A DNA stretch of 64,000 bases, taken from a virus. This document shows positions 1 through 64,000 of this stretch, piece by piece; the first letter of the stretch is position 1; the number at the start of each line of letters is the position of its first letter. The stretch covers positions 1 to 64,000 of the IMG/VR virus record IMGVR_UViG_3300036791_001436. One strand, written 5' to 3'. The notes beneath the pieces were generated by a model, which was given only the letters and a program-made list of their open reading frames with translations, ran no database searches and was not told the DNA's origin. The position numbers and the translations under genes were made by a program.

Positions 1-162
1 ATCAACTTTAATACTTGTGAATACACTATATCGTGTTTTTGTTATTTGTCTCTCTTCTACGAAAAAAACAAGTATACTTCGACTCTTCAGTAACGTCTAG
101 TATAGCAACGAATCTATACAACTATAGTTGCGCGGGCCCACGCCGGAAAAATCCTACCAGGT

Positions 163-1341
163 TTGAAGTTCAACGGGGCCCGAACCATAACCCCAGTTGA
201 TGGCCACGAGGAGATCCGCTATAATATACCCAAAGCGAGACCTTACATGCCAGAGCACCGCCAACCATACGGGGCGATGAGTGACAAGGAAGCGATCGAC
301 GCTCAGTTCACCGTCGTCAACGAGCACCTGCAGAACACCGACGATGCGGATGGACTTGGGGGCCTGAAACCCAAGGCCGAGGACCCCCAACCCAACCAAG
401 AGCCCCGCGAACGGGACACCGAGCAAGAGCCACGTGCGCTCACACCCTTCGACAATGCGAGCGCCCCCATCGTCCTGCCGGAGCACACAAGCAGAGCAGA
501 CGCCATCCACATCCTCTCAAGGGAGATCCCGAGCAATGAATATGGGTTCCCGCTCTTCTTCTACCGAAGCGATCTTCTTCCGGCGGAACTTGAACTCCTT
601 ACGCAGGGAGATCTTGATCAGGCAGCGGTCAGGCTCGACTATTCTGAAGGCTACCCTACGTATGGGGCCCAGAGTAGTCCTTGGTGGGAAAGACTTCCAC
701 ATGAGCCGGCCGAGCCCTACACAGCCTTCACCCGATACCTCGACCAACCCGAAACCGTCGGGATCCGACAAGTAACCTTGCTGGCGAGGGACGAGCGCCT
801 GACCACCGAGCAAGTGGTGGCGTGGGCTAGGGAATACTATTGGTCGCGCAGGGCCCATGTGTACGACGCGTTCATTACGGCCGCCGACAAGAAGCGGAAG
901 GAGTTCCTGCAGCGCAAGGTGGAAGGGACACACTACCGCCAAACGCAGGACATCATCGGCGACCTAATGCATGTGTTCGAGCCAGATGAACATGGCACCC
1001 CATGGTGGAAACGCCTCGAGCCAAAGGAGGCACTGGACGCGGTAGAGCGCATGATGAAGTTGCAGCGCCTCTCCGTGGGTCTCTCGGTGAACGGCAATGC
1101 TGGGATCACCGCCAACCCAATCGAAGGGTTCACTGTCGCTGCCGTGATGCGCGAGGTGACCAAGCAAGGTGCCATGGTCGCTGAGAACATGGACACCGAC
1201 CTAATGCGTGCTATGGCCTCGGCCGAAGATCCCAGCATGATCGCGCGTGCGCAACAGCTCATCATTCAGCTGCGACGCGGCACGCCGCCAGCCACACCGG
1301 GGCCCACGGGTGAACACTCTCAAAGCCAGCCCGCGCGATGA
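163..1341 (+). CDS. putative terminase small subunit (start uncertain)
   Basis: Directly upstream of TerL. The segment WERLPHEPAEPYTAFTRYLDQ...WAREYYWSRRAHVYD resembles a common phage TerS-like family. The N-terminus is acidic and low complexity. Confidence 0.55.
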   Translation: MKFNGARTITPVDGHEEIRYNIPKARPYMPEHRQPYGAMSDKEAIDAQFTVVNEHLQNTDDADGLGGLKPKAEDPQPNQEPRERDTEQEPRALTPFDNASAPIVLPEHTSRADAIHILSREIPSNEYGFPLFFYRSDLLPAELELLTQGDLDQAAVRLDYSEGYPTYGAQSSPWWERLPHEPAEPYTAFTRYLDQPETVGIRQVTLLARDERLTTEQVVAWAREYYWSRRAHVYDAFITAADKKRKEFLQRKVEGTHYRQTQDIIGDLMHVFEPDEHGTPWWKRLEPKEALDAVERMMKLQRLSVGLSVNGNAGITANPIEGFTVAAVMREVTKQGAMVAENMDTDLMRAMASAEDPSMIARAQQLIIQLRRGTPPATPGPTGEHSQSQPAR

Positions 1342-1360
1342 GCGATAGGTAAGCCATAGC

Positions 1361-3010
1361 ATGAGCTTTAGTTACTCCCCAGATTCCACCCTACGAATGG
1401 GCGCGCACTCCGAAGCGCAGCTCGCGGAACTTGTGGGTAATTACAAACTGACCCCGGCAACCTTAATGTCCGAGCTGTGCGACTGGTGGCTGCCAGCGCC
1501 CTTCCTCCAATACCTGTCGGCAGAAATCGCATGGGCGATCCATCGTGGGTCTTGCGGCCTTCTAGTTTCGGCCCCTCCACGGCACGGTAAGTCAAAACTA
1601 ATCACCGTTGCCACTCCTCTCTGGGTGCTAGAGAAGTACCCCGAGAAGCATGTCGTTGTCGCCACATACGGTGAGGATCTGTCCACCGACTTCTCCCGTG
1701 AAACCAAAGACCTGATCAATGGAAATCCGGACAAGCTCTCAGTCAGGCTTCGGCAAGATGTTAGGCGTGTCGCCAACTTCCTCACGACGAAAGGCGGCGG
1801 CCTCAAAGCAGTCGGTCTCCGTGGGACCATCACTGGGCGCGGTGCTGACGTTCTCGTCATCGACGACTACATCAAGGAGCCTAAGGAGGCGCTTTCTTAC
1901 GACTATCTGGAGGGTATCAAGACTTGGTACACAACTGTTGCCCGTACCCGTCTTGAGCCTGGTGCTGTGGTCATCATCGTGGCGACTCGGTGGGTCACTG
2001 GTGATCTTCATGGTCACATCGAGCGTCTCGAAGCACGTCGCCCTCGCCCATATTACAAGATCATCAAGATACCGGCGCTGGCTCTTCACACTGAGGACCC
2101 GAAGACAGGCCGCACGATTCCAGACTTCCTTGGCAGGATGGAAGGGGAACCGCTCTTCCCAGAACGGTACAACGCCGAAGCCCTAGAGGACATCCGGTAC
2201 GAACTGCAGAACCGGTGGTTCGAGGCGATGTTCCAGCAGAACCCCCTGGCCGATGACTCCGCAATCACCAACCCTGCGAACATACAGGACATCTCGGAGG
2301 AGGATTTTGCCGCTCTCCTCACCCGAACGGAGGAGCAAACTGGGCGCATAACGTGGGTTCGGAGCTGGGATCTGGCCTCAACCAAGGACGGTGGCGACTT
2401 CACAACCGGCCCCTTGCTCGCATGGGACAAGATGGACAAGCGCCTTTACATCGTCCAAATGCCCAGAGGACAGTGGAGCGCCGGCCGTGTAGAGACCCAA
2501 TTCAAGTACTATGACGAGGCGGATGACAGCGCAATCCCCTGGATAATCGAGCAAGAACCCGGCTCCCAAGGCGAGTATGCGGTCGAACATTTCCGCAAAT
2601 TGGCGCCAAAACGGCGCATAATCGAGATGAAATCGGCCAGTTCCGGTGCAAAACTGCTCAAAGCGGAGCCATTTCTGGCCGAAACCGAGCGCAAAGGCGT
2701 ATATATGCTGAAAGCGCCGTGGAATCGCGCATTTCTGGACGAATTCGCGTCATTCCCAGAGGGGATGAACGACGACCAGATCGACGCCATCGCCAATGGG
2801 TACAACCAGTTGGCAGGCAAAAAGCCCCTGCGGGCAGTGTGGGGCCGTAGCAAAGAGACGGCAGAGGCCAAGGCGAAACTGGATAAAGGTGGCGGGGTGG
2901 TCTCAGGACCCAACAGGGCAACCTGGGGTAGGAACCTGCCTCAGACAGTAAATACCCGTGAGGGCACCACAATGCGTGTCCGTAGAGCCATGTTTTCTCT
3001 AGGCAGGTGA
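1361..3010 (+). CDS. terL: terminase large subunit
   Basis: Walker A APPRHGKS, Walker B VLVIDD, coupling motif ATRW, and nuclease motifs RSWDLAS and DDQIDA. Confidence 0.92.
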   Translation: MSFSYSPDSTLRMGAHSEAQLAELVGNYKLTPATLMSELCDWWLPAPFLQYLSAEIAWAIHRGSCGLLVSAPPRHGKSKLITVATPLWVLEKYPEKHVVVATYGEDLSTDFSRETKDLINGNPDKLSVRLRQDVRRVANFLTTKGGGLKAVGLRGTITGRGADVLVIDDYIKEPKEALSYDYLEGIKTWYTTVARTRLEPGAVVIIVATRWVTGDLHGHIERLEARRPRPYYKIIKIPALALHTEDPKTGRTIPDFLGRMEGEPLFPERYNAEALEDIRYELQNRWFEAMFQQNPLADDSAITNPANIQDISEEDFAALLTRTEEQTGRITWVRSWDLASTKDGGDFTTGPLLAWDKMDKRLYIVQMPRGQWSAGRVETQFKYYDEADDSAIPWIIEQEPGSQGEYAVEHFRKLAPKRRIIEMKSASSGAKLLKAEPFLAETERKGVYMLKAPWNRAFLDEFASFPEGMNDDQIDAIANGYNQLAGKKPLRAVWGRSKETAEAKAKLDKGGGVVSGPNRATWGRNLPQTVNTREGTTMRVRRAMFSLGR

Positions 3011-3013
3011 CAC

Positions 3014-4558
3014 ATGAGCGACACAATCGACCGTCTTCCTAGGGTTGCCCGCAATCGGATCCCCGGAGTCGCCGCAGGTAAGGGAGGACTCCGCACAAAC
3101 GAGTTCGACCCCTTCTTCATGTTCAACCGCCTGTGGGGGTTCTTCTGGGGGAAGCGGGACTACTACAAGGTGTTCGGGTGGGACCCCGTCATCACCCCGC
3201 AGATGATCTACAGGATGTACCAGCGTGGCGGGATCGCCAAGCGGATCATCGAAGCCTACCCCAAAGAGACCTGGTCAGAACCTCCAGAGCTGCCGACAAT
3301 ATCGTCGAAGTTCGACAAGACCTGGGCGTCGATCGTGCTGGCTCTGGACCTCTGGACGGAGTTCTACAAGTGGGATAAGCTGAGCAGAATGGGCCGGTAC
3401 GGTGTGCTCCTCGTGGGGAACGGGGATGCCAACCTTGAGACCGAGATGACCACTATGCCCGCTACGGGCCCGGTGTATATCCAGCCATACTCGGAGATGA
3501 GCGCACAGATCACCCAGTGGCAGACAGACCCTCAGGATCCTAGATTCGGGCAGCCGCTGCAGTACACCATATACCCCGATCTCTTGGAGGCGCAGACACG
3601 CCCTCCGATGATGACGTCATGGGGGTTCCCCACTCGCCGCTCCTTCAAGTGTCACGCGTCGCGGATCCTCCATGCAGCGCAGGGCCCGCTAGAGGATAAC
3701 ATCTTCGGCACTCCGATGTTCGTCCCTATCTGGAACTATCTGACTGACCTCCAGAAGGTAGTTGGTGGTTCGGCGGAGAGCTACTGGTTGACCGCCAATC
3801 GTGGTCTGCAGCTCGACATCGACAAGGATATGTCCCTGGACCCAGAGGAAGAGGCGTCCTTGGATCAGGAGGTGGAGGAATACGGGGATCAGCAGCGGCG
3901 CGTCTTGCGCACTCGAGGAATTACGGCTCGGGATCTGGGTGCCAAAGTGGCTGACCCCAGAGGCCCTTACAGTGTCATCCTCCAGCTCCTTTCTGGATCG
4001 ACTGGCATCCCCACACGCATCCTCATTGGATCGGAAGCTGGTCACCTTGCCTCGACTCAGGACAAGTCTGCCTGGAGCCAAGAGGTTGAGGCATATCGAG
4101 CCCTAACTGCTGCCCCTAAGTTCCTCATTCCGTTCATCCAGATGTTGGTGAAGTGCAAGGTCCTTCCAGATCCGAAGGATAAGCTGGAACCCTTGTGGCC
4201 AGATGCGTATCGTGCGTCCCCCTTAGAGAGGGCGCAGACGGTGAATCAGTTGAGCACTGGGATCATGAACATTGCCCTGGCGATGTCCAAGATCGAGAAC
4301 CTGCTCAGCATCGAAGAGGCGCGTCGCATCATCGGGACCCCGTCGGACAACAAGATCTTCGAAGCCCAATCTGAGGATGTTCCCACTGGCGGGACAAAGG
4401 CGAAACTGCAGCCTCCTCCAGCGATTCCTGGGGGTGGGGCCGGTAAAGGTACTACTCCCGGTGGTGGTAACGAGGCAACTCCAGGGTCGTCGGATTCCTC
4501 GGGTGCTGCGGGTCCAGGATCATCTACCACTTCACCTGCTTCAGGCTCCGGCGCGTAA
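3014..4558 (+). CDS. portal protein (DUF1073-like)
   Basis: Follows TerL. Motifs YQRGGIAKRIIEAYPKETW and SGSTGIPTRILIGSEAG. Gly/Ser-rich disordered C-terminal tail. Confidence 0.85.
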   Translation: MSDTIDRLPRVARNRIPGVAAGKGGLRTNEFDPFFMFNRLWGFFWGKRDYYKVFGWDPVITPQMIYRMYQRGGIAKRIIEAYPKETWSEPPELPTISSKFDKTWASIVLALDLWTEFYKWDKLSRMGRYGVLLVGNGDANLETEMTTMPATGPVYIQPYSEMSAQITQWQTDPQDPRFGQPLQYTIYPDLLEAQTRPPMMTSWGFPTRRSFKCHASRILHAAQGPLEDNIFGTPMFVPIWNYLTDLQKVVGGSAESYWLTANRGLQLDIDKDMSLDPEEEASLDQEVEEYGDQQRRVLRTRGITARDLGAKVADPRGPYSVILQLLSGSTGIPTRILIGSEAGHLASTQDKSAWSQEVEAYRALTAAPKFLIPFIQMLVKCKVLPDPKDKLEPLWPDAYRASPLERAQTVNQLSTGIMNIALAMSKIENLLSIEEARRIIGTPSDNKIFEAQSEDVPTGGTKAKLQPPPAIPGGGAGKGTTPGGGNEATPGSSDSSGAAGPGSSTTSPASGSGA

Positions 4559-4576
4559 CGTCGTAAATTCGGAACT

Positions 4577-4623
4577 GACATCCCCTCCGGCGGCCAGATT
4601 GCCGGCGCTCACGGGTGTCTTTT
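4577..4623 (+). terminator. probable intrinsic terminator after portal
   Basis: GACATCC...GGGTGTC stem with an inner CCGGC/GCCGG stem, followed by TTTT. Confidence 0.5.
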
Positions 4624-4721
4624 CGCCCCGTTAAGGGCAATTTTACCCCTCCTCTCCCTGGTTACTGAGGGGAAAATTAGCGCGCCGAACCAAAAATATC
4701 GGTTGACCCAAATATCAGGTC

Positions 4722-4750
4722 TTGATGTCCTCGCTGTTGGGCTATATAAT
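4722..4750 (+). promoter_or_regulatory. sigma70-type promoter for the fibre cassette
   Basis: TTGATG-N17-TATAAT (GCTATATAAT), one of 11 similar copies in the window. Confidence 0.8.
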
Positions 4751-4788
4751 ACTCTTGACTAGGAAGACCAGCGCGACGCGAGGCGAGG

Positions 4789-5256
4789 TTGCCCAGGCCA
4801 GCGGATCTTTCCGAGTACAACATCTTCCTTTCCTGCCAGGCCGGTAAGGATTGGTACGACGAAGCCATCCGCTTTGTAGATACCGACGCTCAGGGAGTGC
4901 AATCGGATTCGGATTGGTCCACGTACGCCGGGGTGAACATGTACTTCATCCCCTCTGGGTTGGAGGTGCTCCCGGTAGGTGTAAACCCGCTGATCTCTCC
5001 GACGCCTCCACCACCTCCACTAGTCAAGTTCAGCACACTGAGCACCCCGCCTGAGATCGCGTGGAACAACCCTGCGCAGCCGAATCCTGGCGGGATGACC
5101 TACTTCATGCTGGCGTGCCCCTCTGCGCAGAACTTGCTTACCGAGGGTAACTGGGATTTCACCGCGTACTTGACAGACGCAGCAGGCGTTGAAACCGCCG
5201 TCTTGATGGGCGTAGTTGAGGCTCTTCCAGTAGCAGGGTCGGGGCTCTCCTCATGA
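4789..5256 (+). CDS. hypothetical virion protein, possibly a fibre adaptor (BppU/DUF2479-like beta fold)
   Basis: First gene after the promoter. SD GAGG before a TTG start. Beta-rich C-terminus GNWDFTAYLTD...VLMGVVE. Confidence 0.5.
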   Translation: MPRPADLSEYNIFLSCQAGKDWYDEAIRFVDTDAQGVQSDSDWSTYAGVNMYFIPSGLEVLPVGVNPLISPTPPPPPLVKFSTLSTPPEIAWNNPAQPNPGGMTYFMLACPSAQNLLTEGNWDFTAYLTDAAGVETAVLMGVVEALPVAGSGLSS

Positions 5257-5657
5257 CGATCACCGTCGGGATCAAGGTTGTTCGCTCTCCTGGTGGTCCC
5301 CCTGGGCCAACTGGCTCAGCAGCAGGCCAGGACTTAGGGTGGATTGTCACCCAGGTGCTGATGCCTGGGGAGATCCTCGATTCGCCCCCGCTAGAGCGTG
5401 GGGCCACCTACGACCAGGTGATGTTCCATTCCCGCACGATGTTTGCGGCGCCTCAAAACATCACTGTCAACCAGTTCCGCCTCGGTGCGAAGATCGACTC
5501 CATCATAGTAGCGGTCCCTCAGAACGTAGTGGACCTGCTGTACGAGCTTCCCATCGCCCTAGTGGCGAACGCGCAGGACATCATGCAGTTGGTGTTGCCG
5601 TCCCCTGCGGATGCGCAATGCAAGGACATGACCTTCTCGTTGGGGAGCACACCATGA
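5253..5657 (+). CDS. hypothetical protein with a short collagen-like GPPGPTG motif
   Basis: ATGA overlap with the upstream gene. Beta-rich. Confidence 0.6.
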   Translation: MTITVGIKVVRSPGGPPGPTGSAAGQDLGWIVTQVLMPGEILDSPPLERGATYDQVMFHSRTMFAAPQNITVNQFRLGAKIDSIIVAVPQNVVDLLYELPIALVANAQDIMQLVLPSPADAQCKDMTFSLGSTP

Positions 5658-5980
5658 ACCCCTTCAAGGCGAGCGCAAACGCTGGGACAGCAGTTGTCGA
5701 CGCAGGGCGCGTCTCGAGCATTGCACGCACCGTCGATGGCCACTTCGAAGCCCACTGCGACCTAGAGGTGTCCAGAGCTTGTCCCCAGTGCGGCGAGCCC
5801 AACCCCCGCACGAGCGACGATGGCGAGGTGTATTGCTGTCGGTGCCTATCGCTCCTACCGCCGGTGGAGAAGTACCCCCGCGTCGAAGACGTGCGCTTCA
5901 AGCCGCCGAAGATACCGCTGTTGGCGGCGGTCTTCTTGTGGGGCGCCCGCAAGCTACGTGCAATAGCAGGAGAACTCTGA
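5654..5980 (+). CDS. zinc-ribbon protein
   Basis: The true start appears to be ATG 5654 (ATGA overlap, SD GGGGAG). Contains CPQC...CCRC. Confidence 0.6.
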   Translation: MNPFKASANAGTAVVDAGRVSSIARTVDGHFEAHCDLEVSRACPQCGEPNPRTSDDGEVYCCRCLSLLPPVEKYPRVEDVRFKPPKIPLLAAVFLWGARKLRAIAGEL

Positions 5981-6285
5981 TGCAAGTCAACTACAAGGTT
6001 CACTCGGTCGGCCAGACCAAGACTCCGGTCACGGTGAAGTACAACGACAACGACGTCGAGGCGTTGATCCCCAGCGTCGAGGTGGAACTCACCTCCGATG
6101 CCGGCTTCACGCACACCTTCCGCTTCACCGATCCTGCCGATGTCGCTGAGGTGTCGGCGTGGGTGCCCGATCAGGAGGTCACCGTCCAGGTGTCCGCTGG
6201 TGCTGCACCTCCCCCGCCCGCCAAGGAAGCGCCGGCAGCCCCTGCGGCCGCGCCCGCTCCCGCGCCTGCTCCGGCAGCGGCGTAG
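5980..6285 (+). CDS. hypothetical protein with an Ala/Pro tail
   Basis: Start ATG 5980 (TGATG overlap, SD AGGAG). Strongly biased codons. Confidence 0.65.
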   Translation: MQVNYKVHSVGQTKTPVTVKYNDNDVEALIPSVEVELTSDAGFTHTFRFTDPADVAEVSAWVPDQEVTVQVSAGAAPPPPAKEAPAAPAAAPAPAPAPAAA

Positions 6286-6327
6286 GTCCCCTTCCCTCTC
6301 TTCCCTCTAGTTCCATAGGAGACAAGG

Positions 6328-6825
6328 ATGTCGGTACAAGGTATTGCAGTGGGCGGGGCTGGCGTCTCGCTAGGCTCTGAACTCCCCGGCAAGCTCCGGG
6401 AACTAGCGAAGAAGGGGTTGCTGTCGCTGGCCACAGCGTTCACCAACATCGGCGCGTCGATCGTCACCAACCGTATGATCCAAGCCGGCACCGCGCCGAA
6501 GTTCTTGGGCTGGGGCACTGGCGTCACTCCGGCAGCGGTCACCGACTTGGCGTTGCAGACGGAGAACGCCCCTACGGTCGGCGGTGGTCGAACGGTGGGT
6601 GCCGAGAGCCGGGTGACCACTTCGGTGACCAACGACACCTATCAGGTCACCGGGACCATCACAGCCACCTTGGCAGGGCCCACGGCGCAGACCGAAGCTG
6701 GCACGTTCGACGCGGCAACCGCTGGGAACATGCTGCTGCACTCGGTCTTCTCAGCCCTCAACCTGAACGCCGGCGATTCGCTCACGCCGACCTTCGGGCT
6801 GAAGTTCGTTCCTGGGGTGACCTGA
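6328..6825 (+). CDS. structural protein, fibre/collar-subunit-like
   Basis: SD AGGAG. GWGTGVTPAAVTDLALQTE and EAGTFDAATAGNML resemble phage fibre/collar proteins. Codon bias similar to the major capsid gene. Confidence 0.6.
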   Translation: MSVQGIAVGGAGVSLGSELPGKLRELAKKGLLSLATAFTNIGASIVTNRMIQAGTAPKFLGWGTGVTPAAVTDLALQTENAPTVGGGRTVGAESRVTTSVTNDTYQVTGTITATLAGPTAQTEAGTFDAATAGNMLLHSVFSALNLNAGDSLTPTFGLKFVPGVT

Positions 6826-7157
6826 TGGAATGGACGGCTCACTGTGGCTGCGTGTGCGCTATTCGCCCTGACGATGGTCAGCCGATAGCGCTGCTGCGGC
6901 CTTGTGCGTTCCATGCTTCGTCAGGGGCAACTCACGACGACGTGGCTGGCGAGAATCGAGCGATGTCCCTAGCCCGTAAGGCGCTAGTGGACGCGTACGA
7001 ACTCGACAACGACGTGATCACCGTCGAGATTGCAGACGGTGACCGTTGTGCGGTTGCTCGTGGCCCGAACGGCGAGAGCGCCCTGGTCCAGAAAGCCAGC
7101 CATGAGGAATACCTCGCCCAGCATGCGGAGGCGGCTAGCTTCGCCAGAAAGGGGTAG
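6825..7157 (+). CDS. hypothetical Cys/His protein
   Basis: TGATG overlap. Contains HCGCVC...PCAFH. Confidence 0.55.
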   Translation: MEWTAHCGCVCAIRPDDGQPIALLRPCAFHASSGATHDDVAGENRAMSLARKALVDAYELDNDVITVEIADGDRCAVARGPNGESALVQKASHEEYLAQHAEAASFARKG

Positions 7158-7160
7158 CCC

Positions 7161-10100
7161 GTGGGCTACTCACTGGTAGGCACTGGGGGCTACGGCTCCG
7201 GCGTTACGCTGACTGGTAGCAACTTCAGTGCTGTTACCGGCGGCTCAATAACGTTCTCCCAGCAGGCCTCTGAGGCGCTGGTCAATACCCCCTTGCCTCT
7301 GCCTGGTACGTTGTCAGGCCTAAGGGCTGATCAGGGGCCCTTCACAGCGCCTTTTGTAGGGACTCTCCGCAAGAACGGGGCGAACGCCAACCAGGTAGTC
7401 ACCGACGCTGTCCCCTTGGCAGGACAGGCAGCCACTAGCTTTCTGCGTGGTGACACCGTTGATATGTCCTGGGGCACAGCCACCGGGACGATCTCTCGCC
7501 TGCAGATGGTGTGGGTAGGTCAAGGGGCGGCGCACAGTGCTCTCTATGGCTCGGGAGCTTCCTCTGGCAGTGGCAATCCCTTCGGGCCAGCGAACAACCA
7601 CTTCTACCAGTGCCTCTTTGGACAGCAGGGAGGTCAGACAGTTAGTGCGGGCCCTGCGTATGCACAAGTTGGTGCCCCAGGGACGCTCCAGGGCTTTGCA
7701 GTCTGCGTCGCTAGTAATATCAATACTTCCCCTGTCACGGTCAGCGTCTATCAGAATGGGGCGGTTGCGACACAAGGGGTAACGGTTGGCGCCGGGATCA
7801 CCGGAGCATTCCAGGACACTACCAACACCACCCCCGTACAGTATGGCGACCTTATCTGCTCGCATCTGTACTCGAGCGACGGGATGAATCTCGCCTCGAT
7901 AGTGGTAGGGTTTGTTAGTAATGCGGGGCCACAGCACGATATCTTCGGCAACTGCAACGGTGCTATCGGGGCGAACGCCGTCACCTATGCGCCGATCTAC
8001 GGCTTCTACGCCCTCTACCAGAATACCATCGAGTCCGCACAGCAGGTCGTACATGGATTCCGAGTCAACCTTACTGGCCTGAAGGCGTACGCGTATAACC
8101 TAAATAACGCTACAGGCCCATCGACGATTAGGACGCGCATCAACGGCGCGAATGGCACTCTGCTAGTTACCGTTGGCGCAGGCCTGACAGGGTGGTTTGT
8201 AGATACCGCGCATACCGACTTCTTGGGGCCCACGGATAAGCTCTGCTACCAGGTGACTGCCGGGCCAGGGCCTGCTGGCAACGTCCTTCTGACCAACGTT
8301 GTAGGCGTCACCGAGATTGCGCCATTCCCGAGTCAGGTCTCCCCGACACGAGGATATTCACTCTTCGGGAATACCGGCGGCGCCGCAGCCGTAGGTGCAA
8401 ACACTTTCAGCATGCTAGGGGGCGGTAACGCTGCTTATAAGCAGGCTGTTGAAGCAAATGCCCAAGTTGCGATGCCCGTGGCGGGGGTGCTATCAAACCT
8501 GTCAATACAGGGACCGACTTCTGGTACCTTTACTGGGCGACTCCGTAAGAACCTCGCGAACGCCAACCAGCAGGTCAACGACGGCAATCTGTTTGTGCCA
8601 CCGGTTAACGACTATACGCTGAGCCCCTGGAGCCAATTCAACGTAACTGTCACGCCGGCAGCGACAACTAATCCTATTACTGGAGCGACAGACGCTCAGC
8701 TGGTAGTGCCTACTACCGCGAACAACGGCCACGTTGTTAACCAGACCATCAGTGTTAATGTCGCAGGCAACTATACGCTCAGCTGGTACCTTAAGGCGTC
8801 GGGCTATACCTACAACCGAATCCTGGTGCAACAGTCGGGTTTCTTCGCCTATGCAACATTCAACCTCTCTGGCGCAGGGTCGATGTTTGCCAGTGGGATA
8901 TCTGCATCTGGTGGGGTTACGTTCGTATCGGGGAGTATCGTATCGCTAGGTTCGGGCTGGTACCTTTGCACGCTCAATGTTGGCAACATCCTCACTACGT
9001 CCAGCATAATCGTTGAAGCTGGGCCGTGCGACAATACAGGCAACGCGACCTTCGCAGGTGATGGCACCTCAGGTGCCTACGAGTGGGGCGGAAGATTTGT
9101 GCTGACCAGCTCGGTGCCATCGACGCTGACTTCTAATGCATTCGATAACGTCGCACTAGGTGATACGATCGACCTAGCCTGGGATGCCAACACTTCGGGG
9201 CAGATCCAGCGTACGAGGCTAACTCTGGTTGGGAATCCGTACCACGGGGCAGTCTGGGGGTCCACCCCATACAACAACGCTACTACGGCCATCCCGATCA
9301 ACAACAGCGCCTACCATCAGTTTGTCGGCTTCAACCAGGCCTATCCAGGGCTAGCACAGTACCTTCAAAGGTGCCAGCTCAAGATAGGCGTTGCAGGCCT
9401 TATGCAAGGTCTAGGGCTGAACGCTCCTGTCAATGCGGCGGCTAGCAGCGTGACGCTCTCGCTCAACCTGAATGGTGCGACAGCAGCGCTGGGGCCCACC
9501 ATTGGAGCTGGGCTAACAGGCGCCTTCATCGACACCACCCGACAAGTTGCAGTGGTGCCGGGCGATCTCGTCTGCGGAAATACTCTGGCTATTCCGGCAT
9601 CGTTCAGCGTCTCGTCGGTTTGGGTGGGGTTCGTCAATCCCAGCGCCCCTAGCAACGACATCTGGTTTGGAGTCACCGCCGGTCTTGTGCAGACCGCTGG
9701 TGTCTACTTCCCGCTCGTTGGTGGTGGCCAGTACGGCGGTATTACCCCCGAATCAGTTGCTCAGACCGCGCACGGCTTTGCGGTTACAATGTCGGGCCTG
9801 CGTGTGTATGTGGACACCAGCACCTCGACGGCCCCCGCCTCGATCAACACCCGCAAGAATGGAGTCAACGGCAATCAGATTGTGACTATAGGGGCAGGGT
9901 TGACGGGGTGGTTCCAGGACACCGCCAACACCGACTCCTATGCCCCGACAGACCTGGCCTGCTACCGCTCTGTGGTAGGGTCTGCGGGCCTTAGCGGTGT
10001 GTACTACATTGGCGTCACCGAGACCGCCCCTCTCGCTCCCGCTCCTGCCATTCCAGCTAGGGGATGGTCGCTAGTCGGGATGACCAACTACGGTGTGCAG

Positions 10101-13100
10101 GGGTTCCAGACTGGAGCAGGGTTCACCCTGCCCCTTACCGAGTCGATGCGTTTACTGCAGGCCACTGAAACGGCAGGGCAACTCCCGATGCCGGTAGCAG
10201 GGACGCTCGGAGGACTGACCGCATCGCAAGGTGCGGTGACCGGCAACTGGAGCGCCCAGCTCCGGAAGAATAGCGCGAATGCCAACCAGGTCATCAATGA
10301 TGGCAACCTGGTGAAGTGGTGCAACGACTATACCCAGACCTCAGTGTGGGGCAACGGCGATGTCACCATCACTACCGCTGCGTTGGTCAATCCTATCACT
10401 GGGAGGCCCGATGCTCAAAAGGTCGTGCCAGATACCGTCAACACCTATCACTTCCTCAGTCAGCAGATTGCGGGCATACCGCAAGGAGCGACCACTACAC
10501 TGTCGGTCTACGCTAAGAACGCCAACTACAACTTCGCCTTCGTCCAACTCACCGATGGTACCATCTACGTTGGTGCCAACTTCGATCTGACCACCGGCGC
10601 AGTCACATATACCCAGGGCAGCGTCGCAGGGGCTACGCTGGTGTCGACTTCGGCTGTGGCAGTAGGGTCGGGCTGGTGGCTGCTGTCGGTCACGGTGATG
10701 TTCGCTGCGAGCTCGCCTAATATACAGATCTACGCTTTCCCGACAGGCGGTATCCCCTCCTACGCAGGCGATGGAACATCGGGTATCTACCTCTTCGGTG
10801 TGAAGGTTACCTGGGCTCCCGTATTGAACTCTGGTTCGGACTATACGAACCCAGCATGGATCCAGCAGGACGTTACGGTCACGCCAGCGGCCACATCGAA
10901 CCCGCTCACGGGAGCGAACGACGCTCAGAAGATCACCCCAGATACGGTCAATACTGGGCACCAGGTCCATCAGCCGATCTCGTTCGCTAGCGGCGTGGCT
11001 AATACGCTCACCGTCTATTGCAAGAATGCCGGGTACAACTTTGCCTTCATCTCGTTCAGTGACTTCGTCGCCAACGCGGCCGGTATCGTTGTTGACCTGA
11101 GCTCGGGCGAAATATTGAACATCCAGCAGGTCGGTAGTATGACGCTCGGGCTGTATTCGGCTGTGATGATGGCCAACGGCTGGTGGAAGATCACACTGAC
11201 GGGAACCGCTACCACCTCGCCAGTCCACGTGACGATCCATCCGTCCGCCACAGGAGGCACTGCACCGTTCGCAGGTGATGGAGTCTCTGGCATCTACGCC
11301 TATGGCGCGCAACTTACCCAAGCTGCCGCTGTTGCCCCACCGTTGACCTCGCTAGCCAAAGACACCTGCGTAATAGGCGACTTGATGTCGCTGTCATGGG
11401 GTGTTGCGAACGGCACTGGCACAGTGCAGCGCTTGCAGATGTCCCTGCTGGGAAGTGCATTGCACTCTGCCATCTATGGGAGTGCATATCCCAATACCAA
11501 TCCAGCCTCGTTCCCCGGCAACAACCACTTCTACATGCCCCTTTGGGGCTACATGATGGGAGCTGTCCTTTCGCAGCTGCCCTACGTCAATAATATGATT
11601 GGCGCAGCGGGGACATTGCAGAACCTGTCGATCAACCTGCCGATCAACAACATGACCGGCGCCAGCGCCTTCACGATCTACCAGAACGGGGCGGTTGCTA
11701 ACCTAGGACCGACTATCGGTGTGGGGCTCACTGGGATCTTCACAGACACCCGCCAGCTGCAGGTCAACCAAGGCGATATGGTCTGCACGCACCTGTTCGC
11801 TAGCGGTGGATCCTTCCTGCCAACTGGTCTCACTGTAGGGTTCGTCAATCCCAATGCGCCCGCCAACGACCTCAACGTTCACGTCTACGCCGGGCTGGTG
11901 GCTGGCACTACTACGTACTACCAGATCTACGGCGACTCGTTCAGTCTCGGCGGAGTCACTGAGGTGGTGGCGCAGACCGCCCACGGCTTCGGCGTTACGA
12001 TGTCTGGGATGCGGGTTGGTATCGCTACCAACACCACCACCTCGATCTCGACGGCGGCAATACGCGTCAATGGAGTAACAGGGAACTCTAAGGTCACCAT
12101 TGGCGTCGGCCTAACCGGCTGGTTCGTTGACAGTGTGAACCAAGACTTCTGTGGGTATACGGACAAGGTTGCCTATCAGGTAGTGGCGGGCGCAGGTTCA
12201 GGATCTCCCATTGTAGTTTCCTTCATTGGCGCCGTAGAGACTGCCCCTGCCAACCCGCCCAGTAGTGTGCTGATGGGCGCAAGCGGCAGTATTGGCATCG
12301 CTGCGACTACCGGCAACTTCTCTGGACTAGCGGGTTCAGGCTTCGTTGGGAGTGGCGTTACAGAATCGTTCATTGCATACCCAATGCCTGTAGCAGGCGC
12401 GTTCAGTGGCCTCTCGGTGCCCCCGAACGCAGGACAGACTGGTACCTGGACAGCCCAGTTCCGCAAGAACAGTGCGAATGGTGCCCAGGTGGTGACCAAT
12501 GCAGCCCTGAGTTCCCTCAATGTGGACCCTGTAGCGGCAGGCGATAAGGTAGACCTAGCTTGGGGTGCAGGTACATCAGGTTTGATCTGGGCCATTCAGT
12601 CAGTCTTCTCAGCGGCGTCTGATCACTGGGCGATCTACGCCTGCGGCCACCAAGCGGCCGGCGGGAACGTAAACGCTGGAGCTACCATCTACCCCAGGCT
12701 CTGCGGATCGCCTGGAGGCCAAACGACCGAAGCAAATGTGCAGTCTCAGATAGGGGCTCCGGGCACACTCTCAGGGTTAGTAGTCATAATTTCGTTGAAC
12801 GCTGCGACCGCCTCTTCAACTGCAGGGCTTCGTAAGAACGCTGCGAACGGCACACAGACAGTCACGATTGGAGCCGGCCTAACTGGACTCTTCCAAGATG
12901 TGACCCATACCGATGCGGTGGTGGTAGGCGACCTGATCAATGGGATCACCACTGCAGGTGCTGGCGGTACCATCAGCCTTATGGTAATAGGCGTAGCCTT
13001 CAAGAATACGGTCAACTTCCTTAGCGATCTCTTCGTGTCCGGGGTATCGTATACCGCGGCTGGATATGCTCGTATCTACGGGCAGAGTCTCGGCACCTTC

Positions 13101-15449
13101 ACTGAGGCGCAGGCGCAGGTCTCACATGGCTTCGCGACTAGGATGTCACGCTACTGGATCAACGTCACTACAAATACCTGCACGGCTCCATCGAACAGCA
13201 CGGTGCGTATCAACGGTGTGCAGGGGAATCAGGCTGTCACTGTTGGTGCAGGCCTGCTAGGCATCTTCACCGACGTGATCAATACCGACGCTGTAGGGCC
13301 CAACGATCTTGTCTGCTATGGCACCTTCCCTGGTGTTGGTGGTTCATTCCAGCCACTTACTATGGGCATCACTGAGAACGGGAATGTTACATACACCCCC
13401 AACATAGTGGCAAATGCTACGGCCGCGGTGGTGAGGGGCGCGAACACCATCTTGCGCTCGCCGGTATTGGCCAATGTGCCCACAGTGCAGAACCTGCGCC
13501 CCTTCAGGATTGTTCAGCAGCCGTTGATACCTACGCTTGCTCAGGCAGTGTCTCTGTACTTCCACGGCAGGCAGGTCTTCCATAACCGCATCATCGACAC
13601 CCCTGGGATCGGCATCATATACAAGAATGCCCTGAGGCCGATCAAGCCATTCGTTGCAGTGCAGTCGCCCTTGTCAAGGGGCACTGTGCGCATCCTCCTG
13701 ACTCTCAGCGGTGCAGTGAGCGAGTACTCTTCTACGGTGATTCGCGCCGCTGCCAATTACAGGGCGAATACCTTCCCGATAATGACTCAGAGGCTCGCCG
13801 CGACTATCATTCGGCACAATAACGAGCAGGTAGTTGCCCTGCTCAGGGAGAGCCTTGGACGTACCTTCCCGACGGTGATAGCCAATGTAGTGGCGCCGTA
13901 TGCGAATACGTTCGGTCGCGCGATGAAGACCGTGTCTACGGTAGTCGCCCTCTTCAACCGAGGGAGCCCACGGCTGTATCTGGTTGAGAGCACTCACGTA
14001 GTGGATCTGATCAACAAGGCAGCCGCTCGCCCAAGGATTATCAACGCTCAGACTATCCAGTGGGTTGCCTTTGCGCCTGCACGTGCATACCTGGCGCTGG
14101 TGGCGATAGTGTCGTTGCGCCCGAACAGAGTAGGTCGCGCTGCGCCTGCTGTCGTGAACACGCTCAATATCCACACCAAGGAGGCAGTCCGACTGATCCT
14201 CACCCAGGTGACGCAGATTGTATCATTGCGGAACGATGCGCTGCACCAAGCGGAGTATGTTGACGCCGCTACTACGCAACGGTTGCGCAACCGAGTTGCT
14301 CGTGCCGCTCCTGTAGTCGCGACGGTAGTGTCGTCGATCGTGGACTCGATAGTTCAGCTTGCAACAACTACTATCGCAACGGCAGTGAGCCTGTTGAGGA
14401 GGCGGGTACCTAACTTCCCGTTGGCTGAATCTGAACACGTAATGTCCTTCGACACGTACACGGTGAAGCGCCACGAGGCCACCAATGTGGTTACAGTGCA
14501 GTCGATCAGCTTCACCTTCGGTCGAGGGATGCTGGCAGTTACAGCAGTAGTGTCTCTGTTGGTGAAGGCGGTGCGGAACGCCGTGAAGCCGCTCGCCAAC
14601 GTCGTAGTCTTGTTCCAACACACAATCCCCACCTATCTCCTCGCGGCGAGCGAACATGTCGTGAGCATCGAGCATGATACGGTGAAAAGGCGTGAAGCTA
14701 CCAGCGTAGAGACCGAGCAGCTGTTCTCCCAACTGAAGGGACACACCTCCATTGGCGTGACACAGGGTGTGCCATCCTCCAGCAACAATGTAGGGAAGCC
14801 TTTGGCGGCAGTGGTAGTTTTCACTACTGAGTCGTTCCGTAAGGGTGCTACACATATCGTGCTCGCGGTGGCCAACACTATGGAACGAGTGGCATTCTCC
14901 ATTGCGCACCTTGAAGATCCTAACGCTGCCGTAGTCGCCATCGAGCGTGTAGCAGTGGTAGAGCGCCCCATCGATGTGGTGGCTACCGTCGTCTCCGCTG
15001 ATGTGAAGGCAATAGCCAAGCCTCTGGAAGCAATTGAGGTCCCGGTATCGCTGTTCACCAGGGTGACTCAGGTCCTGAGCTTCATCGCCGTCGCACCTGT
15101 AGTGACACTGCTAGGACGTGTAATCAACATCCGCAGAGTCATTATGGCTCCCGTCATAGCGTGGGTGCAGCTGGTTCGTCCCATGAGCGCTGTGGCTTTG
15201 GCAACCGTGTCGTCGCTGCTCGTGAGAGCTGTGACTCAACCTCGTACGGCTGTAATCACGGTCTCCTCAAAGCTGTTCATCCCGCTGTTGCGCTTCTTCC
15301 TAGCCGCTGCCAATGTTGTCGCCCATGGCGCCAACAATGCAGGCAAAGTGGCGCACGTCAACGCTATCGTCGTGCCAATGACCAAATACGTTGGTGGAAG
15401 GGTTAGAAGGCTCTTCCAATTCATGCGAGGGATATCACCTAGGAGCTAG
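7161..15449 (+). CDS. giant repeat fibre/adhesin (2762 aa)
   Basis: Four ~390-aa repeats, three inserted ~170-aa domains ending in (F/Y)AGDG(T/V)SG(A/I)Y (head-spike/lectin-like), and a ~680-aa Val/Ala/Thr-rich C-terminus. Confidence 0.75.
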   Translation: MGYSLVGTGGYGSGVTLTGSNFSAVTGGSITFSQQASEALVNTPLPLPGTLSGLRADQGPFTAPFVGTLRKNGANANQVVTDAVPLAGQAATSFLRGDTVDMSWGTATGTISRLQMVWVGQGAAHSALYGSGASSGSGNPFGPANNHFYQCLFGQQGGQTVSAGPAYAQVGAPGTLQGFAVCVASNINTSPVTVSVYQNGAVATQGVTVGAGITGAFQDTTNTTPVQYGDLICSHLYSSDGMNLASIVVGFVSNAGPQHDIFGNCNGAIGANAVTYAPIYGFYALYQNTIESAQQVVHGFRVNLTGLKAYAYNLNNATGPSTIRTRINGANGTLLVTVGAGLTGWFVDTAHTDFLGPTDKLCYQVTAGPGPAGNVLLTNVVGVTEIAPFPSQVSPTRGYSLFGNTGGAAAVGANTFSMLGGGNAAYKQAVEANAQVAMPVAGVLSNLSIQGPTSGTFTGRLRKNLANANQQVNDGNLFVPPVNDYTLSPWSQFNVTVTPAATTNPITGATDAQLVVPTTANNGHVVNQTISVNVAGNYTLSWYLKASGYTYNRILVQQSGFFAYATFNLSGAGSMFASGISASGGVTFVSGSIVSLGSGWYLCTLNVGNILTTSSIIVEAGPCDNTGNATFAGDGTSGAYEWGGRFVLTSSVPSTLTSNAFDNVALGDTIDLAWDANTSGQIQRTRLTLVGNPYHGAVWGSTPYNNATTAIPINNSAYHQFVGFNQAYPGLAQYLQRCQLKIGVAGLMQGLGLNAPVNAAASSVTLSLNLNGATAALGPTIGAGLTGAFIDTTRQVAVVPGDLVCGNTLAIPASFSVSSVWVGFVNPSAPSNDIWFGVTAGLVQTAGVYFPLVGGGQYGGITPESVAQTAHGFAVTMSGLRVYVDTSTSTAPASINTRKNGVNGNQIVTIGAGLTGWFQDTANTDSYAPTDLACYRSVVGSAGLSGVYYIGVTETAPLAPAPAIPARGWSLVGMTNYGVQGFQTGAGFTLPLTESMRLLQATETAGQLPMPVAGTLGGLTASQGAVTGNWSAQLRKNSANANQVINDGNLVKWCNDYTQTSVWGNGDVTITTAALVNPITGRPDAQKVVPDTVNTYHFLSQQIAGIPQGATTTLSVYAKNANYNFAFVQLTDGTIYVGANFDLTTGAVTYTQGSVAGATLVSTSAVAVGSGWWLLSVTVMFAASSPNIQIYAFPTGGIPSYAGDGTSGIYLFGVKVTWAPVLNSGSDYTNPAWIQQDVTVTPAATSNPLTGANDAQKITPDTVNTGHQVHQPISFASGVANTLTVYCKNAGYNFAFISFSDFVANAAGIVVDLSSGEILNIQQVGSMTLGLYSAVMMANGWWKITLTGTATTSPVHVTIHPSATGGTAPFAGDGVSGIYAYGAQLTQAAAVAPPLTSLAKDTCVIGDLMSLSWGVANGTGTVQRLQMSLLGSALHSAIYGSAYPNTNPASFPGNNHFYMPLWGYMMGAVLSQLPYVNNMIGAAGTLQNLSINLPINNMTGASAFTIYQNGAVANLGPTIGVGLTGIFTDTRQLQVNQGDMVCTHLFASGGSFLPTGLTVGFVNPNAPANDLNVHVYAGLVAGTTTYYQIYGDSFSLGGVTEVVAQTAHGFGVTMSGMRVGIATNTTTSISTAAIRVNGVTGNSKVTIGVGLTGWFVDSVNQDFCGYTDKVAYQVVAGAGSGSPIVVSFIGAVETAPANPPSSVLMGASGSIGIAATTGNFSGLAGSGFVGSGVTESFIAYPMPVAGAFSGLSVPPNAGQTGTWTAQFRKNSANGAQVVTNAALSSLNVDPVAAGDKVDLAWGAGTSGLIWAIQSVFSAASDHWAIYACGHQAAGGNVNAGATIYPRLCGSPGGQTTEANVQSQIGAPGTLSGLVVIISLNAATASSTAGLRKNAANGTQTVTIGAGLTGLFQDVTHTDAVVVGDLINGITTAGAGGTISLMVIGVAFKNTVNFLSDLFVSGVSYTAAGYARIYGQSLGTFTEAQAQVSHGFATRMSRYWINVTTNTCTAPSNSTVRINGVQGNQAVTVGAGLLGIFTDVINTDAVGPNDLVCYGTFPGVGGSFQPLTMGITENGNVTYTPNIVANATAAVVRGANTILRSPVLANVPTVQNLRPFRIVQQPLIPTLAQAVSLYFHGRQVFHNRIIDTPGIGIIYKNALRPIKPFVAVQSPLSRGTVRILLTLSGAVSEYSSTVIRAAANYRANTFPIMTQRLAATIIRHNNEQVVALLRESLGRTFPTVIANVVAPYANTFGRAMKTVSTVVALFNRGSPRLYLVESTHVVDLINKAAARPRIINAQTIQWVAFAPARAYLALVAIVSLRPNRVGRAAPAVVNTLNIHTKEAVRLILTQVTQIVSLRNDALHQAEYVDAATTQRLRNRVARAAPVVATVVSSIVDSIVQLATTTIATAVSLLRRRVPNFPLAESEHVMSFDTYTVKRHEATNVVTVQSISFTFGRGMLAVTAVVSLLVKAVRNAVKPLANVVVLFQHTIPTYLLAASEHVVSIEHDTVKRREATSVETEQLFSQLKGHTSIGVTQGVPSSSNNVGKPLAAVVVFTTESFRKGATHIVLAVANTMERVAFSIAHLEDPNAAVVAIERVAVVERPIDVVATVVSADVKAIAKPLEAIEVPVSLFTRVTQVLSFIAVAPVVTLLGRVINIRRVIMAPVIAWVQLVRPMSAVALATVSSLLVRAVTQPRTAVITVSSKLFIPLLRFFLAAANVVAHGANNAGKVAHVNAIVVPMTKYVGGRVRRLFQFMRGISPRS

Positions 15450-15451
15450 TC

Positions 15452-15616
15452 ATGGTTGACATCATCTTTGCCGTCCTCGTCGTGGTCGGCTTCATCTTCT
15501 GGTTCTTCGCCACCTTCCCGAACGCGCCCAATTGGTCGGAGCGTGTTGCCAGGGGCTTCTTCCTGGCTGCCTCGGTCGTCTTCGCCTACATGCTGCTCAC
15601 TACTCACACTCCGTAG
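15452..15616 (+). CDS. 54-aa two-TM membrane protein (holin-like), absent from the ORF track
   Basis: SD AGGAG. Translation: MVDIIFAVLVVVGFIFWFFATFPNAPNWSERVARGFFLAASVVFAYMLLTTHTP. Confidence 0.6.
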   Translation: MVDIIFAVLVVVGFIFWFFATFPNAPNWSERVARGFFLAASVVFAYMLLTTHTP

Positions 15617-15653
15617 GGGACCCAAAAACTTTGGTGGACCAACGTTTCTGGTA

Positions 15654-15682
15654 TTGATTGTGCCACCAACGTGCTATATAAT
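15654..15682 (+). promoter_or_regulatory. sigma70-type promoter of the head/tail operon
   Basis: TTGATT-N17-TATAAT (GCTATATAAT). Confidence 0.8.
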
Positions 15683-15708
15683 GATTAGATGATCCGCCGA
15701 GGAAGCTG

Positions 15709-17760
15709 ATGCAAACTCAACTCCGGGAGATCGCGGTCCAGATCGGTGGCCAGGGCTCTGGCATGGAGCTCCGCACCGAAAGCTTCGACGGCACTGAATA
15801 TCTGGTCGCTCCCCTGGTGATGCTGGTCGAAGGGGTCATCCAAGGCGCGAATAGCTCGCAGCCGGAGTTCTGCCCTGCTCTGGAGCTGGACAAGGCTCCA
15901 CAGGGCTGGAATGGTCGCCCTCTGGTGATGAACCACCCGCAGTTGAACGGGGAGTTTGTTAGTGCCAACATCCCCGAGGTGTTGGAAGAGTGGGCGTTCG
16001 GCCACATCTTCAACGCGTCCGTCTCCGCAGGGAAACTCAAGGGCGAGGCGTGGATCGATACTGGGCGCGCCTCCGAGCGGGGCGGTGACTTCCAGAATGC
16101 CGTCGATCGGATCAACTCCGGTGAGCTCGTCGAGGTATCGACTGGGCTCTTCACCCAGGTGATTCCCAGTAAGGGGAGGTACAACAACTCCCGCTATTCA
16201 GGTGTTTGGTCTGGTATCGTGCCCGACCACCTTGCCATCCTGTCCAAGGGTGTCACAGGTGCGTGCTCGATAGAGGACGGTTGTGGCATACCTCGCCTCA
16301 ACCAGATCGCAGCGTGGCATCAGAAAGCCCCTGGACCAGTTAACACCTCCGCCCTTCGAGTTCATGCTCAGCCCGTCGATCAAGCCGCCGCGATCAAGGA
16401 CAATTGCTCCTGCGAGGGCAATGGTGCCCAGCCTATCGCCGTTGGCACGACAGGCATCGCAGCCACTGCGGCAGCGGTTGCTGCTGCGGTTGCACGTGTC
16501 CTTTCTCCAGGCGTCATTGGTGGGCCGGCGTGGGATCCAGCACCGATCAACGGTGGCAAGGTTGGGGGCGGAGACGGTCCCACCCGCACCACTGAAATGG
16601 CCGGTGCTGGAATCTCCCCAACATCGGTACCACCCCCGGGCACTGGGACTGGTGCGACGATACCGACCTCCGTAGATGACGATGCGGATGCGAGCGAAGA
16701 CTATGAGATGGTCTACGGCGATGACGCCGAGGCGACCGCTCTACGCCCTCCTCGTCCCGCCGACACCTCCTTCACGTCGATGTCCAAGCGTGCGCTCGTC
16801 GCCTACGGCAAGCGTATGCGCGATCAGTTGGAGGCGGCCAAAGGCACGCCGACCCAGCTCAGGGGCAACGCCCTCGACTCCACCATCGTCTTCTCGGACG
16901 TCGCGCAGATCCTTGCTGCGGCGATCGACGACAACTACGACACGATTACCGGCTACATGTACGTTGCGGCTGTGACTACAGATGTGGTCGTGGTCTGCGC
17001 GTATGATGACAATTGGAACCCGGTCTGCTACCAGATCGGCTATTCCATGGACTCCAACGGCAACGTGACGTTCACCGGCGAGCCCGAGCCAGTCATCATG
17101 CTGACGAGGATCGTCGCCCAACCTGACTCGGGTGTCACTGCGAACCAAGGAAGTACTACCATGACCGACAAGAACACCCCCGCCGCGCCGGCTGTGGCTT
17201 CTGCTCCTGCCGCGACTCCGACTGCAGTCCCCGCCACACCGCCGGAGCCCACGGTTGCAGTGGCGCCCACAGTGCTGTCGGTCGACGAGTACATTGCTGC
17301 CGCGCCTCCGGGCATTCGGGAGATGATGTCCTCCTCGATGCGTCTCTTCCAACAGCGGAAGGATACCCTGATCGCCGCGATCAAGGCCAACGGCCGCAAC
17401 AAGTTCTCCGACGAACGCCTCGCTGCGTTCTCCGTCGAGGACTTGGAGGTGCTCGCCGACCTCGCCTTCGATCCGCCGCCGATCAATCCGCGGCCCCTCA
17501 CCGAGGGTCGTGGAGGGAACGGCAATCCTCCGAATCCGTCCGCCGCTCCCGCAGCCAACGCTGCCCCGCCCAACTACTCAGGGCGAGCGGCACCCACCGC
17601 CGATGGCCCAGTGGTGATGGAAGATCAGGGAGGGGCGCCGCCTCCGCCCAAGGTCTTCGAAGGACGTCCTGCCTCCCGCTTCCAAAAGGGAGCAGGACTG
17701 AGCGCAGGCGCTGGTCGCCGTCCGATCAATCCGGACGATGCCACCGCCTCAATGAACTGA
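15709..17760 (+). CDS. capsid maturation protease/scaffold (DUF2213-like)
   Basis: Motifs WNGRPLVMNHP, VEVSTG and PDHLAIL..GACSIEDGCG. Possible nested scaffold start at ATG 17161 (SD AAGGA). Confidence 0.8.
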   Translation: MQTQLREIAVQIGGQGSGMELRTESFDGTEYLVAPLVMLVEGVIQGANSSQPEFCPALELDKAPQGWNGRPLVMNHPQLNGEFVSANIPEVLEEWAFGHIFNASVSAGKLKGEAWIDTGRASERGGDFQNAVDRINSGELVEVSTGLFTQVIPSKGRYNNSRYSGVWSGIVPDHLAILSKGVTGACSIEDGCGIPRLNQIAAWHQKAPGPVNTSALRVHAQPVDQAAAIKDNCSCEGNGAQPIAVGTTGIAATAAAVAAAVARVLSPGVIGGPAWDPAPINGGKVGGGDGPTRTTEMAGAGISPTSVPPPGTGTGATIPTSVDDDADASEDYEMVYGDDAEATALRPPRPADTSFTSMSKRALVAYGKRMRDQLEAAKGTPTQLRGNALDSTIVFSDVAQILAAAIDDNYDTITGYMYVAAVTTDVVVVCAYDDNWNPVCYQIGYSMDSNGNVTFTGEPEPVIMLTRIVAQPDSGVTANQGSTTMTDKNTPAAPAVASAPAATPTAVPATPPEPTVAVAPTVLSVDEYIAAAPPGIREMMSSSMRLFQQRKDTLIAAIKANGRNKFSDERLAAFSVEDLEVLADLAFDPPPINPRPLTEGRGGNGNPPNPSAAPAANAAPPNYSGRAAPTADGPVVMEDQGGAPPPPKVFEGRPASRFQKGAGLSAGAGRRPINPDDATASMN

Positions 17761-17823
17761 TCCCGCGTGCGGGATTGCCCCTAGCGTAGTCCTTAGGTTT
17801 AGGGCTGCGAAGGAGATACAGAC

Positions 17824-18297
17824 ATGCTACGCACCGTTCCTATTGGCCTTCGCTCTGCCCAGATCAAGGAAGCGAACGTCCTGGACGCCGGCGGCATTTT
17901 GCCAGGCCACCTGATCGCATACGATGCCTTGGGCAACGTCACTCGCACAACTGTCGCAGGTACCGTGGCGACACGGGTCGCGATCGAGAACAACATCTTC
18001 GGCGGTGGCGGCGGCTGGACCTCTTCGCAGGTTCACGCGCCTCAGCAGGTGATCCCCGCCAATCCCTACTTGTCAGGGGACCAGTGCATCTTCGCCATGC
18101 TCGACATCGGCGCCGAGTTCCTCGCCCTGGTGGCGACGGGAGCTCCTGCGATCGCCGTGAACGATCCGCTCGAGTCCGCCGGCGATGGCACCGTCCGCAA
18201 GCAGCTGGTTGCAGGCCCCTATTCGCTCAGGGCGATGCAGGCTCTCACCAACACCTCAGGGGTTCCGCAGCAGCTGCGCGTCGAGGTGATCATCTAG
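17824..18297 (+). CDS. capsid decoration/cement protein
   Basis: Lies between the protease and the MCP. Motif IAVNDPLESAGDGTVRK. Confidence 0.7.
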   Translation: MLRTVPIGLRSAQIKEANVLDAGGILPGHLIAYDALGNVTRTTVAGTVATRVAIENNIFGGGGGWTSSQVHAPQQVIPANPYLSGDQCIFAMLDIGAEFLALVATGAPAIAVNDPLESAGDGTVRKQLVAGPYSLRAMQALTNTSGVPQQLRVEVII

Positions 18298-18346
18298 GCC
18301 GCGCCGTCGTCACTTACTCGCACGCGGCACAACGAGGAGGCACTAC

Positions 18347-19375
18347 ATGTATGGGATCAACGGACTAGCTGCCTCCGCCGGAGTCAGTGTCGATATCGCC
18401 AGGATGAGGACCGATGGCTCTGTCGGTGCCTCTGGTTCGGTCGCGCAGCGCCTCCTCCAATCTGGGATGAACGTCCAGGCGCTGCGCACGAACGGCACCC
18501 TCAGGTACGACGAGTGGAAGTTGTACGACAAGGTAGTCGTCGACGTCGCTCAGGAACGTCTGGTGGTTACCCAGGAACTGCTGTCAAGGGGATTGTCCTA
18601 CCCAATCCCCAACGCCCTAGGCGTCATGCAGATCCAATGGGAGACCATCAACGACCTCGAGCCGGCCGAGATGACGATGTCAGGGCTGAGCGAGGCGTCG
18701 AAGGACGAGATCAACTACGCCCTGAACTTCATGCCCGTCCCGATCATCCACAAGGAGTTCCAGCTGAACCTGCGTCAACTGGAAGCTGCTCGGAACCACG
18801 GCAACCCGCTCGACACGACCCAGGCAGAACTCGCCACCCGCAAGGTCGCGCAGTTCATCGAGGCGCTCATCTTCACCGGCGCCACGGTCTCGACGAACAA
18901 CGGCAACATCTACGGCTTGATGAACCACCCCAACCGCAACGTGGGTTCCGCGTCGGCGCCTTGGGGCGTGTACACCGCGACCCTCGGTGGTACGGTCACC
19001 GCCGACATTTCCGCGATGGAAGCCGCGCTCGTCGCGAAGCACATGTTCGGGCCGTACTTGCTCTTCATCCCCTACGCGACCTACATCGCCTGGGGACAAG
19101 ACTACAAGACCTACGCCGACACGACGATCCTCCAGCGCGTCCTCGAGATGCCTGGGATCGAAGGTGTCATCCCGACGCAGAAGTTCACCGGCAACGGCGG
19201 ACTCATGGTGCAGACCACCTCGGACGTCATCCAGATGGTCGACGGCATGCAGCCCACCCTCGTCGAGTGGGATACGCGCGGCGGCTTCGAACTGAACTAC
19301 CGGGTCATGGCGATCATGCTGCCCCGGGTCCGCGCAGACCAATATCTGCAGTCGGGCATCGCTCACTGGTCGTAA
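18347..19375 (+). CDS. major capsid protein (HK97 fold, Linocin_M18-like phage clade)
   Basis: Motifs TLRYDEWKLYDKVVV, PVPIIHKEFQLNLRQL and IYGLMNHPNR. Strong SD and strong codon bias. Confidence 0.88.
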   Translation: MYGINGLAASAGVSVDIARMRTDGSVGASGSVAQRLLQSGMNVQALRTNGTLRYDEWKLYDKVVVDVAQERLVVTQELLSRGLSYPIPNALGVMQIQWETINDLEPAEMTMSGLSEASKDEINYALNFMPVPIIHKEFQLNLRQLEAARNHGNPLDTTQAELATRKVAQFIEALIFTGATVSTNNGNIYGLMNHPNRNVGSASAPWGVYTATLGGTVTADISAMEAALVAKHMFGPYLLFIPYATYIAWGQDYKTYADTTILQRVLEMPGIEGVIPTQKFTGNGGLMVQTTSDVIQMVDGMQPTLVEWDTRGGFELNYRVMAIMLPRVRADQYLQSGIAHWS

Positions 19376-19482
19376 CGTTCGCCTACCGCTCGGCGCGCTA
19401 CGATAGCATGATCAGGGCCACCTAGCGAGCGGAGGGCAGCTGGGTGGCTCAGAGTTTAGATAGCCCTCCTGGAGGCCAGAGG

Positions 19483-20091
19483 ATGGCTGACGAACAATCT
19501 TCGACGAAGCCTGTGGCTCCCCCGAGGACGCCTCCTACCGATCCGTCGACTGGAGGCCCAGGCAACCCGGCTGTCGCAGTTCCGCAGAACCTGCAGAACC
19601 CGTCAGGCACCGCAGTGGCGCTGAATGAGCCCATCGACAATACCGTGGCGATGGAAGGCCGCAAGGCCTACATCGTGCGCGAGGGCAAGGAATTCAGTGC
19701 GATCGGTCCGATGGGTCGTCGAGACTTCCAGGCTGGCGAGACGATCCAGCTGCCTCCAGAGACGGCTCAGAACTTCAGCTCGCACCTCTACGATGCAGAG
19801 CCGGACGAAAGAACGCCGGTCGACATGATGCCTCCGCCTCCTCCGCCCAAGGGATCGGAGGAGATGTCGCCGGCTGAACGGCAGGCAGCGCTGGCACGCG
19901 CCGGTCAACAGGTTCCGCAGCAGACGGCGCCTGGACAGCCCGTGCAGACAGCTCCTCAGGCGCCTGCTCAGCCTCAGATCCCTTCAGAGAGCCCGAACCC
20001 GCCGAAGCCTCCGATGCCTCCTCCTTCGGAGTCGCCGGCCGAGAAGCAAGCTGAGGCAGCCGCTCCCAAGCCAGCTCCACCCAAGACGTAA
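19483..20091 (+). CDS. Pro/Gln-rich hypothetical protein
   Basis: ATG 19483 after GGAGG. Small folded core flanked by low-complexity sequence. Confidence 0.6.
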   Translation: MADEQSSTKPVAPPRTPPTDPSTGGPGNPAVAVPQNLQNPSGTAVALNEPIDNTVAMEGRKAYIVREGKEFSAIGPMGRRDFQAGETIQLPPETAQNFSSHLYDAEPDERTPVDMMPPPPPPKGSEEMSPAERQAALARAGQQVPQQTAPGQPVQTAPQAPAQPQIPSESPNPPKPPMPPPSESPAEKQAEAAAPKPAPPKT

Positions 20092-20132
20092 CACTAGGCG
20101 GCGTGCAACTATCGGTGTGACGGTGACTACGG

Positions 20133-20549
20133 ATGACAGCTAGAGCGACAGATGCGGACGTCCGAACGCTGGTTGATATGCCAGCGAAGGACCCCACTAC
20201 GCTCTTCCTGTCTATGGCCAACTTGCTTGTCGAGGAAGAGCTAGTCCCCGCCGCACCGACTCTTTCGCCAGCTCGCCTGACCGCCATCGAGCAATTGCTG
20301 GCGGCGCACTTCTGTGTGCTCGCTCAGGAGCGTGGAGGGCTTACCTCATCGGCCCTGAACAACACGAAGGACACCTACTACACCATCAAGGGCACTGCAT
20401 TCGGGCTCGCCTCGACAAGGTTTGGAGCCCAGGCGATGCAGTTGGACGATACAGGCACTCTGGCGGCCCTACAGCAGAAGTCCGGCGGGACTGCCTTGTT
20501 TAGGGTTGCTGGCTATCCCTACGATTACGATTCGCCGGTGCTGCCATGA
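20133..20549 (+). CDS. head-tail adaptor (DUF4054-like)
   Basis: Motifs IEQLLAAHF and GLASTRFGAQAMQLDDTGTL. Position after the MCP. Confidence 0.75.
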   Translation: MTARATDADVRTLVDMPAKDPTTLFLSMANLLVEEELVPAAPTLSPARLTAIEQLLAAHFCVLAQERGGLTSSALNNTKDTYYTIKGTAFGLASTRFGAQAMQLDDTGTLAALQQKSGGTALFRVAGYPYDYDSPVLP

Positions 20550-20905
20550 CGGGTCCCTGCACGCGCATCCTCAACTCCATAGCCACCTACTGGGCGCCGC
20601 TCGGGCAGACCGACGACTTCGGCCAGCCGCTCTTGGACGCCCCGCAACTGGTGAACTCCAGGTGGCTGGACGAGGAGCAGTTCGTGCGCTCGCCGCAGGG
20701 TGACGATGTCAACTGCCATACCGTCGTCTATATCGATATCGACGTGGATCTGGAAGGGTACCTAGCAGAGGGTGACTACTCCTATCTGGCAGACCCTCGC
20801 AACCTCGGGCAGGATGGGCCTCAGTGGATGGGGCAGATCAAGCTGTTCAGCTCCACCCCAGACTTGCGGAACCTTGAGCGGGAGAGGAGGGCTCACCTGA
20901 CATGA
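20546..20905 (+). CDS. head closure protein
   Basis: ATYWAPLGQTDDFGQP motif. Synteny. Confidence 0.65.
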   Translation: MTGPCTRILNSIATYWAPLGQTDDFGQPLLDAPQLVNSRWLDEEQFVRSPQGDDVNCHTVVYIDIDVDLEGYLAEGDYSYLADPRNLGQDGPQWMGQIKLFSSTPDLRNLERERRAHLT

Positions 20906-21486
20906 GCCTCGCTCCCCGCCGTAGCGCCTATGAGATCCATAGCATCTCCCTTCAGAAAGAGCTCAAGGCCTCCGCTCGCGCTCAAGGGCGTGCGGTCTCT
21001 CGTGGTGGCCGAGGTCATGAAGGCGGTGCTGGTGGTGGTGTACATATCCCGTCTGGGACGATCCACCCAATCAAGATGAGCGTAGGCTCGGGCCACTACA
21101 CTGGCGACCTGGGAGAACAGCTGAACCAGCTGGAGAAGGACTTCACCTGGTACTGCAACCAGTTCGAAGAAGGGTCGATGGAGGTACTGCTGGCAGCGTT
21201 GGCACCCACGATAGAACTGGCGTCGTACTACTGCCCCAAGAAGACTGGCGCTCTGGCAGAGAGCGCATATCTAGAGGCAGAGACGTTCCGTAACGGCCAG
21301 CGCGTAGAGATGGGGTTCGCGAAGGGCGGCCATCCTGACTATGCGATCCCTGTGCATGAGGATGTGGAAGCGACACACGAGCCGCCTACCAAGGCCAAGT
21401 TCATGCAGGATGCCATTGACGAGGACTGGGGTAACGTCACTACCAGGATCGCTCAGGGATATCAGCTCATGTCGGGGTTGAAGTGA
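20902..21486 (+). CDS. neck/tail completion protein (HK97 gp10-like)
   Basis: Motifs YCPKKTGALAES, YAIPVHE and KAKFMQDA. Confidence 0.7.
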   Translation: MSLAPRRSAYEIHSISLQKELKASARAQGRAVSRGGRGHEGGAGGGVHIPSGTIHPIKMSVGSGHYTGDLGEQLNQLEKDFTWYCNQFEEGSMEVLLAALAPTIELASYYCPKKTGALAESAYLEAETFRNGQRVEMGFAKGGHPDYAIPVHEDVEATHEPPTKAKFMQDAIDEDWGNVTTRIAQGYQLMSGLK

Positions 21487-21992
21487 TGGCCAACACCCCA
21501 CCCCGCACTCCCAGCGTCGATCGGGTTGACAATGCTCAGATGGTGGCCAACCCTGCCTCTGCTCCTACTACCTACCCTACCATCTGGAGCCCTGCGTATG
21601 GCATCCAGTTGATCCTTCAGAGCGTGGGAGTGGTGGATGGCGACTCTGGATGGACCTCAGCATGTGGCCAAGAGCCTGACCAACCTGACAAGATGGTGAC
21701 GATCTACGACCGCGGCGGCCGTGCTCCCGAGGTGGTAGTAGGCATCAACTGGCCAGAGGTCCAGTTTATCGTGCGCGGGGGAAAGCTCGACTATAATGGG
21801 GCATATGGCCAGTGCATCGCAATTCGCAATGCGATCCAAGCCATTCCCGACCAACCCGTCTGGCCAGAACTCACCTCTGTGTGGGAGCGGACGGACATAC
21901 AGAATCTTGGCAGGGACGGTGCGAGCCGCCCCCGCCTTTCGATGAACTACCAGTTGATCACTACGCCGGCTGATCCCGGCTACAGAATGTAA
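21486..21992 (+). CDS. tail terminator
   Basis: Motifs EPDQPDKMVTIYDRGG, PEVQFIVRG and LGRDGASRPRLSMNYQL. Directly before the tube gene. Confidence 0.7.
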   Translation: MANTPPRTPSVDRVDNAQMVANPASAPTTYPTIWSPAYGIQLILQSVGVVDGDSGWTSACGQEPDQPDKMVTIYDRGGRAPEVVVGINWPEVQFIVRGGKLDYNGAYGQCIAIRNAIQAIPDQPVWPELTSVWERTDIQNLGRDGASRPRLSMNYQLITTPADPGYRM

Positions 21993-22012
21993 TTGTTAGA
22001 CAGGAGATCGTC

Positions 22013-23074
22013 ATGTCGAACAAAAGGCTGCAGATCTCGACGGACAACGTCAACTGGTATACCTTCCCAGGCTCGACGGCGGCGAAGAAGGTTGAACTCA
22101 ACTCGATCACTGACACGATCTTCGGTCAGCCCTTCGAGTCGATGAATCCGACCATTGGTCAGTCGGACTATTCCGGCGACTCCTACTTCAAGGGAGTGGC
22201 AGGGTACAATGCCCAGATCAAAGAGACGGGCATCCCGACGGTGATGACCTCTGAGCCGTGCACTCTGGTCTCCGGTAAGACTTACCAGATCACCAATCCG
22301 GCACACCGGCTGATCGTCGTCGAAGCCAACCTCATCATCATGGACGCCGGCGTCAACAAGGTCGCGAACGTGGCGTTCATCGACTATCTTGCCGGCACGA
22401 TCACCTTCGCGGCTTCCTATGTGGTCACCGGACCCGTCACCGTCACCGGCTCCTACTATCCTACGGCGACTCTGGCGAAGGCAAGGTCGTGGACTCTCAC
22501 GCAGACCCAGACTGAGATCGACGCCACCGACTACGACGATGCGCAAGCCACCAACGGGATGCGCACCTTCCTGCCAGGGCTGAAGAGCGTCAAGCTGGCG
22601 CTCCAGAGCATCTACTTCGCCTCCAACGCCTACATCTCCGACTTGCTCAGCCGGAGCACGGTGTACGTCGTCGGCGACCTCGAAGGGGCGACCACCCCCA
22701 ATATGGAAGTCTGGCGGGGGATGTTCCGCAAGGTGGACCACAACCAGCAGGGCAATCAAGGTGCGTTGGAAGAAGAGACCATCAACTACGACCTCTTCGT
22801 CTACAACAACCCCCTCATGTCGTTCCCCTTCAGCTGGTACGTAGCTGGTGGGTCGTCGATGCTCGCCATGGCTGTGCAGGAGGCGATCAACGCCTGGCAG
22901 CTGCAGACCACGATCTACATCCGCTACCTGCCGTCAGGCGTTACGGGTATGATCCCTCCAGATGGCTGGACGTCGGCTGCGATCGTCACCGAGGCGAGCC
23001 TTGCCAACGACTCCACCGGGCAGAACGTCTTCACCTTCAAGTTCCGCGCAACGGGGGCGCTCTCGAACGTCTAG
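22013..23074 (+). CDS. major tail tube protein
   Basis: Motifs SWTLTQTQTEIDATDY...RTFLPGLKS and C-terminal FTFKFRATGAL. Strong codon bias. Confidence 0.8.
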   Translation: MSNKRLQISTDNVNWYTFPGSTAAKKVELNSITDTIFGQPFESMNPTIGQSDYSGDSYFKGVAGYNAQIKETGIPTVMTSEPCTLVSGKTYQITNPAHRLIVVEANLIIMDAGVNKVANVAFIDYLAGTITFAASYVVTGPVTVTGSYYPTATLAKARSWTLTQTQTEIDATDYDDAQATNGMRTFLPGLKSVKLALQSIYFASNAYISDLLSRSTVYVVGDLEGATTPNMEVWRGMFRKVDHNQQGNQGALEEETINYDLFVYNNPLMSFPFSWYVAGGSSMLAMAVQEAINAWQLQTTIYIRYLPSGVTGMIPPDGWTSAAIVTEASLANDSTGQNVFTFKFRATGALSNV

Positions 23075-23123
23075 CCCCTGACCCCACCTCTCCCTTTATC
23101 AACCCGAATGACAAGAGGCCAAC

Positions 23124-23597
23124 ATGTCATCCGATACCATGGAACCCGTCGGCGATGTGCCCGGCGTGACTACCACCGACGAAGAGGTTCTGCCTGCCGC
23201 CCCTGAGCCCAAGTTGGCTGACAAGGCCAATGGCTCCGAGAACGTCCTCGCAAATCCCACACGGGACCAGATCAGACAGGCGATCCTCGACTCCAAGCCT
23301 GAAACCGAGAAGGTGGTCTTCAACGGCGTCCTGGTGGAGCTGCACCAGCCTTCCCTCGAGGAACTGCTGAACGTTCGCGCCGGCGCAGAGGACGACAACA
23401 AGAAGGCGGTGGTCTCGATGATCATCACCTACTGCTACGTCCCTGGGACGAACATGAAGGTGTTCGAGGAGACCGACTACGATTCGCTCCTCTCCGTTCC
23501 TTTCGGGAAGGGCATGTCGACTCTGCTCGAAGGGTTCACCAAGCTCACGGGGGTGGATGTCACGGATGCCGATAAAAGAAAGGCTGAGGGGAGATAG
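23124..23597 (+). CDS. tail assembly chaperone (gpG-like)
   Basis: Lies between the tube and the tape measure genes. Acidic. Confidence 0.75.
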   Translation: MSSDTMEPVGDVPGVTTTDEEVLPAAPEPKLADKANGSENVLANPTRDQIRQAILDSKPETEKVVFNGVLVELHQPSLEELLNVRAGAEDDNKKAVVSMIITYCYVPGTNMKVFEETDYDSLLSVPFGKGMSTLLEGFTKLTGVDVTDADKRKAEGR

Positions 23598-23772
23598 CCT
23601 GCGCTGGATCATCATGACCGTCGCCTATGAACTCGGCAAGACGGAAGAGGAGATCGTTCACTGGTCTGTGACTACTCTGAAGCGGTGGTGGACGTTCTTT
23701 ATCGTCCGGGCTGAAGAGGAGGCTAAGGCCTATGAGCGGGCCCGTCGGAGAGCTGGAGCCGGCGGTCGTTAG
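23566..23772 (+). CDS. tail assembly chaperone extension (gpT-like), in the +1 frame
   Basis: VAYELGKTEEEIVHWSVTTLKRWWTFF resembles gpT-type segments. Overlaps the end of the gpG-like gene. Confidence 0.65.
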   Translation: MPIKERLRGDSLRWIIMTVAYELGKTEEEIVHWSVTTLKRWWTFFIVRAEEEAKAYERARRRAGAGGR

Positions 23773-23787
23773 AGATGAGAGGGGCCG

Positions 23788-26700
23788 GTGCTAAACCTCG
23801 GTGACCTCACCTTTGGGATTACCGCGAACACTGCAGGGCTTCAGGCTGCACAGCAACAACTACAGTCATTCGGCCGTGCGTTACAGGGCACTGTAACCAA
23901 GGCGAAGGGTGACATCGACGCTACTACCTCTGCCCTGATACGGCAAGAGGGTGCGGCGCTACGTGCGCTGCAACAGGTGCAGAGCATGCAGAACCGGATC
24001 GCCTCTGGCGGTCTATCTCCTGCAGCAGCGTCACGTCTTACCACCCAACTTGAAAGTGCATTCACTAAGTTCTCGAGCGCACAGGCGCAGCGATCACCCT
24101 TAAACCAGTTGCAGCAATCACGCCAGGCCATAGCTTTCGCCGAACAGCTTCAGGATGTTGCCCGAGCCTTTACTTCGGAGACCGTTGCTGCAAGGCAAGC
24201 AGAGGCCGAAGCAAATGCTGTCCAGGCGGCTTTCGAAAAGCAGTCGCTGGCCGCTATGCGCGCAGAGAACTCTGTCATGCTGCTTCAGGAACGTCTGGAG
24301 CAAGCGGCAAAGGCAGGCGCTATCTCCCCTGCTCGCGCTGGCGCACTCTCTGGACAATTGACTGGAGCTCTAGGGGCACTGCGCGGCGAGACAACAGGCG
24401 CAGGTGCAGATCCTCTCAATGCGGAGGCGATGCTTGCCAGCTCCCAGAAGTTCAGTAACGCACTCGGCTCTGTCCGGAATGAACTGTCCCAGGCGCAAAG
24501 AGCTGCGGCTCCCTTCAACGCTGCGATGCGTGGTATCAGTGATGCGTTGATCTTGTCTACTGGCCCCTTCGGAATGATGGCGTTCCGCCTACGTGCAGTT
24601 ACCGACCTGATGAAGGAGTTCGGTGTTGTAGCCGGCGGCAGTGTAGCAGCTATTGTAGGCGTGGGCGTTGCCGTGTTCGGCCTGGGCGACGCTATGCTGC
24701 ATGCTATGATTAGTCTACAGCAGGTTGAAGTCACTCTGAAGGCCATCACGGGATCTAGTATAGTTGCCAATGAAGAAGTTGGGTACTTACGGGATACTGC
24801 CAACCAGGCAGGCCTTTCGTTCCAAACCTTGGGAGCAGTGTTCGGGCGCTTTGAAGCCGCTGCAACTGCGACTGGGCAGAGTCTATCCATAACGCACGAG
24901 GAGTTTACTAAGCTCTCCCTGATCATGGGCACCTTGCACTTAGGTACAGAGCAGGTGAATAACGTCGTGCGTACCATGGACGAGATCTTCTCGCAGGGGT
25001 ATGTGCAGACGAGGAACGTGGTTCGACAGCTGGCGACCGAACTCCCAGGCGCGATGGACATCTCTCGTGTAGCTGCTGCGGCCATGACTGGCCAGCTGAA
25101 GCTCACGGGGGCAGAGTTCACGAAGATGCTGTCCCAGAAGACGGTGTCAGGCCCTGAATTCGTCCAGGCGTTCTTGAAGGCCTACTCCGAGTTCATCAAG
25201 CTGGATCCCGCCAAGCCTATTGATACCTTGCAGGCCTCTATCAACCGCTTAGGCAACCAGTGGAACTATCTGCTCACTACTACCTCGGAGTCTACAGGAG
25301 CTACCAAACTCTTTAAGGACGTCATCACTGGGCTAGCAAATGGGATCCAGTCGCTACGGAATAACTTGTCGACCGTGCTGACCAACATTGCAGGGTTTGT
25401 AGGCGCTTTGGCAGGTATAGGCGCAGCGCTGGTCGTGATCTCGTCCTTCGCCCCTACAATCGCAGCATTTGCGACCGTCTGGAGAACCTTTGCCAATGCC
25501 ATAGTAATAGTGCGCAATGCGGAGACGATCCTAGCCGGTGTACAGGCGGCGCTCAACGCCTTGATGTCCGCCAATCCTATAGTGCTCGTCATACAGCTAT
25601 TCCTTTCGCTCGCTGCAGCTGTTGTGGGCGCCAAAGTTGCTATGGACTTGATGAACACTGCCATCATGACTAACAATGCCCAGATGGCGGACACTTCGGA
25701 TATTGACAACTACATCAAGAAGGAGAAGGACCTCAAGACCCAGGTCGATGAAGTGACTGCGGCTTACGCAAAGCAGGCTGGCGCAGCTCAGATCGCGACC
25801 CAGGGCCAGTTCATCCCTGCTCTGATTGCCCTTAATAAGGCGCAAAGGGACTTCGATGCGGAGTTGCAAGCTGCCCAGCAGATGGACATTGCGCAGGGCA
25901 TTCCCACTTCGATGGCGAATCAGAGCAAGGCTGTTCAAAGAGCGCAGTCCGTACTGGACGACGCTAAGCAAGCCTATCAGATGGCTCAGCAGGCCGGTAT
26001 CGACGCTGACAAGCGAGTGCAGGCCATTCAGGCGATCGCCGCTAAGCCTTCTGACCGAACCCTAGGAGTTGGGTCGGCAGGAGACGCTACTCACAAGGGA
26101 CCGAGCCCCTTCGCCGGGACGTCGGAGATCGAGAAGGTCATCCAAGAGGCGGCCGCCGCTCAACAACAAGTCAACGAACTGCTCGCCAATCCTACCGCCA
26201 ATACGAAGACGATCGAAGACCTCGCTAAGGCGCGAGAGCTGCTATACGACATCTCCCACTCGAAGGACACCCAGGCGCAGCTCAACGTCATCGTCAAGTT
26301 GATGAACGATGCAGGCGACAAGTCTATCGGTCTAGGCGCCCACCTTGACGAAGTTACCGCACACCTAGAAGCGTTCGTCAAAAAGGCACGTGAAGGGCAC
26401 GAGACTCTCAAGGACTGGGCAGATACGCAGGAGAGGATCAAGAAGGGCGCCGCAGATCTATCTTCTGAGCAGGAGAGGATCACCGCATTGGTAAATGGGG
26501 TGAACCCTGACTCGTTGGATATATTCAAGAAGCCTCTGGATGAGGCGAGGAAGCTCATTGGCGAGCTTCAACAGTTCCCTGCTCTGTTGGCAACTTTGGA
26601 GGAGCAATCGAAGGGAGCTCCAGGAGAGGACTTTGCTCACCGGCTTGCAAATATGATTTCCGGCGGAGAAGCACTGAAGGAGGCTGAGAAGCCTCTGCAG

Positions 26701-27927
26701 TTGATCAACGAAGATGCTCTGACAATGTCGACCAATCTGGCGTCGTTGAAGGCATCTTCTGTCGGTTCTATTCTCGACGTGGGCTATATGGAGCAGGCCA
26801 CGAAAGCGTTGCAGGGCCTTGACTCTGACGGCCTTGCGAAGGTTGAAGCGTCTCTGTCCCGCTTCGAGACGGTAACTGGGAGTGCCACTACAGACCTTGC
26901 GAACTTCCTTAAGACGCAGGCGCTCGTGCAGCAAGCGACTGACCTTCACAAGAAGGCGCTAGAAGACAACATCAAGGCCTGGCAGGACTGGGCTGACAAT
27001 ACGGTAGATTCCATCGGCAAGGTCCTCAACGGGACTGAGTCCCTGGGGACTGGCATAAAGGATATCTTCCACTCCCTGGCAACGACGATAATTAACGCCG
27101 CGCTCATTAATCCCATGAAGCTGGCGCTGAACCAGGGCATCTCCAACATGATGCAGGGGATTACCTCTGGCTTCGGTGCTACCTCTATGGGAGGTCTCTG
27201 GGGGACTATCGGCAATGTGATCAAGAGCGCGTTCGGGGGAGGTGCTCAGGGGTTCTCGGGTGCGGCCGGTACCTCGGCAGCTTTGGCAGCAACGACTTCG
27301 CTCACCGCTGCAACGACTGCAACTGCTGCCTCGACTACCGCACAGGGCATCGCCACCGCCACTGCCACTGCGTCGTTGGTAGCGTTCACTGGCGCCTTAG
27401 ATTTGGCTTCCGTTGCGGCCATGGGCTCTGCAACCAGTGGTATCACATCGTTCCTCTCGCCCCTGATTGGCGTTGGGACTCTGATGACGGTTGCTACGGG
27501 TACTCAAGGGCCCATCTCTGGTCCAGGCACTACCACTTCAGATTCCATCCTTGCAAGGGTGTCGAAGGGTGAATGGATCATCAACGCCGCGGTAGGTCAG
27601 CGGTATGGATCCTTGCTGCGTGCGATCACGACAGGCAAGGCTCTTCCTGGGTTCGCCTATGGAGGGTACGCTGGCAATGCGGCTGGTGACCTCTTCGTGC
27701 CAGGGGTTGGGTCGCAGGCAATGTCTGCAGCCATCACCAACGCCAACTCGACTGGGATAGACGCACGTGCGTATATCGATGCGCGCGGCGCAACTCCAGA
27801 CGCGGTAGCGGCCCTCAGAGACGAGATGCGGATCAGGGAGGCAAAACTGAAGTCGCAACTACCCCAGATCATCGATGCGCGTACGGTAGATAACCGAGTG
27901 CGCAATCGTTGGGGCATGGCGTACTAG
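23788..27927 (+). CDS. tape measure protein
   Basis: 1379 aa, Ala-rich and helical. N-terminus LGDLTFGITANT. Tape-measure core QLATELPGA. C-terminus GPGTTTSDSILARVSKGEWIINA. Confidence 0.92.
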   Translation: MLNLGDLTFGITANTAGLQAAQQQLQSFGRALQGTVTKAKGDIDATTSALIRQEGAALRALQQVQSMQNRIASGGLSPAAASRLTTQLESAFTKFSSAQAQRSPLNQLQQSRQAIAFAEQLQDVARAFTSETVAARQAEAEANAVQAAFEKQSLAAMRAENSVMLLQERLEQAAKAGAISPARAGALSGQLTGALGALRGETTGAGADPLNAEAMLASSQKFSNALGSVRNELSQAQRAAAPFNAAMRGISDALILSTGPFGMMAFRLRAVTDLMKEFGVVAGGSVAAIVGVGVAVFGLGDAMLHAMISLQQVEVTLKAITGSSIVANEEVGYLRDTANQAGLSFQTLGAVFGRFEAAATATGQSLSITHEEFTKLSLIMGTLHLGTEQVNNVVRTMDEIFSQGYVQTRNVVRQLATELPGAMDISRVAAAAMTGQLKLTGAEFTKMLSQKTVSGPEFVQAFLKAYSEFIKLDPAKPIDTLQASINRLGNQWNYLLTTTSESTGATKLFKDVITGLANGIQSLRNNLSTVLTNIAGFVGALAGIGAALVVISSFAPTIAAFATVWRTFANAIVIVRNAETILAGVQAALNALMSANPIVLVIQLFLSLAAAVVGAKVAMDLMNTAIMTNNAQMADTSDIDNYIKKEKDLKTQVDEVTAAYAKQAGAAQIATQGQFIPALIALNKAQRDFDAELQAAQQMDIAQGIPTSMANQSKAVQRAQSVLDDAKQAYQMAQQAGIDADKRVQAIQAIAAKPSDRTLGVGSAGDATHKGPSPFAGTSEIEKVIQEAAAAQQQVNELLANPTANTKTIEDLAKARELLYDISHSKDTQAQLNVIVKLMNDAGDKSIGLGAHLDEVTAHLEAFVKKAREGHETLKDWADTQERIKKGAADLSSEQERITALVNGVNPDSLDIFKKPLDEARKLIGELQQFPALLATLEEQSKGAPGEDFAHRLANMISGGEALKEAEKPLQLINEDALTMSTNLASLKASSVGSILDVGYMEQATKALQGLDSDGLAKVEASLSRFETVTGSATTDLANFLKTQALVQQATDLHKKALEDNIKAWQDWADNTVDSIGKVLNGTESLGTGIKDIFHSLATTIINAALINPMKLALNQGISNMMQGITSGFGATSMGGLWGTIGNVIKSAFGGGAQGFSGAAGTSAALAATTSLTAATTATAASTTAQGIATATATASLVAFTGALDLASVAAMGSATSGITSFLSPLIGVGTLMTVATGTQGPISGPGTTTSDSILARVSKGEWIINAAVGQRYGSLLRAITTGKALPGFAYGGYAGNAAGDLFVPGVGSQAMSAAITNANSTGIDARAYIDARGATPDAVAALRDEMRIREAKLKSQLPQIIDARTVDNRVRNRWGMAY

Positions 27928-27950
27928 CGCTAGGGAGAGGGTAAGAGGCC

Positions 27951-28649
27951 ATGGCAATTGTTCCTGCCCTAGCGATGCCGAGCCCCTTGCCGGTGAACTC
28001 GGTGACCTTCAATCTCACTCCGGTTCAGATGCTGACTCCTACCAATACAGGCGGGGGTGGTTTCATCCAGAGCATAGACCGTACCACTCCGATGTGGACA
28101 GCGAAGTATGTGACGCGCCCTCTGGCATCAACTGGCGGCAGCGCGTATCAAGCCTGGATTAGATGGCTTGACCTTCTTGAAGGGTCCAACTATCCTTTCC
28201 TGGCGTTCCATCCTCGCTTCCCAGTGCCTGCGGCGTTCATGTCGCAGATGCCTGGCGCGCTGACTTCAAAGCCATGGGGTGCGGCAACTGTTGTGTCAGC
28301 CAACAACTTCTCCGACCCTGGGTACATCATCAACGGGGTGCAACAGGGAACACTGACGGTGTCTGGGTTCACCGTTGGTACAGTATTGAGCCCAGGTGAC
28401 TTCGTCGCTTACCAGAACGGGAACCTCTTCCTCCTGTATAGGGTGTGCGACCAGGCAGGCCCAGGGGCCATCTCGAAGATCGCCGTGAAGCCCCGTCCTC
28501 AGGATGTGATCTCTACGTCACTGGCGCTGAACCTGTCCAAGCCCTGCTGCTCTATGAAGATGACCGCAGTTCCTGCATGGACTGACGATGTATCGTCGTT
28601 CCCCATCTGCACAATTATGGCAGCCCAGTATATGGAACGGGGGACGTAG
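27951..28649 (+). CDS. distal tail protein
   Basis: Follows the tape measure gene. Contains a W..WLDLLEG-type motif. Confidence 0.6.
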   Translation: MAIVPALAMPSPLPVNSVTFNLTPVQMLTPTNTGGGGFIQSIDRTTPMWTAKYVTRPLASTGGSAYQAWIRWLDLLEGSNYPFLAFHPRFPVPAAFMSQMPGALTSKPWGAATVVSANNFSDPGYIINGVQQGTLTVSGFTVGTVLSPGDFVAYQNGNLFLLYRVCDQAGPGAISKIAVKPRPQDVISTSLALNLSKPCCSMKMTAVPAWTDDVSSFPICTIMAAQYMERGT

Positions 28650-28652
28650 CCC

Positions 28653-29402
28653 GTGGCACGAGCGTTTACCCCCGCACAACTACAGCTAATACAGGGAGGT
28701 CGTATTAAAGCCCGTCTCCTGGCATTGTTTGCCTTGGACTCAGGCAACTGGTATTTCTGTGATGACGTATGGGACATGTCAGATGGAACTAATACTTGGA
28801 TTGGTGCTTCTGCTCTTGCATCTTGCACTGACATCACTTCCGCCGCCGGATTCGCCGCCGAGTCCGCAACGATCATTATTGATGGAGACCGCCTATCACA
28901 GTCAGGCTTTACCGATCCTGCGTATCTCTTCCGGGAGATCATGTACGAGATGGTGCACCAGCGCCGGGTATACCTTTATTTAGGCCTAGCGCTGCCGGAC
29001 TCGAAGAACTTCACGCTGGTAGTCCCGATCTACACCGGGGTGATCAATAACTGCAAGGTGGTATACCCTGCCGTCGATGTTATGGGGTCCAAGGGGGGCG
29101 GTGATCCTTCTACAGTGCAGCCATCCCAGGGGCAGTTGATCATCACCCTGGATTCTATTGCCAGCCGATATAGTTCCTCGACATTCCGCACCCGCTCGCA
29201 CAACGACCAGTTGAACATTGACTCCTCGGATCAGTTCATGTCGTTCGTGAGCCGTTTGGTTGGTAATGAGCAGATCCTATACTGGGGCAAGAATCCTCCC
29301 AAGGCCATCCCCAACCAGGGATATCCGTACCAGGGCTCGGTCATAGGAGGGCAGTATAACCCCTACGACCCCTTCGGCGGGATACAAGGGAATACCTACT
29401 GA
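28653..29402 (+). CDS. tail hub/minor tail protein
   Basis: Motif RTRSHNDQLNIDSSDQFMSFV...LYWG. Synteny. Confidence 0.6.
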   Translation: MARAFTPAQLQLIQGGRIKARLLALFALDSGNWYFCDDVWDMSDGTNTWIGASALASCTDITSAAGFAAESATIIIDGDRLSQSGFTDPAYLFREIMYEMVHQRRVYLYLGLALPDSKNFTLVVPIYTGVINNCKVVYPAVDVMGSKGGGDPSTVQPSQGQLIITLDSIASRYSSSTFRTRSHNDQLNIDSSDQFMSFVSRLVGNEQILYWGKNPPKAIPNQGYPYQGSVIGGQYNPYDPFGGIQGNTY

Positions 29403-29878
29403 TGTCCAGAGTTCATGACTGGGGACAGAGGCTGACGGAGTACATCGTGCAGTTGCGGTACGAGATGGACTGCGACTACAAGCACTTCGGGTATGATACT
29501 GGGGACCCGTTTGCAGTCAACTGCCTGACGTTTGCAGTAGGTGCTGCCCAGGTGATCACAGGGCGTTCCTATGCAGATGCGTTTGCTGGGTACACGGATC
29601 CCAAGAGTGCACTGCGGTACATGAGGTCAAAGGGGGAGAACCTCGGAGATGTGTTAGGCCTATACTTCCCGGAGAAGCCTTGTGCCTATGTGCAACGGGG
29701 TGATATCGTGCTGGTGCCAGCGCTGGAGCTCACCCCGTTCGGAGAGGGATGCTGCATTGCAGATCCGCCCCACTACTGGGGTTTAAGTGAAGGAGGTATA
29801 GGCTTCGGCCAGCTCACGGAGATCCTGCGAGCCTTCGCAGTTGATTCACTCCCGAGCCAATGGGAGGAGAAGGCTTAG
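29402..29878 (+). CDS. tail-associated NlpC/P60-like protein
   Basis: Motifs RVHDWGQRL, NCLTFAVGAAQVITG and QRGDIVL. Confidence 0.6.
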   Translation: MSRVHDWGQRLTEYIVQLRYEMDCDYKHFGYDTGDPFAVNCLTFAVGAAQVITGRSYADAFAGYTDPKSALRYMRSKGENLGDVLGLYFPEKPCAYVQRGDIVLVPALELTPFGEGCCIADPPHYWGLSEGGIGFGQLTEILRAFAVDSLPSQWEEKA

Positions 29879-31893
29879 TGCCTATCGTTATTCCCATCAT
29901 AGCAGGGATTATTGTCGGCGCTGGCACGCTCGTTGGCGTCACTATCTCTGTCACCCTAGCCACTATGATCGCGTGGGGGCTAGTCCTAGGTGCGGCCATT
30001 GCTGCGTCGATGTTGCTGGCTCCCAAGGGGAATAAGTCGCTGTCCCAGGGGCAAGAGCTGGACGTCAAGTTGGATCCTACAATGCCCCGCCAGATAGTGG
30101 TTGGGCAGACAGCAACTGGTGGGAGTGTCATATGGGCATTCACCTACACTGACGATTCCACTCCCAATAAGTACCTGGTGCGTGTAATAGAACTGTCGGA
30201 CTACCCATGCTCAGGGTTCGTCAATGTGATGGAGGGATCGAACATCTACGGCCAGCTGCCGAATATTCTCAGCTTCGATGGGGACATCACTACAGGCTGG
30301 CACAACTGTCAACAGCACCTAGGGGCTGGCGGCGCCTACAAGATGATGGCGCGGCTGTACTTGGGGACGCTACCGACACAAGCCAAAGGGTCGATCACTC
30401 TCATAGCGAATCCCCAGCCAGGGAATACGGTCACCATCGGAGGGTCTGCGATCACCTTTGTGTCGTCGGGGGCCAGCGGGAGCGCCCAGGTGAACATTGG
30501 AGCGAACCTCGCCGCTACAGCACTGGCGCTGACATACGTGGTTGCTGCCTATGAGACCATATATGGAGTACGCCCAGTCAACGTCCCTGGCACTGGCCAG
30601 GTGAATCTGTCCGCTATGGCGGCTGGGACTCCGGGCAACGCCGTTCACCTTGCTACATCCAATCCTGGCGCGATCACCCTATCAGGGGCGACGCTGACAG
30701 GTGGTGGCAACGATGCCGTTGCAGACGCCAATCTCATTAACTGGTCTGGAGGTCAGTGGACGTCCAACCACAAAGGCTCAGGCATATGCTACTGCGCTAT
30801 GCGGTATACCTACAATACCGACGCGTTCCCAAATGGGGAACCGCAGCTGCAGTGGATCCTGCAAGGGGCTAAGATCTACGACCAGCGCCAGGATGCAACT
30901 CGAACGAATCCTACCCGTACTGGTAGCCAGCGGCTGACTGACCCAAATTCTTGGGCATACTCCGAGAACAGCGCAGTAGTCGCCCAACAGGTGATGAGAG
31001 GCTTCTACGTCAACGGCGTTCAGATCTTCGGCGCTGCGGCGCAGGACATTGACTTGCCAGATCCCATGCTGCTGGCCGCATACAACACCTGCGATATCCT
31101 TGTACCCTTACCAGTTGGCGGGTCTGAGAAGCAGTATCGCTGTGGTATAATGCTCACGGCCTCTGAGAATGTATCCCAAGACTTGCTTGAGCTGCAGTCC
31201 TCTATGGACGGGAACATCTACGACCGCTCTGGGATCATCACCATACTGCCGGGCGGGTCTCGTACTCCGCTGTTCACCCTTACGGACCAGGACGTCGTCT
31301 GGACAGAGGAGTCTTCTTGGCAGACGCTGGCCTCACTGGATACCCTCTATAATTCCGTTACTGGTTCGTACATTCCGCAATCGCAAGCATACGTTGAGAC
31401 GCCATTCCCTGTGCTACGCAATACGGCTTGGGAGACCGATGATGGCTCGCAATGTATTCCCAGGAACATCACCTACCGTGCGGTCACCTCTGATACACAG
31501 GTACAGCGGATCAACAAGAGGGTGCATGCCGGTTCACGCTTCCAGGGCACGATAGGGTTCGTGACGAACCTCAATGGTCTGCAGATGGAGCAAGGGGATT
31601 GGTTCCAGTTCACCTCGGCCAGGTGGGGGTTTGCGGGGAAGTACTTCGTTTGCACACAGGACACTCTGCTGCAGACCCTGCGCCTGGGATTCATCGGCTC
31701 GGAGATATCTCCCAACATAGACGGGTGGGTCCCTGCAATCGACTACAAGACTCCTACCGACACCGTCAGAGGGCAGACACTGCCGATCTTGTATCCAGGC
31801 GTTCCTCCATCCAACACCGTGTCCTCATCTGATGGGAGTAACCTGATCACCGACATCAACTTCACTGACCCCTTCTACTGGACTCTCTCGTAA
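29860..31893 (+). CDS. tail tip/central tail (host specificity) protein
   Basis: Motifs PRQIVVGQTATGG, GAKIYDQRQD, WAYSENSA and CDILVPL..GSEKQYRC. The start may be GTG 29878. Confidence 0.8.
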   Translation: MGGEGLVPIVIPIIAGIIVGAGTLVGVTISVTLATMIAWGLVLGAAIAASMLLAPKGNKSLSQGQELDVKLDPTMPRQIVVGQTATGGSVIWAFTYTDDSTPNKYLVRVIELSDYPCSGFVNVMEGSNIYGQLPNILSFDGDITTGWHNCQQHLGAGGAYKMMARLYLGTLPTQAKGSITLIANPQPGNTVTIGGSAITFVSSGASGSAQVNIGANLAATALALTYVVAAYETIYGVRPVNVPGTGQVNLSAMAAGTPGNAVHLATSNPGAITLSGATLTGGGNDAVADANLINWSGGQWTSNHKGSGICYCAMRYTYNTDAFPNGEPQLQWILQGAKIYDQRQDATRTNPTRTGSQRLTDPNSWAYSENSAVVAQQVMRGFYVNGVQIFGAAAQDIDLPDPMLLAAYNTCDILVPLPVGGSEKQYRCGIMLTASENVSQDLLELQSSMDGNIYDRSGIITILPGGSRTPLFTLTDQDVVWTEESSWQTLASLDTLYNSVTGSYIPQSQAYVETPFPVLRNTAWETDDGSQCIPRNITYRAVTSDTQVQRINKRVHAGSRFQGTIGFVTNLNGLQMEQGDWFQFTSARWGFAGKYFVCTQDTLLQTLRLGFIGSEISPNIDGWVPAIDYKTPTDTVRGQTLPILYPGVPPSNTVSSSDGSNLITDINFTDPFYWTLS

Positions 31894-31899
31894 CCTCCT

Positions 31900-33081
31900 A
31901 TGGGCACAGCGGCATTCTCCTCGGACACCCACGTTACGACCCAGCAGCCTAATGGGCTGGGCCTGACGAAGGCTATCCTGTTTGCCTCGACCGGAGGCTC
32001 GCAGCAGCCTGCCCAGAGCGCTCAGACTCCTGTCATGCCGATCCAGGCGCAGGCGCTGTACTACTTGTCGTCTGACTACTATGTGCTGGCAGGGTTCAAC
32101 GGGCAGACATCCATTTCAGTCGTCTGGCTGGCTCAGGACCGAACGACTGTAGTAGCAGTGAACAACGTCTTCGGAAAGGACTATCGGGGAGCACCTGCTC
32201 CAGCGGCAGCTCTCTTGGGACTACAGCAGATCCTGGCAGCGCCTGTCAATGCCGTGTATGCGGTGACGTCGTATAACTGTACTTGGCCATCTGGTGCTTC
32301 GGCGGGGAGTGCATATGCAGGGTCAGGCACTGCACCTAACGCAGCCACCGGGTCTGGGGCTGGTATGCAGTTCAACCAGACTCAGGATCCTACCACCTAC
32401 CAGAACGGTGTGGCCGGGTCATATGTGGTTCCTAATGGGGCGGTATGGACGATCCCAGGAGGTGCCTCGTATGTGCGGATCAACTCCACGTGGGTAGTGA
32501 CCTCGAACGCAATTACGATATCCCCAGGTACCATATTGTTATCGACGCACAATATCGGGGCTCTCTCATTCGCGTTCCCTCCTGGTACGGGGTATTCCCA
32601 TGCGGACGTCTACCTGTGCGGTTGTGGAGGCAATGGGTCAGGAGTGAACACTGGGTCAGGGAAGAGCTACAGCGTTGCGGATGTTGGAGGCTCTGGTGCC
32701 AGCTCGTGCATCGCTACTGGGGTTGCAGTATCACCTGGGAGTTCAACGGTCAACTACAATCTGTCTGGGATTCCTGGGTCTCCTTCAACGCTAACTGGGG
32801 CAGGTCTCAATCTCATATGCCCCTCTGGGAACAGCGCGACTTCCAGTGCAGAAGGGGCTGCGCCAGCGCCAGCTACAGGGGGGACCACCAACTGGACTGG
32901 TAGAGCCGGCGGGCTAACCAACTCCTGGGATGGTGGGGGCTGCTATGATCCCAGTGGTGCCGTTGCCGACAACGTTACCGATGGCTCTGTAGGTTCTGGG
33001 AATGGGGTGGGAGGTGCAGGTACCTACTATTCACCCTCCGCTGGAGGTCCTGCGTTCTTACAGATCATCGCCCGTGCTTAG
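31900..33081 (+). CDS. tail fibre/receptor-binding protein with a Gly-rich C-terminal domain
   Basis: Motifs VYLCGCGGNGSG and GGSGA. In the same frame as the upstream gene, across a single TAA. Confidence 0.6.
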   Translation: MGTAAFSSDTHVTTQQPNGLGLTKAILFASTGGSQQPAQSAQTPVMPIQAQALYYLSSDYYVLAGFNGQTSISVVWLAQDRTTVVAVNNVFGKDYRGAPAPAAALLGLQQILAAPVNAVYAVTSYNCTWPSGASAGSAYAGSGTAPNAATGSGAGMQFNQTQDPTTYQNGVAGSYVVPNGAVWTIPGGASYVRINSTWVVTSNAITISPGTILLSTHNIGALSFAFPPGTGYSHADVYLCGCGGNGSGVNTGSGKSYSVADVGGSGASSCIATGVAVSPGSSTVNYNLSGIPGSPSTLTGAGLNLICPSGNSATSSAEGAAPAPATGGTTNWTGRAGGLTNSWDGGGCYDPSGAVADNVTDGSVGSGNGVGGAGTYYSPSAGGPAFLQIIARA

Positions 33082-33103
33082 AGGTTAGAGGTTAGAGGCC
33101 CCC

Positions 33104-33841
33104 ATGCTGCTCAACACTGACATTCGACTTGCCCCGCACACGCAGACCGTGGAACGCTGTTCCCTTGATGAGATGATGGCTGCTCGGGACCCTGACGTGT
33201 GGCCGTGGGTGAAGAGATACCGCTATATCACAGTCGAGGAGGTGCTCGCTGACTATGACGACTCAACTACGTCATTGGAGATCAAGAATTGTGCCTCCAC
33301 TGAGTACCTTAGGGAACACGTTGGGGACAACCTGCTGGACGTGAACGAGTACATGTATTCCCATGAAGAGTGGGGTCCAATGGTGTGCACCTGGACGATG
33401 TACTTGACCTTCGCCCACAATAATGCTCGGGTCCCTGAAGACGGCTCTGGGCCCCTAATGGCTCAGTGGATCCAGCACTATATGGCTTTGGCGTTGGTCC
33501 GCTTTCATCCCTGGTCGAGAGCGCGGGGCATGGTGGAGCAGCTACTGGCGCACCAGAACATGAAGTTTGTTTCTAGGGAGGCTGCTCAGATTGTGCTGGA
33601 CTATGTAGTTCAGGGGCATCCCAATCCAGGGAGGTTTTTGTGTAAGCCGGAGGTAGCGCCCAAGTTCGTAGGGGCAGGTTGGGCTCTGGAGCAGCTAGCA
33701 GCGTTTCCCGCCCCTGACTTTCCCCCGTCTTATGATCGCAAGCCTGACAAGCCTCCTCCTGATCAGGCGGAAGGGACCCCTGTCCATGAGCTCCCTTCCT
33801 TCCCTGTTCCTTCCCATTCTTCATCGGCTAAGAGTACGTAG
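33104..33841 (+). CDS. hypothetical protein
   Basis: SD GAGG. Last gene of the + arm. No motif recognised. Confidence 0.6.
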   Translation: MLLNTDIRLAPHTQTVERCSLDEMMAARDPDVWPWVKRYRYITVEEVLADYDDSTTSLEIKNCASTEYLREHVGDNLLDVNEYMYSHEEWGPMVCTWTMYLTFAHNNARVPEDGSGPLMAQWIQHYMALALVRFHPWSRARGMVEQLLAHQNMKFVSREAAQIVLDYVVQGHPNPGRFLCKPEVAPKFVGAGWALEQLAAFPAPDFPPSYDRKPDKPPPDQAEGTPVHELPSFPVPSHSSSAKST

Positions 33842-33927
33842 GTTCGGTTCGCCCCTTTCCTTGCGTACTCCTTAGGGCAGGGCCTCCGATGGCCTCTCGG
33901 GGGTCCTGATCCCTATGCCTCTGCCCT
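33828..33927. terminator. structured region between convergent operons
   Basis: Stems CTAAG-AGTACGTA/TGCGTACT-CTTAG and AGGGCAG/CTGCCCT. Confidence 0.45.
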
Positions 33928-33955
33928 CCAGAGTTCTCCCTCCATAGGGTGAGGG

Positions 33956-33983
33956 TCCGGCCTCTCCCTATCTATTCCGTTGC
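33956..33983. repeat. 28-bp dispersed repeat, copy 1
   Basis: TCCGGCCTCTCCCTATCTATTCCGTTGC, 27/28 identical to 59506-59533. Confidence 0.85.
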
Positions 33984-33990
33984 TGTAACG

Positions 33991-34479
33991 CTAACCGAAC
34001 TCCCAAGGGAAGACGACCCAATTATTCGGTATCTCGGTACCAGGGAACGAGATCGGAGGGCGGTGCCCCTTGTAGAACATCACCGCAGTAGTGGCTTCAG
34101 GGAGTAGCCAGCGCGCCCAGGTCATAGTGCGCCCTGTATCCCAGAGGTCGTCGACGATCAGCGAGTCCGGGTTGTTGTACTTGGCTCGGTATTCTGGCAG
34201 AGTCATCTGCGGGCGCGGGAGCAGCTCCCCTAGTCGACGACCGTCCTTATACCCCATTACCCGAACGGATTCAAGGTTGGTCACGTTGAACCTATGGCTG
34301 AGCAGAAGGCCAGCGAACCACCCACCACGCCCTATAGCGAGCAATCGGTCAGGCTTGTACTTGTGCTCAAGCATAACCCTATGCAGGTGATTGACCGCTA
34401 GCTCCGCGGTCGCCCAACTGACGTATACCTTAGGTGCCGGCTCAGGAGCGACCGCGCGTGAGTTAAGCTCTGACGGCAT
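33991..34479 (-). CDS. purine (xanthine/guanine-type) phosphoribosyltransferase
   Basis: Motifs AIGRGG, PRPP-binding LIVDDLWDTGRT and C-terminal WVVFPWE. Start ATG 34479 with SD AAGGAG. Confidence 0.85.
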   Translation of the reverse strand: MPSELNSRAVAPEPAPKVYVSWATAELAVNHLHRVMLEHKYKPDRLLAIGRGGWFAGLLLSHRFNVTNLESVRVMGYKDGRRLGELLPRPQMTLPEYRAKYNNPDSLIVDDLWDTGRTMTWARWLLPEATTAVMFYKGHRPPISFPGTEIPNNWVVFPWEFG

Positions 34480-35209
34480 CGAAGAACTCCTTCCGCAGAG
34501 GCGGGTTGGTGAGGAATCGTCCGCCACAGCGGTCGGTGACAGTCTTGGAGTTTTGCTGTTGAGCGCCCCTGGCCTTCATGCACATGTGCGTTGCCTTGAT
34601 GCACACAGCGATGTCCGTGGTGCCGAGGATGTATGCCAGCGCCTCGTAGATCTGTGCAGTCAGACGTTCCTGCACTTGAGGGCGCCGAGCGAAGAACTCT
34701 GCCACACGGGCGAACTTGGATAGGCCGAGGAGTTTGCGGTTGGGAATGTAGGCGATGTGCGCCACCCCGTCAATAGGCATCAGGTGATGCTCGCATAGAC
34801 TCATGATCTGGATATCCTGCACCAGCACCATCTGGTCGTAGGCGCCGTGTGCTTCCTCTGGGGGAGGGGCGTTACTGCCGGTCCCTGTAGCGGCGGGGAC
34901 TAGTACGGGCCGAAGCACACCATTCGGCACCACCGTGCACTCAGGGAAGCGTTCGTAATCCAGGCCGGCACAGAACTCCTCAATGAACATCTTCGCATAC
35001 CGGGCCGGTGTACGCATTAGGGAAGGATTGGTCAGGTCCAGCCCAAGATGGTTCAGGGCGATGCACAAGGACTCTTCGATGTAGGACTCTGCCAGTTTGA
35101 AGTCCGGGTCGTCCTTGAGAGGGGTCTCGAACCCCATCTTGACAAGGTGTTTGCGGACCTCCTCGCCTAGGGCGGGGTTGGTGATGTACTCGCTACCGAG
35201 TCGTGCCAT
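34463..35209 (-). CDS. folE: GTP cyclohydrolase I
   Basis: Motifs TPARYAKM, SLCEHHLMP, GLSKFAR, RPQVQERLT and HMCMKARG. Confidence 0.95.
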   Translation of the reverse strand: MARLGSEYITNPALGEEVRKHLVKMGFETPLKDDPDFKLAESYIEESLCIALNHLGLDLTNPSLMRTPARYAKMFIEEFCAGLDYERFPECTVVPNGVLRPVLVPAATGTGSNAPPPEEAHGAYDQMVLVQDIQIMSLCEHHLMPIDGVAHIAYIPNRKLLGLSKFARVAEFFARRPQVQERLTAQIYEALAYILGTTDIAVCIKATHMCMKARGAQQQNSKTVTDRCGGRFLTNPPLRKEFFDAVRA

Positions 35210-35492
35210 TCGTAGCCTCTGCCTGCTTGCGTTGCGCCATTTGGTCCATCTTGCGGCGGCGCTTGATTTCCCTGCGGACGAACCATAGAGCTTTCTCTAG
35301 GTCTTCGTACGGGCAAGGGTGCTTCTCGTCACACCGCCAGAGGTATTGCATGGCGCTGCCGATGTTGAACGGCATGTGCTCGACTATCTCGATGCACTCT
35401 ACGCCCGAGGGGTGATGGTTGTAATGAGGCGGGTGGTTGATCATATCTACCACCGCAGGCTCGTGTTCACGTGGAACGACTGTCATTGACAT
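35193..35492 (-). CDS. DUF3310 family protein (T7 gp1.7 nucleotide-kinase-like)
   Basis: Motif DMINHPPHY..GVECIEIV..FNIGSAMQYLWR..EDLEKALWF. Confidence 0.8.
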   Translation of the reverse strand: MSMTVVPREHEPAVVDMINHPPHYNHHPSGVECIEIVEHMPFNIGSAMQYLWRCDEKHPCPYEDLEKALWFVRREIKRRRKMDQMAQRKQAEATNGTTR

Positions 35493-37933
35493 GTGCTATA
35501 TCCGCATCCCTTACAGATCATGCATCCCGATTCAGAGACGTACTTGTATTCGTAGCACTTCGGGCACTGCTGGACCATCGCTGCCAGTATGCGCGCCTCG
35601 ACTGCACTGAAGTCCATGTCGATAAGCCGAGGCTTAGAAGGGCTCAGGGGCACCACCTTATGTTCCGGAGGCTCTGTAGCTGGCTGGTACAGAGGATCGA
35701 ACGGAGGGGTCATCTGCTCCAGCTTCGAGCCGATGTAGGCGACTAGACTGGGATAGTACTGGCCTTCTGCCCATGCCCCTTCCAAGCTGCTTAGCTGCTT
35801 CAGTTCCTTTGCCAGGTCTTCAAGGGTGAACCCGTACCGGAGTACTAAGCTCATGAGTAGGGAGGTAGTGGTCGTCCACTCCATGCTGCGCTGGTCTTTG
35901 GAGTTGAAGAATATCTCCCAGGGAGTTCCATCCGGAAGATAGTTGATCGTCAGGTAGAGGGCGGAGTTGAGGTTTGGCCAGCGGAGCTTGATTGTTCGGC
36001 CGACGAGCATTTCACTTCGCTCACGGCTGCCATTCCCGTTCGTGCCATTCTCTTGGTGCGGAGTCTCGTCAGGCGTCTCACCAGCCCGGGAGAGAATCGC
36101 TCCACGCACATCGCTAGGGCGATAAGTTGTACAGCCTTTGCAGCCGGCGTCATACGCGAGGGAGTAGACATTGCGGAACTCCTCAAACGTGGTCTCCTTG
36201 GGGAGGTTGATAGTCTTGCTGATGCTTGCGTCGATCCACTTCTGGCAGACTTCCTGCATCCGAATGTGTTCGTGGATCGCCACATCCTCTGCCGTGTTCA
36301 TATGGCGAGGGAGCTCGTCGTCGGGGTGCAGAGAATGCCAAAGCTTGGCAGCGTAGGAGTACTCGGTATAGGGTTTGTAGCTACCATCACCCTGCAGGAC
36401 GTTCCTCTGCATCTCGTGGGCGAACGTTGGCTCGAGCCCGCCGTCGATGTTGCCGTAGGCGATTGAGGTAGTGCCCGTTGGAGCGACGGTTAGGAGCACC
36501 CCATTCCGCAGACCGCGCTCCCGGATCCTATCTTGTAGGGTGTGGGGCAACATGGTGCCAGCGAACCCTTCGAAGAACTGCTCCGCAGAGAACTTCGGGA
36601 ATGGGTCCCGCTCGATGGAGAGTTCCACCGACGTCTCGTATGCAGTGATGCAGAGGGTCTGGATGATCTGCTCTGCCAGCTGGAAGCTGCGCACACTTCC
36701 GTAGCGGGTCCCCATCTGGGCGAATGCGTCGCCGAGACCAGCAACTCCGAGTCCCAAGCGGCGCTTGGCGATCTCTTCTTCACGTTGCTGTGGGAGTGGG
36801 TAGTTTGTGACGTCGATCACGTTGTCGAGGAATCTGGTGCCGATCCGTGCGACGGTCTTCAGGAGCTCGAAGTCGAAGTAGGCGTCGTCGGTGAATGGCT
36901 TCTGCACCATCCTGGATAGGTTCACCGCACCTAGGTTGCACGTACCGTGTGGCGGTAGCGGTTGCTCGCCGCAAGGGTTCGTACAGTGGATGTACTCGCA
37001 GTACTGCAGGTTGTTGAGGTCGTTGATGCGATCAATGAAGATGACACCGGGCTCTGCGTATTCATAGGTTGACTGAAGAATTTGATCCCAGAGATCTCGG
37101 GCTCGGTGGACTGCGTACACGTACTGCTTGAGTCCTGTCTCGTCTTCGTCCCAGTCCAGGTCGATCAACTTGCGAGGGCGCTCGAATGCAGGGGGAACGT
37201 CGAAATGTAGGTACCAGTCTTCGTCCTCTTCGATTGCTCCCATGAAGGCGTCGGAGATCAGGACGGACACGTTGAAGTTGGTCAGCCGACCCTTCTCATG
37301 CTTGGCGGTAACGAACTTCAGGAGGTCAGGGTGGGTGTCGCTGATGGTCGCCATCATGGCGCCGCGACGGTCTCCAGCGGACTTGACAGTTGAACATGCA
37401 GAATTCCAGGTATCCATAAAAGGAAGTGGACCTGATGCAACTGACCCCGTCCGTCTGAGAATGGCACCGGAAGGACGTAGCGTGGAGAAGTCAGTGCCGA
37501 TGCCGCCGCCTTGCTGCCCAGTGAGCATGATATGCTTGAGCGCATCTGCAATGAACTCCATGCTGTCTTCAATGCGGTCGTTGACGTAGCAGTTCATCAA
37601 GGTGACTACCTTGGCAGTGCCGGCGCCAGCCAGGATACGGCCGCCAGGCATCCAGAGGTAGTTCTTCATCGCCACTTCGGCGAGGTCTCGGTTCTTGGAA
37701 CCGATGTCACTCAGGTCCTTGACGTAGATCCCGGACACTACTCGCGAGCACAGATCGTCCCAGGTCTCGATGCCGTAAGCGTACTTGCTCTTGAATATGT
37801 CGGCGACCAGGGGGCTGGAGTAGATGTCGAAGGAGTCGTGCTCCTTCGGGCGCTGGGAGAGGGTGTTGCGTTCTGCTTCGAACCACTCTGCCGAATTGTA
37901 TTCAGGGGCTGGGGCTGGCTTACGGAGGGCCAT
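35483..37933 (-). CDS. nrdJ: class II (B12-dependent) ribonucleotide reductase
   Basis: Motifs PGGRIL, NCYV, GGGIG, TNPCGEQPL, CNLG and VAPTGT. TSCPD-like domain and a C-terminal Cys ribbon. No beta-subunit gene seen. Confidence 0.9.
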   Translation of the reverse strand: MALRKPAPAPEYNSAEWFEAERNTLSQRPKEHDSFDIYSSPLVADIFKSKYAYGIETWDDLCSRVVSGIYVKDLSDIGSKNRDLAEVAMKNYLWMPGGRILAGAGTAKVVTLMNCYVNDRIEDSMEFIADALKHIMLTGQQGGGIGTDFSTLRPSGAILRRTGSVASGPLPFMDTWNSACSTVKSAGDRRGAMMATISDTHPDLLKFVTAKHEKGRLTNFNVSVLISDAFMGAIEEDEDWYLHFDVPPAFERPRKLIDLDWDEDETGLKQYVYAVHRARDLWDQILQSTYEYAEPGVIFIDRINDLNNLQYCEYIHCTNPCGEQPLPPHGTCNLGAVNLSRMVQKPFTDDAYFDFELLKTVARIGTRFLDNVIDVTNYPLPQQREEEIAKRRLGLGVAGLGDAFAQMGTRYGSVRSFQLAEQIIQTLCITAYETSVELSIERDPFPKFSAEQFFEGFAGTMLPHTLQDRIRERGLRNGVLLTVAPTGTTSIAYGNIDGGLEPTFAHEMQRNVLQGDGSYKPYTEYSYAAKLWHSLHPDDELPRHMNTAEDVAIHEHIRMQEVCQKWIDASISKTINLPKETTFEEFRNVYSLAYDAGCKGCTTYRPSDVRGAILSRAGETPDETPHQENGTNGNGSRERSEMLVGRTIKLRWPNLNSALYLTINYLPDGTPWEIFFNSKDQRSMEWTTTTSLLMSLVLRYGFTLEDLAKELKQLSSLEGAWAEGQYYPSLVAYIGSKLEQMTPPFDPLYQPATEPPEHKVVPLSPSKPRLIDMDFSAVEARILAAMVQQCPKCYEYKYVSESGCMICKGCGYSTCQ

Positions 37934-37941
37934 CGGTACCT

Positions 37942-38280
37942 CTACTGTGCGACGCGTTCAATCTCTGTGAAGGTATCCGTCTGCGGACGGATCGGCGGTG
38001 CAGTGCGGATCAGAGCGCGAAGGGTTACCACCTCGCATAGAGTATGGCCCTTCTTGCGGTGGCCACCCATCACCACGCGATCCATGAGCGTTGCCGCTCG
38101 ATCTGCGAGTCGTGGGCTGATCGAGAACTGCCCAAGGTTCTTGATGGCGGTTATCAGCACCCCTACGGTGAGTGCCCCGCTCCCGCGGAAGTATGCGTGC
38201 GACAGGATCCAGAATTGGGTAGTGGCCTGTTCGTTGGATTCTGGGTCATAGGCGGGCTTCGGTTGTAGTGACTTTATCAT
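37942..38280 (-). CDS. hypothetical protein
   Basis: Fills the gap upstream of nrdJ. SD GGGGA. Confidence 0.5.
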   Translation of the reverse strand: MIKSLQPKPAYDPESNEQATTQFWILSHAYFRGSGALTVGVLITAIKNLGQFSISPRLADRAATLMDRVVMGGHRKKGHTLCEVVTLRALIRTAPPIRPQTDTFTEIERVAQ

Positions 38281-38310
38281 TGTTGGTCTTCCCCTATCCT
38301 CAACGAGGAT

Positions 38311-38344
38311 GAGCCCCCAGCCAGCGGTACCTGACTGAGGGCTC
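38311..38344 (-). terminator. hairpin downstream of the Pro-rich gene
   Basis: GAGCCCTCAGTCAG/CTGGCTGGGGGCTC stem on the minus strand. The U-tail is weak. Confidence 0.4.
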
Positions 38345-38414
38345 CCCTTGTGTCACCTCGCGGATGTGTGCCGGCTTACAGGCACCGCAAGGCTTAGCAA
38401 GTCTGCGTTACCCG

Positions 38415-38921
38415 CTATGCCTTCGGCTGCGGGAGATCGGCCGGATGCGTTGGATGCGAGTCGGCGTCGATCACCACCCAGCGGAAGCCGACATAGGGGA
38501 TGTAGACGAGGATCATGACGTCGCCCTGCACCCCTCCGAGCGGCGGCCACACGGTGCCAGGCGGCAGCGCGATGGGATGCTCCGGCGTTCCCGTGACAAC
38601 CGGCGGCAGCGTGTTGTCCACGTGCGGCGGTGCTTCACCTCCCCAGATCCCCGGGGGAGGCGGAGGGAGAGTGTTGTCGGGCCCGACAGGCGGCGGCCAG
38701 AGACCCACAGCCGGCGGCAGTCCCTGATCCGGATGGGGAGGCGGAGCACCACCCCAGATCCCCGGAGGCGCTCCACCTGGGGCGATCGGGTGGCTCGGTG
38801 CCCCTGGACCCGGCCAGACGCTCGGCGGAGAACCGCCAGGTGCAATGGGGTGGGTAGGCGTTCCGCCTCCGCCACCGCTGTGTGCCAACGGTGTGATCAG
38901 GGCGAGGAAGGGTTCAGACAT
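38415..38921 (-). CDS. Pro/Gly-rich repeat protein
   Basis: Repeats PxHPIA, PPGIWGG and (P/V)DNTLP. SD AGGAG. Has its own promoter. Confidence 0.75.
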   Translation of the reverse strand: MSEPFLALITPLAHSGGGGGTPTHPIAPGGSPPSVWPGPGAPSHPIAPGGAPPGIWGGAPPPHPDQGLPPAVGLWPPPVGPDNTLPPPPPGIWGGEAPPHVDNTLPPVVTGTPEHPIALPPGTVWPPLGGVQGDVMILVYIPYVGFRWVVIDADSHPTHPADLPQPKA

Positions 38922-39016
38922 AACTTCTACTCTCTCCTAAGTAGTGGCGTCTGCCACGGTTGAACGCACTTGTCTCGCCCCCGCCGTACTCTTCGGTCTC
39001 ACTATATGCTATAAGT

Positions 39017-39045
39017 ATTATATAGCATACTAGCGAAGGAATCAA
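39017..39045 (-). promoter_or_regulatory. sigma70-type promoter
   Basis: TTGATT-N17-TATAAT. Confidence 0.8.
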
Positions 39046-39096
39046 GAGGCAAAATGATGGGCGCCCCAATTTACTTTTGGCTCAGTCTTAGCCCTC

Positions 39097-41508
39097 CTAT
39101 GCCGCCTCCTGTAAGGGTTCCCACTCCTGCATTGCGTCCGAGTCCCAACGTTCACCGAACTTCGCATCGGCGACGAACGGCACTCGTGTAAGGCCCCAAT
39201 CTCTTGGTACTCTGGCCATCACCCCGAGCACGTACGTTAGCGATTCGTCCAAGGCCTGACGGTCCTGACGGATCTTGAAGTAGATGCTGTCGTGCACTAG
39301 GTTGCAGATCCTAGCATTCCACCGCTCGCGAAGCACGGGGGCCACCTCGCAGGCGGCCACGGTGTTGATGTCGGACGCCGTGCTTGAGTGGGGGTAGTTC
39401 GCGGCCTCGTTCTCAAGGTCGTGAAGGTTCTCGTAGCTGACCACACCCCACCTCTTTTTGCGTCCGAAGTTGGTGATCATCGTCCATCCTCGTGCAGGGG
39501 CTTTGCGCGAGTCCATGATGAACTCCTTTGCCCGAGGAAACTGGGCAAACCACCCATCGATGTACTCTTGCGCCACTTCGGTCGTGGTGTCGAATTCCTC
39601 TGCCAAGGTCCATGCAGTGCGCCCATATACGATACCAAACGTGACCGCTTTCGCTCTCATGTACTGCTCGTGGTTGTAGTTCTCCCCAAAGTATCGTCGT
39701 GACACAACCTTGTGGATGGAGGTCTTACCCTCCACGTAGATCTCGCATAGGGAAGGGTCGCCGCTCATAACAGCGAGGCATCGGAGCTCGGCTTGGTTCA
39801 GGTCAGCCTCAACTAACCACTCATCGGGGTCCGCAATGAACTGCCGACGGATGAAGGGACCGCGCTCCATGTTCTGTAGGTTGGGGTCCTTAGAGGCTAG
39901 ACGTCCATTCACAGTCCCATGGATCAGGTAGCTCGTATGAACCTTCCCGTCCTTGTATCTCCACCCGAGCGCGGGCTTAACGTAAGTGCCGTGGCGTTTG
40001 GCGAGCTTCCTTACGCGCTGGATGGGGCGCACAATGGGATGATTGTGCTTGCGCTGGATCTGGATGATCGCCTTGGCGTCTGTGGAAGTGCCGATGGGGC
40101 CTAGCTTCATCCGGTTGTATAGGAGATCCCCCAGCTGTGCTGGGGAGTTGACGTTGATCGGGGCCCCGCAGTACTTGATAGCGTATGGCTGGATCTTGGC
40201 AACTTCCGCTTCGATCTCATCCTTGCACAGCTTGTCGTTCGTTGCGACTACTTCTGGGTCTAGGAGGATACCTTCCAGTTCCACCTCTGCCAGCATTTCG
40301 GAGGCTGGGATCAGTACACGGCGGTACAGCTTGGAGAGGTGTGGGTCCTTAGTGATCCGGGGCTGCTGCGCAAAGAATATCTGGTGCGTCTTGGCAATGT
40401 CATATGCTTGGTACTTGTAGAGAGCCTCTCTAGGTACGAGAGCATACGAGCGGTCGGCTTTCTTGTACCGCTTCAGGTATTGGTCTAGTTCCGCCTTGTG
40501 ATGCGGAGCACCGAGTTCCCGTAGGGCAATTTGATCCAAGTCGTGCAGACCGCGCGTCTCGTTGAGCGCATAGGACTGTAGCATAGTGTCTTCATCGACA
40601 CGAGCTCGTATGCCTTCTGCCCGGAAAAACTTAACGTCAAACTTGCCGTTCTGCCAGATCCATCTGGGTCCACGGGACTCCATGAGCCTCCGGGTAAGAG
40701 ATTCGGCCCGCCAGATAAGGCGGTTCGGGATGATGTAGACATGCTCCCCATTCCACGTTACACCATGTGATATCATCCAGTCGCTGAGGAAGTCGAACCC
40801 AGAGGTCTCGATGTCCCCAGTCAGGTACGGTTGCTTGATGGCCTTATGTACGAACGCGGCATACTCTGGGATAGTTTTGATCACTCTGTAGGTAGGTGGC
40901 TCCCACACATCTGGTGGGCGGTCTTGTGCTAAGAGAACTGCCTTCTTCAGATCCCGCTGCCACTCCGAGTACCCTCCCCCACCTTGCTTCATCAGGAACG
41001 CAGGGTGCACCGCCAGTACTACTCCGTGCTTGGCGAGTGAGGTGGGGATGACTTGCCCACGCACACGGGTAATCTTGATGTTGGTAATGCCGGTTAGGCT
41101 TACGGCTGCATGCTGCCCTAGTGCCAGAATGACTTTGCGAGGGTGCGCGCGGATCTGGTTGATGAGCCGCTCGTGGCAAATGCTCACAGCCCGTGGCATC
41201 CGATCGTCGTCCTTCACCTTCGGGAAGCACTGGATCGCATTGAGGATGAGCGGTTTGATGTGGGGAGGCAGACCTACCTTTGCCAGGATGGTCTCTAGCA
41301 TCTCTCCTGAGGGCCCAACAAACGGGACCCCACGTGACAGCTCTTGCGCCCCTGGGCTCTCTCCGACTATCACGAATGGAGAATCAGCGGGGCCCCTTCC
41401 CCCTACTTTGAGCCCTCCGAAGGGACACCCATTGCAGCCTACTGGCCGCTGGTCTAGAGGGACCCTAGGAATGAGGCGTAGGGCGGACGCTAGAGGATGG
41501 ACAGCCAC
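39097..41508 (-). CDS. polA: family A DNA polymerase with an N-terminal family-4 uracil-DNA glycosylase domain (SPO1-like)
   Basis: UDG domain: CNGC, GESPG, PFVGPSG and HPA. Exonuclease motif DIETSG. Polymerase motifs DLNQAELR, AKAVTFGIVYG and VHDS. Confidence 0.93.
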   Translation of the reverse strand: MAVHPLASALRLIPRVPLDQRPVGCNGCPFGGLKVGGRGPADSPFVIVGESPGAQELSRGVPFVGPSGEMLETILAKVGLPPHIKPLILNAIQCFPKVKDDDRMPRAVSICHERLINQIRAHPRKVILALGQHAAVSLTGITNIKITRVRGQVIPTSLAKHGVVLAVHPAFLMKQGGGGYSEWQRDLKKAVLLAQDRPPDVWEPPTYRVIKTIPEYAAFVHKAIKQPYLTGDIETSGFDFLSDWMISHGVTWNGEHVYIIPNRLIWRAESLTRRLMESRGPRWIWQNGKFDVKFFRAEGIRARVDEDTMLQSYALNETRGLHDLDQIALRELGAPHHKAELDQYLKRYKKADRSYALVPREALYKYQAYDIAKTHQIFFAQQPRITKDPHLSKLYRRVLIPASEMLAEVELEGILLDPEVVATNDKLCKDEIEAEVAKIQPYAIKYCGAPINVNSPAQLGDLLYNRMKLGPIGTSTDAKAIIQIQRKHNHPIVRPIQRVRKLAKRHGTYVKPALGWRYKDGKVHTSYLIHGTVNGRLASKDPNLQNMERGPFIRRQFIADPDEWLVEADLNQAELRCLAVMSGDPSLCEIYVEGKTSIHKVVSRRYFGENYNHEQYMRAKAVTFGIVYGRTAWTLAEEFDTTTEVAQEYIDGWFAQFPRAKEFIMDSRKAPARGWTMITNFGRKKRWGVVSYENLHDLENEAANYPHSSTASDINTVAACEVAPVLRERWNARICNLVHDSIYFKIRQDRQALDESLTYVLGVMARVPRDWGLTRVPFVADAKFGERWDSDAMQEWEPLQEAA

Positions 41509-42323
41509 TGCCGCACCGCCCTGATGTTGTCAAGTGCGTGTGGGTGGTCGTCCAGAGTTCCTTTCTCGAACCAGTTCTTCGGGCGAGGCTCTTGCTTGTG
41601 GCTCGGGCTTAGTTGTTGGGGATGGCGTATAGGGACTGCCGAGTCAATTCCTAACACCCCCGTCTGTCGAGCCGCCTGTAGATCATCCCATATGTTGTCA
41701 CTGAACCCCAGCAGGTGGATGTTGATGTCCGGCCGTATGAGATGGATGTACTGCACCGCCGCTGTTCGCATTGGCCCTAGTAGGCGAGGTACTCCTGCCC
41801 AGGTGATCAGCGGGAAGGCCTTGGTGTCCAGTAGGAAAGCGTCTGCGATGTTGGTGAACTCCTCCCAAGAGGGGCCATGCGTCACCAGCATGAATCCTTC
41901 GCTGAGGTCCACGATGTCACTTTGTACCCACTCACTGTAGGCGATCGTGCTACGGAGAGCGGTAATGTCGGCGCTGCCCATCTCATCTGGAAGTACTGGC
42001 ACTAGACGGAGGCGCGAGAGCCGATGGGCGTGGATGGGTTCGGCTGTGGAGATGGCCTTGAGCGCGGCCTCCATCACGTCTATCGGGATGGGTATCCCCA
42101 ACTCCACGATGCTGTTGTCCATGATCACGACAACGTCCCCGCCTGCAGTGGTGAGGATGTATTCTCTGAACCTAGCGGTGAACCGTTCTGGGAACTCCAG
42201 TACGTGGTGCGCCAGGAGGAGATGGTAGTCCCCGAATACAAAAGGGGACATCTCCTCCAGGATCTGGATGGGAGCAACAGGTGCGAACTTCGGGTGGTGG
42301 GTGGGGTGGTTGTTGATTGTCAT
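41490..42323 (-). CDS. TGT-fold, DpdA-like deazaguanine transglycosylase candidate
   Basis: True start ATG 42323 (ATGA overlap with queE). Motifs IMDNSIVELG, VLPD, IHLLG and GIDSAVP. Sits inside the que operon. Confidence 0.65.
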   Translation of the reverse strand: MTINNHPTHHPKFAPVAPIQILEEMSPFVFGDYHLLLAHHVLEFPERFTARFREYILTTAGGDVVVIMDNSIVELGIPIPIDVMEAALKAISTAEPIHAHRLSRLRLVPVLPDEMGSADITALRSTIAYSEWVQSDIVDLSEGFMLVTHGPSWEEFTNIADAFLLDTKAFPLITWAGVPRLLGPMRTAAVQYIHLIRPDINIHLLGFSDNIWDDLQAARQTGVLGIDSAVPIRHPQQLSPSHKQEPRPKNWFEKGTLDDHPHALDNIRAVRQWLSIL

Positions 42324-43171
42324 CGTGCGCGCTCGTTTCCCCAGATGAGTACGTGAAGTTGTGGCAGGTACTTCCAGTGTGCCAGTCGCCAGTCGTTCAG
42401 GAAGTCCTGCTCCAGAGAGTCCTTGAAGTCGCGGAGTAGCAGTTTGGGGATATCTTCGTCCCCCTCTGCTGCCTGAAATCCTCTGGCGGGAATTGGTGGC
42501 CACGGATTGCCGACAGAGAGGAATCGCTCCTCTCTTGGGAAGACGTAGTAGTCCAGGAGTGCATCCACTGTGATGGCGAACTCTAGGTCCAGTGCCGAGA
42601 AGACGATGACTTTGATGCTGGTCATGGTGCCACTGCAACGCATCAGGAAGTCGGAGAACTTATCTGGCTCGAACTTCTCTCCCATGCCAGGACCCTTTGG
42701 TGAGATGGTCACCTGGTTGCACAAGGCCACCCAGTCTTGCCAGATGGTCCCTTGGGTCTCTAGGGCGACCTTGAATCCTCGTTGTTGTAGGGAGCGGACT
42801 AGATCACCCCCTTCTTCCCAGATGGCTGGGTTGCCTCCGCTCAGAGTCACCCACTGAGCTAGCCGACCGCATTTTTGGGCGACCTCTTCCGCTATTTCCT
42901 CCGGGTACATCCACGTTGCGTGCGCGTGGATAACTTGAGGGATCACTGCGAACAGGGAGTCGCACATCCTGCAGCGGTAGTCGCAACCTCCTAGTCTGAC
43001 GAACATCGTTTTGGTGCCAATCATGACACCCTCGCCTTGGATGGTAGGGCCGAAGACTTCCATCACGGGGAGCTTGCCTCGCTTCCCTTCGTCCTGATCG
43101 GGGAGCGGTGCTGCCTTGAGCTGGGCTGCCTCAGTCGGGTCGGATCTCGTAGCTTGCGGAATTTCCGTCAT
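42320..43171 (-). CDS. queE: 7-carboxy-7-deazaguanine synthase (radical SAM)
   Basis: Motifs EVFGPTIQGEG, CDYRCRMCDS, VTLSGGNP, ETQG, ISPK and LPQLH. Confidence 0.95.
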   Translation of the reverse strand: MTEIPQATRSDPTEAAQLKAAPLPDQDEGKRGKLPVMEVFGPTIQGEGVMIGTKTMFVRLGGCDYRCRMCDSLFAVIPQVIHAHATWMYPEEIAEEVAQKCGRLAQWVTLSGGNPAIWEEGGDLVRSLQQRGFKVALETQGTIWQDWVALCNQVTISPKGPGMGEKFEPDKFSDFLMRCSGTMTSIKVIVFSALDLEFAITVDALLDYYVFPREERFLSVGNPWPPIPARGFQAAEGDEDIPKLLLRDFKDSLEQDFLNDWRLAHWKYLPQLHVLIWGNERAR

Positions 43172-43589
43172 GTTCCGACACTGTCACTTTCTCTAGTTGT
43201 ACCCGCCCGTCTGATTGGGAGGCGATGAAGGAGTAGGCGTGTTGGAAGATATGGGCAGCGAAGGCCTCGATCCCTACTTGTGGGAGCACTATGAGGTCTG
43301 CCGCTTTGGCGATCTGGAGTTCCCTGAATGTGCTGATCAGAGGATCGTCGGCAGCCACTAGCAGCTTATGGTCGAACTGCTCCTGGAGCCACATCTTCAG
43401 TTCCTTGAGCCCGCCGAAGTCCTGCACCCAGCCATTCTCGTCAAGGGCAAACGCCGAGAACTCGAAGTGGATCTTCAACGCATACCCATGCAGGTAGTGG
43501 CAGTGGGAATCCGATCGCCATTGCCTGAAGCAGCAGCTTAGACCTTGTTCGTGCCCATAGGTCTTGCTGCTAGTGAACCTATGTTCCAT
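43131..43589 (-). CDS. queD: 6-carboxytetrahydropterin synthase
   Basis: Motifs HCHYLHGY, WVQDFGGLK, FDHKLL and VSEHDGNSA. Confidence 0.92.
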   Translation of the reverse strand: MEHRFTSSKTYGHEQGLSCCFRQWRSDSHCHYLHGYALKIHFEFSAFALDENGWVQDFGGLKELKMWLQEQFDHKLLVAADDPLISTFRELQIAKAADLIVLPQVGIEAFAAHIFQHAYSFIASQSDGRVQLEKVTVSEHDGNSASYEIRPD

Positions 43590-43594
43590 GGCTG

Positions 43595-44389
43595 CTACTC
43601 CGCCAGGTAGACGGTTGGGTCGTGGACGATCGCATCGTGGAACGCTTCCCTACGTGCGATACAGGTTGGGCAGACACCGCAGTGCCGGCTCTCACCTGCA
43701 TAGCAGCTCCAGGTGTCTGCGAAGTCGACGTCCAGGGAGTCACCGAGTTGCACGACTTCGGACTTCACCATGTGCACCAAGGGAACGCGAAGGCGCACCT
43801 TCCCGTAGGTGCCGATCTGGATGGCTGCCGCTTGCGCACCGAGGAACTCCAGAGTGCAGTCTGGGTATGCGTCTCTGGCTGCATCGTCGGCGTGCATCCC
43901 AGCGTAGAGAATGGCGTTGGCCTGTGCTAGGCTCTTCTCTGCTGCCATCACCCAGGACTGTGCCCTCGCTGCCATGATGCTGAGCATTGTCCCGTTGCGA
44001 TAGCTGACGTAGGTTGGGGAGATGCCTTCGGGAAGCTCCCCGTACGACATCTGGGGGATGGGTTCGTTCACTTCCTTGTCCACCAACATTCCCGTGAAGG
44101 ACCCTTGGATGTTGACAACGATGTGCTCGGCCTCGAACTTCTTGGCTTGCCTGCGGGCGTACTCGATCTCCTTCTTGTGCCGTTGCCCATAATCGAAGGT
44201 CAGGCACTCGATCTCAGCACTGGGGAATTGGTCACGAGCGAACGCCAGGACGGTGCTGGAGTCGACTCCTCCCGACAACATGACGAAGCACTTGGTGACC
44301 ACGAGCGGGGGCTTGGGTCTCGGATCCCTAAATGTCGAAGTCAGGGTCTGGGGTAGGTCTGACTCTGTGGAGGTAGGGTGATCGACCAT
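43595..44389 (-). CDS. queC: 7-cyano-7-deazaguanine synthase
   Basis: Motifs SGGVDS, FDYGQRH, YVSYRN, YPDC and TWSCY..HCGVCPTC. No fused GAT domain. Start likely ATG 44389. Confidence 0.95.
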   Translation of the reverse strand: MVDHPTSTESDLPQTLTSTFRDPRPKPPLVVTKCFVMLSGGVDSSTVLAFARDQFPSAEIECLTFDYGQRHKKEIEYARRQAKKFEAEHIVVNIQGSFTGMLVDKEVNEPIPQMSYGELPEGISPTYVSYRNGTMLSIMAARAQSWVMAAEKSLAQANAILYAGMHADDAARDAYPDCTLEFLGAQAAAIQIGTYGKVRLRVPLVHMVKSEVVQLGDSLDVDFADTWSCYAGESRHCGVCPTCIARREAFHDAIVHDPTVYLAE

Positions 44390-44636
44390 GTTGGCCTCTA
44401 GCTTGTGGGTCGGAGGGTGGAGACTGGGCAAGACGTCGGAGCTCGGAGATGGGGATGCGATAGTTGCGCCCCATGTACTCGCCCTTGATCTGCCCAGTCT
44501 TGATCCAGTTCAGTACCGTGTGGTAGTGTACGTGGAGTAACGGTGCAGCGCGACGAGGCGATATCCATCCTCGGAGGTTGAGGATCTCCGCCGCCGTGAG
44601 ACCGGCGACTTCTTCTTCAATGTCGTTGGGGGACAT
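44328..44636 (-). CDS. excisionase-like HTH (HTH_17/MerR-like) DNA-binding protein
   Basis: ISPRRAAPLLHVHYHTVLNWIKTGQIKG..YRIP. Confidence 0.75.
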   Translation of the reverse strand: MSPNDIEEEVAGLTAAEILNLRGWISPRRAAPLLHVHYHTVLNWIKTGQIKGEYMGRNYRIPISELRRLAQSPPSDPQARGQHGRSPYLHRVRPTPDPDFDI

Positions 44637-44673
44637 GCCTCGTCACACCACACGCGGCCTCTGCGTATTGGCC

Positions 44674-45204
44674 TTACAAAGGGTTGCTGAAACCGCCCTG
44701 CGCCGCACCTTGCACCGGTGCCAGGACGTCCTTCACCTCGTTGCGGCGCTCGCCTTGGTAGAGGCGGATCCCCACCTTGGCGCGCAGCGGCTTGCCGAGG
44801 AGCAGGCCTTCGTCGGCGACGAGCTTCGGGTTGAAGTTCGTCACGATCAGTTCCGGTGCGACCTTCATGAGGAAGGACTTGCCACGGGCGATCATGTTCT
44901 CCGCCCAACTAACGTTCAGGAAGAGCTTCCTGTTGACGAGGTCCTTGGACTCGTCGTCGTCGACGGCCAGCTTGATCGCCCACATGGGCTTGCCGGCGGC
45001 ATTGGAGAGCTTGTACTCGCACTCCTCGATCGTGCTGGGGTAGAGTCCAGCCGGGAGCACAGGGAAGCCCTTGTCGGCTTCGACGTCGGTGAGGTCGACG
45101 GTGAAGCCTTCACCGCCCTCGTATTGCAGGCCTTGGGTGTCCTGCTCGTGCTCCTGCTCTTGAGACAGGTCGACTTCGTTGCCGTGTTCGTCGGTCATGG
45201 ACAT
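44674..45204 (-). CDS. DUF669-like single-stranded DNA-binding protein
   Basis: Motif FPVLPAGLY..SNAAGKPM..RNEVKDV. Highly biased codons. Adjacent to a Sak4-like ATPase. Confidence 0.75.
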   Translation of the reverse strand: MSMTDEHGNEVDLSQEQEHEQDTQGLQYEGGEGFTVDLTDVEADKGFPVLPAGLYPSTIEECEYKLSNAAGKPMWAIKLAVDDDESKDLVNRKLFLNVSWAENMIARGKSFLMKVAPELIVTNFNPKLVADEGLLLGKPLRAKVGIRLYQGERRNEVKDVLAPVQGAAQGGFSNPL

Positions 45205-45255
45205 GTTGGTTCCTTGGGCTTGGTTGGGTTTGGGTTAGGGGTTGGCCAGTTGAGG

Positions 45256-46317
45256 TTACGCCGGCTGCGCCAACTTGAAGGCAGCCATGATGCTGCCCAT
45301 AGTTGGGTTGTCGAAGTACGCCTGCTTATATGAAGCCCGACGATTCTTAGCGTCGAACTTCACTCCAGACTGGGGCTGGATATACAGTCGGCGTAGATCG
45401 GGTGAGCTGGGGTCTGCTTGTGAAACTACCATGTATCCCACCAGGTCGACGAACGACTGGATCTGCGTGGCGAGCTTGCCCGTCATCCAGGGAGTGAAGT
45501 GCATCTTCTTCAACTCGTCCTGGGCATAGGACTGCCCGCAAATGATGAGAAGGTTGATAGGCAGGTCGCGGAACGCTCTCACGATCGCCTGGATGGCGTT
45601 GTTGTTCTTCCTGAACTCTGGGAAGCCTGCGATCGGCATCTCGTCACCAGCTTCCCACGCCATCGCATCTGGCCCTACACCACCCAGCCCCATCACTTTG
45701 GCCAGGTTCATCTGTTCGATCTCCGTCAGGGAGTCGATGATGACAGTGCGAAAGCGGCGCAGACGGTCGATCTCTTCTGGAGGGACACCGAAGGTCTGGC
45801 TTTGGATCTGGCGTAGCACCGGTTCGTTGTTCGTGTCCCGCGCACGACAGTGGTGTTGCAGGAACTCGTAGATCTTCCGGAGCTGCTCGATCTGCGTGAC
45901 GCGCACCTCGTCGATCATCTCGTAGTTCAGCACACGGTCGTTGTCCTCCAGGACTAGCTCGCCGCCTTCTGCCGACAAGAGGAGGATGTCCTGCATTGAG
46001 GGAACATCGACTGCGCTGCCGCATAGTGTGGTCTTACCTGTCCCTGCTGGCCCATAGAAAAGAGCCTTGATGTAACGGTTCTTCAGGGGGCTAGAGATGC
46101 CGCCGATCTTGAAGAACGCAGGGTTGGGGACGCTCAGAGCAGTTCTGGTAGGACCCGCTCCTGCTTGAGCTGGCGCTGGTGCGATCTTGGGTGCTGGTGC
46201 TGGCGTGGGCGCAGGTGCGGTTGGTGTGGCCGGCTTGACAGGTGCCTGGCCTGGCTTCAGCGTAGTAGGAGCTGGTGAGGCGGGAGCAGTTGGGGTGCCT
46301 GTGGTGGTCATGGTCAC
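45256..46317 (-). CDS. AAA_24/Sak4-like ATPase (ssDNA annealing)
   Basis: Motifs YGPAGTGKT, VIIDSLTE, FVDLVGY and DAKNR. Confidence 0.8.
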   Translation of the reverse strand: MTMTTTGTPTAPASPAPTTLKPGQAPVKPATPTAPAPTPAPAPKIAPAPAQAGAGPTRTALSVPNPAFFKIGGISSPLKNRYIKALFYGPAGTGKTTLCGSAVDVPSMQDILLLSAEGGELVLEDNDRVLNYEMIDEVRVTQIEQLRKIYEFLQHHCRARDTNNEPVLRQIQSQTFGVPPEEIDRLRRFRTVIIDSLTEIEQMNLAKVMGLGGVGPDAMAWEAGDEMPIAGFPEFRKNNNAIQAIVRAFRDLPINLLIICGQSYAQDELKKMHFTPWMTGKLATQIQSFVDLVGYMVVSQADPSSPDLRRLYIQPQSGVKFDAKNRRASYKQAYFDNPTMGSIMAAFKLAQPA

Positions 46318-47756
46318 TCGTGATCTACAAGGTTGATGGTCGGGTTGAGGCCAACTTCTTGGTTGCCTTCTTCCTCTTCCACACCGGCCGTCCTGAGGAC
46401 GACATGTGGGTCCGCACGCTCTCGGGTGTACTCGTCACCCTGAGAGGGGTCCTTCCATTCGGGAGGAGGCTTGAAGTCGTTGATGTCGTCAACGTCGTCT
46501 GCGGCGATCTCTGCCCGGTATTGATCTTCTCGCGACCGTTGCTGGATCAGCCCGAGGTCGATATCTGGAAGGCGGTCCTGTGGCACTCCCTGCAGGCGCT
46601 CGTGGAGCACACGGGGGTCAGGAAGTCGGGAGCGCCAAAGGCGATCCACTTCTAAGTCACGCTCACAGTAGTCTGCTTCTAACTCCAGCTCCCAGTCTCC
46701 GCCGTCGTCTAGGGATACGCACGGGCTCAGGAAGCTGCATAGGCGGAAGCAGTCACGTGTTGGGTTCGGGTACAGCGGGAGATCTGGGTTCAGCATGTCC
46801 TCCAACTCCAGGAGGATCAAGATCCCTTGTGACTGGATCTGTTGCACTGTACGGTTGATCTCATCCCGCCGTACATAGCGGTCGCGGTTCTCGTTCTCAG
46901 AGGAGGCCAGCGCCCATAGGAAGTCGATGTTGGCCTTAGGCGCGGCGTCGACGGAGTTGTAGAGGTCGAGTAGTCGCTGCCGGTATAGGGATTCAGAGGT
47001 CACTAGGTTCTGCGCTGTGGATACTTTCCCCGATTGCAGGATCCTGGGAGGGTCAGGGGCTCGCTTCCAGAACTGATGGTAGATCACCCCTACTACCGGT
47101 TGCTCGTAGATCTGCGCACCTGCCCACACGTATCGCGATACTTGCGGGTCAGTCATGTAGTGTTGGGTCTGGATAACCTTGGCGGTCTTGTACTCGTCGA
47201 TCAGGAGAGTGTCGTAGTCTCCCTGGACTACTCTGTCGATCGTACCGCGGTAGAGGATGATGTCAATCCCCAACTGGGCGCATAGGGCTTGGATGGTGGG
47301 GTTGATCGATGGGGTGATCGGGATCTCGAAGTTGACCTCTACCTGAGGTTCCGAGACTCCCGTGATTGGGTTTGGTGCCCAGAAAGTTTGGTCATTACGC
47401 TTATGGCGCAGCCAGTTGTACTGGTAGTACCGCATCATCTGCTGGCCGAGCACGAAGAGGTCAGCGTAGTCCGAGGGAAGATCGCGGACGTAGTTCTGCG
47501 CTGTGGCGATGCAGTAGGCGATGAAGGCGCGCTCGGCCGAGTCGAAGACCCGATACCCGTGGAAGTCTTCCAGCGCGTAGTGGACCCCCGACCCGAACCA
47601 GAGCGGGCTCGCCAAATGGATGGGCCCAAGGTTCATCTGGAGGTGGCTGCCCCAACCCCACTTCCGGCGACACTGCTTGAAGTTGATGGAGTCGCTCGTA
47701 CGGAAGATCGCAGCGTTGCGTCCATCTGCTAGCCGTGTCAGGTTGAGCCGACGCAC
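46314..47756 (-). CDS. PD-(D/E)XK Cas4-like exonuclease
   Basis: Motifs FKQCRRKW, FGSGVHYALE, GTIDRV..IDEYKT and C..C...C. Confidence 0.8.
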   Translation of the reverse strand: MRRLNLTRLADGRNAAIFRTSDSINFKQCRRKWGWGSHLQMNLGPIHLASPLWFGSGVHYALEDFHGYRVFDSAERAFIAYCIATAQNYVRDLPSDYADLFVLGQQMMRYYQYNWLRHKRNDQTFWAPNPITGVSEPQVEVNFEIPITPSINPTIQALCAQLGIDIILYRGTIDRVVQGDYDTLLIDEYKTAKVIQTQHYMTDPQVSRYVWAGAQIYEQPVVGVIYHQFWKRAPDPPRILQSGKVSTAQNLVTSESLYRQRLLDLYNSVDAAPKANIDFLWALASSENENRDRYVRRDEINRTVQQIQSQGILILLELEDMLNPDLPLYPNPTRDCFRLCSFLSPCVSLDDGGDWELELEADYCERDLEVDRLWRSRLPDPRVLHERLQGVPQDRLPDIDLGLIQQRSREDQYRAEIAADDVDDINDFKPPPEWKDPSQGDEYTRERADPHVVLRTAGVEEEEGNQEVGLNPTINLVDHE

Positions 47757-47795
47757 GCGTGAGATCCCTATGACTTGAACACATCCAATCTAACT

Positions 47796-47824
47796 ATACT
47801 ATACTAGATCAGAGGGGAAATCAA
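47796..47824 (-). promoter_or_regulatory. sigma70-type promoter of the recombination/que/pol operon
   Basis: TTGATT-N17-TAGTAT. Confidence 0.6.
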
Positions 47825-47945
47825 CAGGAATCTTTTGGGCGGTCCATAAATTTATTGTACCTCGCCGGAGGTAGTAAGGTGGGCAAATTCTCCCTTAACG
47901 GGGAGCGAAAGACACCCGTGAGCTCCTGCGAGGCTGGCCGTGGCC

Positions 47946-49496
47946 CTAGTCGGCGACAGACTCTGTGACCATAGCTTTTGCTCCCTTTGTTAGAAGGGTC
48001 TTGATGTGCTTCGGGTAGGTGAGGAGGCGGGTCACATTCCACCCCTTTGCCATGATATACTCCCACAGGTCGATGTCGAAGGTATCCTGGCATTGGCAGT
48101 AATAGGCGAAGCATGTGTCTTCCGAGGTGAGACGGTGGAGACGATCCTCAGCCTGTTCGTTCTCGTCCTTGTCCCACTCGTACCCGATGAAGGCGCAATA
48201 GCTGGCGTACGGTGCTAGCTCGAAGGATTCCGCGTACTTGATCGTGCACACGATCACCCCTGTTGGGGATTGGGACCATGCCTTGATGATCTCTTCCTGC
48301 TCTATCGGGTTCACTCCTCCTCTGAGGATCCAGGTTGGCAGGTTCCGTGCGTTGCGAAGGTAGTCCGCGAAGTGATCGCACGGTGCCCTATAGGGGGTGT
48401 ATATGACGTACTTCGAGATGTCGTTCTCGGCGAACTCGTCAGCCACTGCTTCGATCGCTGCGCCGACCCCTAGCTGCTCGTTGAGGGCCTTGGGACATAC
48501 TAGAGCCATCCGAGCAGCGTGGAGAGCAGCTAGTTCGTTGGCACGGACAATGAAATCCCCATCTGGTAACTCGGCGAGCGAGTCTTCCCGTAGGGACTCG
48601 TATAACTTCCGCTGCCAGGGCTCCAGTTCATACTCCAGCGGGAGCCGAACCTTGTCCTTCAGGTGCTTGGCTACCTGGTGCTTCTTGACACTGGTGAACC
48701 AAGGGGCTACTGCATTCTGCCACTGAGGTATGTTCTTGGGCCCTAGGATGGTCTTCCCGTACCCGGAGTCGTCAATCAGGCAGAACATGTTGACGTACTT
48801 CCAGTAGGAGCTCCAGGTTCGAGGGTCCAAGATGTTGAGCGCTGGCCAGATATCCTGGGGCCCCGTGGTGATAGCGCTACCAGAGAGGAAGATTTTGACC
48901 AGGGGGCGCGGTGAATAGGCTAGGTGCTGCTTCAGGAGTTTGAACGTGGCGGAGTCCTTATGGCGCATGTACCGATGGAACTCATCGAAGATCCATCCTG
49001 GGGACTTCCAGACCCATTGGGGAACAGCGTCCGTGGTGTTGACGTGCTTGCCAGTGCGACGTGCGCTGTCGGAGAGCAGAGTGGCCGCTGGGATGACGAA
49101 CACCTTGGCCTCTGGATTCCCCCATTGTTGAGCGCGAATGGCTCTCCCCTTGTCACCTACTGCGCTCTTTGGGGCGTACACCAACTGGACCTTGGCCGCA
49201 TCCTCTGGGAGCCACTTTTCTGTTTCCTTCTTGTAGGTACGGAGACCACGCCCAGTGGTGAGAACGATAAGGGGGTATGCATTAAAATGTCGGGCAATTA
49301 GCAGGGCGAGGATGGTCTTGCCTAGTCCCTTATCCACACCAAAGATATGTCTGCCGGCACGGAGACGGACCCCACGATCGTAGCAGACTAGTCCATAGGG
49401 GTGCAGCTCGATGTTCTGGGGGTAGGGTTGTTGTACATGACGGTTCTCGATGTACTGCTCGAACTCGTCCAGCTCCGCTTCTTGGGTCTGGGTCAT
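47946..49496 (-). CDS. SNF2-like SF2 helicase
   Basis: Motifs DKGLGKT, IFDEFH, LSGS and QAEDRLHR. Confidence 0.85.
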   Translation of the reverse strand: MTQTQEAELDEFEQYIENRHVQQPYPQNIELHPYGLVCYDRGVRLRAGRHIFGVDKGLGKTILALLIARHFNAYPLIVLTTGRGLRTYKKETEKWLPEDAAKVQLVYAPKSAVGDKGRAIRAQQWGNPEAKVFVIPAATLLSDSARRTGKHVNTTDAVPQWVWKSPGWIFDEFHRYMRHKDSATFKLLKQHLAYSPRPLVKIFLSGSAITTGPQDIWPALNILDPRTWSSYWKYVNMFCLIDDSGYGKTILGPKNIPQWQNAVAPWFTSVKKHQVAKHLKDKVRLPLEYELEPWQRKLYESLREDSLAELPDGDFIVRANELAALHAARMALVCPKALNEQLGVGAAIEAVADEFAENDISKYVIYTPYRAPCDHFADYLRNARNLPTWILRGGVNPIEQEEIIKAWSQSPTGVIVCTIKYAESFELAPYASYCAFIGYEWDKDENEQAEDRLHRLTSEDTCFAYYCQCQDTFDIDLWEYIMAKGWNVTRLLTYPKHIKTLLTKGAKAMVTESVAD

Positions 49497-49834
49497 GGGA
49501 GTTCGATCCCGTACTTCACTTTGAACCCCTCAACGAACCTGTTCAGTTCGTCGGCGATCTGCCCCATGCGGATCTCATCTGCCGGGGTGGGTTCTTCACT
49601 ACCAGGGTCGAGCATTGTCATTATGGAACCGAGGAGGTGTTGGGCTCCAGCGAAGAATGCCATGCGCATTTCCTCCAGTTGGATCTCCGGGGCGTCAGGA
49701 GGAATTGCCATCTCTCGCATGCCCAGCCACCCTGCTTCGATCAGCAGGCCGTCGGCAACCGCTTTCCTCGTGACCTTGGCGACAATTGCCTGTAGGCGTT
49801 CTCTGTCTTGAGCTTCGCGCTCTTCGTTGGTCAT
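49493..49834 (-). CDS. hypothetical protein
   Basis: ATGA overlaps on both sides. Contains EMRMAFFAGA. Confidence 0.6.
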   Translation of the reverse strand: MTNEEREAQDRERLQAIVAKVTRKAVADGLLIEAGWLGMREMAIPPDAPEIQLEEMRMAFFAGAQHLLGSIMTMLDPGSEEPTPADEIRMGQIADELNRFVEGFKVKYGIELP

Positions 49835-50547
49835 GTCAGGTTCTCCGTTGCTCGGTGGTCGGGGATGTCAGGGAAGTATTTCATGATCGCATTCCAGCAC
49901 AGGTTTGCGATATGACGGTGCTCCTTCTGGGAACCTTCTTTTGTGCGCACACGGGTGTAGTGGTACCAGTCTCGTATGCGCCCGTTGAAGTACATCTTGG
50001 TTGGGGTGTTCCCTTCTGGGAGCACTACTCGGGCCTGCTCCTTAGCAATGCCTCTAGCGAGCGCCTGGTTGTAGACAGCGATGGCTCGGAGCCAGATTTC
50101 CCCTTGGGCGGCTAGCCACCACTCTTGGTCGCCGAGTTGTTGAGGATCACGAAGGTCAGGTTCTAAGGAACCTTGGCGGTTGATGGGGTCTTGGTATCGT
50201 AGTTCCCTGAGGATAGGACCTCTGATATCGGTCCCAACCTCAGCATAGCGCTGGGAGAATTCCTGGGGCTTTAAGGAGGAGTGTCGAAGGATCTGTCGCC
50301 CGATGTCACGAGTGGCGAGGATCTCGCATGTGGCATCCACCATCTCCAGTGGGGACCACTCCTCTCTCCTGATCAGACCGCGGATCAGTTTTGCTCCAGT
50401 CCTGTGGTTGGTCTGGTTGGCTTCGTTGCTCACGCGGGCATAGAATGCCAGCAGCTCCTGAGGGGTCTTGACCCCGTACACCTCCTGCAGTTCTTGGGTC
50501 GGCATGGAGATGGAGGTCACTCTTGCGTCATAACCGACTATGGTCAT
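49831..50547 (-). CDS. thyX: flavin-dependent thymidylate synthase
   Basis: Motifs YARVSN, WSPLEM, RQILRHS..QEFSQRY, EQARVVLP and QKEH. Confidence 0.9.
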   Translation of the reverse strand: MTIVGYDARVTSISMPTQELQEVYGVKTPQELLAFYARVSNEANQTNHRTGAKLIRGLIRREEWSPLEMVDATCEILATRDIGRQILRHSSLKPQEFSQRYAEVGTDIRGPILRELRYQDPINRQGSLEPDLRDPQQLGDQEWWLAAQGEIWLRAIAVYNQALARGIAKEQARVVLPEGNTPTKMYFNGRIRDWYHYTRVRTKEGSQKEHRHIANLCWNAIMKYFPDIPDHRATENLT

Positions 50548-50750
50548 TCCTCGTCCTCGTACTCCAGGTCACTGATGTGGCACGAGCGGTAGCGAGGGAA
50601 TTCGCTCCCCTCTGGTTGCCACCGCACCCAGGCTGCGCCTGCTGGATAGGGACACTCTGGGTCGGTGGCCAAGACTAGGACGCGGACGCCCGCTGGCAGC
50701 ACCTGGGTGGGGCCCACCCACTTCGCCCAGCGTTGCTTGTGTTCCTGCAT
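50544..50750 (-). CDS. hypothetical protein
   Basis: Start ATG 50750. Overlaps the thyX start. Confidence 0.45.
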   Translation of the reverse strand: MQEHKQRWAKWVGPTQVLPAGVRVLVLATDPECPYPAGAAWVRWQPEGSEFPRYRSCHISDLEYEDEE

Positions 50751-50751
50751 G

Positions 50752-51045
50752 TTAGTGCACCGCTTCCTTCTCGACGAAGATGTGCCAGACGTACTCGCTG
50801 ATAGGCGGCTGGAGGACGGTGTCAACGTAGTCCTCGGGCTCGACATGAACTTCCGTGGTGTCTAGGTTCCACCCTGTGCCTACTATCCAGACCCTACGTG
50901 GCATTAAGGGTTGGCCCTCATCTACGAACGCCCACAGAGTCAGCTGTGGCCCTTGGAACGCTACCTTCAATATCTTGGAGCCCTTAGGCAGACGTAGCGT
51001 CTGCTGCGAAGTCAGGTTCAACGGGTACTTGAAGATGATGGCCAT
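50752..51045 (-). CDS. conserved phage hypothetical protein
   Basis: IFKYPL..LRLPKGSKILKV..LWAFVD..IVGTGW..YVWHIF is a recurrent phage family pattern. Confidence 0.65.
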   Translation of the reverse strand: MAIIFKYPLNLTSQQTLRLPKGSKILKVAFQGPQLTLWAFVDEGQPLMPRRVWIVGTGWNLDTTEVHVEPEDYVDTVLQPPISEYVWHIFVEKEAVH

Positions 51046-51296
51046 GCTATTGTCCTGGGCGTCCTGTCTTGATTGGGCGATTAGGGTTACGGCCTTTGAT
51101 GCGCGCCACACGAGGGCTCACCTGCTTCGGGAGTTCGGGGCCCCTCAACTTTGGGATGGGATAGAAGTGGCGACATAGGTGTCCTTCCGGACCTATGTGT
51201 AGCACGATCAAAGGCGGTATTGCGTGCTCTTGCCCACGAGCGAAGCACTCGCATAGGTTGTGCAGCGTGCACTCATGGTTATGACAGTAATCCTGC

Positions 51297-51890
51297 TCAG
51301 AGTTCGCGGCCATTAGGGGTGTAGCCCTTGTTGTCTTCCACTGGCGGTTCCAGATCCCAGTCTGTAGATTCTGCCGCATGGCGTGCGTAGTTGACTGCCT
51401 TGTCGAAGCTTCCGAACCCTAGAGCATAGTCCCGTTGGTTGTTCTGGGATTGGATCTTGAACACCTGGTACGGGTTACGGCGGGCTTCTTTGTTGTAGCG
51501 GACTTCGAAGTAGTTCACGCTGTCGGTGTACCCTGTCCGGTATGCCGTGCGGGTTATGAGGGACGTTGCCTCTGCTGGTATGAACGGTGGCAACACCTCT
51601 CGCCAGGGGGTCCTAACTGGGGTCACCTCTGCCTCTTTCCCCATCGCAGGGCTTGCCTCTGCCTCTTTCCCCACCTTGGCTGGCTGCTCATCGTTCAGGT
51701 CAGCTATCAAGTCTGCTACGTTGCTGAAGCTCTTAGTCTCGCCGGCCTCAGCGGCCCTGATAGCCTCTTGCGTCTCAGCGTTGGGCTGAGGTTCAGGCTC
51801 TGCTTTGATGTACGCCGGCCCGCTCCTGAACGAGGCTGGGGGCAGAGCGGGGGTCCACTTCCCTGTCTTGAGCCAATTGATCAGTCCCAT
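51297..51890 (-). CDS. hypothetical protein with a DinJ/RelB antitoxin-like segment
   Basis: PNAETQEAIRAAEAGETKSFSNVADLIADLN. Internal 18-bp repeat at 51626-51643 and 51656-51673. Confidence 0.6.
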   Translation of the reverse strand: MGLINWLKTGKWTPALPPASFRSGPAYIKAEPEPQPNAETQEAIRAAEAGETKSFSNVADLIADLNDEQPAKVGKEAEASPAMGKEAEVTPVRTPWREVLPPFIPAEATSLITRTAYRTGYTDSVNYFEVRYNKEARRNPYQVFKIQSQNNQRDYALGFGSFDKAVNYARHAAESTDWDLEPPVEDNKGYTPNGREL

Positions 51891-51896
51891 GGTGTT

Positions 51897-52928
51897 TTAC
51901 CCGATGTCTATTGGGTCGCGGAAGCCTTTGAAGACTGGCGTCCGCGGCGCGGTGTAGCCCCCACCGTATCCTTGGTGCTTAAATTTGACCGTCTTCCCGA
52001 TCAGCTGCTCCCGGAGGAGCCATAGGGATTCCTTTTCTGCCATGCTGAGACCGTCGAACACCCCGATGCTGAAGTGGATCTGGAGGTTCTGGGTTTCGTT
52101 GCCTAGGGGTGGGTAGTCCATTACTACCTGCAGAGCCCCTAGGCAGTCTAGGGCTACCAGGTTCTCCTGGTGCGCGGAGCGGCTTGTGAGCCCGAGTTCG
52201 TTCTCCGTCTGAGGGTTGTTGTTCTGGTAGCGGGGCTCATACCCTACGACCACTGCCTCCGCATCCTCGAACCGCTTCAGCTTCGTGAGCAGACCCTGTT
52301 TGGCGGTTGATCGACCGAATTTGTACCCTCCGATGCTGCGCCGCACGATCGCCCCTTCCCACCCCTGCTCGAGGAATTTGCGTTCCAGTTCGTAGATGTC
52401 GCCCAGTGTCGCTGCGGTCTCGTTCGGGACTACCACGATCTGCGCGCAGTACTCGCCGTTGGTGCCTCGCACCTTGATGGCCTTGTTGGCCACGAGGTCG
52501 AAAGAGCGTTCATGGGAGGACAGTTCGTTGATTAGCATCTGAGGGCGCCACCTGCGGATCGAGAAGTCCTCCGGCCACATGATGTCGAAGAGGTACACGG
52601 TGAACTCCGGGCTCCCCTCTTCGCTTCGGATCCCGGACATCGATGTTCGGAACACCGTTGGGTCGTAGGTGTGTCCAGAGATCACCTCGCCATCGCAGTT
52701 CATCAGTTCGAAGTGGAAGTCCTGCGCGAACTGTTGCAGGTACTTGTTAGCGTGAGGTTTCCACGAACGGCTCCTGGCGATGCCGTCACGGTCGAAGACC
52801 ACCCGCATCCCGTCGATCTTCGGCTGCACGTAGAGGAACTTGTCTTCCGCTAGGTGCGCGTGTACGATCTGCTCGTCGAACTTCTGCGCCGCGAGCATCG
52901 GCCTGATCTGTGTGTTCTCAGTGGTCAT
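51897..52928 (-). CDS. ATP-dependent DNA ligase
   Basis: KxDG motif QPKIDGMR, plus DGEV, WEGAIVR, KLKRFEDAEA and PRTPVF. Confidence 0.92.
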   Translation of the reverse strand: MTTENTQIRPMLAAQKFDEQIVHAHLAEDKFLYVQPKIDGMRVVFDRDGIARSRSWKPHANKYLQQFAQDFHFELMNCDGEVISGHTYDPTVFRTSMSGIRSEEGSPEFTVYLFDIMWPEDFSIRRWRPQMLINELSSHERSFDLVANKAIKVRGTNGEYCAQIVVVPNETAATLGDIYELERKFLEQGWEGAIVRRSIGGYKFGRSTAKQGLLTKLKRFEDAEAVVVGYEPRYQNNNPQTENELGLTSRSAHQENLVALDCLGALQVVMDYPPLGNETQNLQIHFSIGVFDGLSMAEKESLWLLREQLIGKTVKFKHQGYGGGYTAPRTPVFKGFRDPIDIG

Positions 52929-52932
52929 GGCC

Positions 52933-53277
52933 CTACCTCCTCCGGTGCCTGACAGGGTCGATCACGTTCAGCAGATCGTACGCATCGTCGTCGAGGTCGA
53001 ATCGATCCGTGTTCCCATATGCCCATCGGCAATACTTGGGGTCTGCTCGGATGAGATCCTCTACGAGGACTCCTGCGTACTTCCCGAACTTGATAGTGTC
53101 GCCGAGACTGTACACTGTTCGTATGGAGGTGAAGCTACGGATCATCACCTCGGCGAAGTGGTTAGGGGTGATCCCTCGTTCCGCCGCTGTGTTGTAGAAG
53201 TCCTGAGCCACCTCGAATGGCACATCGATGACGATGCGCTGCACCTCTGGCTGGTTGGTTAGTGTCAGGGATCCCAT
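52933..53277 (-). CDS. protein with an FGKY (DUF3820/ExoX C-terminal-like) domain
   Basis: IKFGKYAGVLVEDLIRADPKYCRW. Confidence 0.6.
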   Translation of the reverse strand: MGSLTLTNQPEVQRIVIDVPFEVAQDFYNTAAERGITPNHFAEVMIRSFTSIRTVYSLGDTIKFGKYAGVLVEDLIRADPKYCRWAYGNTDRFDLDDDAYDLLNVIDPVRHRRR

Positions 53278-53311
53278 GGTTGGCCTACCGCCTCCTTTTC
53301 GTCGTCATTAT

Positions 53312-53340
53312 ATTATATAGCACCCAACGAGTGACCTCAA
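53312..53340 (-). promoter_or_regulatory. sigma70-type promoter
   Basis: TTGAGG-N17-TATAAT. Confidence 0.75.
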
Positions 53341-54011
53341 GAGTCCAAATTGTGGTTGCCATTGTTTCTGTTGGCTCGGGCCTTGTCGATCATCGCCCGG
53401 ACCTCTGGTGACATCTTCCGCTCATGCCCCTTAGGGGTGTATCCCGATTCTACCAGGCTGTACTTTGGTGGCCGGTCTTCTAGGATGTTGATGATCTCCT
53501 CCGCCCACATCTCCGACAGCATCTGGTTCTCTGCCGTTGCCATCTTCCCGTCCACCGTCAAGCTGACGGTTTGGAGTACGGCACCAAACTCCTCCAGCCG
53601 TTGTCGCGATCGGACTAGGGGGAAGAAGCTCACCCGCTTTCCTTGGGCAATTGGTGCTAGTGTAGGGACCGAACAACAGATGGCAGAGGTCATCTTGCCC
53701 TCGCCTTGAAACCCCCTCAGTAGTTGCTGCAAGTGGTCGTCCGTCCAGTAAGCCTCTGTGTCGGCCATGTTGCCTGACACCACTACGATCCCGTCTAGGG
53801 TTGGAGTGGAATGGGCCGTCACCGCCTCAAGAGGGCTGACTTGATAGACTGTCCTCTGGATAGTGTTGGGACGTAGTGTCAGCTCATCCCGGATTAGGGT
53901 TTCTTGCGACACGACTTCGAAGGAGTGCCCCTTTTTCTGGAGCACCCCCAACAGGGTCCACAGCTCATGGCCATTGTACCTCTTCGCACATACAACTAGC
54001 ACTTTGGACAT
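53337..54011 (-). CDS. DJ-1/PfpI family protein
   Basis: Motifs KVLVV..YNGHE, DGIVVVSG, nucleophile-elbow SAICCS and LTVDGKMATA. Confidence 0.8.
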   Translation of the reverse strand: MSKVLVVCAKRYNGHELWTLLGVLQKKGHSFEVVSQETLIRDELTLRPNTIQRTVYQVSPLEAVTAHSTPTLDGIVVVSGNMADTEAYWTDDHLQQLLRGFQGEGKMTSAICCSVPTLAPIAQGKRVSFFPLVRSRQRLEEFGAVLQTVSLTVDGKMATAENQMLSEMWAEEIINILEDRPPKYSLVESGYTPKGHERKMSPEVRAMIDKARANRNNGNHNLDS

Positions 54012-54031
54012 GGCTGTGGCTCCTGTAGGGG

Positions 54032-54433
54032 TTAGACCGTAGTGTCGGTTGCTTGGGCGCTGCGCGCTTCGACTTCTTCGGGGGTGATCGGCACTGCGGC
54101 CACATCACGCTCGGCGCCTAGGTTCCCTTCTGTGGTTGCCATATCCGGCTTCCAGTTGGGGATCACGTTCCCCTCGTCGTCCATATCGAGACGCATCAGG
54201 TGCAGATCGCCGCCGGCCGCGAAGAGTTTGATCGGCAGACTGTGGCTGTTGATGTACGCGGTGAGTACGGAGCGAAGATAGGCTGGATTCTTTCCGAGCC
54301 CGGTGATGTCGATCTTGGCGACCCTGTAGTTGGTCTCCATGAACCCCTTGATGATCGGGTAGGAAACCCTACCACGCCGACCAAGACGTTCAGTGGGGAC
54401 ATCTGCGGGATCGACTTCGACGAACTTGACCAT
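54032..54433 (-). CDS. hypothetical protein, possibly DNA-binding
   Basis: Start ATG 54433 with SD AAGGA. Biased codons. Confidence 0.65.
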   Translation of the reverse strand: MVKFVEVDPADVPTERLGRRGRVSYPIIKGFMETNYRVAKIDITGLGKNPAYLRSVLTAYINSHSLPIKLFAAGGDLHLMRLDMDDEGNVIPNWKPDMATTEGNLGAERDVAAVPITPEEVEARSAQATDTTV

Positions 54434-54483
54434 TATGCTATTCCTTGACCTCTTGCCCTCAGGCATATTGATATAATACATAA

Positions 54484-54512
54484 ATCATATATGTATCAGA
54501 TGTAGAAGTCAA
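54484..54512 (-). promoter_or_regulatory. sigma70-type promoter
   Basis: TTGACT-N17-TATGAT in an AT-rich gap. Confidence 0.65.
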
Positions 54513-54541
54513 CAACTAATATATGTTCATCATAAAAATAC

Positions 54542-55111
54542 CTACGTCGGAGGTTTACCTTCCCAGTCACTACGCTTATTGCGCCCCTGCTCTTCGCTCG
54601 TAGCCCAACGGACTTGACGTGTCTTGCCGTCAGCTTGGTATGGTTGATAGTTGCCACGAGGATCGACTCTGTCTAGGGTATGATCCTTACTAGGTGCTGG
54701 CCCCATGAAGGCTATGAAGTTCGCCCAACCTTGTGGGTTATCCCTGTGCCATTCAGGACATACGATAACTCCCTTGGCTCCATAGTACGGATACCCTACG
54801 TGGTCTGGATGGTAGCATCTACGCATCATCATCCACCAAATACCCCGCTCACGGGGGAAGGGGTTGGCGTCCGCGTAGGTGATGCAGCCGCAGCTGCGCT
54901 TTGGCCATTTTGGGCGGAGGAGGTAGAATGCTGGCACGGACTCACGCTTACCACAGTCGCACTCAACCCTCCACCGGGAGTTCTGTGCTCCCTTGACGCT
55001 CACCCGCTGGATCACCGTTAGGTATCCAAACCTGGCTCCGGGGTACACTCCAACTTTACGCGCGCGCTCCGTACGCTTGTCAGCCTTGTGCTTGTGAGTG
55101 GCTTGTGGCAT
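54542..55111 (-). CDS. HNH-type homing endonuclease-like protein
   Basis: Motifs RFGYLTV, ECDCG, SCGC, MMRRCY, VCPEW, TLDRVD..GNY and VRWAT..Q.RN. Confidence 0.8.
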   Translation of the reverse strand: MPQATHKHKADKRTERARKVGVYPGARFGYLTVIQRVSVKGAQNSRWRVECDCGKRESVPAFYLLRPKWPKRSCGCITYADANPFPRERGIWWMMMRRCYHPDHVGYPYYGAKGVIVCPEWHRDNPQGWANFIAFMGPAPSKDHTLDRVDPRGNYQPYQADGKTRQVRWATSEEQGRNKRSDWEGKPPT

Positions 55112-55162
55112 CAGTCCTCAGCCTTGTGCTTGTGAGTGGCTTGTGGCATCAGTCCTCAGCCT
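55080..55162. repeat. perfect 38-bp tandem duplication
   Basis: TCAGCCTTGTGCTTGTGAGTGGCTTGTGGCATCAGTCC x2, followed by TCAGCCT. Confidence 0.95.
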
Positions 55163-55472
55163 CATATCGATGGGTGCGTTCCACCTCTGCGACCTTCCAT
55201 ACGCGCACGTTGTTGCCTTCCTTCCTGCACGTAACCCACCCGGAGCCTCCTAATAGCCATGCAGTGGCTGATACCCTGCTCGTTGAGACGCGGCGGATGA
55301 GTACCGAGTCGCCAATGTCAGCTGCTATCAGCGCCTTGATACAAGCCGAGATGCCTCTGGATCGGTGGCGTCCTTCGGGTATCGGGATGCCCTTCTCGAT
55401 CACAGGGTCCAGGTTTGTGATCGTGTCGGGATCGTGTTCGTCGTCGGGTGCTGGTTTGGGTGAGGGTGGCAT
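55149..55472 (-). CDS. small phage protein (IEKGIPIP family)
   Basis: IEKGIPIP...IGDSV...VRVWK. SD GAAGGAG before ATG 55472. Confidence 0.65.
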   Translation of the reverse strand: MPPSPKPAPDDEHDPDTITNLDPVIEKGIPIPEGRHRSRGISACIKALIAADIGDSVLIRRVSTSRVSATAWLLGGSGWVTCRKEGNNVRVWKVAEVERTHRYEAED

Positions 55473-55497
55473 CACGTCTCCTTCCGCATCTATGTAT

Positions 55498-55526
55498 ATT
55501 ATATAGCACTCCTTATAGTCAAGCAA
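55498..55526 (-). promoter_or_regulatory. sigma70-type promoter
   Basis: TTGCTT-N17-TATAAT (GCTATATAAT). Confidence 0.7.
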
Positions 55527-55556
55527 GAGTCCAAATTTAGGGGCTAGGGGCTTGGG

Positions 55557-56123
55557 CTAAGTGCCGAAGATCAGATGATGGAGCAGGTGCCGCTCCGCGT
55601 CGCGAGCGTGCTTGAGTCCTTTGCTGTATAGATCCCACTGCATTAGCTTGTTGTCGGTGACGAAGGTCTTGCCGACGTAGGCCATCTGGAAGAGGATGGG
55701 TATTTGGAGCTGATGTGCGATTAGCCGGATCGCACCGATCAGCTGCAGGGTGTGTACCCCCGACCACTTGTGCTCTTCCGACTTCCAGCTGTAGACCTTG
55801 TAGTCCTCACACACCAACTGGATGGCAAGGGACTGGGCCTTTAGTGTGCTCAGCAACATCCCTATATCAGTTGCCCCACTTTCAAGGTGCTTGGTGTCCA
55901 TCTGCCGTAGGAGGATCCTGGTGTCCTTGTCCAAAGACATCGGGCGGATGGCTACTCCAGTGGTCTCTCCAGGGTCCAGTGCTACGATCGTGTGGTTGAT
56001 ATTGTCCTTCCAGTCCTTGGTCTGTTGGCGGGCGCTTCCGCGCACCTTCCAAAATAGGTCATTCGGGGTGACATACTCTACCCGCTCGTTCTGGTCCATC
56101 TCGTAGATGCCTGTGCTTGTCAT
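55557..56123 (-). CDS. RuvC-like Holliday junction resolvase
   Basis: Motifs VALDPGETTGVA, LVCEDY and HARDAERH. Confidence 0.75.
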   Translation of the reverse strand: MTSTGIYEMDQNERVEYVTPNDLFWKVRGSARQQTKDWKDNINHTIVALDPGETTGVAIRPMSLDKDTRILLRQMDTKHLESGATDIGMLLSTLKAQSLAIQLVCEDYKVYSWKSEEHKWSGVHTLQLIGAIRLIAHQLQIPILFQMAYVGKTFVTDNKLMQWDLYSKGLKHARDAERHLLHHLIFGT

Positions 56124-56163
56124 GTTGTTCTTGCTCTGTAGGTACTGTGGGGAAGCTTGGTGG

Positions 56164-56203
56164 AAGAAAACCCCAAGTCCGGGTCGATCAGTCGGACTTG
56201 GGG
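56164..56203 (-). terminator. intrinsic terminator
   Basis: CCCCAAGTCCG/CGGACTTGGGG stem followed by TTTTCTT on the minus strand. Confidence 0.75.
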
Positions 56204-56236
56204 CTCCTTCCCGCCGGGTGCGTGTTCGGGGGGCGC

Positions 56237-56335
56237 CTACCGGCAGAAACTAAGGGCTAGGATCAGGGCCATCCCGACCGTTGCTACTGTGGTGATCCAG
56301 GCGCTCTCACGCTGCCGCTCCCGAGGCGAGCGCAT
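56237..56335 (-). CDS. 32-aa single-TM peptide, absent from the ORF track
   Basis: MRSPRERQRESAWITTVATVGMALILALSFCR, with AGGTG upstream. Confidence 0.35.
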   Translation of the reverse strand: MRSPRERQRESAWITTVATVGMALILALSFCR

Positions 56336-56354
56336 TCTGCACCTGTGGGGTCGC

Positions 56355-56621
56355 TCATCGACTGAACACCTTCCATACCAGGACTCCGACGCCGATCATG
56401 ACGCCCCAGAAGAAGAGGCCGCCGGCCCAAGCACTGATCCACATCTGCCAAGCGGCTACCGGCGCTCTCTCGGGATAGTGGTCACGTGGCAGATCCCAAG
56501 GTCGAGGAGGGGAAGAAGGAGGTACGCTGCCGTGTCTCGTCGCTCCCGTGGCCTTCGCGATGCCGTCGATCAGTCGTTCGACTTCGGGGTCGACGTCGGG
56601 ATGGGGTTCGATTTCAGGCAT
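56355..56621 (-). CDS. membrane-anchored hypothetical protein
   Basis: C-terminal hydrophobic helix. SD GGAGG. Confidence 0.6.
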   Translation of the reverse strand: MPEIEPHPDVDPEVERLIDGIAKATGATRHGSVPPSSPPRPWDLPRDHYPERAPVAAWQMWISAWAGGLFFWGVMIGVGVLVWKVFSR

Positions 56622-56841
56622 GCCGCCTCCTCGCCCTTCCTGATGAAGGGCAACCCTTCGATCCTCCGACAGCGTTGGCAGTCAACGTCCATCGGGTTGC
56701 TACTGGCTAGTACCACCGGACCCCCACCCCAGCCGCGCCTCTGATAGGTTCCGTCTGACAGGCGCTGGACCATTATTCCGCACGCCGTACCGCCAGACGC
56801 TTTGTATAGGTAGTGGCGCTTCCGGGGATAGGACTTGACTG

Positions 56842-57132
56842 TCATCTGCGATGGTGGCCCCTATGGTAATGGTGATGGTGCCGGCCACGATGGTGGCGCG
56901 GCGGGTCTGCGGGCTGTACCGGCTTCATCACCGTCAGCGTGCGAGGGTTGGCCCGCTGCATGGTGGTGGCTTCGGCCTGCCGGATGATCCGGTAGTCGGT
57001 CTGGCAGAGCGTCGAGTAGGCGGTGATCGCCTCTGGAACGGTGAAGGCGTGAAGCATCGGTACGCGGACATCCGGCGCGAGCGACGGGATCAGCATCAGC
57101 GAGGCTGCGGCGATGATGACAGGGTCAGTCAT
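56842..57132 (-). CDS. hypothetical protein with a His/Arg-rich tail
   Basis: Start ATG 57132 (SD AGGAG). Ends in RHHRGRHHHHYHRGHHRR. Confidence 0.6.
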   Translation of the reverse strand: MTDPVIIAAASLMLIPSLAPDVRVPMLHAFTVPEAITAYSTLCQTDYRIIRQAEATTMQRANPRTLTVMKPVQPADPPRHHRGRHHHHYHRGHHRR

Positions 57133-57178
57133 AGTGGTCTCCTGTAGTCCTGGCCTCTTGATGAATGGGGCTAATCGA

Positions 57179-57219
57179 CGTGCTCCCTCCCGAGGGATAG
57201 GGGGAAAGGAGGGAGCACG
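57179..57219 (-). terminator. 12-bp stem hairpin after the secreted protein gene
   Basis: CGTGCTCCCTCC/GGAGGGAGCACG. Confidence 0.55.
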
Positions 57220-57244
57220 CCGACCAGAGCCGCCTCGAAGCCCG

Positions 57245-58216
57245 TCAGTTACGGGGGGCTTTGGCACCTTCCGACGGTGGGGGATTCGGAATCGGTGCCA
57301 TCGTTCCCGACGGTTCAGCCTCGGGGGGCGGGGGTGGAGCTGCGTAGAGATACTGCGCAGGTGGAGGAGGTGGCGGCGGAGGCACGAAAGCGCTCGGCGG
57401 CTGGGCGTTCTGCCCGGCTTCAGGGCAGGGTCGGCCAACGTCGAGGAACGCCTGACGCACGTCTTTGTCCTGGCAGAGGATTGCACGAGCGGCTTCTCTG
57501 TCGCCGGTGAGGCTTGCGACCTCACGAGCGTAGAGACGCCGGTTGCAGTTGTGGTCCTCCCATGTGCTGCCGATCGAGAGACCCCACCCCATCCCGGTGC
57601 CCGACATGGAGGAGCTCCCCATGCAGGTGTCGGTGAGCGTCGTGGTCAGAGCCGGGGCCGAGACTTGAGCGACGGTCTTGATGTCCGCTGTGGTGTGCGT
57701 CGGCACGTTGGAGTTGAGGGTCACGCTTTGGGCGTTCCCTGCGTTGCTGGCTTGGTTGTTCGCCGCCGCGTTCGACGAGCCGCCGTTGGAGGTCGAATTG
57801 CCCCCCATCGCCGACGAAGTCGAGCTGCCACCTTGACCGCCGGTCGCCACGGAGTGCGAGAGCGAAGCCGAATTGGACTCGGAGGCCGAGCGGCTGGTGT
57901 TATCCGCCGATGACGACACGGGGGCGGCCGTAACGGTGGTCTGTTGTCCGCCGTTATTGGCTTGGGAGCCGCTGGCCGACACCGCACCCGAGTTGGAGTT
58001 CGAAGTTGAGGTCTGCGGACCCACCGTGGTGGTCTGCGGGCCGTTGGTGTTCGCGCCGTTCGAGTTGGTCTGAGCACCTTGGGACTGGGTCTGAACTTGA
58101 CCCTGGCCCTGCTGGGCGTTCGACGCGGCGTCAGAGGTTGAGGTTTGTTGGGCGTATGCGACAGGGTTGCCGCACAGCATGAGAGCGACCGCAGTGGTCG
58201 CGAGGAGTCGTTTCAT
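57245..58216 (-). CDS. secreted protein: Q/N/S/G-rich region, Cys domain and Pro tail
   Basis: Sec signal MKRLLATTAVALMLCGNPVAYA. Motifs QQGQGQVQTQSQG, TCMGSSS, CNRR, LCQD and RPCP. Confidence 0.8.
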   Translation of the reverse strand: MKRLLATTAVALMLCGNPVAYAQQTSTSDAASNAQQGQGQVQTQSQGAQTNSNGANTNGPQTTTVGPQTSTSNSNSGAVSASGSQANNGGQQTTVTAAPVSSSADNTSRSASESNSASLSHSVATGGQGGSSTSSAMGGNSTSNGGSSNAAANNQASNAGNAQSVTLNSNVPTHTTADIKTVAQVSAPALTTTLTDTCMGSSSMSGTGMGWGLSIGSTWEDHNCNRRLYAREVASLTGDREAARAILCQDKDVRQAFLDVGRPCPEAGQNAQPPSAFVPPPPPPPPAQYLYAAPPPPPEAEPSGTMAPIPNPPPSEGAKAPRN

Positions 58217-58241
58217 CTTGGCCCCACCTGGGTCTGAGGAG

Positions 58242-58278
58242 AAGGGAAAGAGGTGGAGGGCATGTGACCCTCCACCTC
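58242..58278 (-). terminator. intrinsic terminator/attenuator between the two secreted protein genes
   Basis: GAGGTGGAGGG/CCCTCCACCTC stem followed by TTTCCCTT. Confidence 0.65.
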
Positions 58279-58345
58279 CCCTCGCGCCTAAGCACGCTGT
58301 TTGAGGGCAGGCGAGCTTAGGACGTGACTCGTGCTTCCCTGGCGC

Positions 58346-58690
58346 TTAGTGAGCCAGAGCGGCCGCGGTGCCGAAGCCCGTCTGGAACGAGAACCCGCCG
58401 CTGATGCTGGTCGGGGAGTTCGAGGTGGAGGCGTTGGCGGACGAGCCGGTCGTGGTCGTGTTGGCGGCCGTGGTGCTGAACACCGGCTGCAGCGAGAGAG
58501 CCGCAGAGGTGCTGTGCGTGGTGTTGGTCGCCGTCGAGGCCGCAGCGGTGGTGCCCGCACCGGCTTGCGCCGAGAAGGTACCGCTGGCGACGCCCGAAGC
58601 CGCCGTGGCGGAAGTGGCAGTGGCCGCAGCCGCCGCACCGGCGAAACCGAGCATGGCGACGACGGCCGCAGCCGCGAAGAACTTCTTCAT
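58346..58690 (-). CDS. small secreted Ala/Thr/Ser/Gly-rich protein
   Basis: Sec signal MKKFFAAAAVVAMLGFAGAAAA. The mature part has no Asp, Glu, Lys or Arg. Strong codon bias. Confidence 0.8.
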   Translation of the reverse strand: MKKFFAAAAVVAMLGFAGAAAAATATSATAASGVASGTFSAQAGAGTTAAASTATNTTHSTSAALSLQPVFSTTAANTTTTGSSANASTSNSPTSISGGFSFQTGFGTAAALAH

Positions 58691-58704
58691 ATGGGATATC
58701 CCTT

Positions 58705-58763
58705 GCTCCACAAAAGGTTTGATCCTCGGGCAAAGTTGTGGAGCGACCCCCCACCCGAGAATC
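58705..58763 (-). promoter_or_regulatory. predicted H-type pseudoknot (or alternative fold) next to the RBS
   Basis: Interleaved stems GAUUCUCGGG/CCCGAGGAUC and GCUCCACAA/UUGUGGAGC. Confidence 0.5.
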
Positions 58764-58815
58764 CTGTTGAGCGCACAAGAAAGAAGTTCACTGAAGCCCT
58801 TGTGCGCAGGTGTGG

Positions 58816-59304
58816 CTATTCGGCAGCCGGCGCCTCCGTGGCGGGGGCTTCTGCCGAAGCCGGAGCCGCCGGAGCGGCAGGTGCTGCGGCCATCACTGGC
58901 TGCGCGGCTTTGTCGGGGCCGCCGGGCACCTTGTCGGTCGCCTGGAAGACGATCTGGTAGGCGACGTTCTTCCCTTCCAGGCGCGTGAGCTCCTTGGAGA
59001 TGGGACCGCGGCCGATCTTCTGGCTCCAGCGCGCGAGGATGTACTCCTTGCGTTTCATCGTGTCGCCGGCAGCGTAGGGATGGCCATCGGCCTTCACCAC
59101 GCCGGTGAGATCGGTGGCCGCTTGCGCGTCCAGCTTCAGAACAATGAAGCGGGAGTCGCCGGTGTTGGGCACCACCACGGGTGTGATCGTCGGGGCAGCG
59201 GGAGCGGCTGCAGCTTCGGCAGCGGGCGGGGCTTCGGCGACGGTTTCAGTGGCGGCTTCGGATGCGCTTTGATCCTGAGGATCGTGAGCGGGTTCCCTTG
59301 CCAT
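58816..59304 (-). CDS. highly expressed hypothetical protein with an HTH-like core
   Basis: SD AAGGAGG. RKEYILARW..GRGPISKELT..YQIVF core flanked by Ala/Pro/Glu tails. Confidence 0.7.
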   Translation of the reverse strand: MAREPAHDPQDQSASEAATETVAEAPPAAEAAAAPAAPTITPVVVPNTGDSRFIVLKLDAQAATDLTGVVKADGHPYAAGDTMKRKEYILARWSQKIGRGPISKELTRLEGKNVAYQIVFQATDKVPGGPDKAAQPVMAAAPAAPAAPASAEAPATEAPAAE

Positions 59305-59396
59305 GGTTTGGCCTCCTTGGGGTGGTAGCGAGCGCTTGTAACGGTGTACTAGTGGTAGTGTCGCTGGGTACATCGCTGCTCTCACCGAACTCCATT

Positions 59397-59425
59397 AGTA
59401 TATAGAAGCTCTAATGGTCAATCAA
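59397..59425 (-). promoter_or_regulatory. sigma70-type promoter with an overlapping inverted repeat
   Basis: TTGATT-N17-TATACT. CCATTAG/CTAATGG at 59392-59417. Confidence 0.7.
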
Positions 59426-59505
59426 CGGTAGTTTTGGGGGCGACCAAAAATTATTTTTGTGCTACCTTTGGCCAGGCCTATGCTACGGCAATCCCTATCT
59501 ATCCC

Positions 59506-59533
59506 TCCGGCCTATCCCTATCTATTCCGTTGC
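59506..59533. repeat. 28-bp dispersed repeat, copy 2
   Basis: TCCGGCCTATCCCTATCTATTCCGTTGC, with an extra ATCCCTATCT at 59491. Confidence 0.85.
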
Positions 59534-59535
59534 GG

Positions 59536-62007
59536 TTACTTTTTGACTAGCTTGTACATCTGCTTGTTGTGTAGTGTGCGGCCGGGAACTAGACCTGCAG
59601 TGCTGGCAACGGTATGCTTGTTCAACTGTAGGTATCGGCCTAGAGACCGTGGTTCCTGAAGGACTTTGCAGTTGGCGAATTCTTCCTCCCCTGATGCCCA
59701 GGTAGAGATTTCTATAGCCGCCCATTCCTGGCTGTACACCCCCGCGCCGTTCTGCTCTTCCATCTCCGCAACGAACGCGACTAGTCCTTCTAAGGCCCAG
59801 TCTGCCTCGCTCAGACGCTCATCGCGGGAGGACTCTAGGTAGTCCTTCACCCATCCAGCGTCGGAAGGTGCTGCCCCAAAAATTTGTGCAGTGAGCGTAA
59901 GTAGCTGCTCGACGTTGATTAGCCGGTACTTCGCCTTATATCGTGTTGCCCACTTTTCGTGGTTGAATGCGGATCGCAGGAGGCGGTGCACGAACAAGAT
60001 GTGATGTGCCAGCCAGTTTGCCCGACCACCGAATCGCGCCAGTTGGTGGGAGGCCCATTCACCGTCGTACTCTAGTTCGTCCGTCCCCTTATCCAGCTCC
60101 GTGATGATTGAGCGTTGCACGATGTCAGCGTTGGTGAAGGGCTGCCGTATACTCGTAATCCCGAAGACGCAGCTCACGTGGATCTTGACTACTCCGGTAT
60201 TGGTGTAAAGTCGGCGCTGCTCGATGTTTGGCGCAGGCTCAGTAGTGAGTCGGCACAGCTCATCACTGAGCTTTTGCCGAAGCTGCGCATCCTGAAGCTG
60301 GACATTGTCAGTGACATAGAGTCCCCCGGAGTTCGCCACACCAGCCTGCCAGTCTCGTAGGTCGTTCGGAGTGTTTCTAAGGACTGCGCTACCTGTGAGG
60401 ATGTTGAGCCGAATAACGTACAGCGAAGACTTGCCGCTTCCGGCCTCTCCAGTAACGATCTCAACAGGAAGCTGCGTCTCTCGCCAACGGTAGAACCAAG
60501 GGGAGATGTAGTAGAGATAGGAAAGGAGGAGACGCTGGTGGTCCCCGCTTGACTCTTGTATACGTGCTCCCCTAAGAACATCGTACCAACGGTTAGGTAG
60601 GGGTCGTCCACTATCGCCCACGTCGTTGGTTTGAGTCTTGAGGGCCTCTCGGAACTCTTCCTCTGTGATGCCTTGGACATGTCCCGCCTCGAACAAAACG
60701 TTATCGTCCCCGTTGTTCAGGATGGCAATATGGTCTTTAGTGACTCGGACCTGCTGTCCGTCGTTCAGATGGTAGTAGAAGGTATCGCCGCGCCATGCGA
60801 GGATTCGCTCTGGAACTACTTCCTCAATAGGCTGTTCAGCGGAAAACTGGCCCGCCAGCCACGTCAAGGTGCGAACATCGCCTTGGTGTAGATTGTATTC
60901 CTTGAATAGAAGAATGCCCCAAGGGCTATCTGCGTACCCTGGTTCCTTCGGGTGCGGGAATATTACCTTAAGCAGCCTCTTCTCTTCAGCCTGGTAGTAG
61001 TATAGTTGACCTTCATCTGGGGCTCGGAGTCGTTGCCCTCGAGCGTCCAGATCTGTGAGAACTGCAAGGGCAACAGACTGCTGATCCTGTCGGGTAAGCG
61101 AATTACCTCTCTGCAGACGCTCGTTAATGTAGGCACTAATATTCGGGTAACGAGGAAAGGCGGTTCTGTCTGCAATACACCCACGGACAAGTTCTCGAAG
61201 TTTCTCCGGACCTCCGTCCTCGTGTAGCAGATAGTCGTCCAGCCCGGTCTTGTAGAAGAACGTCTTGAGGCCTTGATGCGTAGGCGGGGCTTTCCCGGCG
61301 AGAAGGGGTGGAAGATGACATTGACGGATTTGAGCCAACGGGATTCCACGACGACGAAGCTCGAAAGCAAACATCGCGGCGGCTCTAGCAACGGGTTCTT
61401 TAGCCCTTGGGCCATCCGTGTCATATACAAGGACAATAGGGATGTCGGCTTGTCGTATATAGTTGATGACATCTTCTAGCCCTTCAGCCAGAGTGGAGGC
61501 AAGCTCCACAGGCCTTTTGTTTCCTGGGAGCTTTGCCTTCAACTGGCCGTTGACTGAGGCTAGTTTGGTATCACGTGGAAGACTAATAGTGCGGTTACGC
61601 CAGCTGTCGACGCCGCTAAGAGAGCAACAAGGAAACCCGTTCTTGACAGCAGCGACGGCTTTCTTTTCCCCCTCCGTGACGAGAAGGTATTCCAGTTCAC
61701 CTCGGGAGGCCAATTCATTGATCAGCCCCCACAGTCTTGGCGGGAAGTAAACATGGTTTAGGCTCCCTATGACCTGACGATATTTGGCATCGTCGTCTTC
61801 TACGTCGAACAGCTTTACACGGTAGAAGGGAAGCGGGGTTCCCCTCAGCGAGAAGTAGGGAATAGCATAGCCGTCGCTGCCAACGGGCGCGCCGGTTGCT
61901 GCCTTCTCGGCCGGTGTCAAAGTCTTGGCCCGTATCTCCCCAGGCAGGATCCCTGACTGTGCCAGGTCTGCGAGAAGCTTCGGGCTGTACAGTTGATCCA
62001 CAGACAT
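59536..62007 (-). CDS. primase-helicase (DUF3854/TOPRIM plus P-loop)
   Basis: Motifs VTEGEKKA, LSGVDSW, VYDTD, KTGLDDYL and Walker A GEAGSGKS. Confidence 0.85.
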   Translation of the reverse strand: MSVDQLYSPKLLADLAQSGILPGEIRAKTLTPAEKAATGAPVGSDGYAIPYFSLRGTPLPFYRVKLFDVEDDDAKYRQVIGSLNHVYFPPRLWGLINELASRGELEYLLVTEGEKKAVAAVKNGFPCCSLSGVDSWRNRTISLPRDTKLASVNGQLKAKLPGNKRPVELASTLAEGLEDVINYIRQADIPIVLVYDTDGPRAKEPVARAAAMFAFELRRRGIPLAQIRQCHLPPLLAGKAPPTHQGLKTFFYKTGLDDYLLHEDGGPEKLRELVRGCIADRTAFPRYPNISAYINERLQRGNSLTRQDQQSVALAVLTDLDARGQRLRAPDEGQLYYYQAEEKRLLKVIFPHPKEPGYADSPWGILLFKEYNLHQGDVRTLTWLAGQFSAEQPIEEVVPERILAWRGDTFYYHLNDGQQVRVTKDHIAILNNGDDNVLFEAGHVQGITEEEFREALKTQTNDVGDSGRPLPNRWYDVLRGARIQESSGDHQRLLLSYLYYISPWFYRWRETQLPVEIVTGEAGSGKSSLYVIRLNILTGSAVLRNTPNDLRDWQAGVANSGGLYVTDNVQLQDAQLRQKLSDELCRLTTEPAPNIEQRRLYTNTGVVKIHVSCVFGITSIRQPFTNADIVQRSIITELDKGTDELEYDGEWASHQLARFGGRANWLAHHILFVHRLLRSAFNHEKWATRYKAKYRLINVEQLLTLTAQIFGAAPSDAGWVKDYLESSRDERLSEADWALEGLVAFVAEMEEQNGAGVYSQEWAAIEISTWASGEEEFANCKVLQEPRSLGRYLQLNKHTVASTAGLVPGRTLHNKQMYKLVKK

Positions 62008-62071
62008 ACAGGGTTGGTACCCTTGTCACATCACCCCCAATGGGCGATCTGCATGGTGGTCGTCCTTGTGA

Positions 62072-62524
62072 CTATGCTGTTTGTTGGGGGGTCTGGGTTT
62101 GGGGTTCGTTGTCTGCTTGTTCAGCGGTGTATTGCTCCACCGTGAGAGTCTGTGGGCGCAGTTGCGCGTTGTACGGGTAGGTGTTATCTGCCCGGTGGTA
62201 GATGAGGTAGCTCATCGCACGACCTGCCGGCGTTTGAGCCGATAGGCGGGTGGCTGCCACTAGTCCCTTGGTCACCATCCTGTGGAGGACGGGACGCCAC
62301 ATCTTCGGAGGCAAGGAGGGGCCAATCCCCGTTTGGAGCATCGATGCCGAGACAAATGGGAAGATCGTCATGACGTGCATCAGACGGTCTTCAACATCCC
62401 TAAACAGCTCCTCCACCTGACTCTCAGTGTGAGTCGGCTGGATGAGGTGCACGACCGCAGGAACGTCGTCGACCTCCACTTCGGTTTCGGGGTCGGCTCC
62501 CGTGTCGTTAACTTGGTCGTTCAT
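62072..62524 (-). CDS. putative winged-helix protein
   Basis: VSASMLQTGIG..WRPVLHRMVTKGLV..YLIY. SD AAGGAG. Confidence 0.55.
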   Translation of the reverse strand: MNDQVNDTGADPETEVEVDDVPAVVHLIQPTHTESQVEELFRDVEDRLMHVMTIFPFVSASMLQTGIGPSLPPKMWRPVLHRMVTKGLVAATRLSAQTPAGRAMSYLIYHRADNTYPYNAQLRPQTLTVEQYTAEQADNEPQTQTPQQTA

Positions 62525-62556
62525 GTAATGCTCCTTACACTCTGTCTCAATTACAT

Positions 62557-62585
62557 ATTATATAGCACCCTATGGGGTCAATCAA
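62557..62585 (-). promoter_or_regulatory. sigma70-type promoter
   Basis: TTGATT-N17-TATAAT. Confidence 0.8.
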
Positions 62586-62614
62586 GAGGGCATCTTTGGG
62601 TTGAATAGTTCGCC

Positions 62615-63025
62615 CTAGAAACGCTTCACGTTGACGGTGGGCGTATCGGCGTCCGTCATGAAATCGTCCAGGATCCCCTGTGCTTCGAAGTAGTCCTTCG
62701 CCTTCTGCTGGTTCAACATACGCCGCGGGACGATCGTTTGGGAAGCCTCGTAGGTGTCACCGCGCTTCGTCCATGGCTGCTCACGCCCTAATTTGGCTTT
62801 CAGCAGGTCGACGTACAGCTTCTCCACCTTCTCGATGTCCTTCCGGAGAGCCTTGAGGGGGCCGATGTCGTCGATCAGCGCCACTGGCGTCACGTTCCCC
62901 ATCTTCGGAGCTTCCCTCTCGAACCAGGGCTGTAGGACTTTGAAGGCGGCCTCCCATTCCATCTCGCGCTGCGTCCGTTGCGGTGGCATGAGAGGGATGG
63001 CGTTGGCTGGTTGTGGGTCGCTCAT
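62615..63025 (-). CDS. hypothetical protein
   Basis: Biased codons. ATGA overlap with the upstream gene. Confidence 0.6.
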   Translation of the reverse strand: MSDPQPANAIPLMPPQRTQREMEWEAAFKVLQPWFEREAPKMGNVTPVALIDDIGPLKALRKDIEKVEKLYVDLLKAKLGREQPWTKRGDTYEASQTIVPRRMLNQQKAKDYFEAQGILDDFMTDADTPTVNVKRF

Positions 63026-63267
63026 GCTTCTATGTCTAGCCTCCAGGTTTGATTGCGGACGGAATTCCAGAGCTTGTCGACCGTGGACTTGAGATCCTCA
63101 CAGTCTTGCCACAAGGTTGATGCACACTCCTTGTCACCCTGCGACTTGAGCTGTTGCTCTCCTACTAGCCCGACGGCGATCGCATTGTTCATCACCCGCT
63201 CGATGCTGTTGATGCGGATGAGCTTGATGTCCTTTGCGGAGAGCTCCAGCTCGATTGTGACCTTCAT
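63022..63267 (-). CDS. hypothetical protein
   Basis: SD GAAGGA. Confidence 0.55.
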   Translation of the reverse strand: MKVTIELELSAKDIKLIRINSIERVMNNAIAVGLVGEQQLKSQGDKECASTLWQDCEDLKSTVDKLWNSVRNQTWRLDIEA

Positions 63268-63316
63268 GGTATCCTTCTGGTAGAGAGGTTGGGAACATCT
63301 GCTTCCGCGCGGTCTT

Positions 63317-63637
63317 TCACCCGTGGGCCGCGGTAGCGTGAGGGTCTCGGATCCACCCGATGTAGACGTCGCCGACTCTGTGGTGTACCTTACGTGGCGG
63401 CTTCGTCACCTCGTACAGAGCCCAAACGAACCCTTCCGGGGGCTGTTGGATGAAGGTTGGGCTGGCCCGGCGAAGGTTCGTACCGAACTTGTCTCCGTTC
63501 CGGGGACCGTCCCCTTCAACCTGTAGGATCTTGTACCCGTAGAATATGGGTGCCCCTTCCTGACTGATATTGGCGCTCATCTTCTCTTCCCTCGGTCTTG
63601 GGTTCTTGGGCGGTGCTGCCTTCTTGCCCCTAGGCAT
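63317..63637 (-). CDS. hypothetical protein
   Basis: First ORF after the leftward promoter. Start uncertain. Confidence 0.45.
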   Translation of the reverse strand: MPRGKKAAPPKNPRPREEKMSANISQEGAPIFYGYKILQVEGDGPRNGDKFGTNLRRASPTFIQQPPEGFVWALYEVTKPPRKVHHRVGDVYIGWIRDPHATAAHG

Positions 63638-63671
63638 GTACCTTTGCTCCAGATCTCCTACTTCACTATTC

Positions 63672-63785
63672 ATTATATAGCAACTTCCAGAGGGCTTCAA
63701 GAGGCATTCGATTGGTCGGGCCAAAATCTTTTTTGGGTTCAACCCCATTTCGCCTCTTGAGGTCCCTTAGGGGTTGCTATATAAT
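63672..63785. promoter_or_regulatory. back-to-back divergent sigma70-type promoters
   Basis: Minus strand: TTGAAG-N17-TATAAT (63672-63700). Plus strand: TTGAGG-N17-TATAAT (63757-63785). Confidence 0.85.
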
Positions 63786-63812
63786 ATATAGAATGGAATT
63801 GGGGTGACGAGA

Positions 63813-64000
63813 GTGAGTCTGTACACCGCACGGCGGATCTCCAAAGAGCAGATCGCCATGACCAAGTGGGAAGCGGATCGCACCGACCCACTTGAAGTGT
63901 ACTACATATTTGGGTCCAAATGCTCTTGTCTCGGGAGCCTTAGACAACCATACTGCCGCCACATGCAAGTCCTAGCCGCGTTCCGCGAACTGCAGAGCAA
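63813..64000 (+). CDS. SWIM zinc-finger protein, truncated by the window edge
   Basis: MSLYTARRISKEQ...KCSCLGSLRQPYCRHM (CxC..CxH), downstream of the rightward promoter. Confidence 0.6.
   Translation, partial: MSLYTARRISKEQIAMTKWEADRTDPLEVYYIFGSKCSCLGSLRQPYCRHMQVLAAFRELQS

Follow-up and report, generated by a model that had tools for sequence, protein, structure and literature searches.

Complete modification of G has been reported for the DpdA3 phages CP220, phiST and immuto (PMC10516641), and the activity of DpdA3 itself has never been reconstituted (Cui 2023). Like the locus described here, these phages encode FolE, QueD and QueE together with a short (~260-280 aa) enzyme of the TGT fold that has no Zn domain and is missed by the Pfam TGT family, and all three carry a Gpt-like phosphoribosyltransferase (PRTase), as does the window (the whole 64,000-nucleotide stretch of DNA analysed). 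However, the pathway in the window ends at QueC, with no DpdL, DpdM, DpdN or QueF, and its relatives are proteobacterial phages (Brevundimonas), whereas the DpdA3 phages are those of Bacteroidota or Campylobacter. In the TubE/ToyH clusters for tubercidin and toyocamycin of Streptomyces (PMC6112128), which were compared by description, a PF00156 PRTase likewise accompanies FolE, QueD and QueE, sometimes along with QueC; unlike the window, these clusters have no transglycosylase and contain tailoring genes (GMP-reductase, PurA/B-like, decarboxylase and phosphatase), and no tailoring genes of the ToyH/TubE type were found among the window ORFs scanned.

The gene order of the window is the same in the Brevundimonas phages vB_BpoS-StAshley and MaInes (ON529865, ON529866), where it reads DNA-binding protein, queC, queD, queE, (small ORF), dpdA-like, polA, ..., RNR, kinase-position gene, folE, PRTase. 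The DpdA-like proteins of these two phages are 43-44% identical to that of the window and their PRTases 35%, and in the record the DpdA-like gene is labelled hypothetical only.

Organisation of the locus

The genome is a 75,339-bp record (CheckV 100% complete; ~58% GC), and megablast with the 10.6-kb region found no match in the phage collection. All named genes were located at their stated positions, on the minus strand (Table 1). The two strings described in the sequence-only reading were recovered, the first with an HTH gene at its head (HTH-queC-queD-queE-dpdA-polA) and the second (nrdJ-DUF3310-folE-PRTase) preceded by two orphan ORFs, and within each string the junctions overlap or almost touch: an ATGA overlap joins queE to dpdA, and overlaps of 19 nt (dpdA/polA), 4-10 nt (nrdJ/DUF3310) and 17 nt (both DUF3310/folE and folE/PRTase) follow. 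Between the strings lie the orphan ORFs and a gap of 176 bp; a promoter-like site in this gap is, on its consensus match, a candidate for the start of a second transcription unit. Neither orphan ORF matched a family in Pfam or PHROG, and neither had a relative among 60 related loci. The counterpart by synteny of the HTH gene in StAshley is labelled 'putative DNA-binding protein'. ThyX is encoded further along from the NrdJ block.

Table 1. Features of the region, in order of position
Feature	Coordinates	Strand	Evidence
Gpt/XGPRT-like 6-oxopurine phosphoribosyltransferase, 162 aa	33991..34479	-	phrog_8995, PDB matches, motifs, AF2 fold
FolE, GTP cyclohydrolase I	34463..35209	-	NF006824 239 bits (cut-off 202); PF01227, E 1.4e-56
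Stand-alone DUF3310 protein, 99 aa	35193..35492	-	PF11753, E 4e-7
NrdJ, class II (B12-dependent) ribonucleotide reductase, TSCPD domain	35483..37933	-	TIGR02504 527 bits (cut-off 400); further domains PF02867 and PF12637
Orphan ORF, 112 aa, end 8 nt upstream of nrdJ	37942..38280	-	
Orphan ORF, 168 aa, AGGAG ribosome-binding site	38415..38921	-	
Promoter-like site TTGATT-17-TATAAT	39017..39045	-	10/12 consensus matches, the region's best; consensus match only
Family A DNA polymerase	39097..41508	-	PF00476, PF03167, PF01612; NCBIfam; GESPG and HPAF motifs
DpdA3-like DNA guanine transglycosylase (putative), 277 aa	41490..42323	-	AF2 fold, DpdA3 profile match
QueE, radical-SAM 7-carboxy-7-deazaguanine synthase	42320..43171	-	TIGR03365 214 bits (cut-off 206); phrog_2076
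QueD, 6-carboxy-tetrahydropterin synthase	43131..43589	-	PF01242, E 1.3e-19; TIGR03367
QueC, preQ0 (7-cyano-7-deazaguanine) synthase	43595..44389	-	PF06508, E 1.6e-48
HTH_17 / excisionase-like DNA-binding protein, first gene of its string	44328..44636	-	PF12728, E 2.5e-6; PHROG excisionase/regulator

Synthesis of preQ0 and accompanying genes

The full set of FolE, QueD, QueE and QueC was identified using Pfam and NCBIfam. QueC scored 147 bits against TIGR00364, 3 below the cut-off of 150, and its start was placed on the basis of a GAGG site at ATG 44389. FolE is the GTP-consuming entry step of the pathway. The absence of queF, GAT-queC and arcS, first noted in the region, extends to the whole 75,339-bp record: QueC is a single domain without a Gat fusion, and no QueF, no ArcS DUF5591 domain and no canonical TGT were detected. 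The genome likewise encodes no recognisable enzyme that would exclude dGTP, MazG and HD included, and no T5-type kinase. The gene set, taken with the TGT fold described below, supports the earlier proposal that the locus is a 7-deazaguanine DNA-modification cluster of the preQ0 type that includes a DpdA-type transglycosylase. Since the pathway stops at QueC, dPreQ0 is predicted to be the final base.

The polA gene is present in the string as proposed, with the correction that its product has, in addition to a 3'-5' exonuclease, an N-terminal family-4 UDG-like domain. The kinase function suggested for the DUF3310 protein was not sustained. PHROG 'nucleotide kinase' families match the 99-aa protein over the DUF3310 domain only; T7 gp1.7, in which DUF3310 occupies residues 122-184 of 196, shares this 60-residue domain, but its N-terminal 120 residues are missing from the window protein, and BLASTP between the two gave E = 14. 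A gp1.7-type kinase is thus unsupported, with no full-length similarity. A specific coupling of NrdJ and DUF3310 to the cluster was also unsupported, as StAshley and MaInes carry a class I RNR (NrdAB) where the window has NrdJ and a T5-type dNMP kinase (PF21448) where it has DUF3310, and DUF3310 was found near only 2/60 related clusters.

The DpdA-like transglycosylase

The DpdA-like gene had been read as a long ORF of 382 aa; its true start is ATG 42323, giving 277 aa. The protein has no match in Pfam, PHROG or NCBIfam. Its AF2 model (pLDDT 92) gave best PDB matches that were all TGT, and a search of BFVD structures matched M4SLA5 of phiST (259 aa, E 1e-8). The alignment of the window's DpdA family (A1) with a DpdA3 profile (A3) using hhalign reached 99.3% (E 8.8e-21, 241 columns); against the immuto protein (gp206) alone the value was 94%, and against phiST DpdA3 (CGPG_00065) alone the match was not significant, so that a significant match between A1 and the phiST group was obtained only with the 15-sequence DpdA3 profile. 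No significant hhalign match to E. coli Tgt was found, the family sequence profile had no match in the PDB, and tblastn with either query (DpdA-like or DpdA3) failed to recover the other group.

Residues invariant in the family are D69/N70/S71, D113, H203 and D227/S228. The aspartates D69, D113 and D227 lie in DNS, PD and IDS motifs in the order seen in TGT, and by motif analogy may be the counterparts of Z. mobilis Asp102, Asp156 and Asp280. At position 149 the window's protein has His, where ~90% of the family has Gln. The family comprises ~600 proteins, always with a UDG-PolA gene directly behind dpdA, a feature that sets it apart from DpdA3, and its identity to DpdA3 of only ~20% suggests a separate clade. 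By these profile and sequence comparisons, the DpdA-like protein is a relative of DpdA3, probably from a sister clade.

Identity of the PRTase

The PRTase start was assigned to an ATG with an AGGAG ribosome-binding site, the listed GVG-start ORF extending to 34527. Among solved structures, its sequence relatives are 6-oxopurine PRTases only (PDB 1vdm, 4e-9; E. coli XGPRT, 1e-8). The AF2 model has a pLDDT of 90.6, falling to 63-73 in the flexible-loop region, and its top PDB matches are guanine- or GMP-bound structures of E. coli XGPRT (TM 0.72-0.80). The sole NCBIfam match is NF006613 (Gpt), at 55.7 bits against a cut-off of 138, and on this score the protein is classed as a Gpt relative and not an equivalog. 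The hallmarks of type I 6-oxopurine PRTases are all present, namely the PRPP motif, the RGG PPi loop, the Lys and the base-stacking aromatic; the motifs read RGG, DDLWDTGxT, K and W..FPWE, and RGG, DDLxDTGxT, Lys and W-x-FPWE are kept in 40 relatives. The Asp of the DDLxDTG motif, which we take to be the equivalent of HGPRT Asp137 and Gpt Asp92, presumably acts on purine N7.

E. coli Gpt/XGPRT (PDB 1A95-1A98, 1NUL, 4JIT) is of the same size class and fold and has the same catalytic and purine-binding motifs, at 26-27% identity. It differs in having Val for the Trp of DDLWDTG and a loop region ~8 residues shorter; the window PRTase, in contrast to it, is phage-encoded and FolE-linked. The spacing from RGG to DD is 59 residues in the window PRTase, 51 in E. 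coli Gpt (own count) and 29-33 in a short class (29 in immuto); the 59-residue spacing and full-length flexible-loop region rule out the label of a 'loop-less' mini-PRTase. The most likely substrate is guanine. However, a Gpt-type pocket reads the 6-oxo and 2-amino groups, which 7-deazaguanines keep, and the sequence is therefore compatible with preQ0 or CDG as well.

Linkage of the PRTase to the que genes

Relatives of the PRTase were gathered by exhaustive HMMER search, as a word-indexed homologue search had returned only the window PRTase. FolE, QueD, QueC or DpdA was encoded within 10 kb in 62/80 of the closest IMG/VR relatives, FolE in 50, and in 30 FolE was directly adjacent (binomial 6e-18 against p = 0.1). 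Adjacency was lower for QueE (16/64), QueD (4/34), QueC (1/15) and DpdA (1/17), these linkage statistics resting on adjacency inside the loci. One of the 80 relatives is, by Pfam, a PRTase-FolE fusion (L114:8920-10218). In the isolate collection, 11/15 tblastn matches of the PRTase were records of Brevundimonas, Cellulophaga or Flavobacterium phages, and the three examined (StAshley, phiST and immuto) all contained deazaguanine genes; the remaining four matches were to short or unannotated records. The distribution of the PRTase is clearly not independent of the que genes, as the link proposed in the sequence-only reading implied, and the link is real and non-random.

The PRTase is missing from 9g (25% modified), CAjan (32%), Rosebush and Dp-1, the levels in the latter two being reportedly partial (Hutinet 2019). 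Across these four and the fully replaced CP220, phiST and immuto, the presence of the PRTase separates full from partial modification (7 phages, Fisher p ~0.03). It is, however, an accessory gene: among ten relatives with the window's DpdA clade and a completeness of 90% or more, only three encode it, making it dispensable in ~70% of complete relatives, and it was not found in Chryseobacterium phage MA9V-3, whose DpdA3 is 43% identical to that of phiST. The PRTase recurs in many deazaguanine-cluster phages but is not mentioned in the searchable dpd literature, in agreement with the earlier view that neither role proposed for it belongs to the standard dpd scheme.

Interpretation

Two models had been proposed for the PRTase, a pre-replicative route to the modified nucleotide and the recycling of guanine toward FolE, and the second fits better; the first is disfavoured and has no specific sequence support. 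Under guanine recycling, which we judge to be somewhat probable, FolE, QueD, QueE and QueC would convert GTP to preQ0, and the DpdA3-like enzyme, translationally coupled to queE and the polymerase gene, would swap guanine in new phage DNA for preQ0, so that one GTP would be spent and one guanine set free per exchange. The Gpt-like PRTase, whose gene immediately follows folE, would convert this guanine and PRPP to GMP, and host or phage kinases would return GMP to GTP and thus to FolE, closing the purine loop. Free guanine, otherwise a competitor of preQ0 at the transglycosylase, would be taken away and base exchange favoured. We infer a flux in this direction, with the PRTase acting as a booster for heavy, possibly complete G replacement and not as an obligatory step. 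This reading is preferred because the PRTase is Gpt-like in sequence and fold with the DDLxDTG Asp kept, because it adjoins or is fused with FolE and not QueC, QueE or DpdA, because it is so often dispensable and because no dGTP-excluding enzyme is encoded. As GMP is two phosphorylations short of the FolE substrate, neither adjacency nor fusion can be read as direct channelling.

An unlikely alternative is generic purine salvage, in which the PRTase would boost GMP, GTP and dGTP from degraded host nucleic acids and would lie near folE through the clustering of nucleotide genes. Its resemblance to standard Gpt, its accessory status within the clade and its place in a block with NrdJ, with ThyX further along, are all consistent with this. 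However, the que and dpdA neighbours of the closest viral relatives, the FolE adjacency and fusion, the deazaguanine genes of the examined isolates and the absence of the PRTase from the four que-bearing phages with partial modification argue against it.

The pre-replicative route is distinctly more doubtful. Here the PRTase would ribosylate preQ0 or CDG, kinases and NrdJ would yield dPreQ0TP, PolA would incorporate it and DpdA would patch the remaining G. There is a precedent in TubE, which uses PRPP and 7-carboxy-7-deazaguanine (PMC6112128), and toyocamycin clusters have a conserved PRTase of the ToyH type; each of the three phages with 100% replacement has the PRTase, RNR and PolA share its gene block, DpdA3 could not be shown to act in E. 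coli, and CP220-infected cells were found to contain ADG nucleoside (Cui 2023). Yet the PRTase is tied to the FolE entry step and not to the product suppliers QueC and QueE, it is missing from 7/10 complete relatives that retain dpdA-polA, its N7-directed Asp is kept, and RNR class and kinase type are variable or absent among syntenic relatives. Known pre-replicative substitution systems (T4, Z-genome phages) carry an enzyme of the dGTP-excluding type, and no dGTPase, MazG or HD enzyme is present here to keep dGTP out. Four near-complete PRTase-bearing contigs without a DpdA3 or TGT match would favour this route, but they are weak evidence, as PF01702 misses the window's own DpdA too and in L118 an ORF of 421 aa bearing HLLG...DS motifs lies between FolE and QueD. 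A wider set of apparently transglycosylase-free phages with PRTase, FolE and QueE (24 contigs, 0 PF01702 matches, only three weak DpdA3-profile matches) was rejected as evidence on the same two grounds. If the pre-replicative route were true, 100% replacement in DpdA3 phages would be reached partly or wholly during replication, overturning the current view that phage 7-deazaguanine modifications are without exception post-replicative.

Conversion of a 7-deazaguanine base by the PRTase to a free nucleotide or nucleoside (a toyocamycin-like inhibitor, a signal or surplus disposal) has precedents in deazapurine antibiotic clusters and in the ADG nucleoside of CP220-infected cells, but is highly improbable, the cluster having no GMP reductase, PurA/PurB-like or HAD phosphatase tailoring enzymes and the PRTase being linked to FolE and not to the pathway end.

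Significance

7-Deazaguanine in phage DNA defeats many restriction systems, and the locus delimits a large DpdA clade of ~600 proteins so far without annotation. The published scheme covers the synthesis and insertion of the base and leaves out the route to replacing every G, of which there are ~44,000 per genome copy here (75 kb, ~58% GC), and the fate of the excised guanine; a guanine-salvage enzyme wired to FolE would, if guanine recycling is true, be the missing stoichiometric piece. As the PRTase is found in all three fully replaced phages and in none of the four partly modified ones, it may allow heavy modification to be predicted cheaply from genome sequence, and the cultured syntenic Brevundimonas phage StAshley makes it experimentally accessible.

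Gene organisation

The window covers the opening 64 kb of an IMG/VR virus record of 75,339 bp, with a GC content of ~58% and a completeness of 100% (CheckV). Genes were identified by ORF listing combined with Pfam, PHROG and NCBIfam scans, and every gene named in the sequence-only reading was recovered, all on the minus strand. The two coupled gene strings described there were likewise found, separated by a 176-bp gap, with the correction that the second also holds two orphan ORFs ahead of NrdJ, for which no relative was found among 60 related loci. The 168-aa orphan overlaps a 199-aa ORF of the opposite strand (38364-38963), which leaves the coding assignment there uncertain. Inspection of start codons gave an ATGA overlap at the junction of queE and the dpdA-like gene; the dpdA-like gene and polA overlap by 19 nt, nrdJ and the DUF3310 gene by 4-10 nt, and the DUF3310/folE and folE/PRTase pairs by 17 nt each.

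Features of the deazaguanine cluster and the adjoining replication arm
Feature	Position	Strand	String	Remarks
HTH	44328-44636	-	First	
QueC	43595-44389	-	First	Single-domain
QueD	43131-43589	-	First	
QueE	42320-43171	-	First	
DpdA-like gene, 277 aa	41490-42323	-	First	Without family match
Family A polymerase	39097-41508	-	First	
Promoter-like site	39045-39017	-		10/12, best sigma-70-like match in region; within 176-bp gap
Orphan ORF, 168 aa	38415-38921	-	Second	No family match
Orphan ORF, 112 aa	37942-38280	-	Second	No family match
NrdJ	35483-37933	-	Second	
DUF3310 protein, 99 aa	35193-35492	-	Second	
FolE	34463-35209	-	Second	
PRTase	33991-34479	-	Second	AGGAG ribosome-binding site
AAA_24 / DUF669 / PD-(D/E)XK / SNF2-helicase replication module	44674-49496			
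ThyX thymidylate synthase	49831-50547	-		Same arm as que genes, after replication module
ATP-dependent DNA ligase	51897-52928	-		Same arm as que genes, after replication module

Across the whole genome neither QueF nor an ArcS DUF5591 domain was found and QueC is not of the Gat-QueC type, confirming the absences noted from the sequence. A canonical TGT was also not found in the whole genome with PF01702, a model blind to the window's own DpdA-like enzyme. A DJ-1/PfpI-family (class I amidotransferase-like) protein, which we take to differ from the Gat domain of Gat-QueC, is encoded ~9 kb away from the que genes (53337-54011, minus strand).

StAshley and MaInes, two cultured phages of Brevundimonas, share the gene order of the window; in them the position of NrdJ is taken by a class I RNR and that of DUF3310 by a T5-type dNMP kinase. 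Among 60 related clusters, NrdJ-like matches lie near 20, DUF3310 near two and a T5-type kinase near two. The proposal that the DUF3310 protein is kinase-like was not supported: in T7 gp1.7 this domain is confined to residues 122-184 of 196, whereas the window's protein is essentially the domain alone and has no pairwise similarity to gp1.7. The sole hint of a kinase role is the real dNMP kinase at the matching position in StAshley.

The DpdA-like transglycosylase

The family of the 277-aa protein comprises ~600 members, ~265 aa long and without a Pfam domain. The AlphaFold model of the window's protein (pLDDT 92) had only bacterial tRNA-guanine transglycosylases as top PDB matches (E ~1e-5, TM ~0.6) and, among viral models, matched phiST M4SLA5 (259 aa, E 1e-8), which is equal in length to CGPG_00065, the DpdA3 of phiST (Cui et al., 2023). 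The alignment of the family (A1) matched a profile of 15 DpdA3 proteins over the full length (99.3% probability, E 9e-21); identity to DpdA3 is ~20%, and the family is therefore treated as a sister clade of DpdA3 on the basis of sequence comparison. The invariant residues D69-N70-S71, D113, H203-L-L-G and D227-S228 follow one another as the catalytic motifs of TGT do, and can be assigned to these by analogy only, because an hhalign comparison of the family with E. coli Tgt gave no significant match. By the same analogy, the VxQG motif of ~90% of the family would be the counterpart of the motif with the O6-contacting Gln of TGT; in the window residue 149 (41877-41879, minus strand) is His (VTHG), which could be tolerated or could alter base specificity.

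Divergent candidates were observed in other phages. L118, a T4-like contig of 156 kb and 90% completeness, encodes in succession QueE, PRTase, an exonuclease, FolE, a 421-aa ORF, a 351-aa ORF and QueD; the 421-aa ORF (L118:11563-12828, plus strand) has HLLG...DS motifs at DpdA-like spacing but no significant profile match, and may be a further divergent DpdA. ORFs of ~510-530 aa in the IMG/VR contigs from which L101, L102, L076 and L080 derive weakly match the DpdA3 profile over its C-terminal half (E 1e-5 to 2e-4) and may represent a longer DpdA-like form in large PRTase-bearing phages.

The context of the A1 clade was drawn from 60 IMG/VR loci (L006-L065). The polymerase match starts within ~1.3 kb of the dpdA-like gene start in 57 of these and 2-3 kb downstream in L011, L018 and L037. 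This family A polymerase opens with a family-4 UDG-like domain in 59/60 loci; in the window the domain shows N-terminal Cys residues together with the motifs GESPG and HPAF. The dpdA-polA association suggests a functional link of base exchange to the replisome or to the UDG-like domain. QueC, queD and queE stand ahead of dpdA, and folE lies between queE and dpdA in the majority, otherwise downstream of polA and the RNR. A PRTase occurs within 10 kb in only 5/60 loci, in all five directly after a folE in the downstream position, and is present in 3/10 contigs of at least 90% completeness; it is thus accessory within the clade.

Identity and linkage of the PRTase

Compared by sequence with solved structures, the PRTase matched 6-oxopurine PRTases alone (P. 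horikoshii 1vdm, 4e-9; E. coli XGPRT, 1e-8). Its sole NCBIfam match was Gpt, at 55.7 bits well under the equivalog cut-off of 138, and its PF00156 score was slightly below threshold. The AlphaFold model (pLDDT 90.6) most resembled complexes of E. coli XGPRT (TM 0.72-0.80, 26-27% identity). An exhaustive HMMER search gave 1,137 representatives at E <=1e-3, in the best 40 of which RGG, DDL(W)DTGxT, a Lys and W-x-FPWE are conserved. We take RGG to be the PPi loop, DDL(W)DTGxT the PRPP motif, with an Asp equivalent to Gpt Asp92 / HGPRT Asp137, and the Trp of W-x-FPWE the base-stacking residue. The RGG-to-DD spacing of 59 residues places the window's PRTase in the long class (46-71) and rules out the short-spacing 'loop-less' class (29-33) of immuto and many fusions. 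CP220 CPT_0182 (L153:6870-7283, 137 aa), two genes ahead of a radical-SAM gene, is of the short-loop class; a 'purine phosphoribosyltransferase domain' was already noted on it in the 2010 CP220 record, and it is not discussed in the accessible deazaguanine papers.

That the PRTase is tied to que genes, as the sequence-only reading had proposed, was borne out in the 80 closest of 352 IMG/VR relatives, picked irrespective of que genes, whose 10-kb flanks were scanned with purpose-built HMMs. FolE, QueD, QueC or DpdA lay nearby in 62/80, or 68/80 with QueE, whose model may also catch other radical-SAM enzymes; the 12 loci without a que gene were mostly short contigs or had the PRTase near a contig end. 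FolE was within the flanks in 50/80 and an immediate neighbour (<300 bp) in 30 of those 50, with PRTase first in 17 pairs and FolE first in 12 (binomial probability 6e-18, assuming a 10% chance per locus). Adjacency was far less common for QueE (16/64), QueD (4/34), QueC (1/15) and DpdA (1/17). A natural PRTase-FolE fusion was found in L114 (8920-10218, plus strand), where a single 433-aa ORF joins a PRTase domain (residues 138-216) to a complete domain of FolE (258-432), each scoring above its Pfam cut-off. A tblastn search of the isolate collection returned 15 records with the PRTase, 11 of them Brevundimonas, Cellulophaga or Flavobacterium phages; the check for deazaguanine genes covered three of these 11 (StAshley, phiST, immuto), and all three carry them. 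The other four records are short or unannotated.

Searched with a profile, the whole records of CP220, phiST, immuto and StAshley contained the PRTase, and those of 9g, CAjan, Rosebush, Dp-1 and Chryseobacterium phage MA9V-3 did not. Hutinet (2019) reportedly described Rosebush and Dp-1 as partly modified. Replacement is complete in CP220, phiST and immuto, and reaches 25% in 9g and 32% in CAjan (Cui et al.). The PRTase is therefore present in 3/3 fully replaced versus 0/4 partly modified phages (Fisher p ~0.03 in a small sample). In phiST a MazG-like pyrophosphatase (CGPG_00068, L005:9176-9763), of which the window has none, lies directly beside folE and could be relevant to dGTP exclusion there.

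Proposed role of the PRTase

Of the two models put forward from the sequence, we favour, with moderate confidence, guanine salvage together with the clearing of free guanine. The PRTase would turn guanine freed by transglycosylation into GMP and thence GTP, feeding FolE, and would withdraw free guanine from the exchange equilibrium. Evidence for this role comes from the Gpt-like pocket keeping the N7-directed Asp, the link specifically to the GTP-consuming entry enzyme FolE, up to gene fusion, the coupled DpdA that is also encoded, the enrichment in phages of highest flux, and the dispensability of the PRTase in cases in which a host Gpt or Hpt could take over. A genome copy would contain ~44,000 G, each replacement spending one GTP and freeing one guanine, a stoichiometry that makes a need for salvage plausible. 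No MazG, HD or similar dGTP-excluding enzyme was found in the genome, which is further evidence for salvage; the known pre-replicative substitution systems (T4, Z-genome phages) encode one.

Generic purine salvage is a doubtful alternative. Still less probable is ribosylation of preQ0 by the PRTase for pre-replicative incorporation by the phage polymerase, the other of the two models: TubE, which joins PRPP with 7-carboxy-7-deazaguanine, offers a precedent (PMC6112128), DpdA3 has never been reconstituted and the ADG nucleoside was observed in infected cells (Cui et al., 2023), but no feature of the window sequence specifically indicates this route. Contigs with no detectable DpdA were rejected as evidence for it, as PF01702 misses the window's own enzyme and one contig has an HLLG...DS candidate. 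Any other specific role is very improbable, a part of the weight being left unassigned.

A full-text search of the open-access literature found no paper discussing a deazaguanine-linked phage PRTase, and 'phosphoribosyl', 'salvage' and 'kinase' are all absent from the text of Cui et al. (2023). The window's cluster joins the phage 7-deazaguanine systems as a new member, its transglycosylase being treated as sister to DpdA3, and the PRTase linkage, real and undescribed in the searchable literature, adds a widespread variant to these systems.
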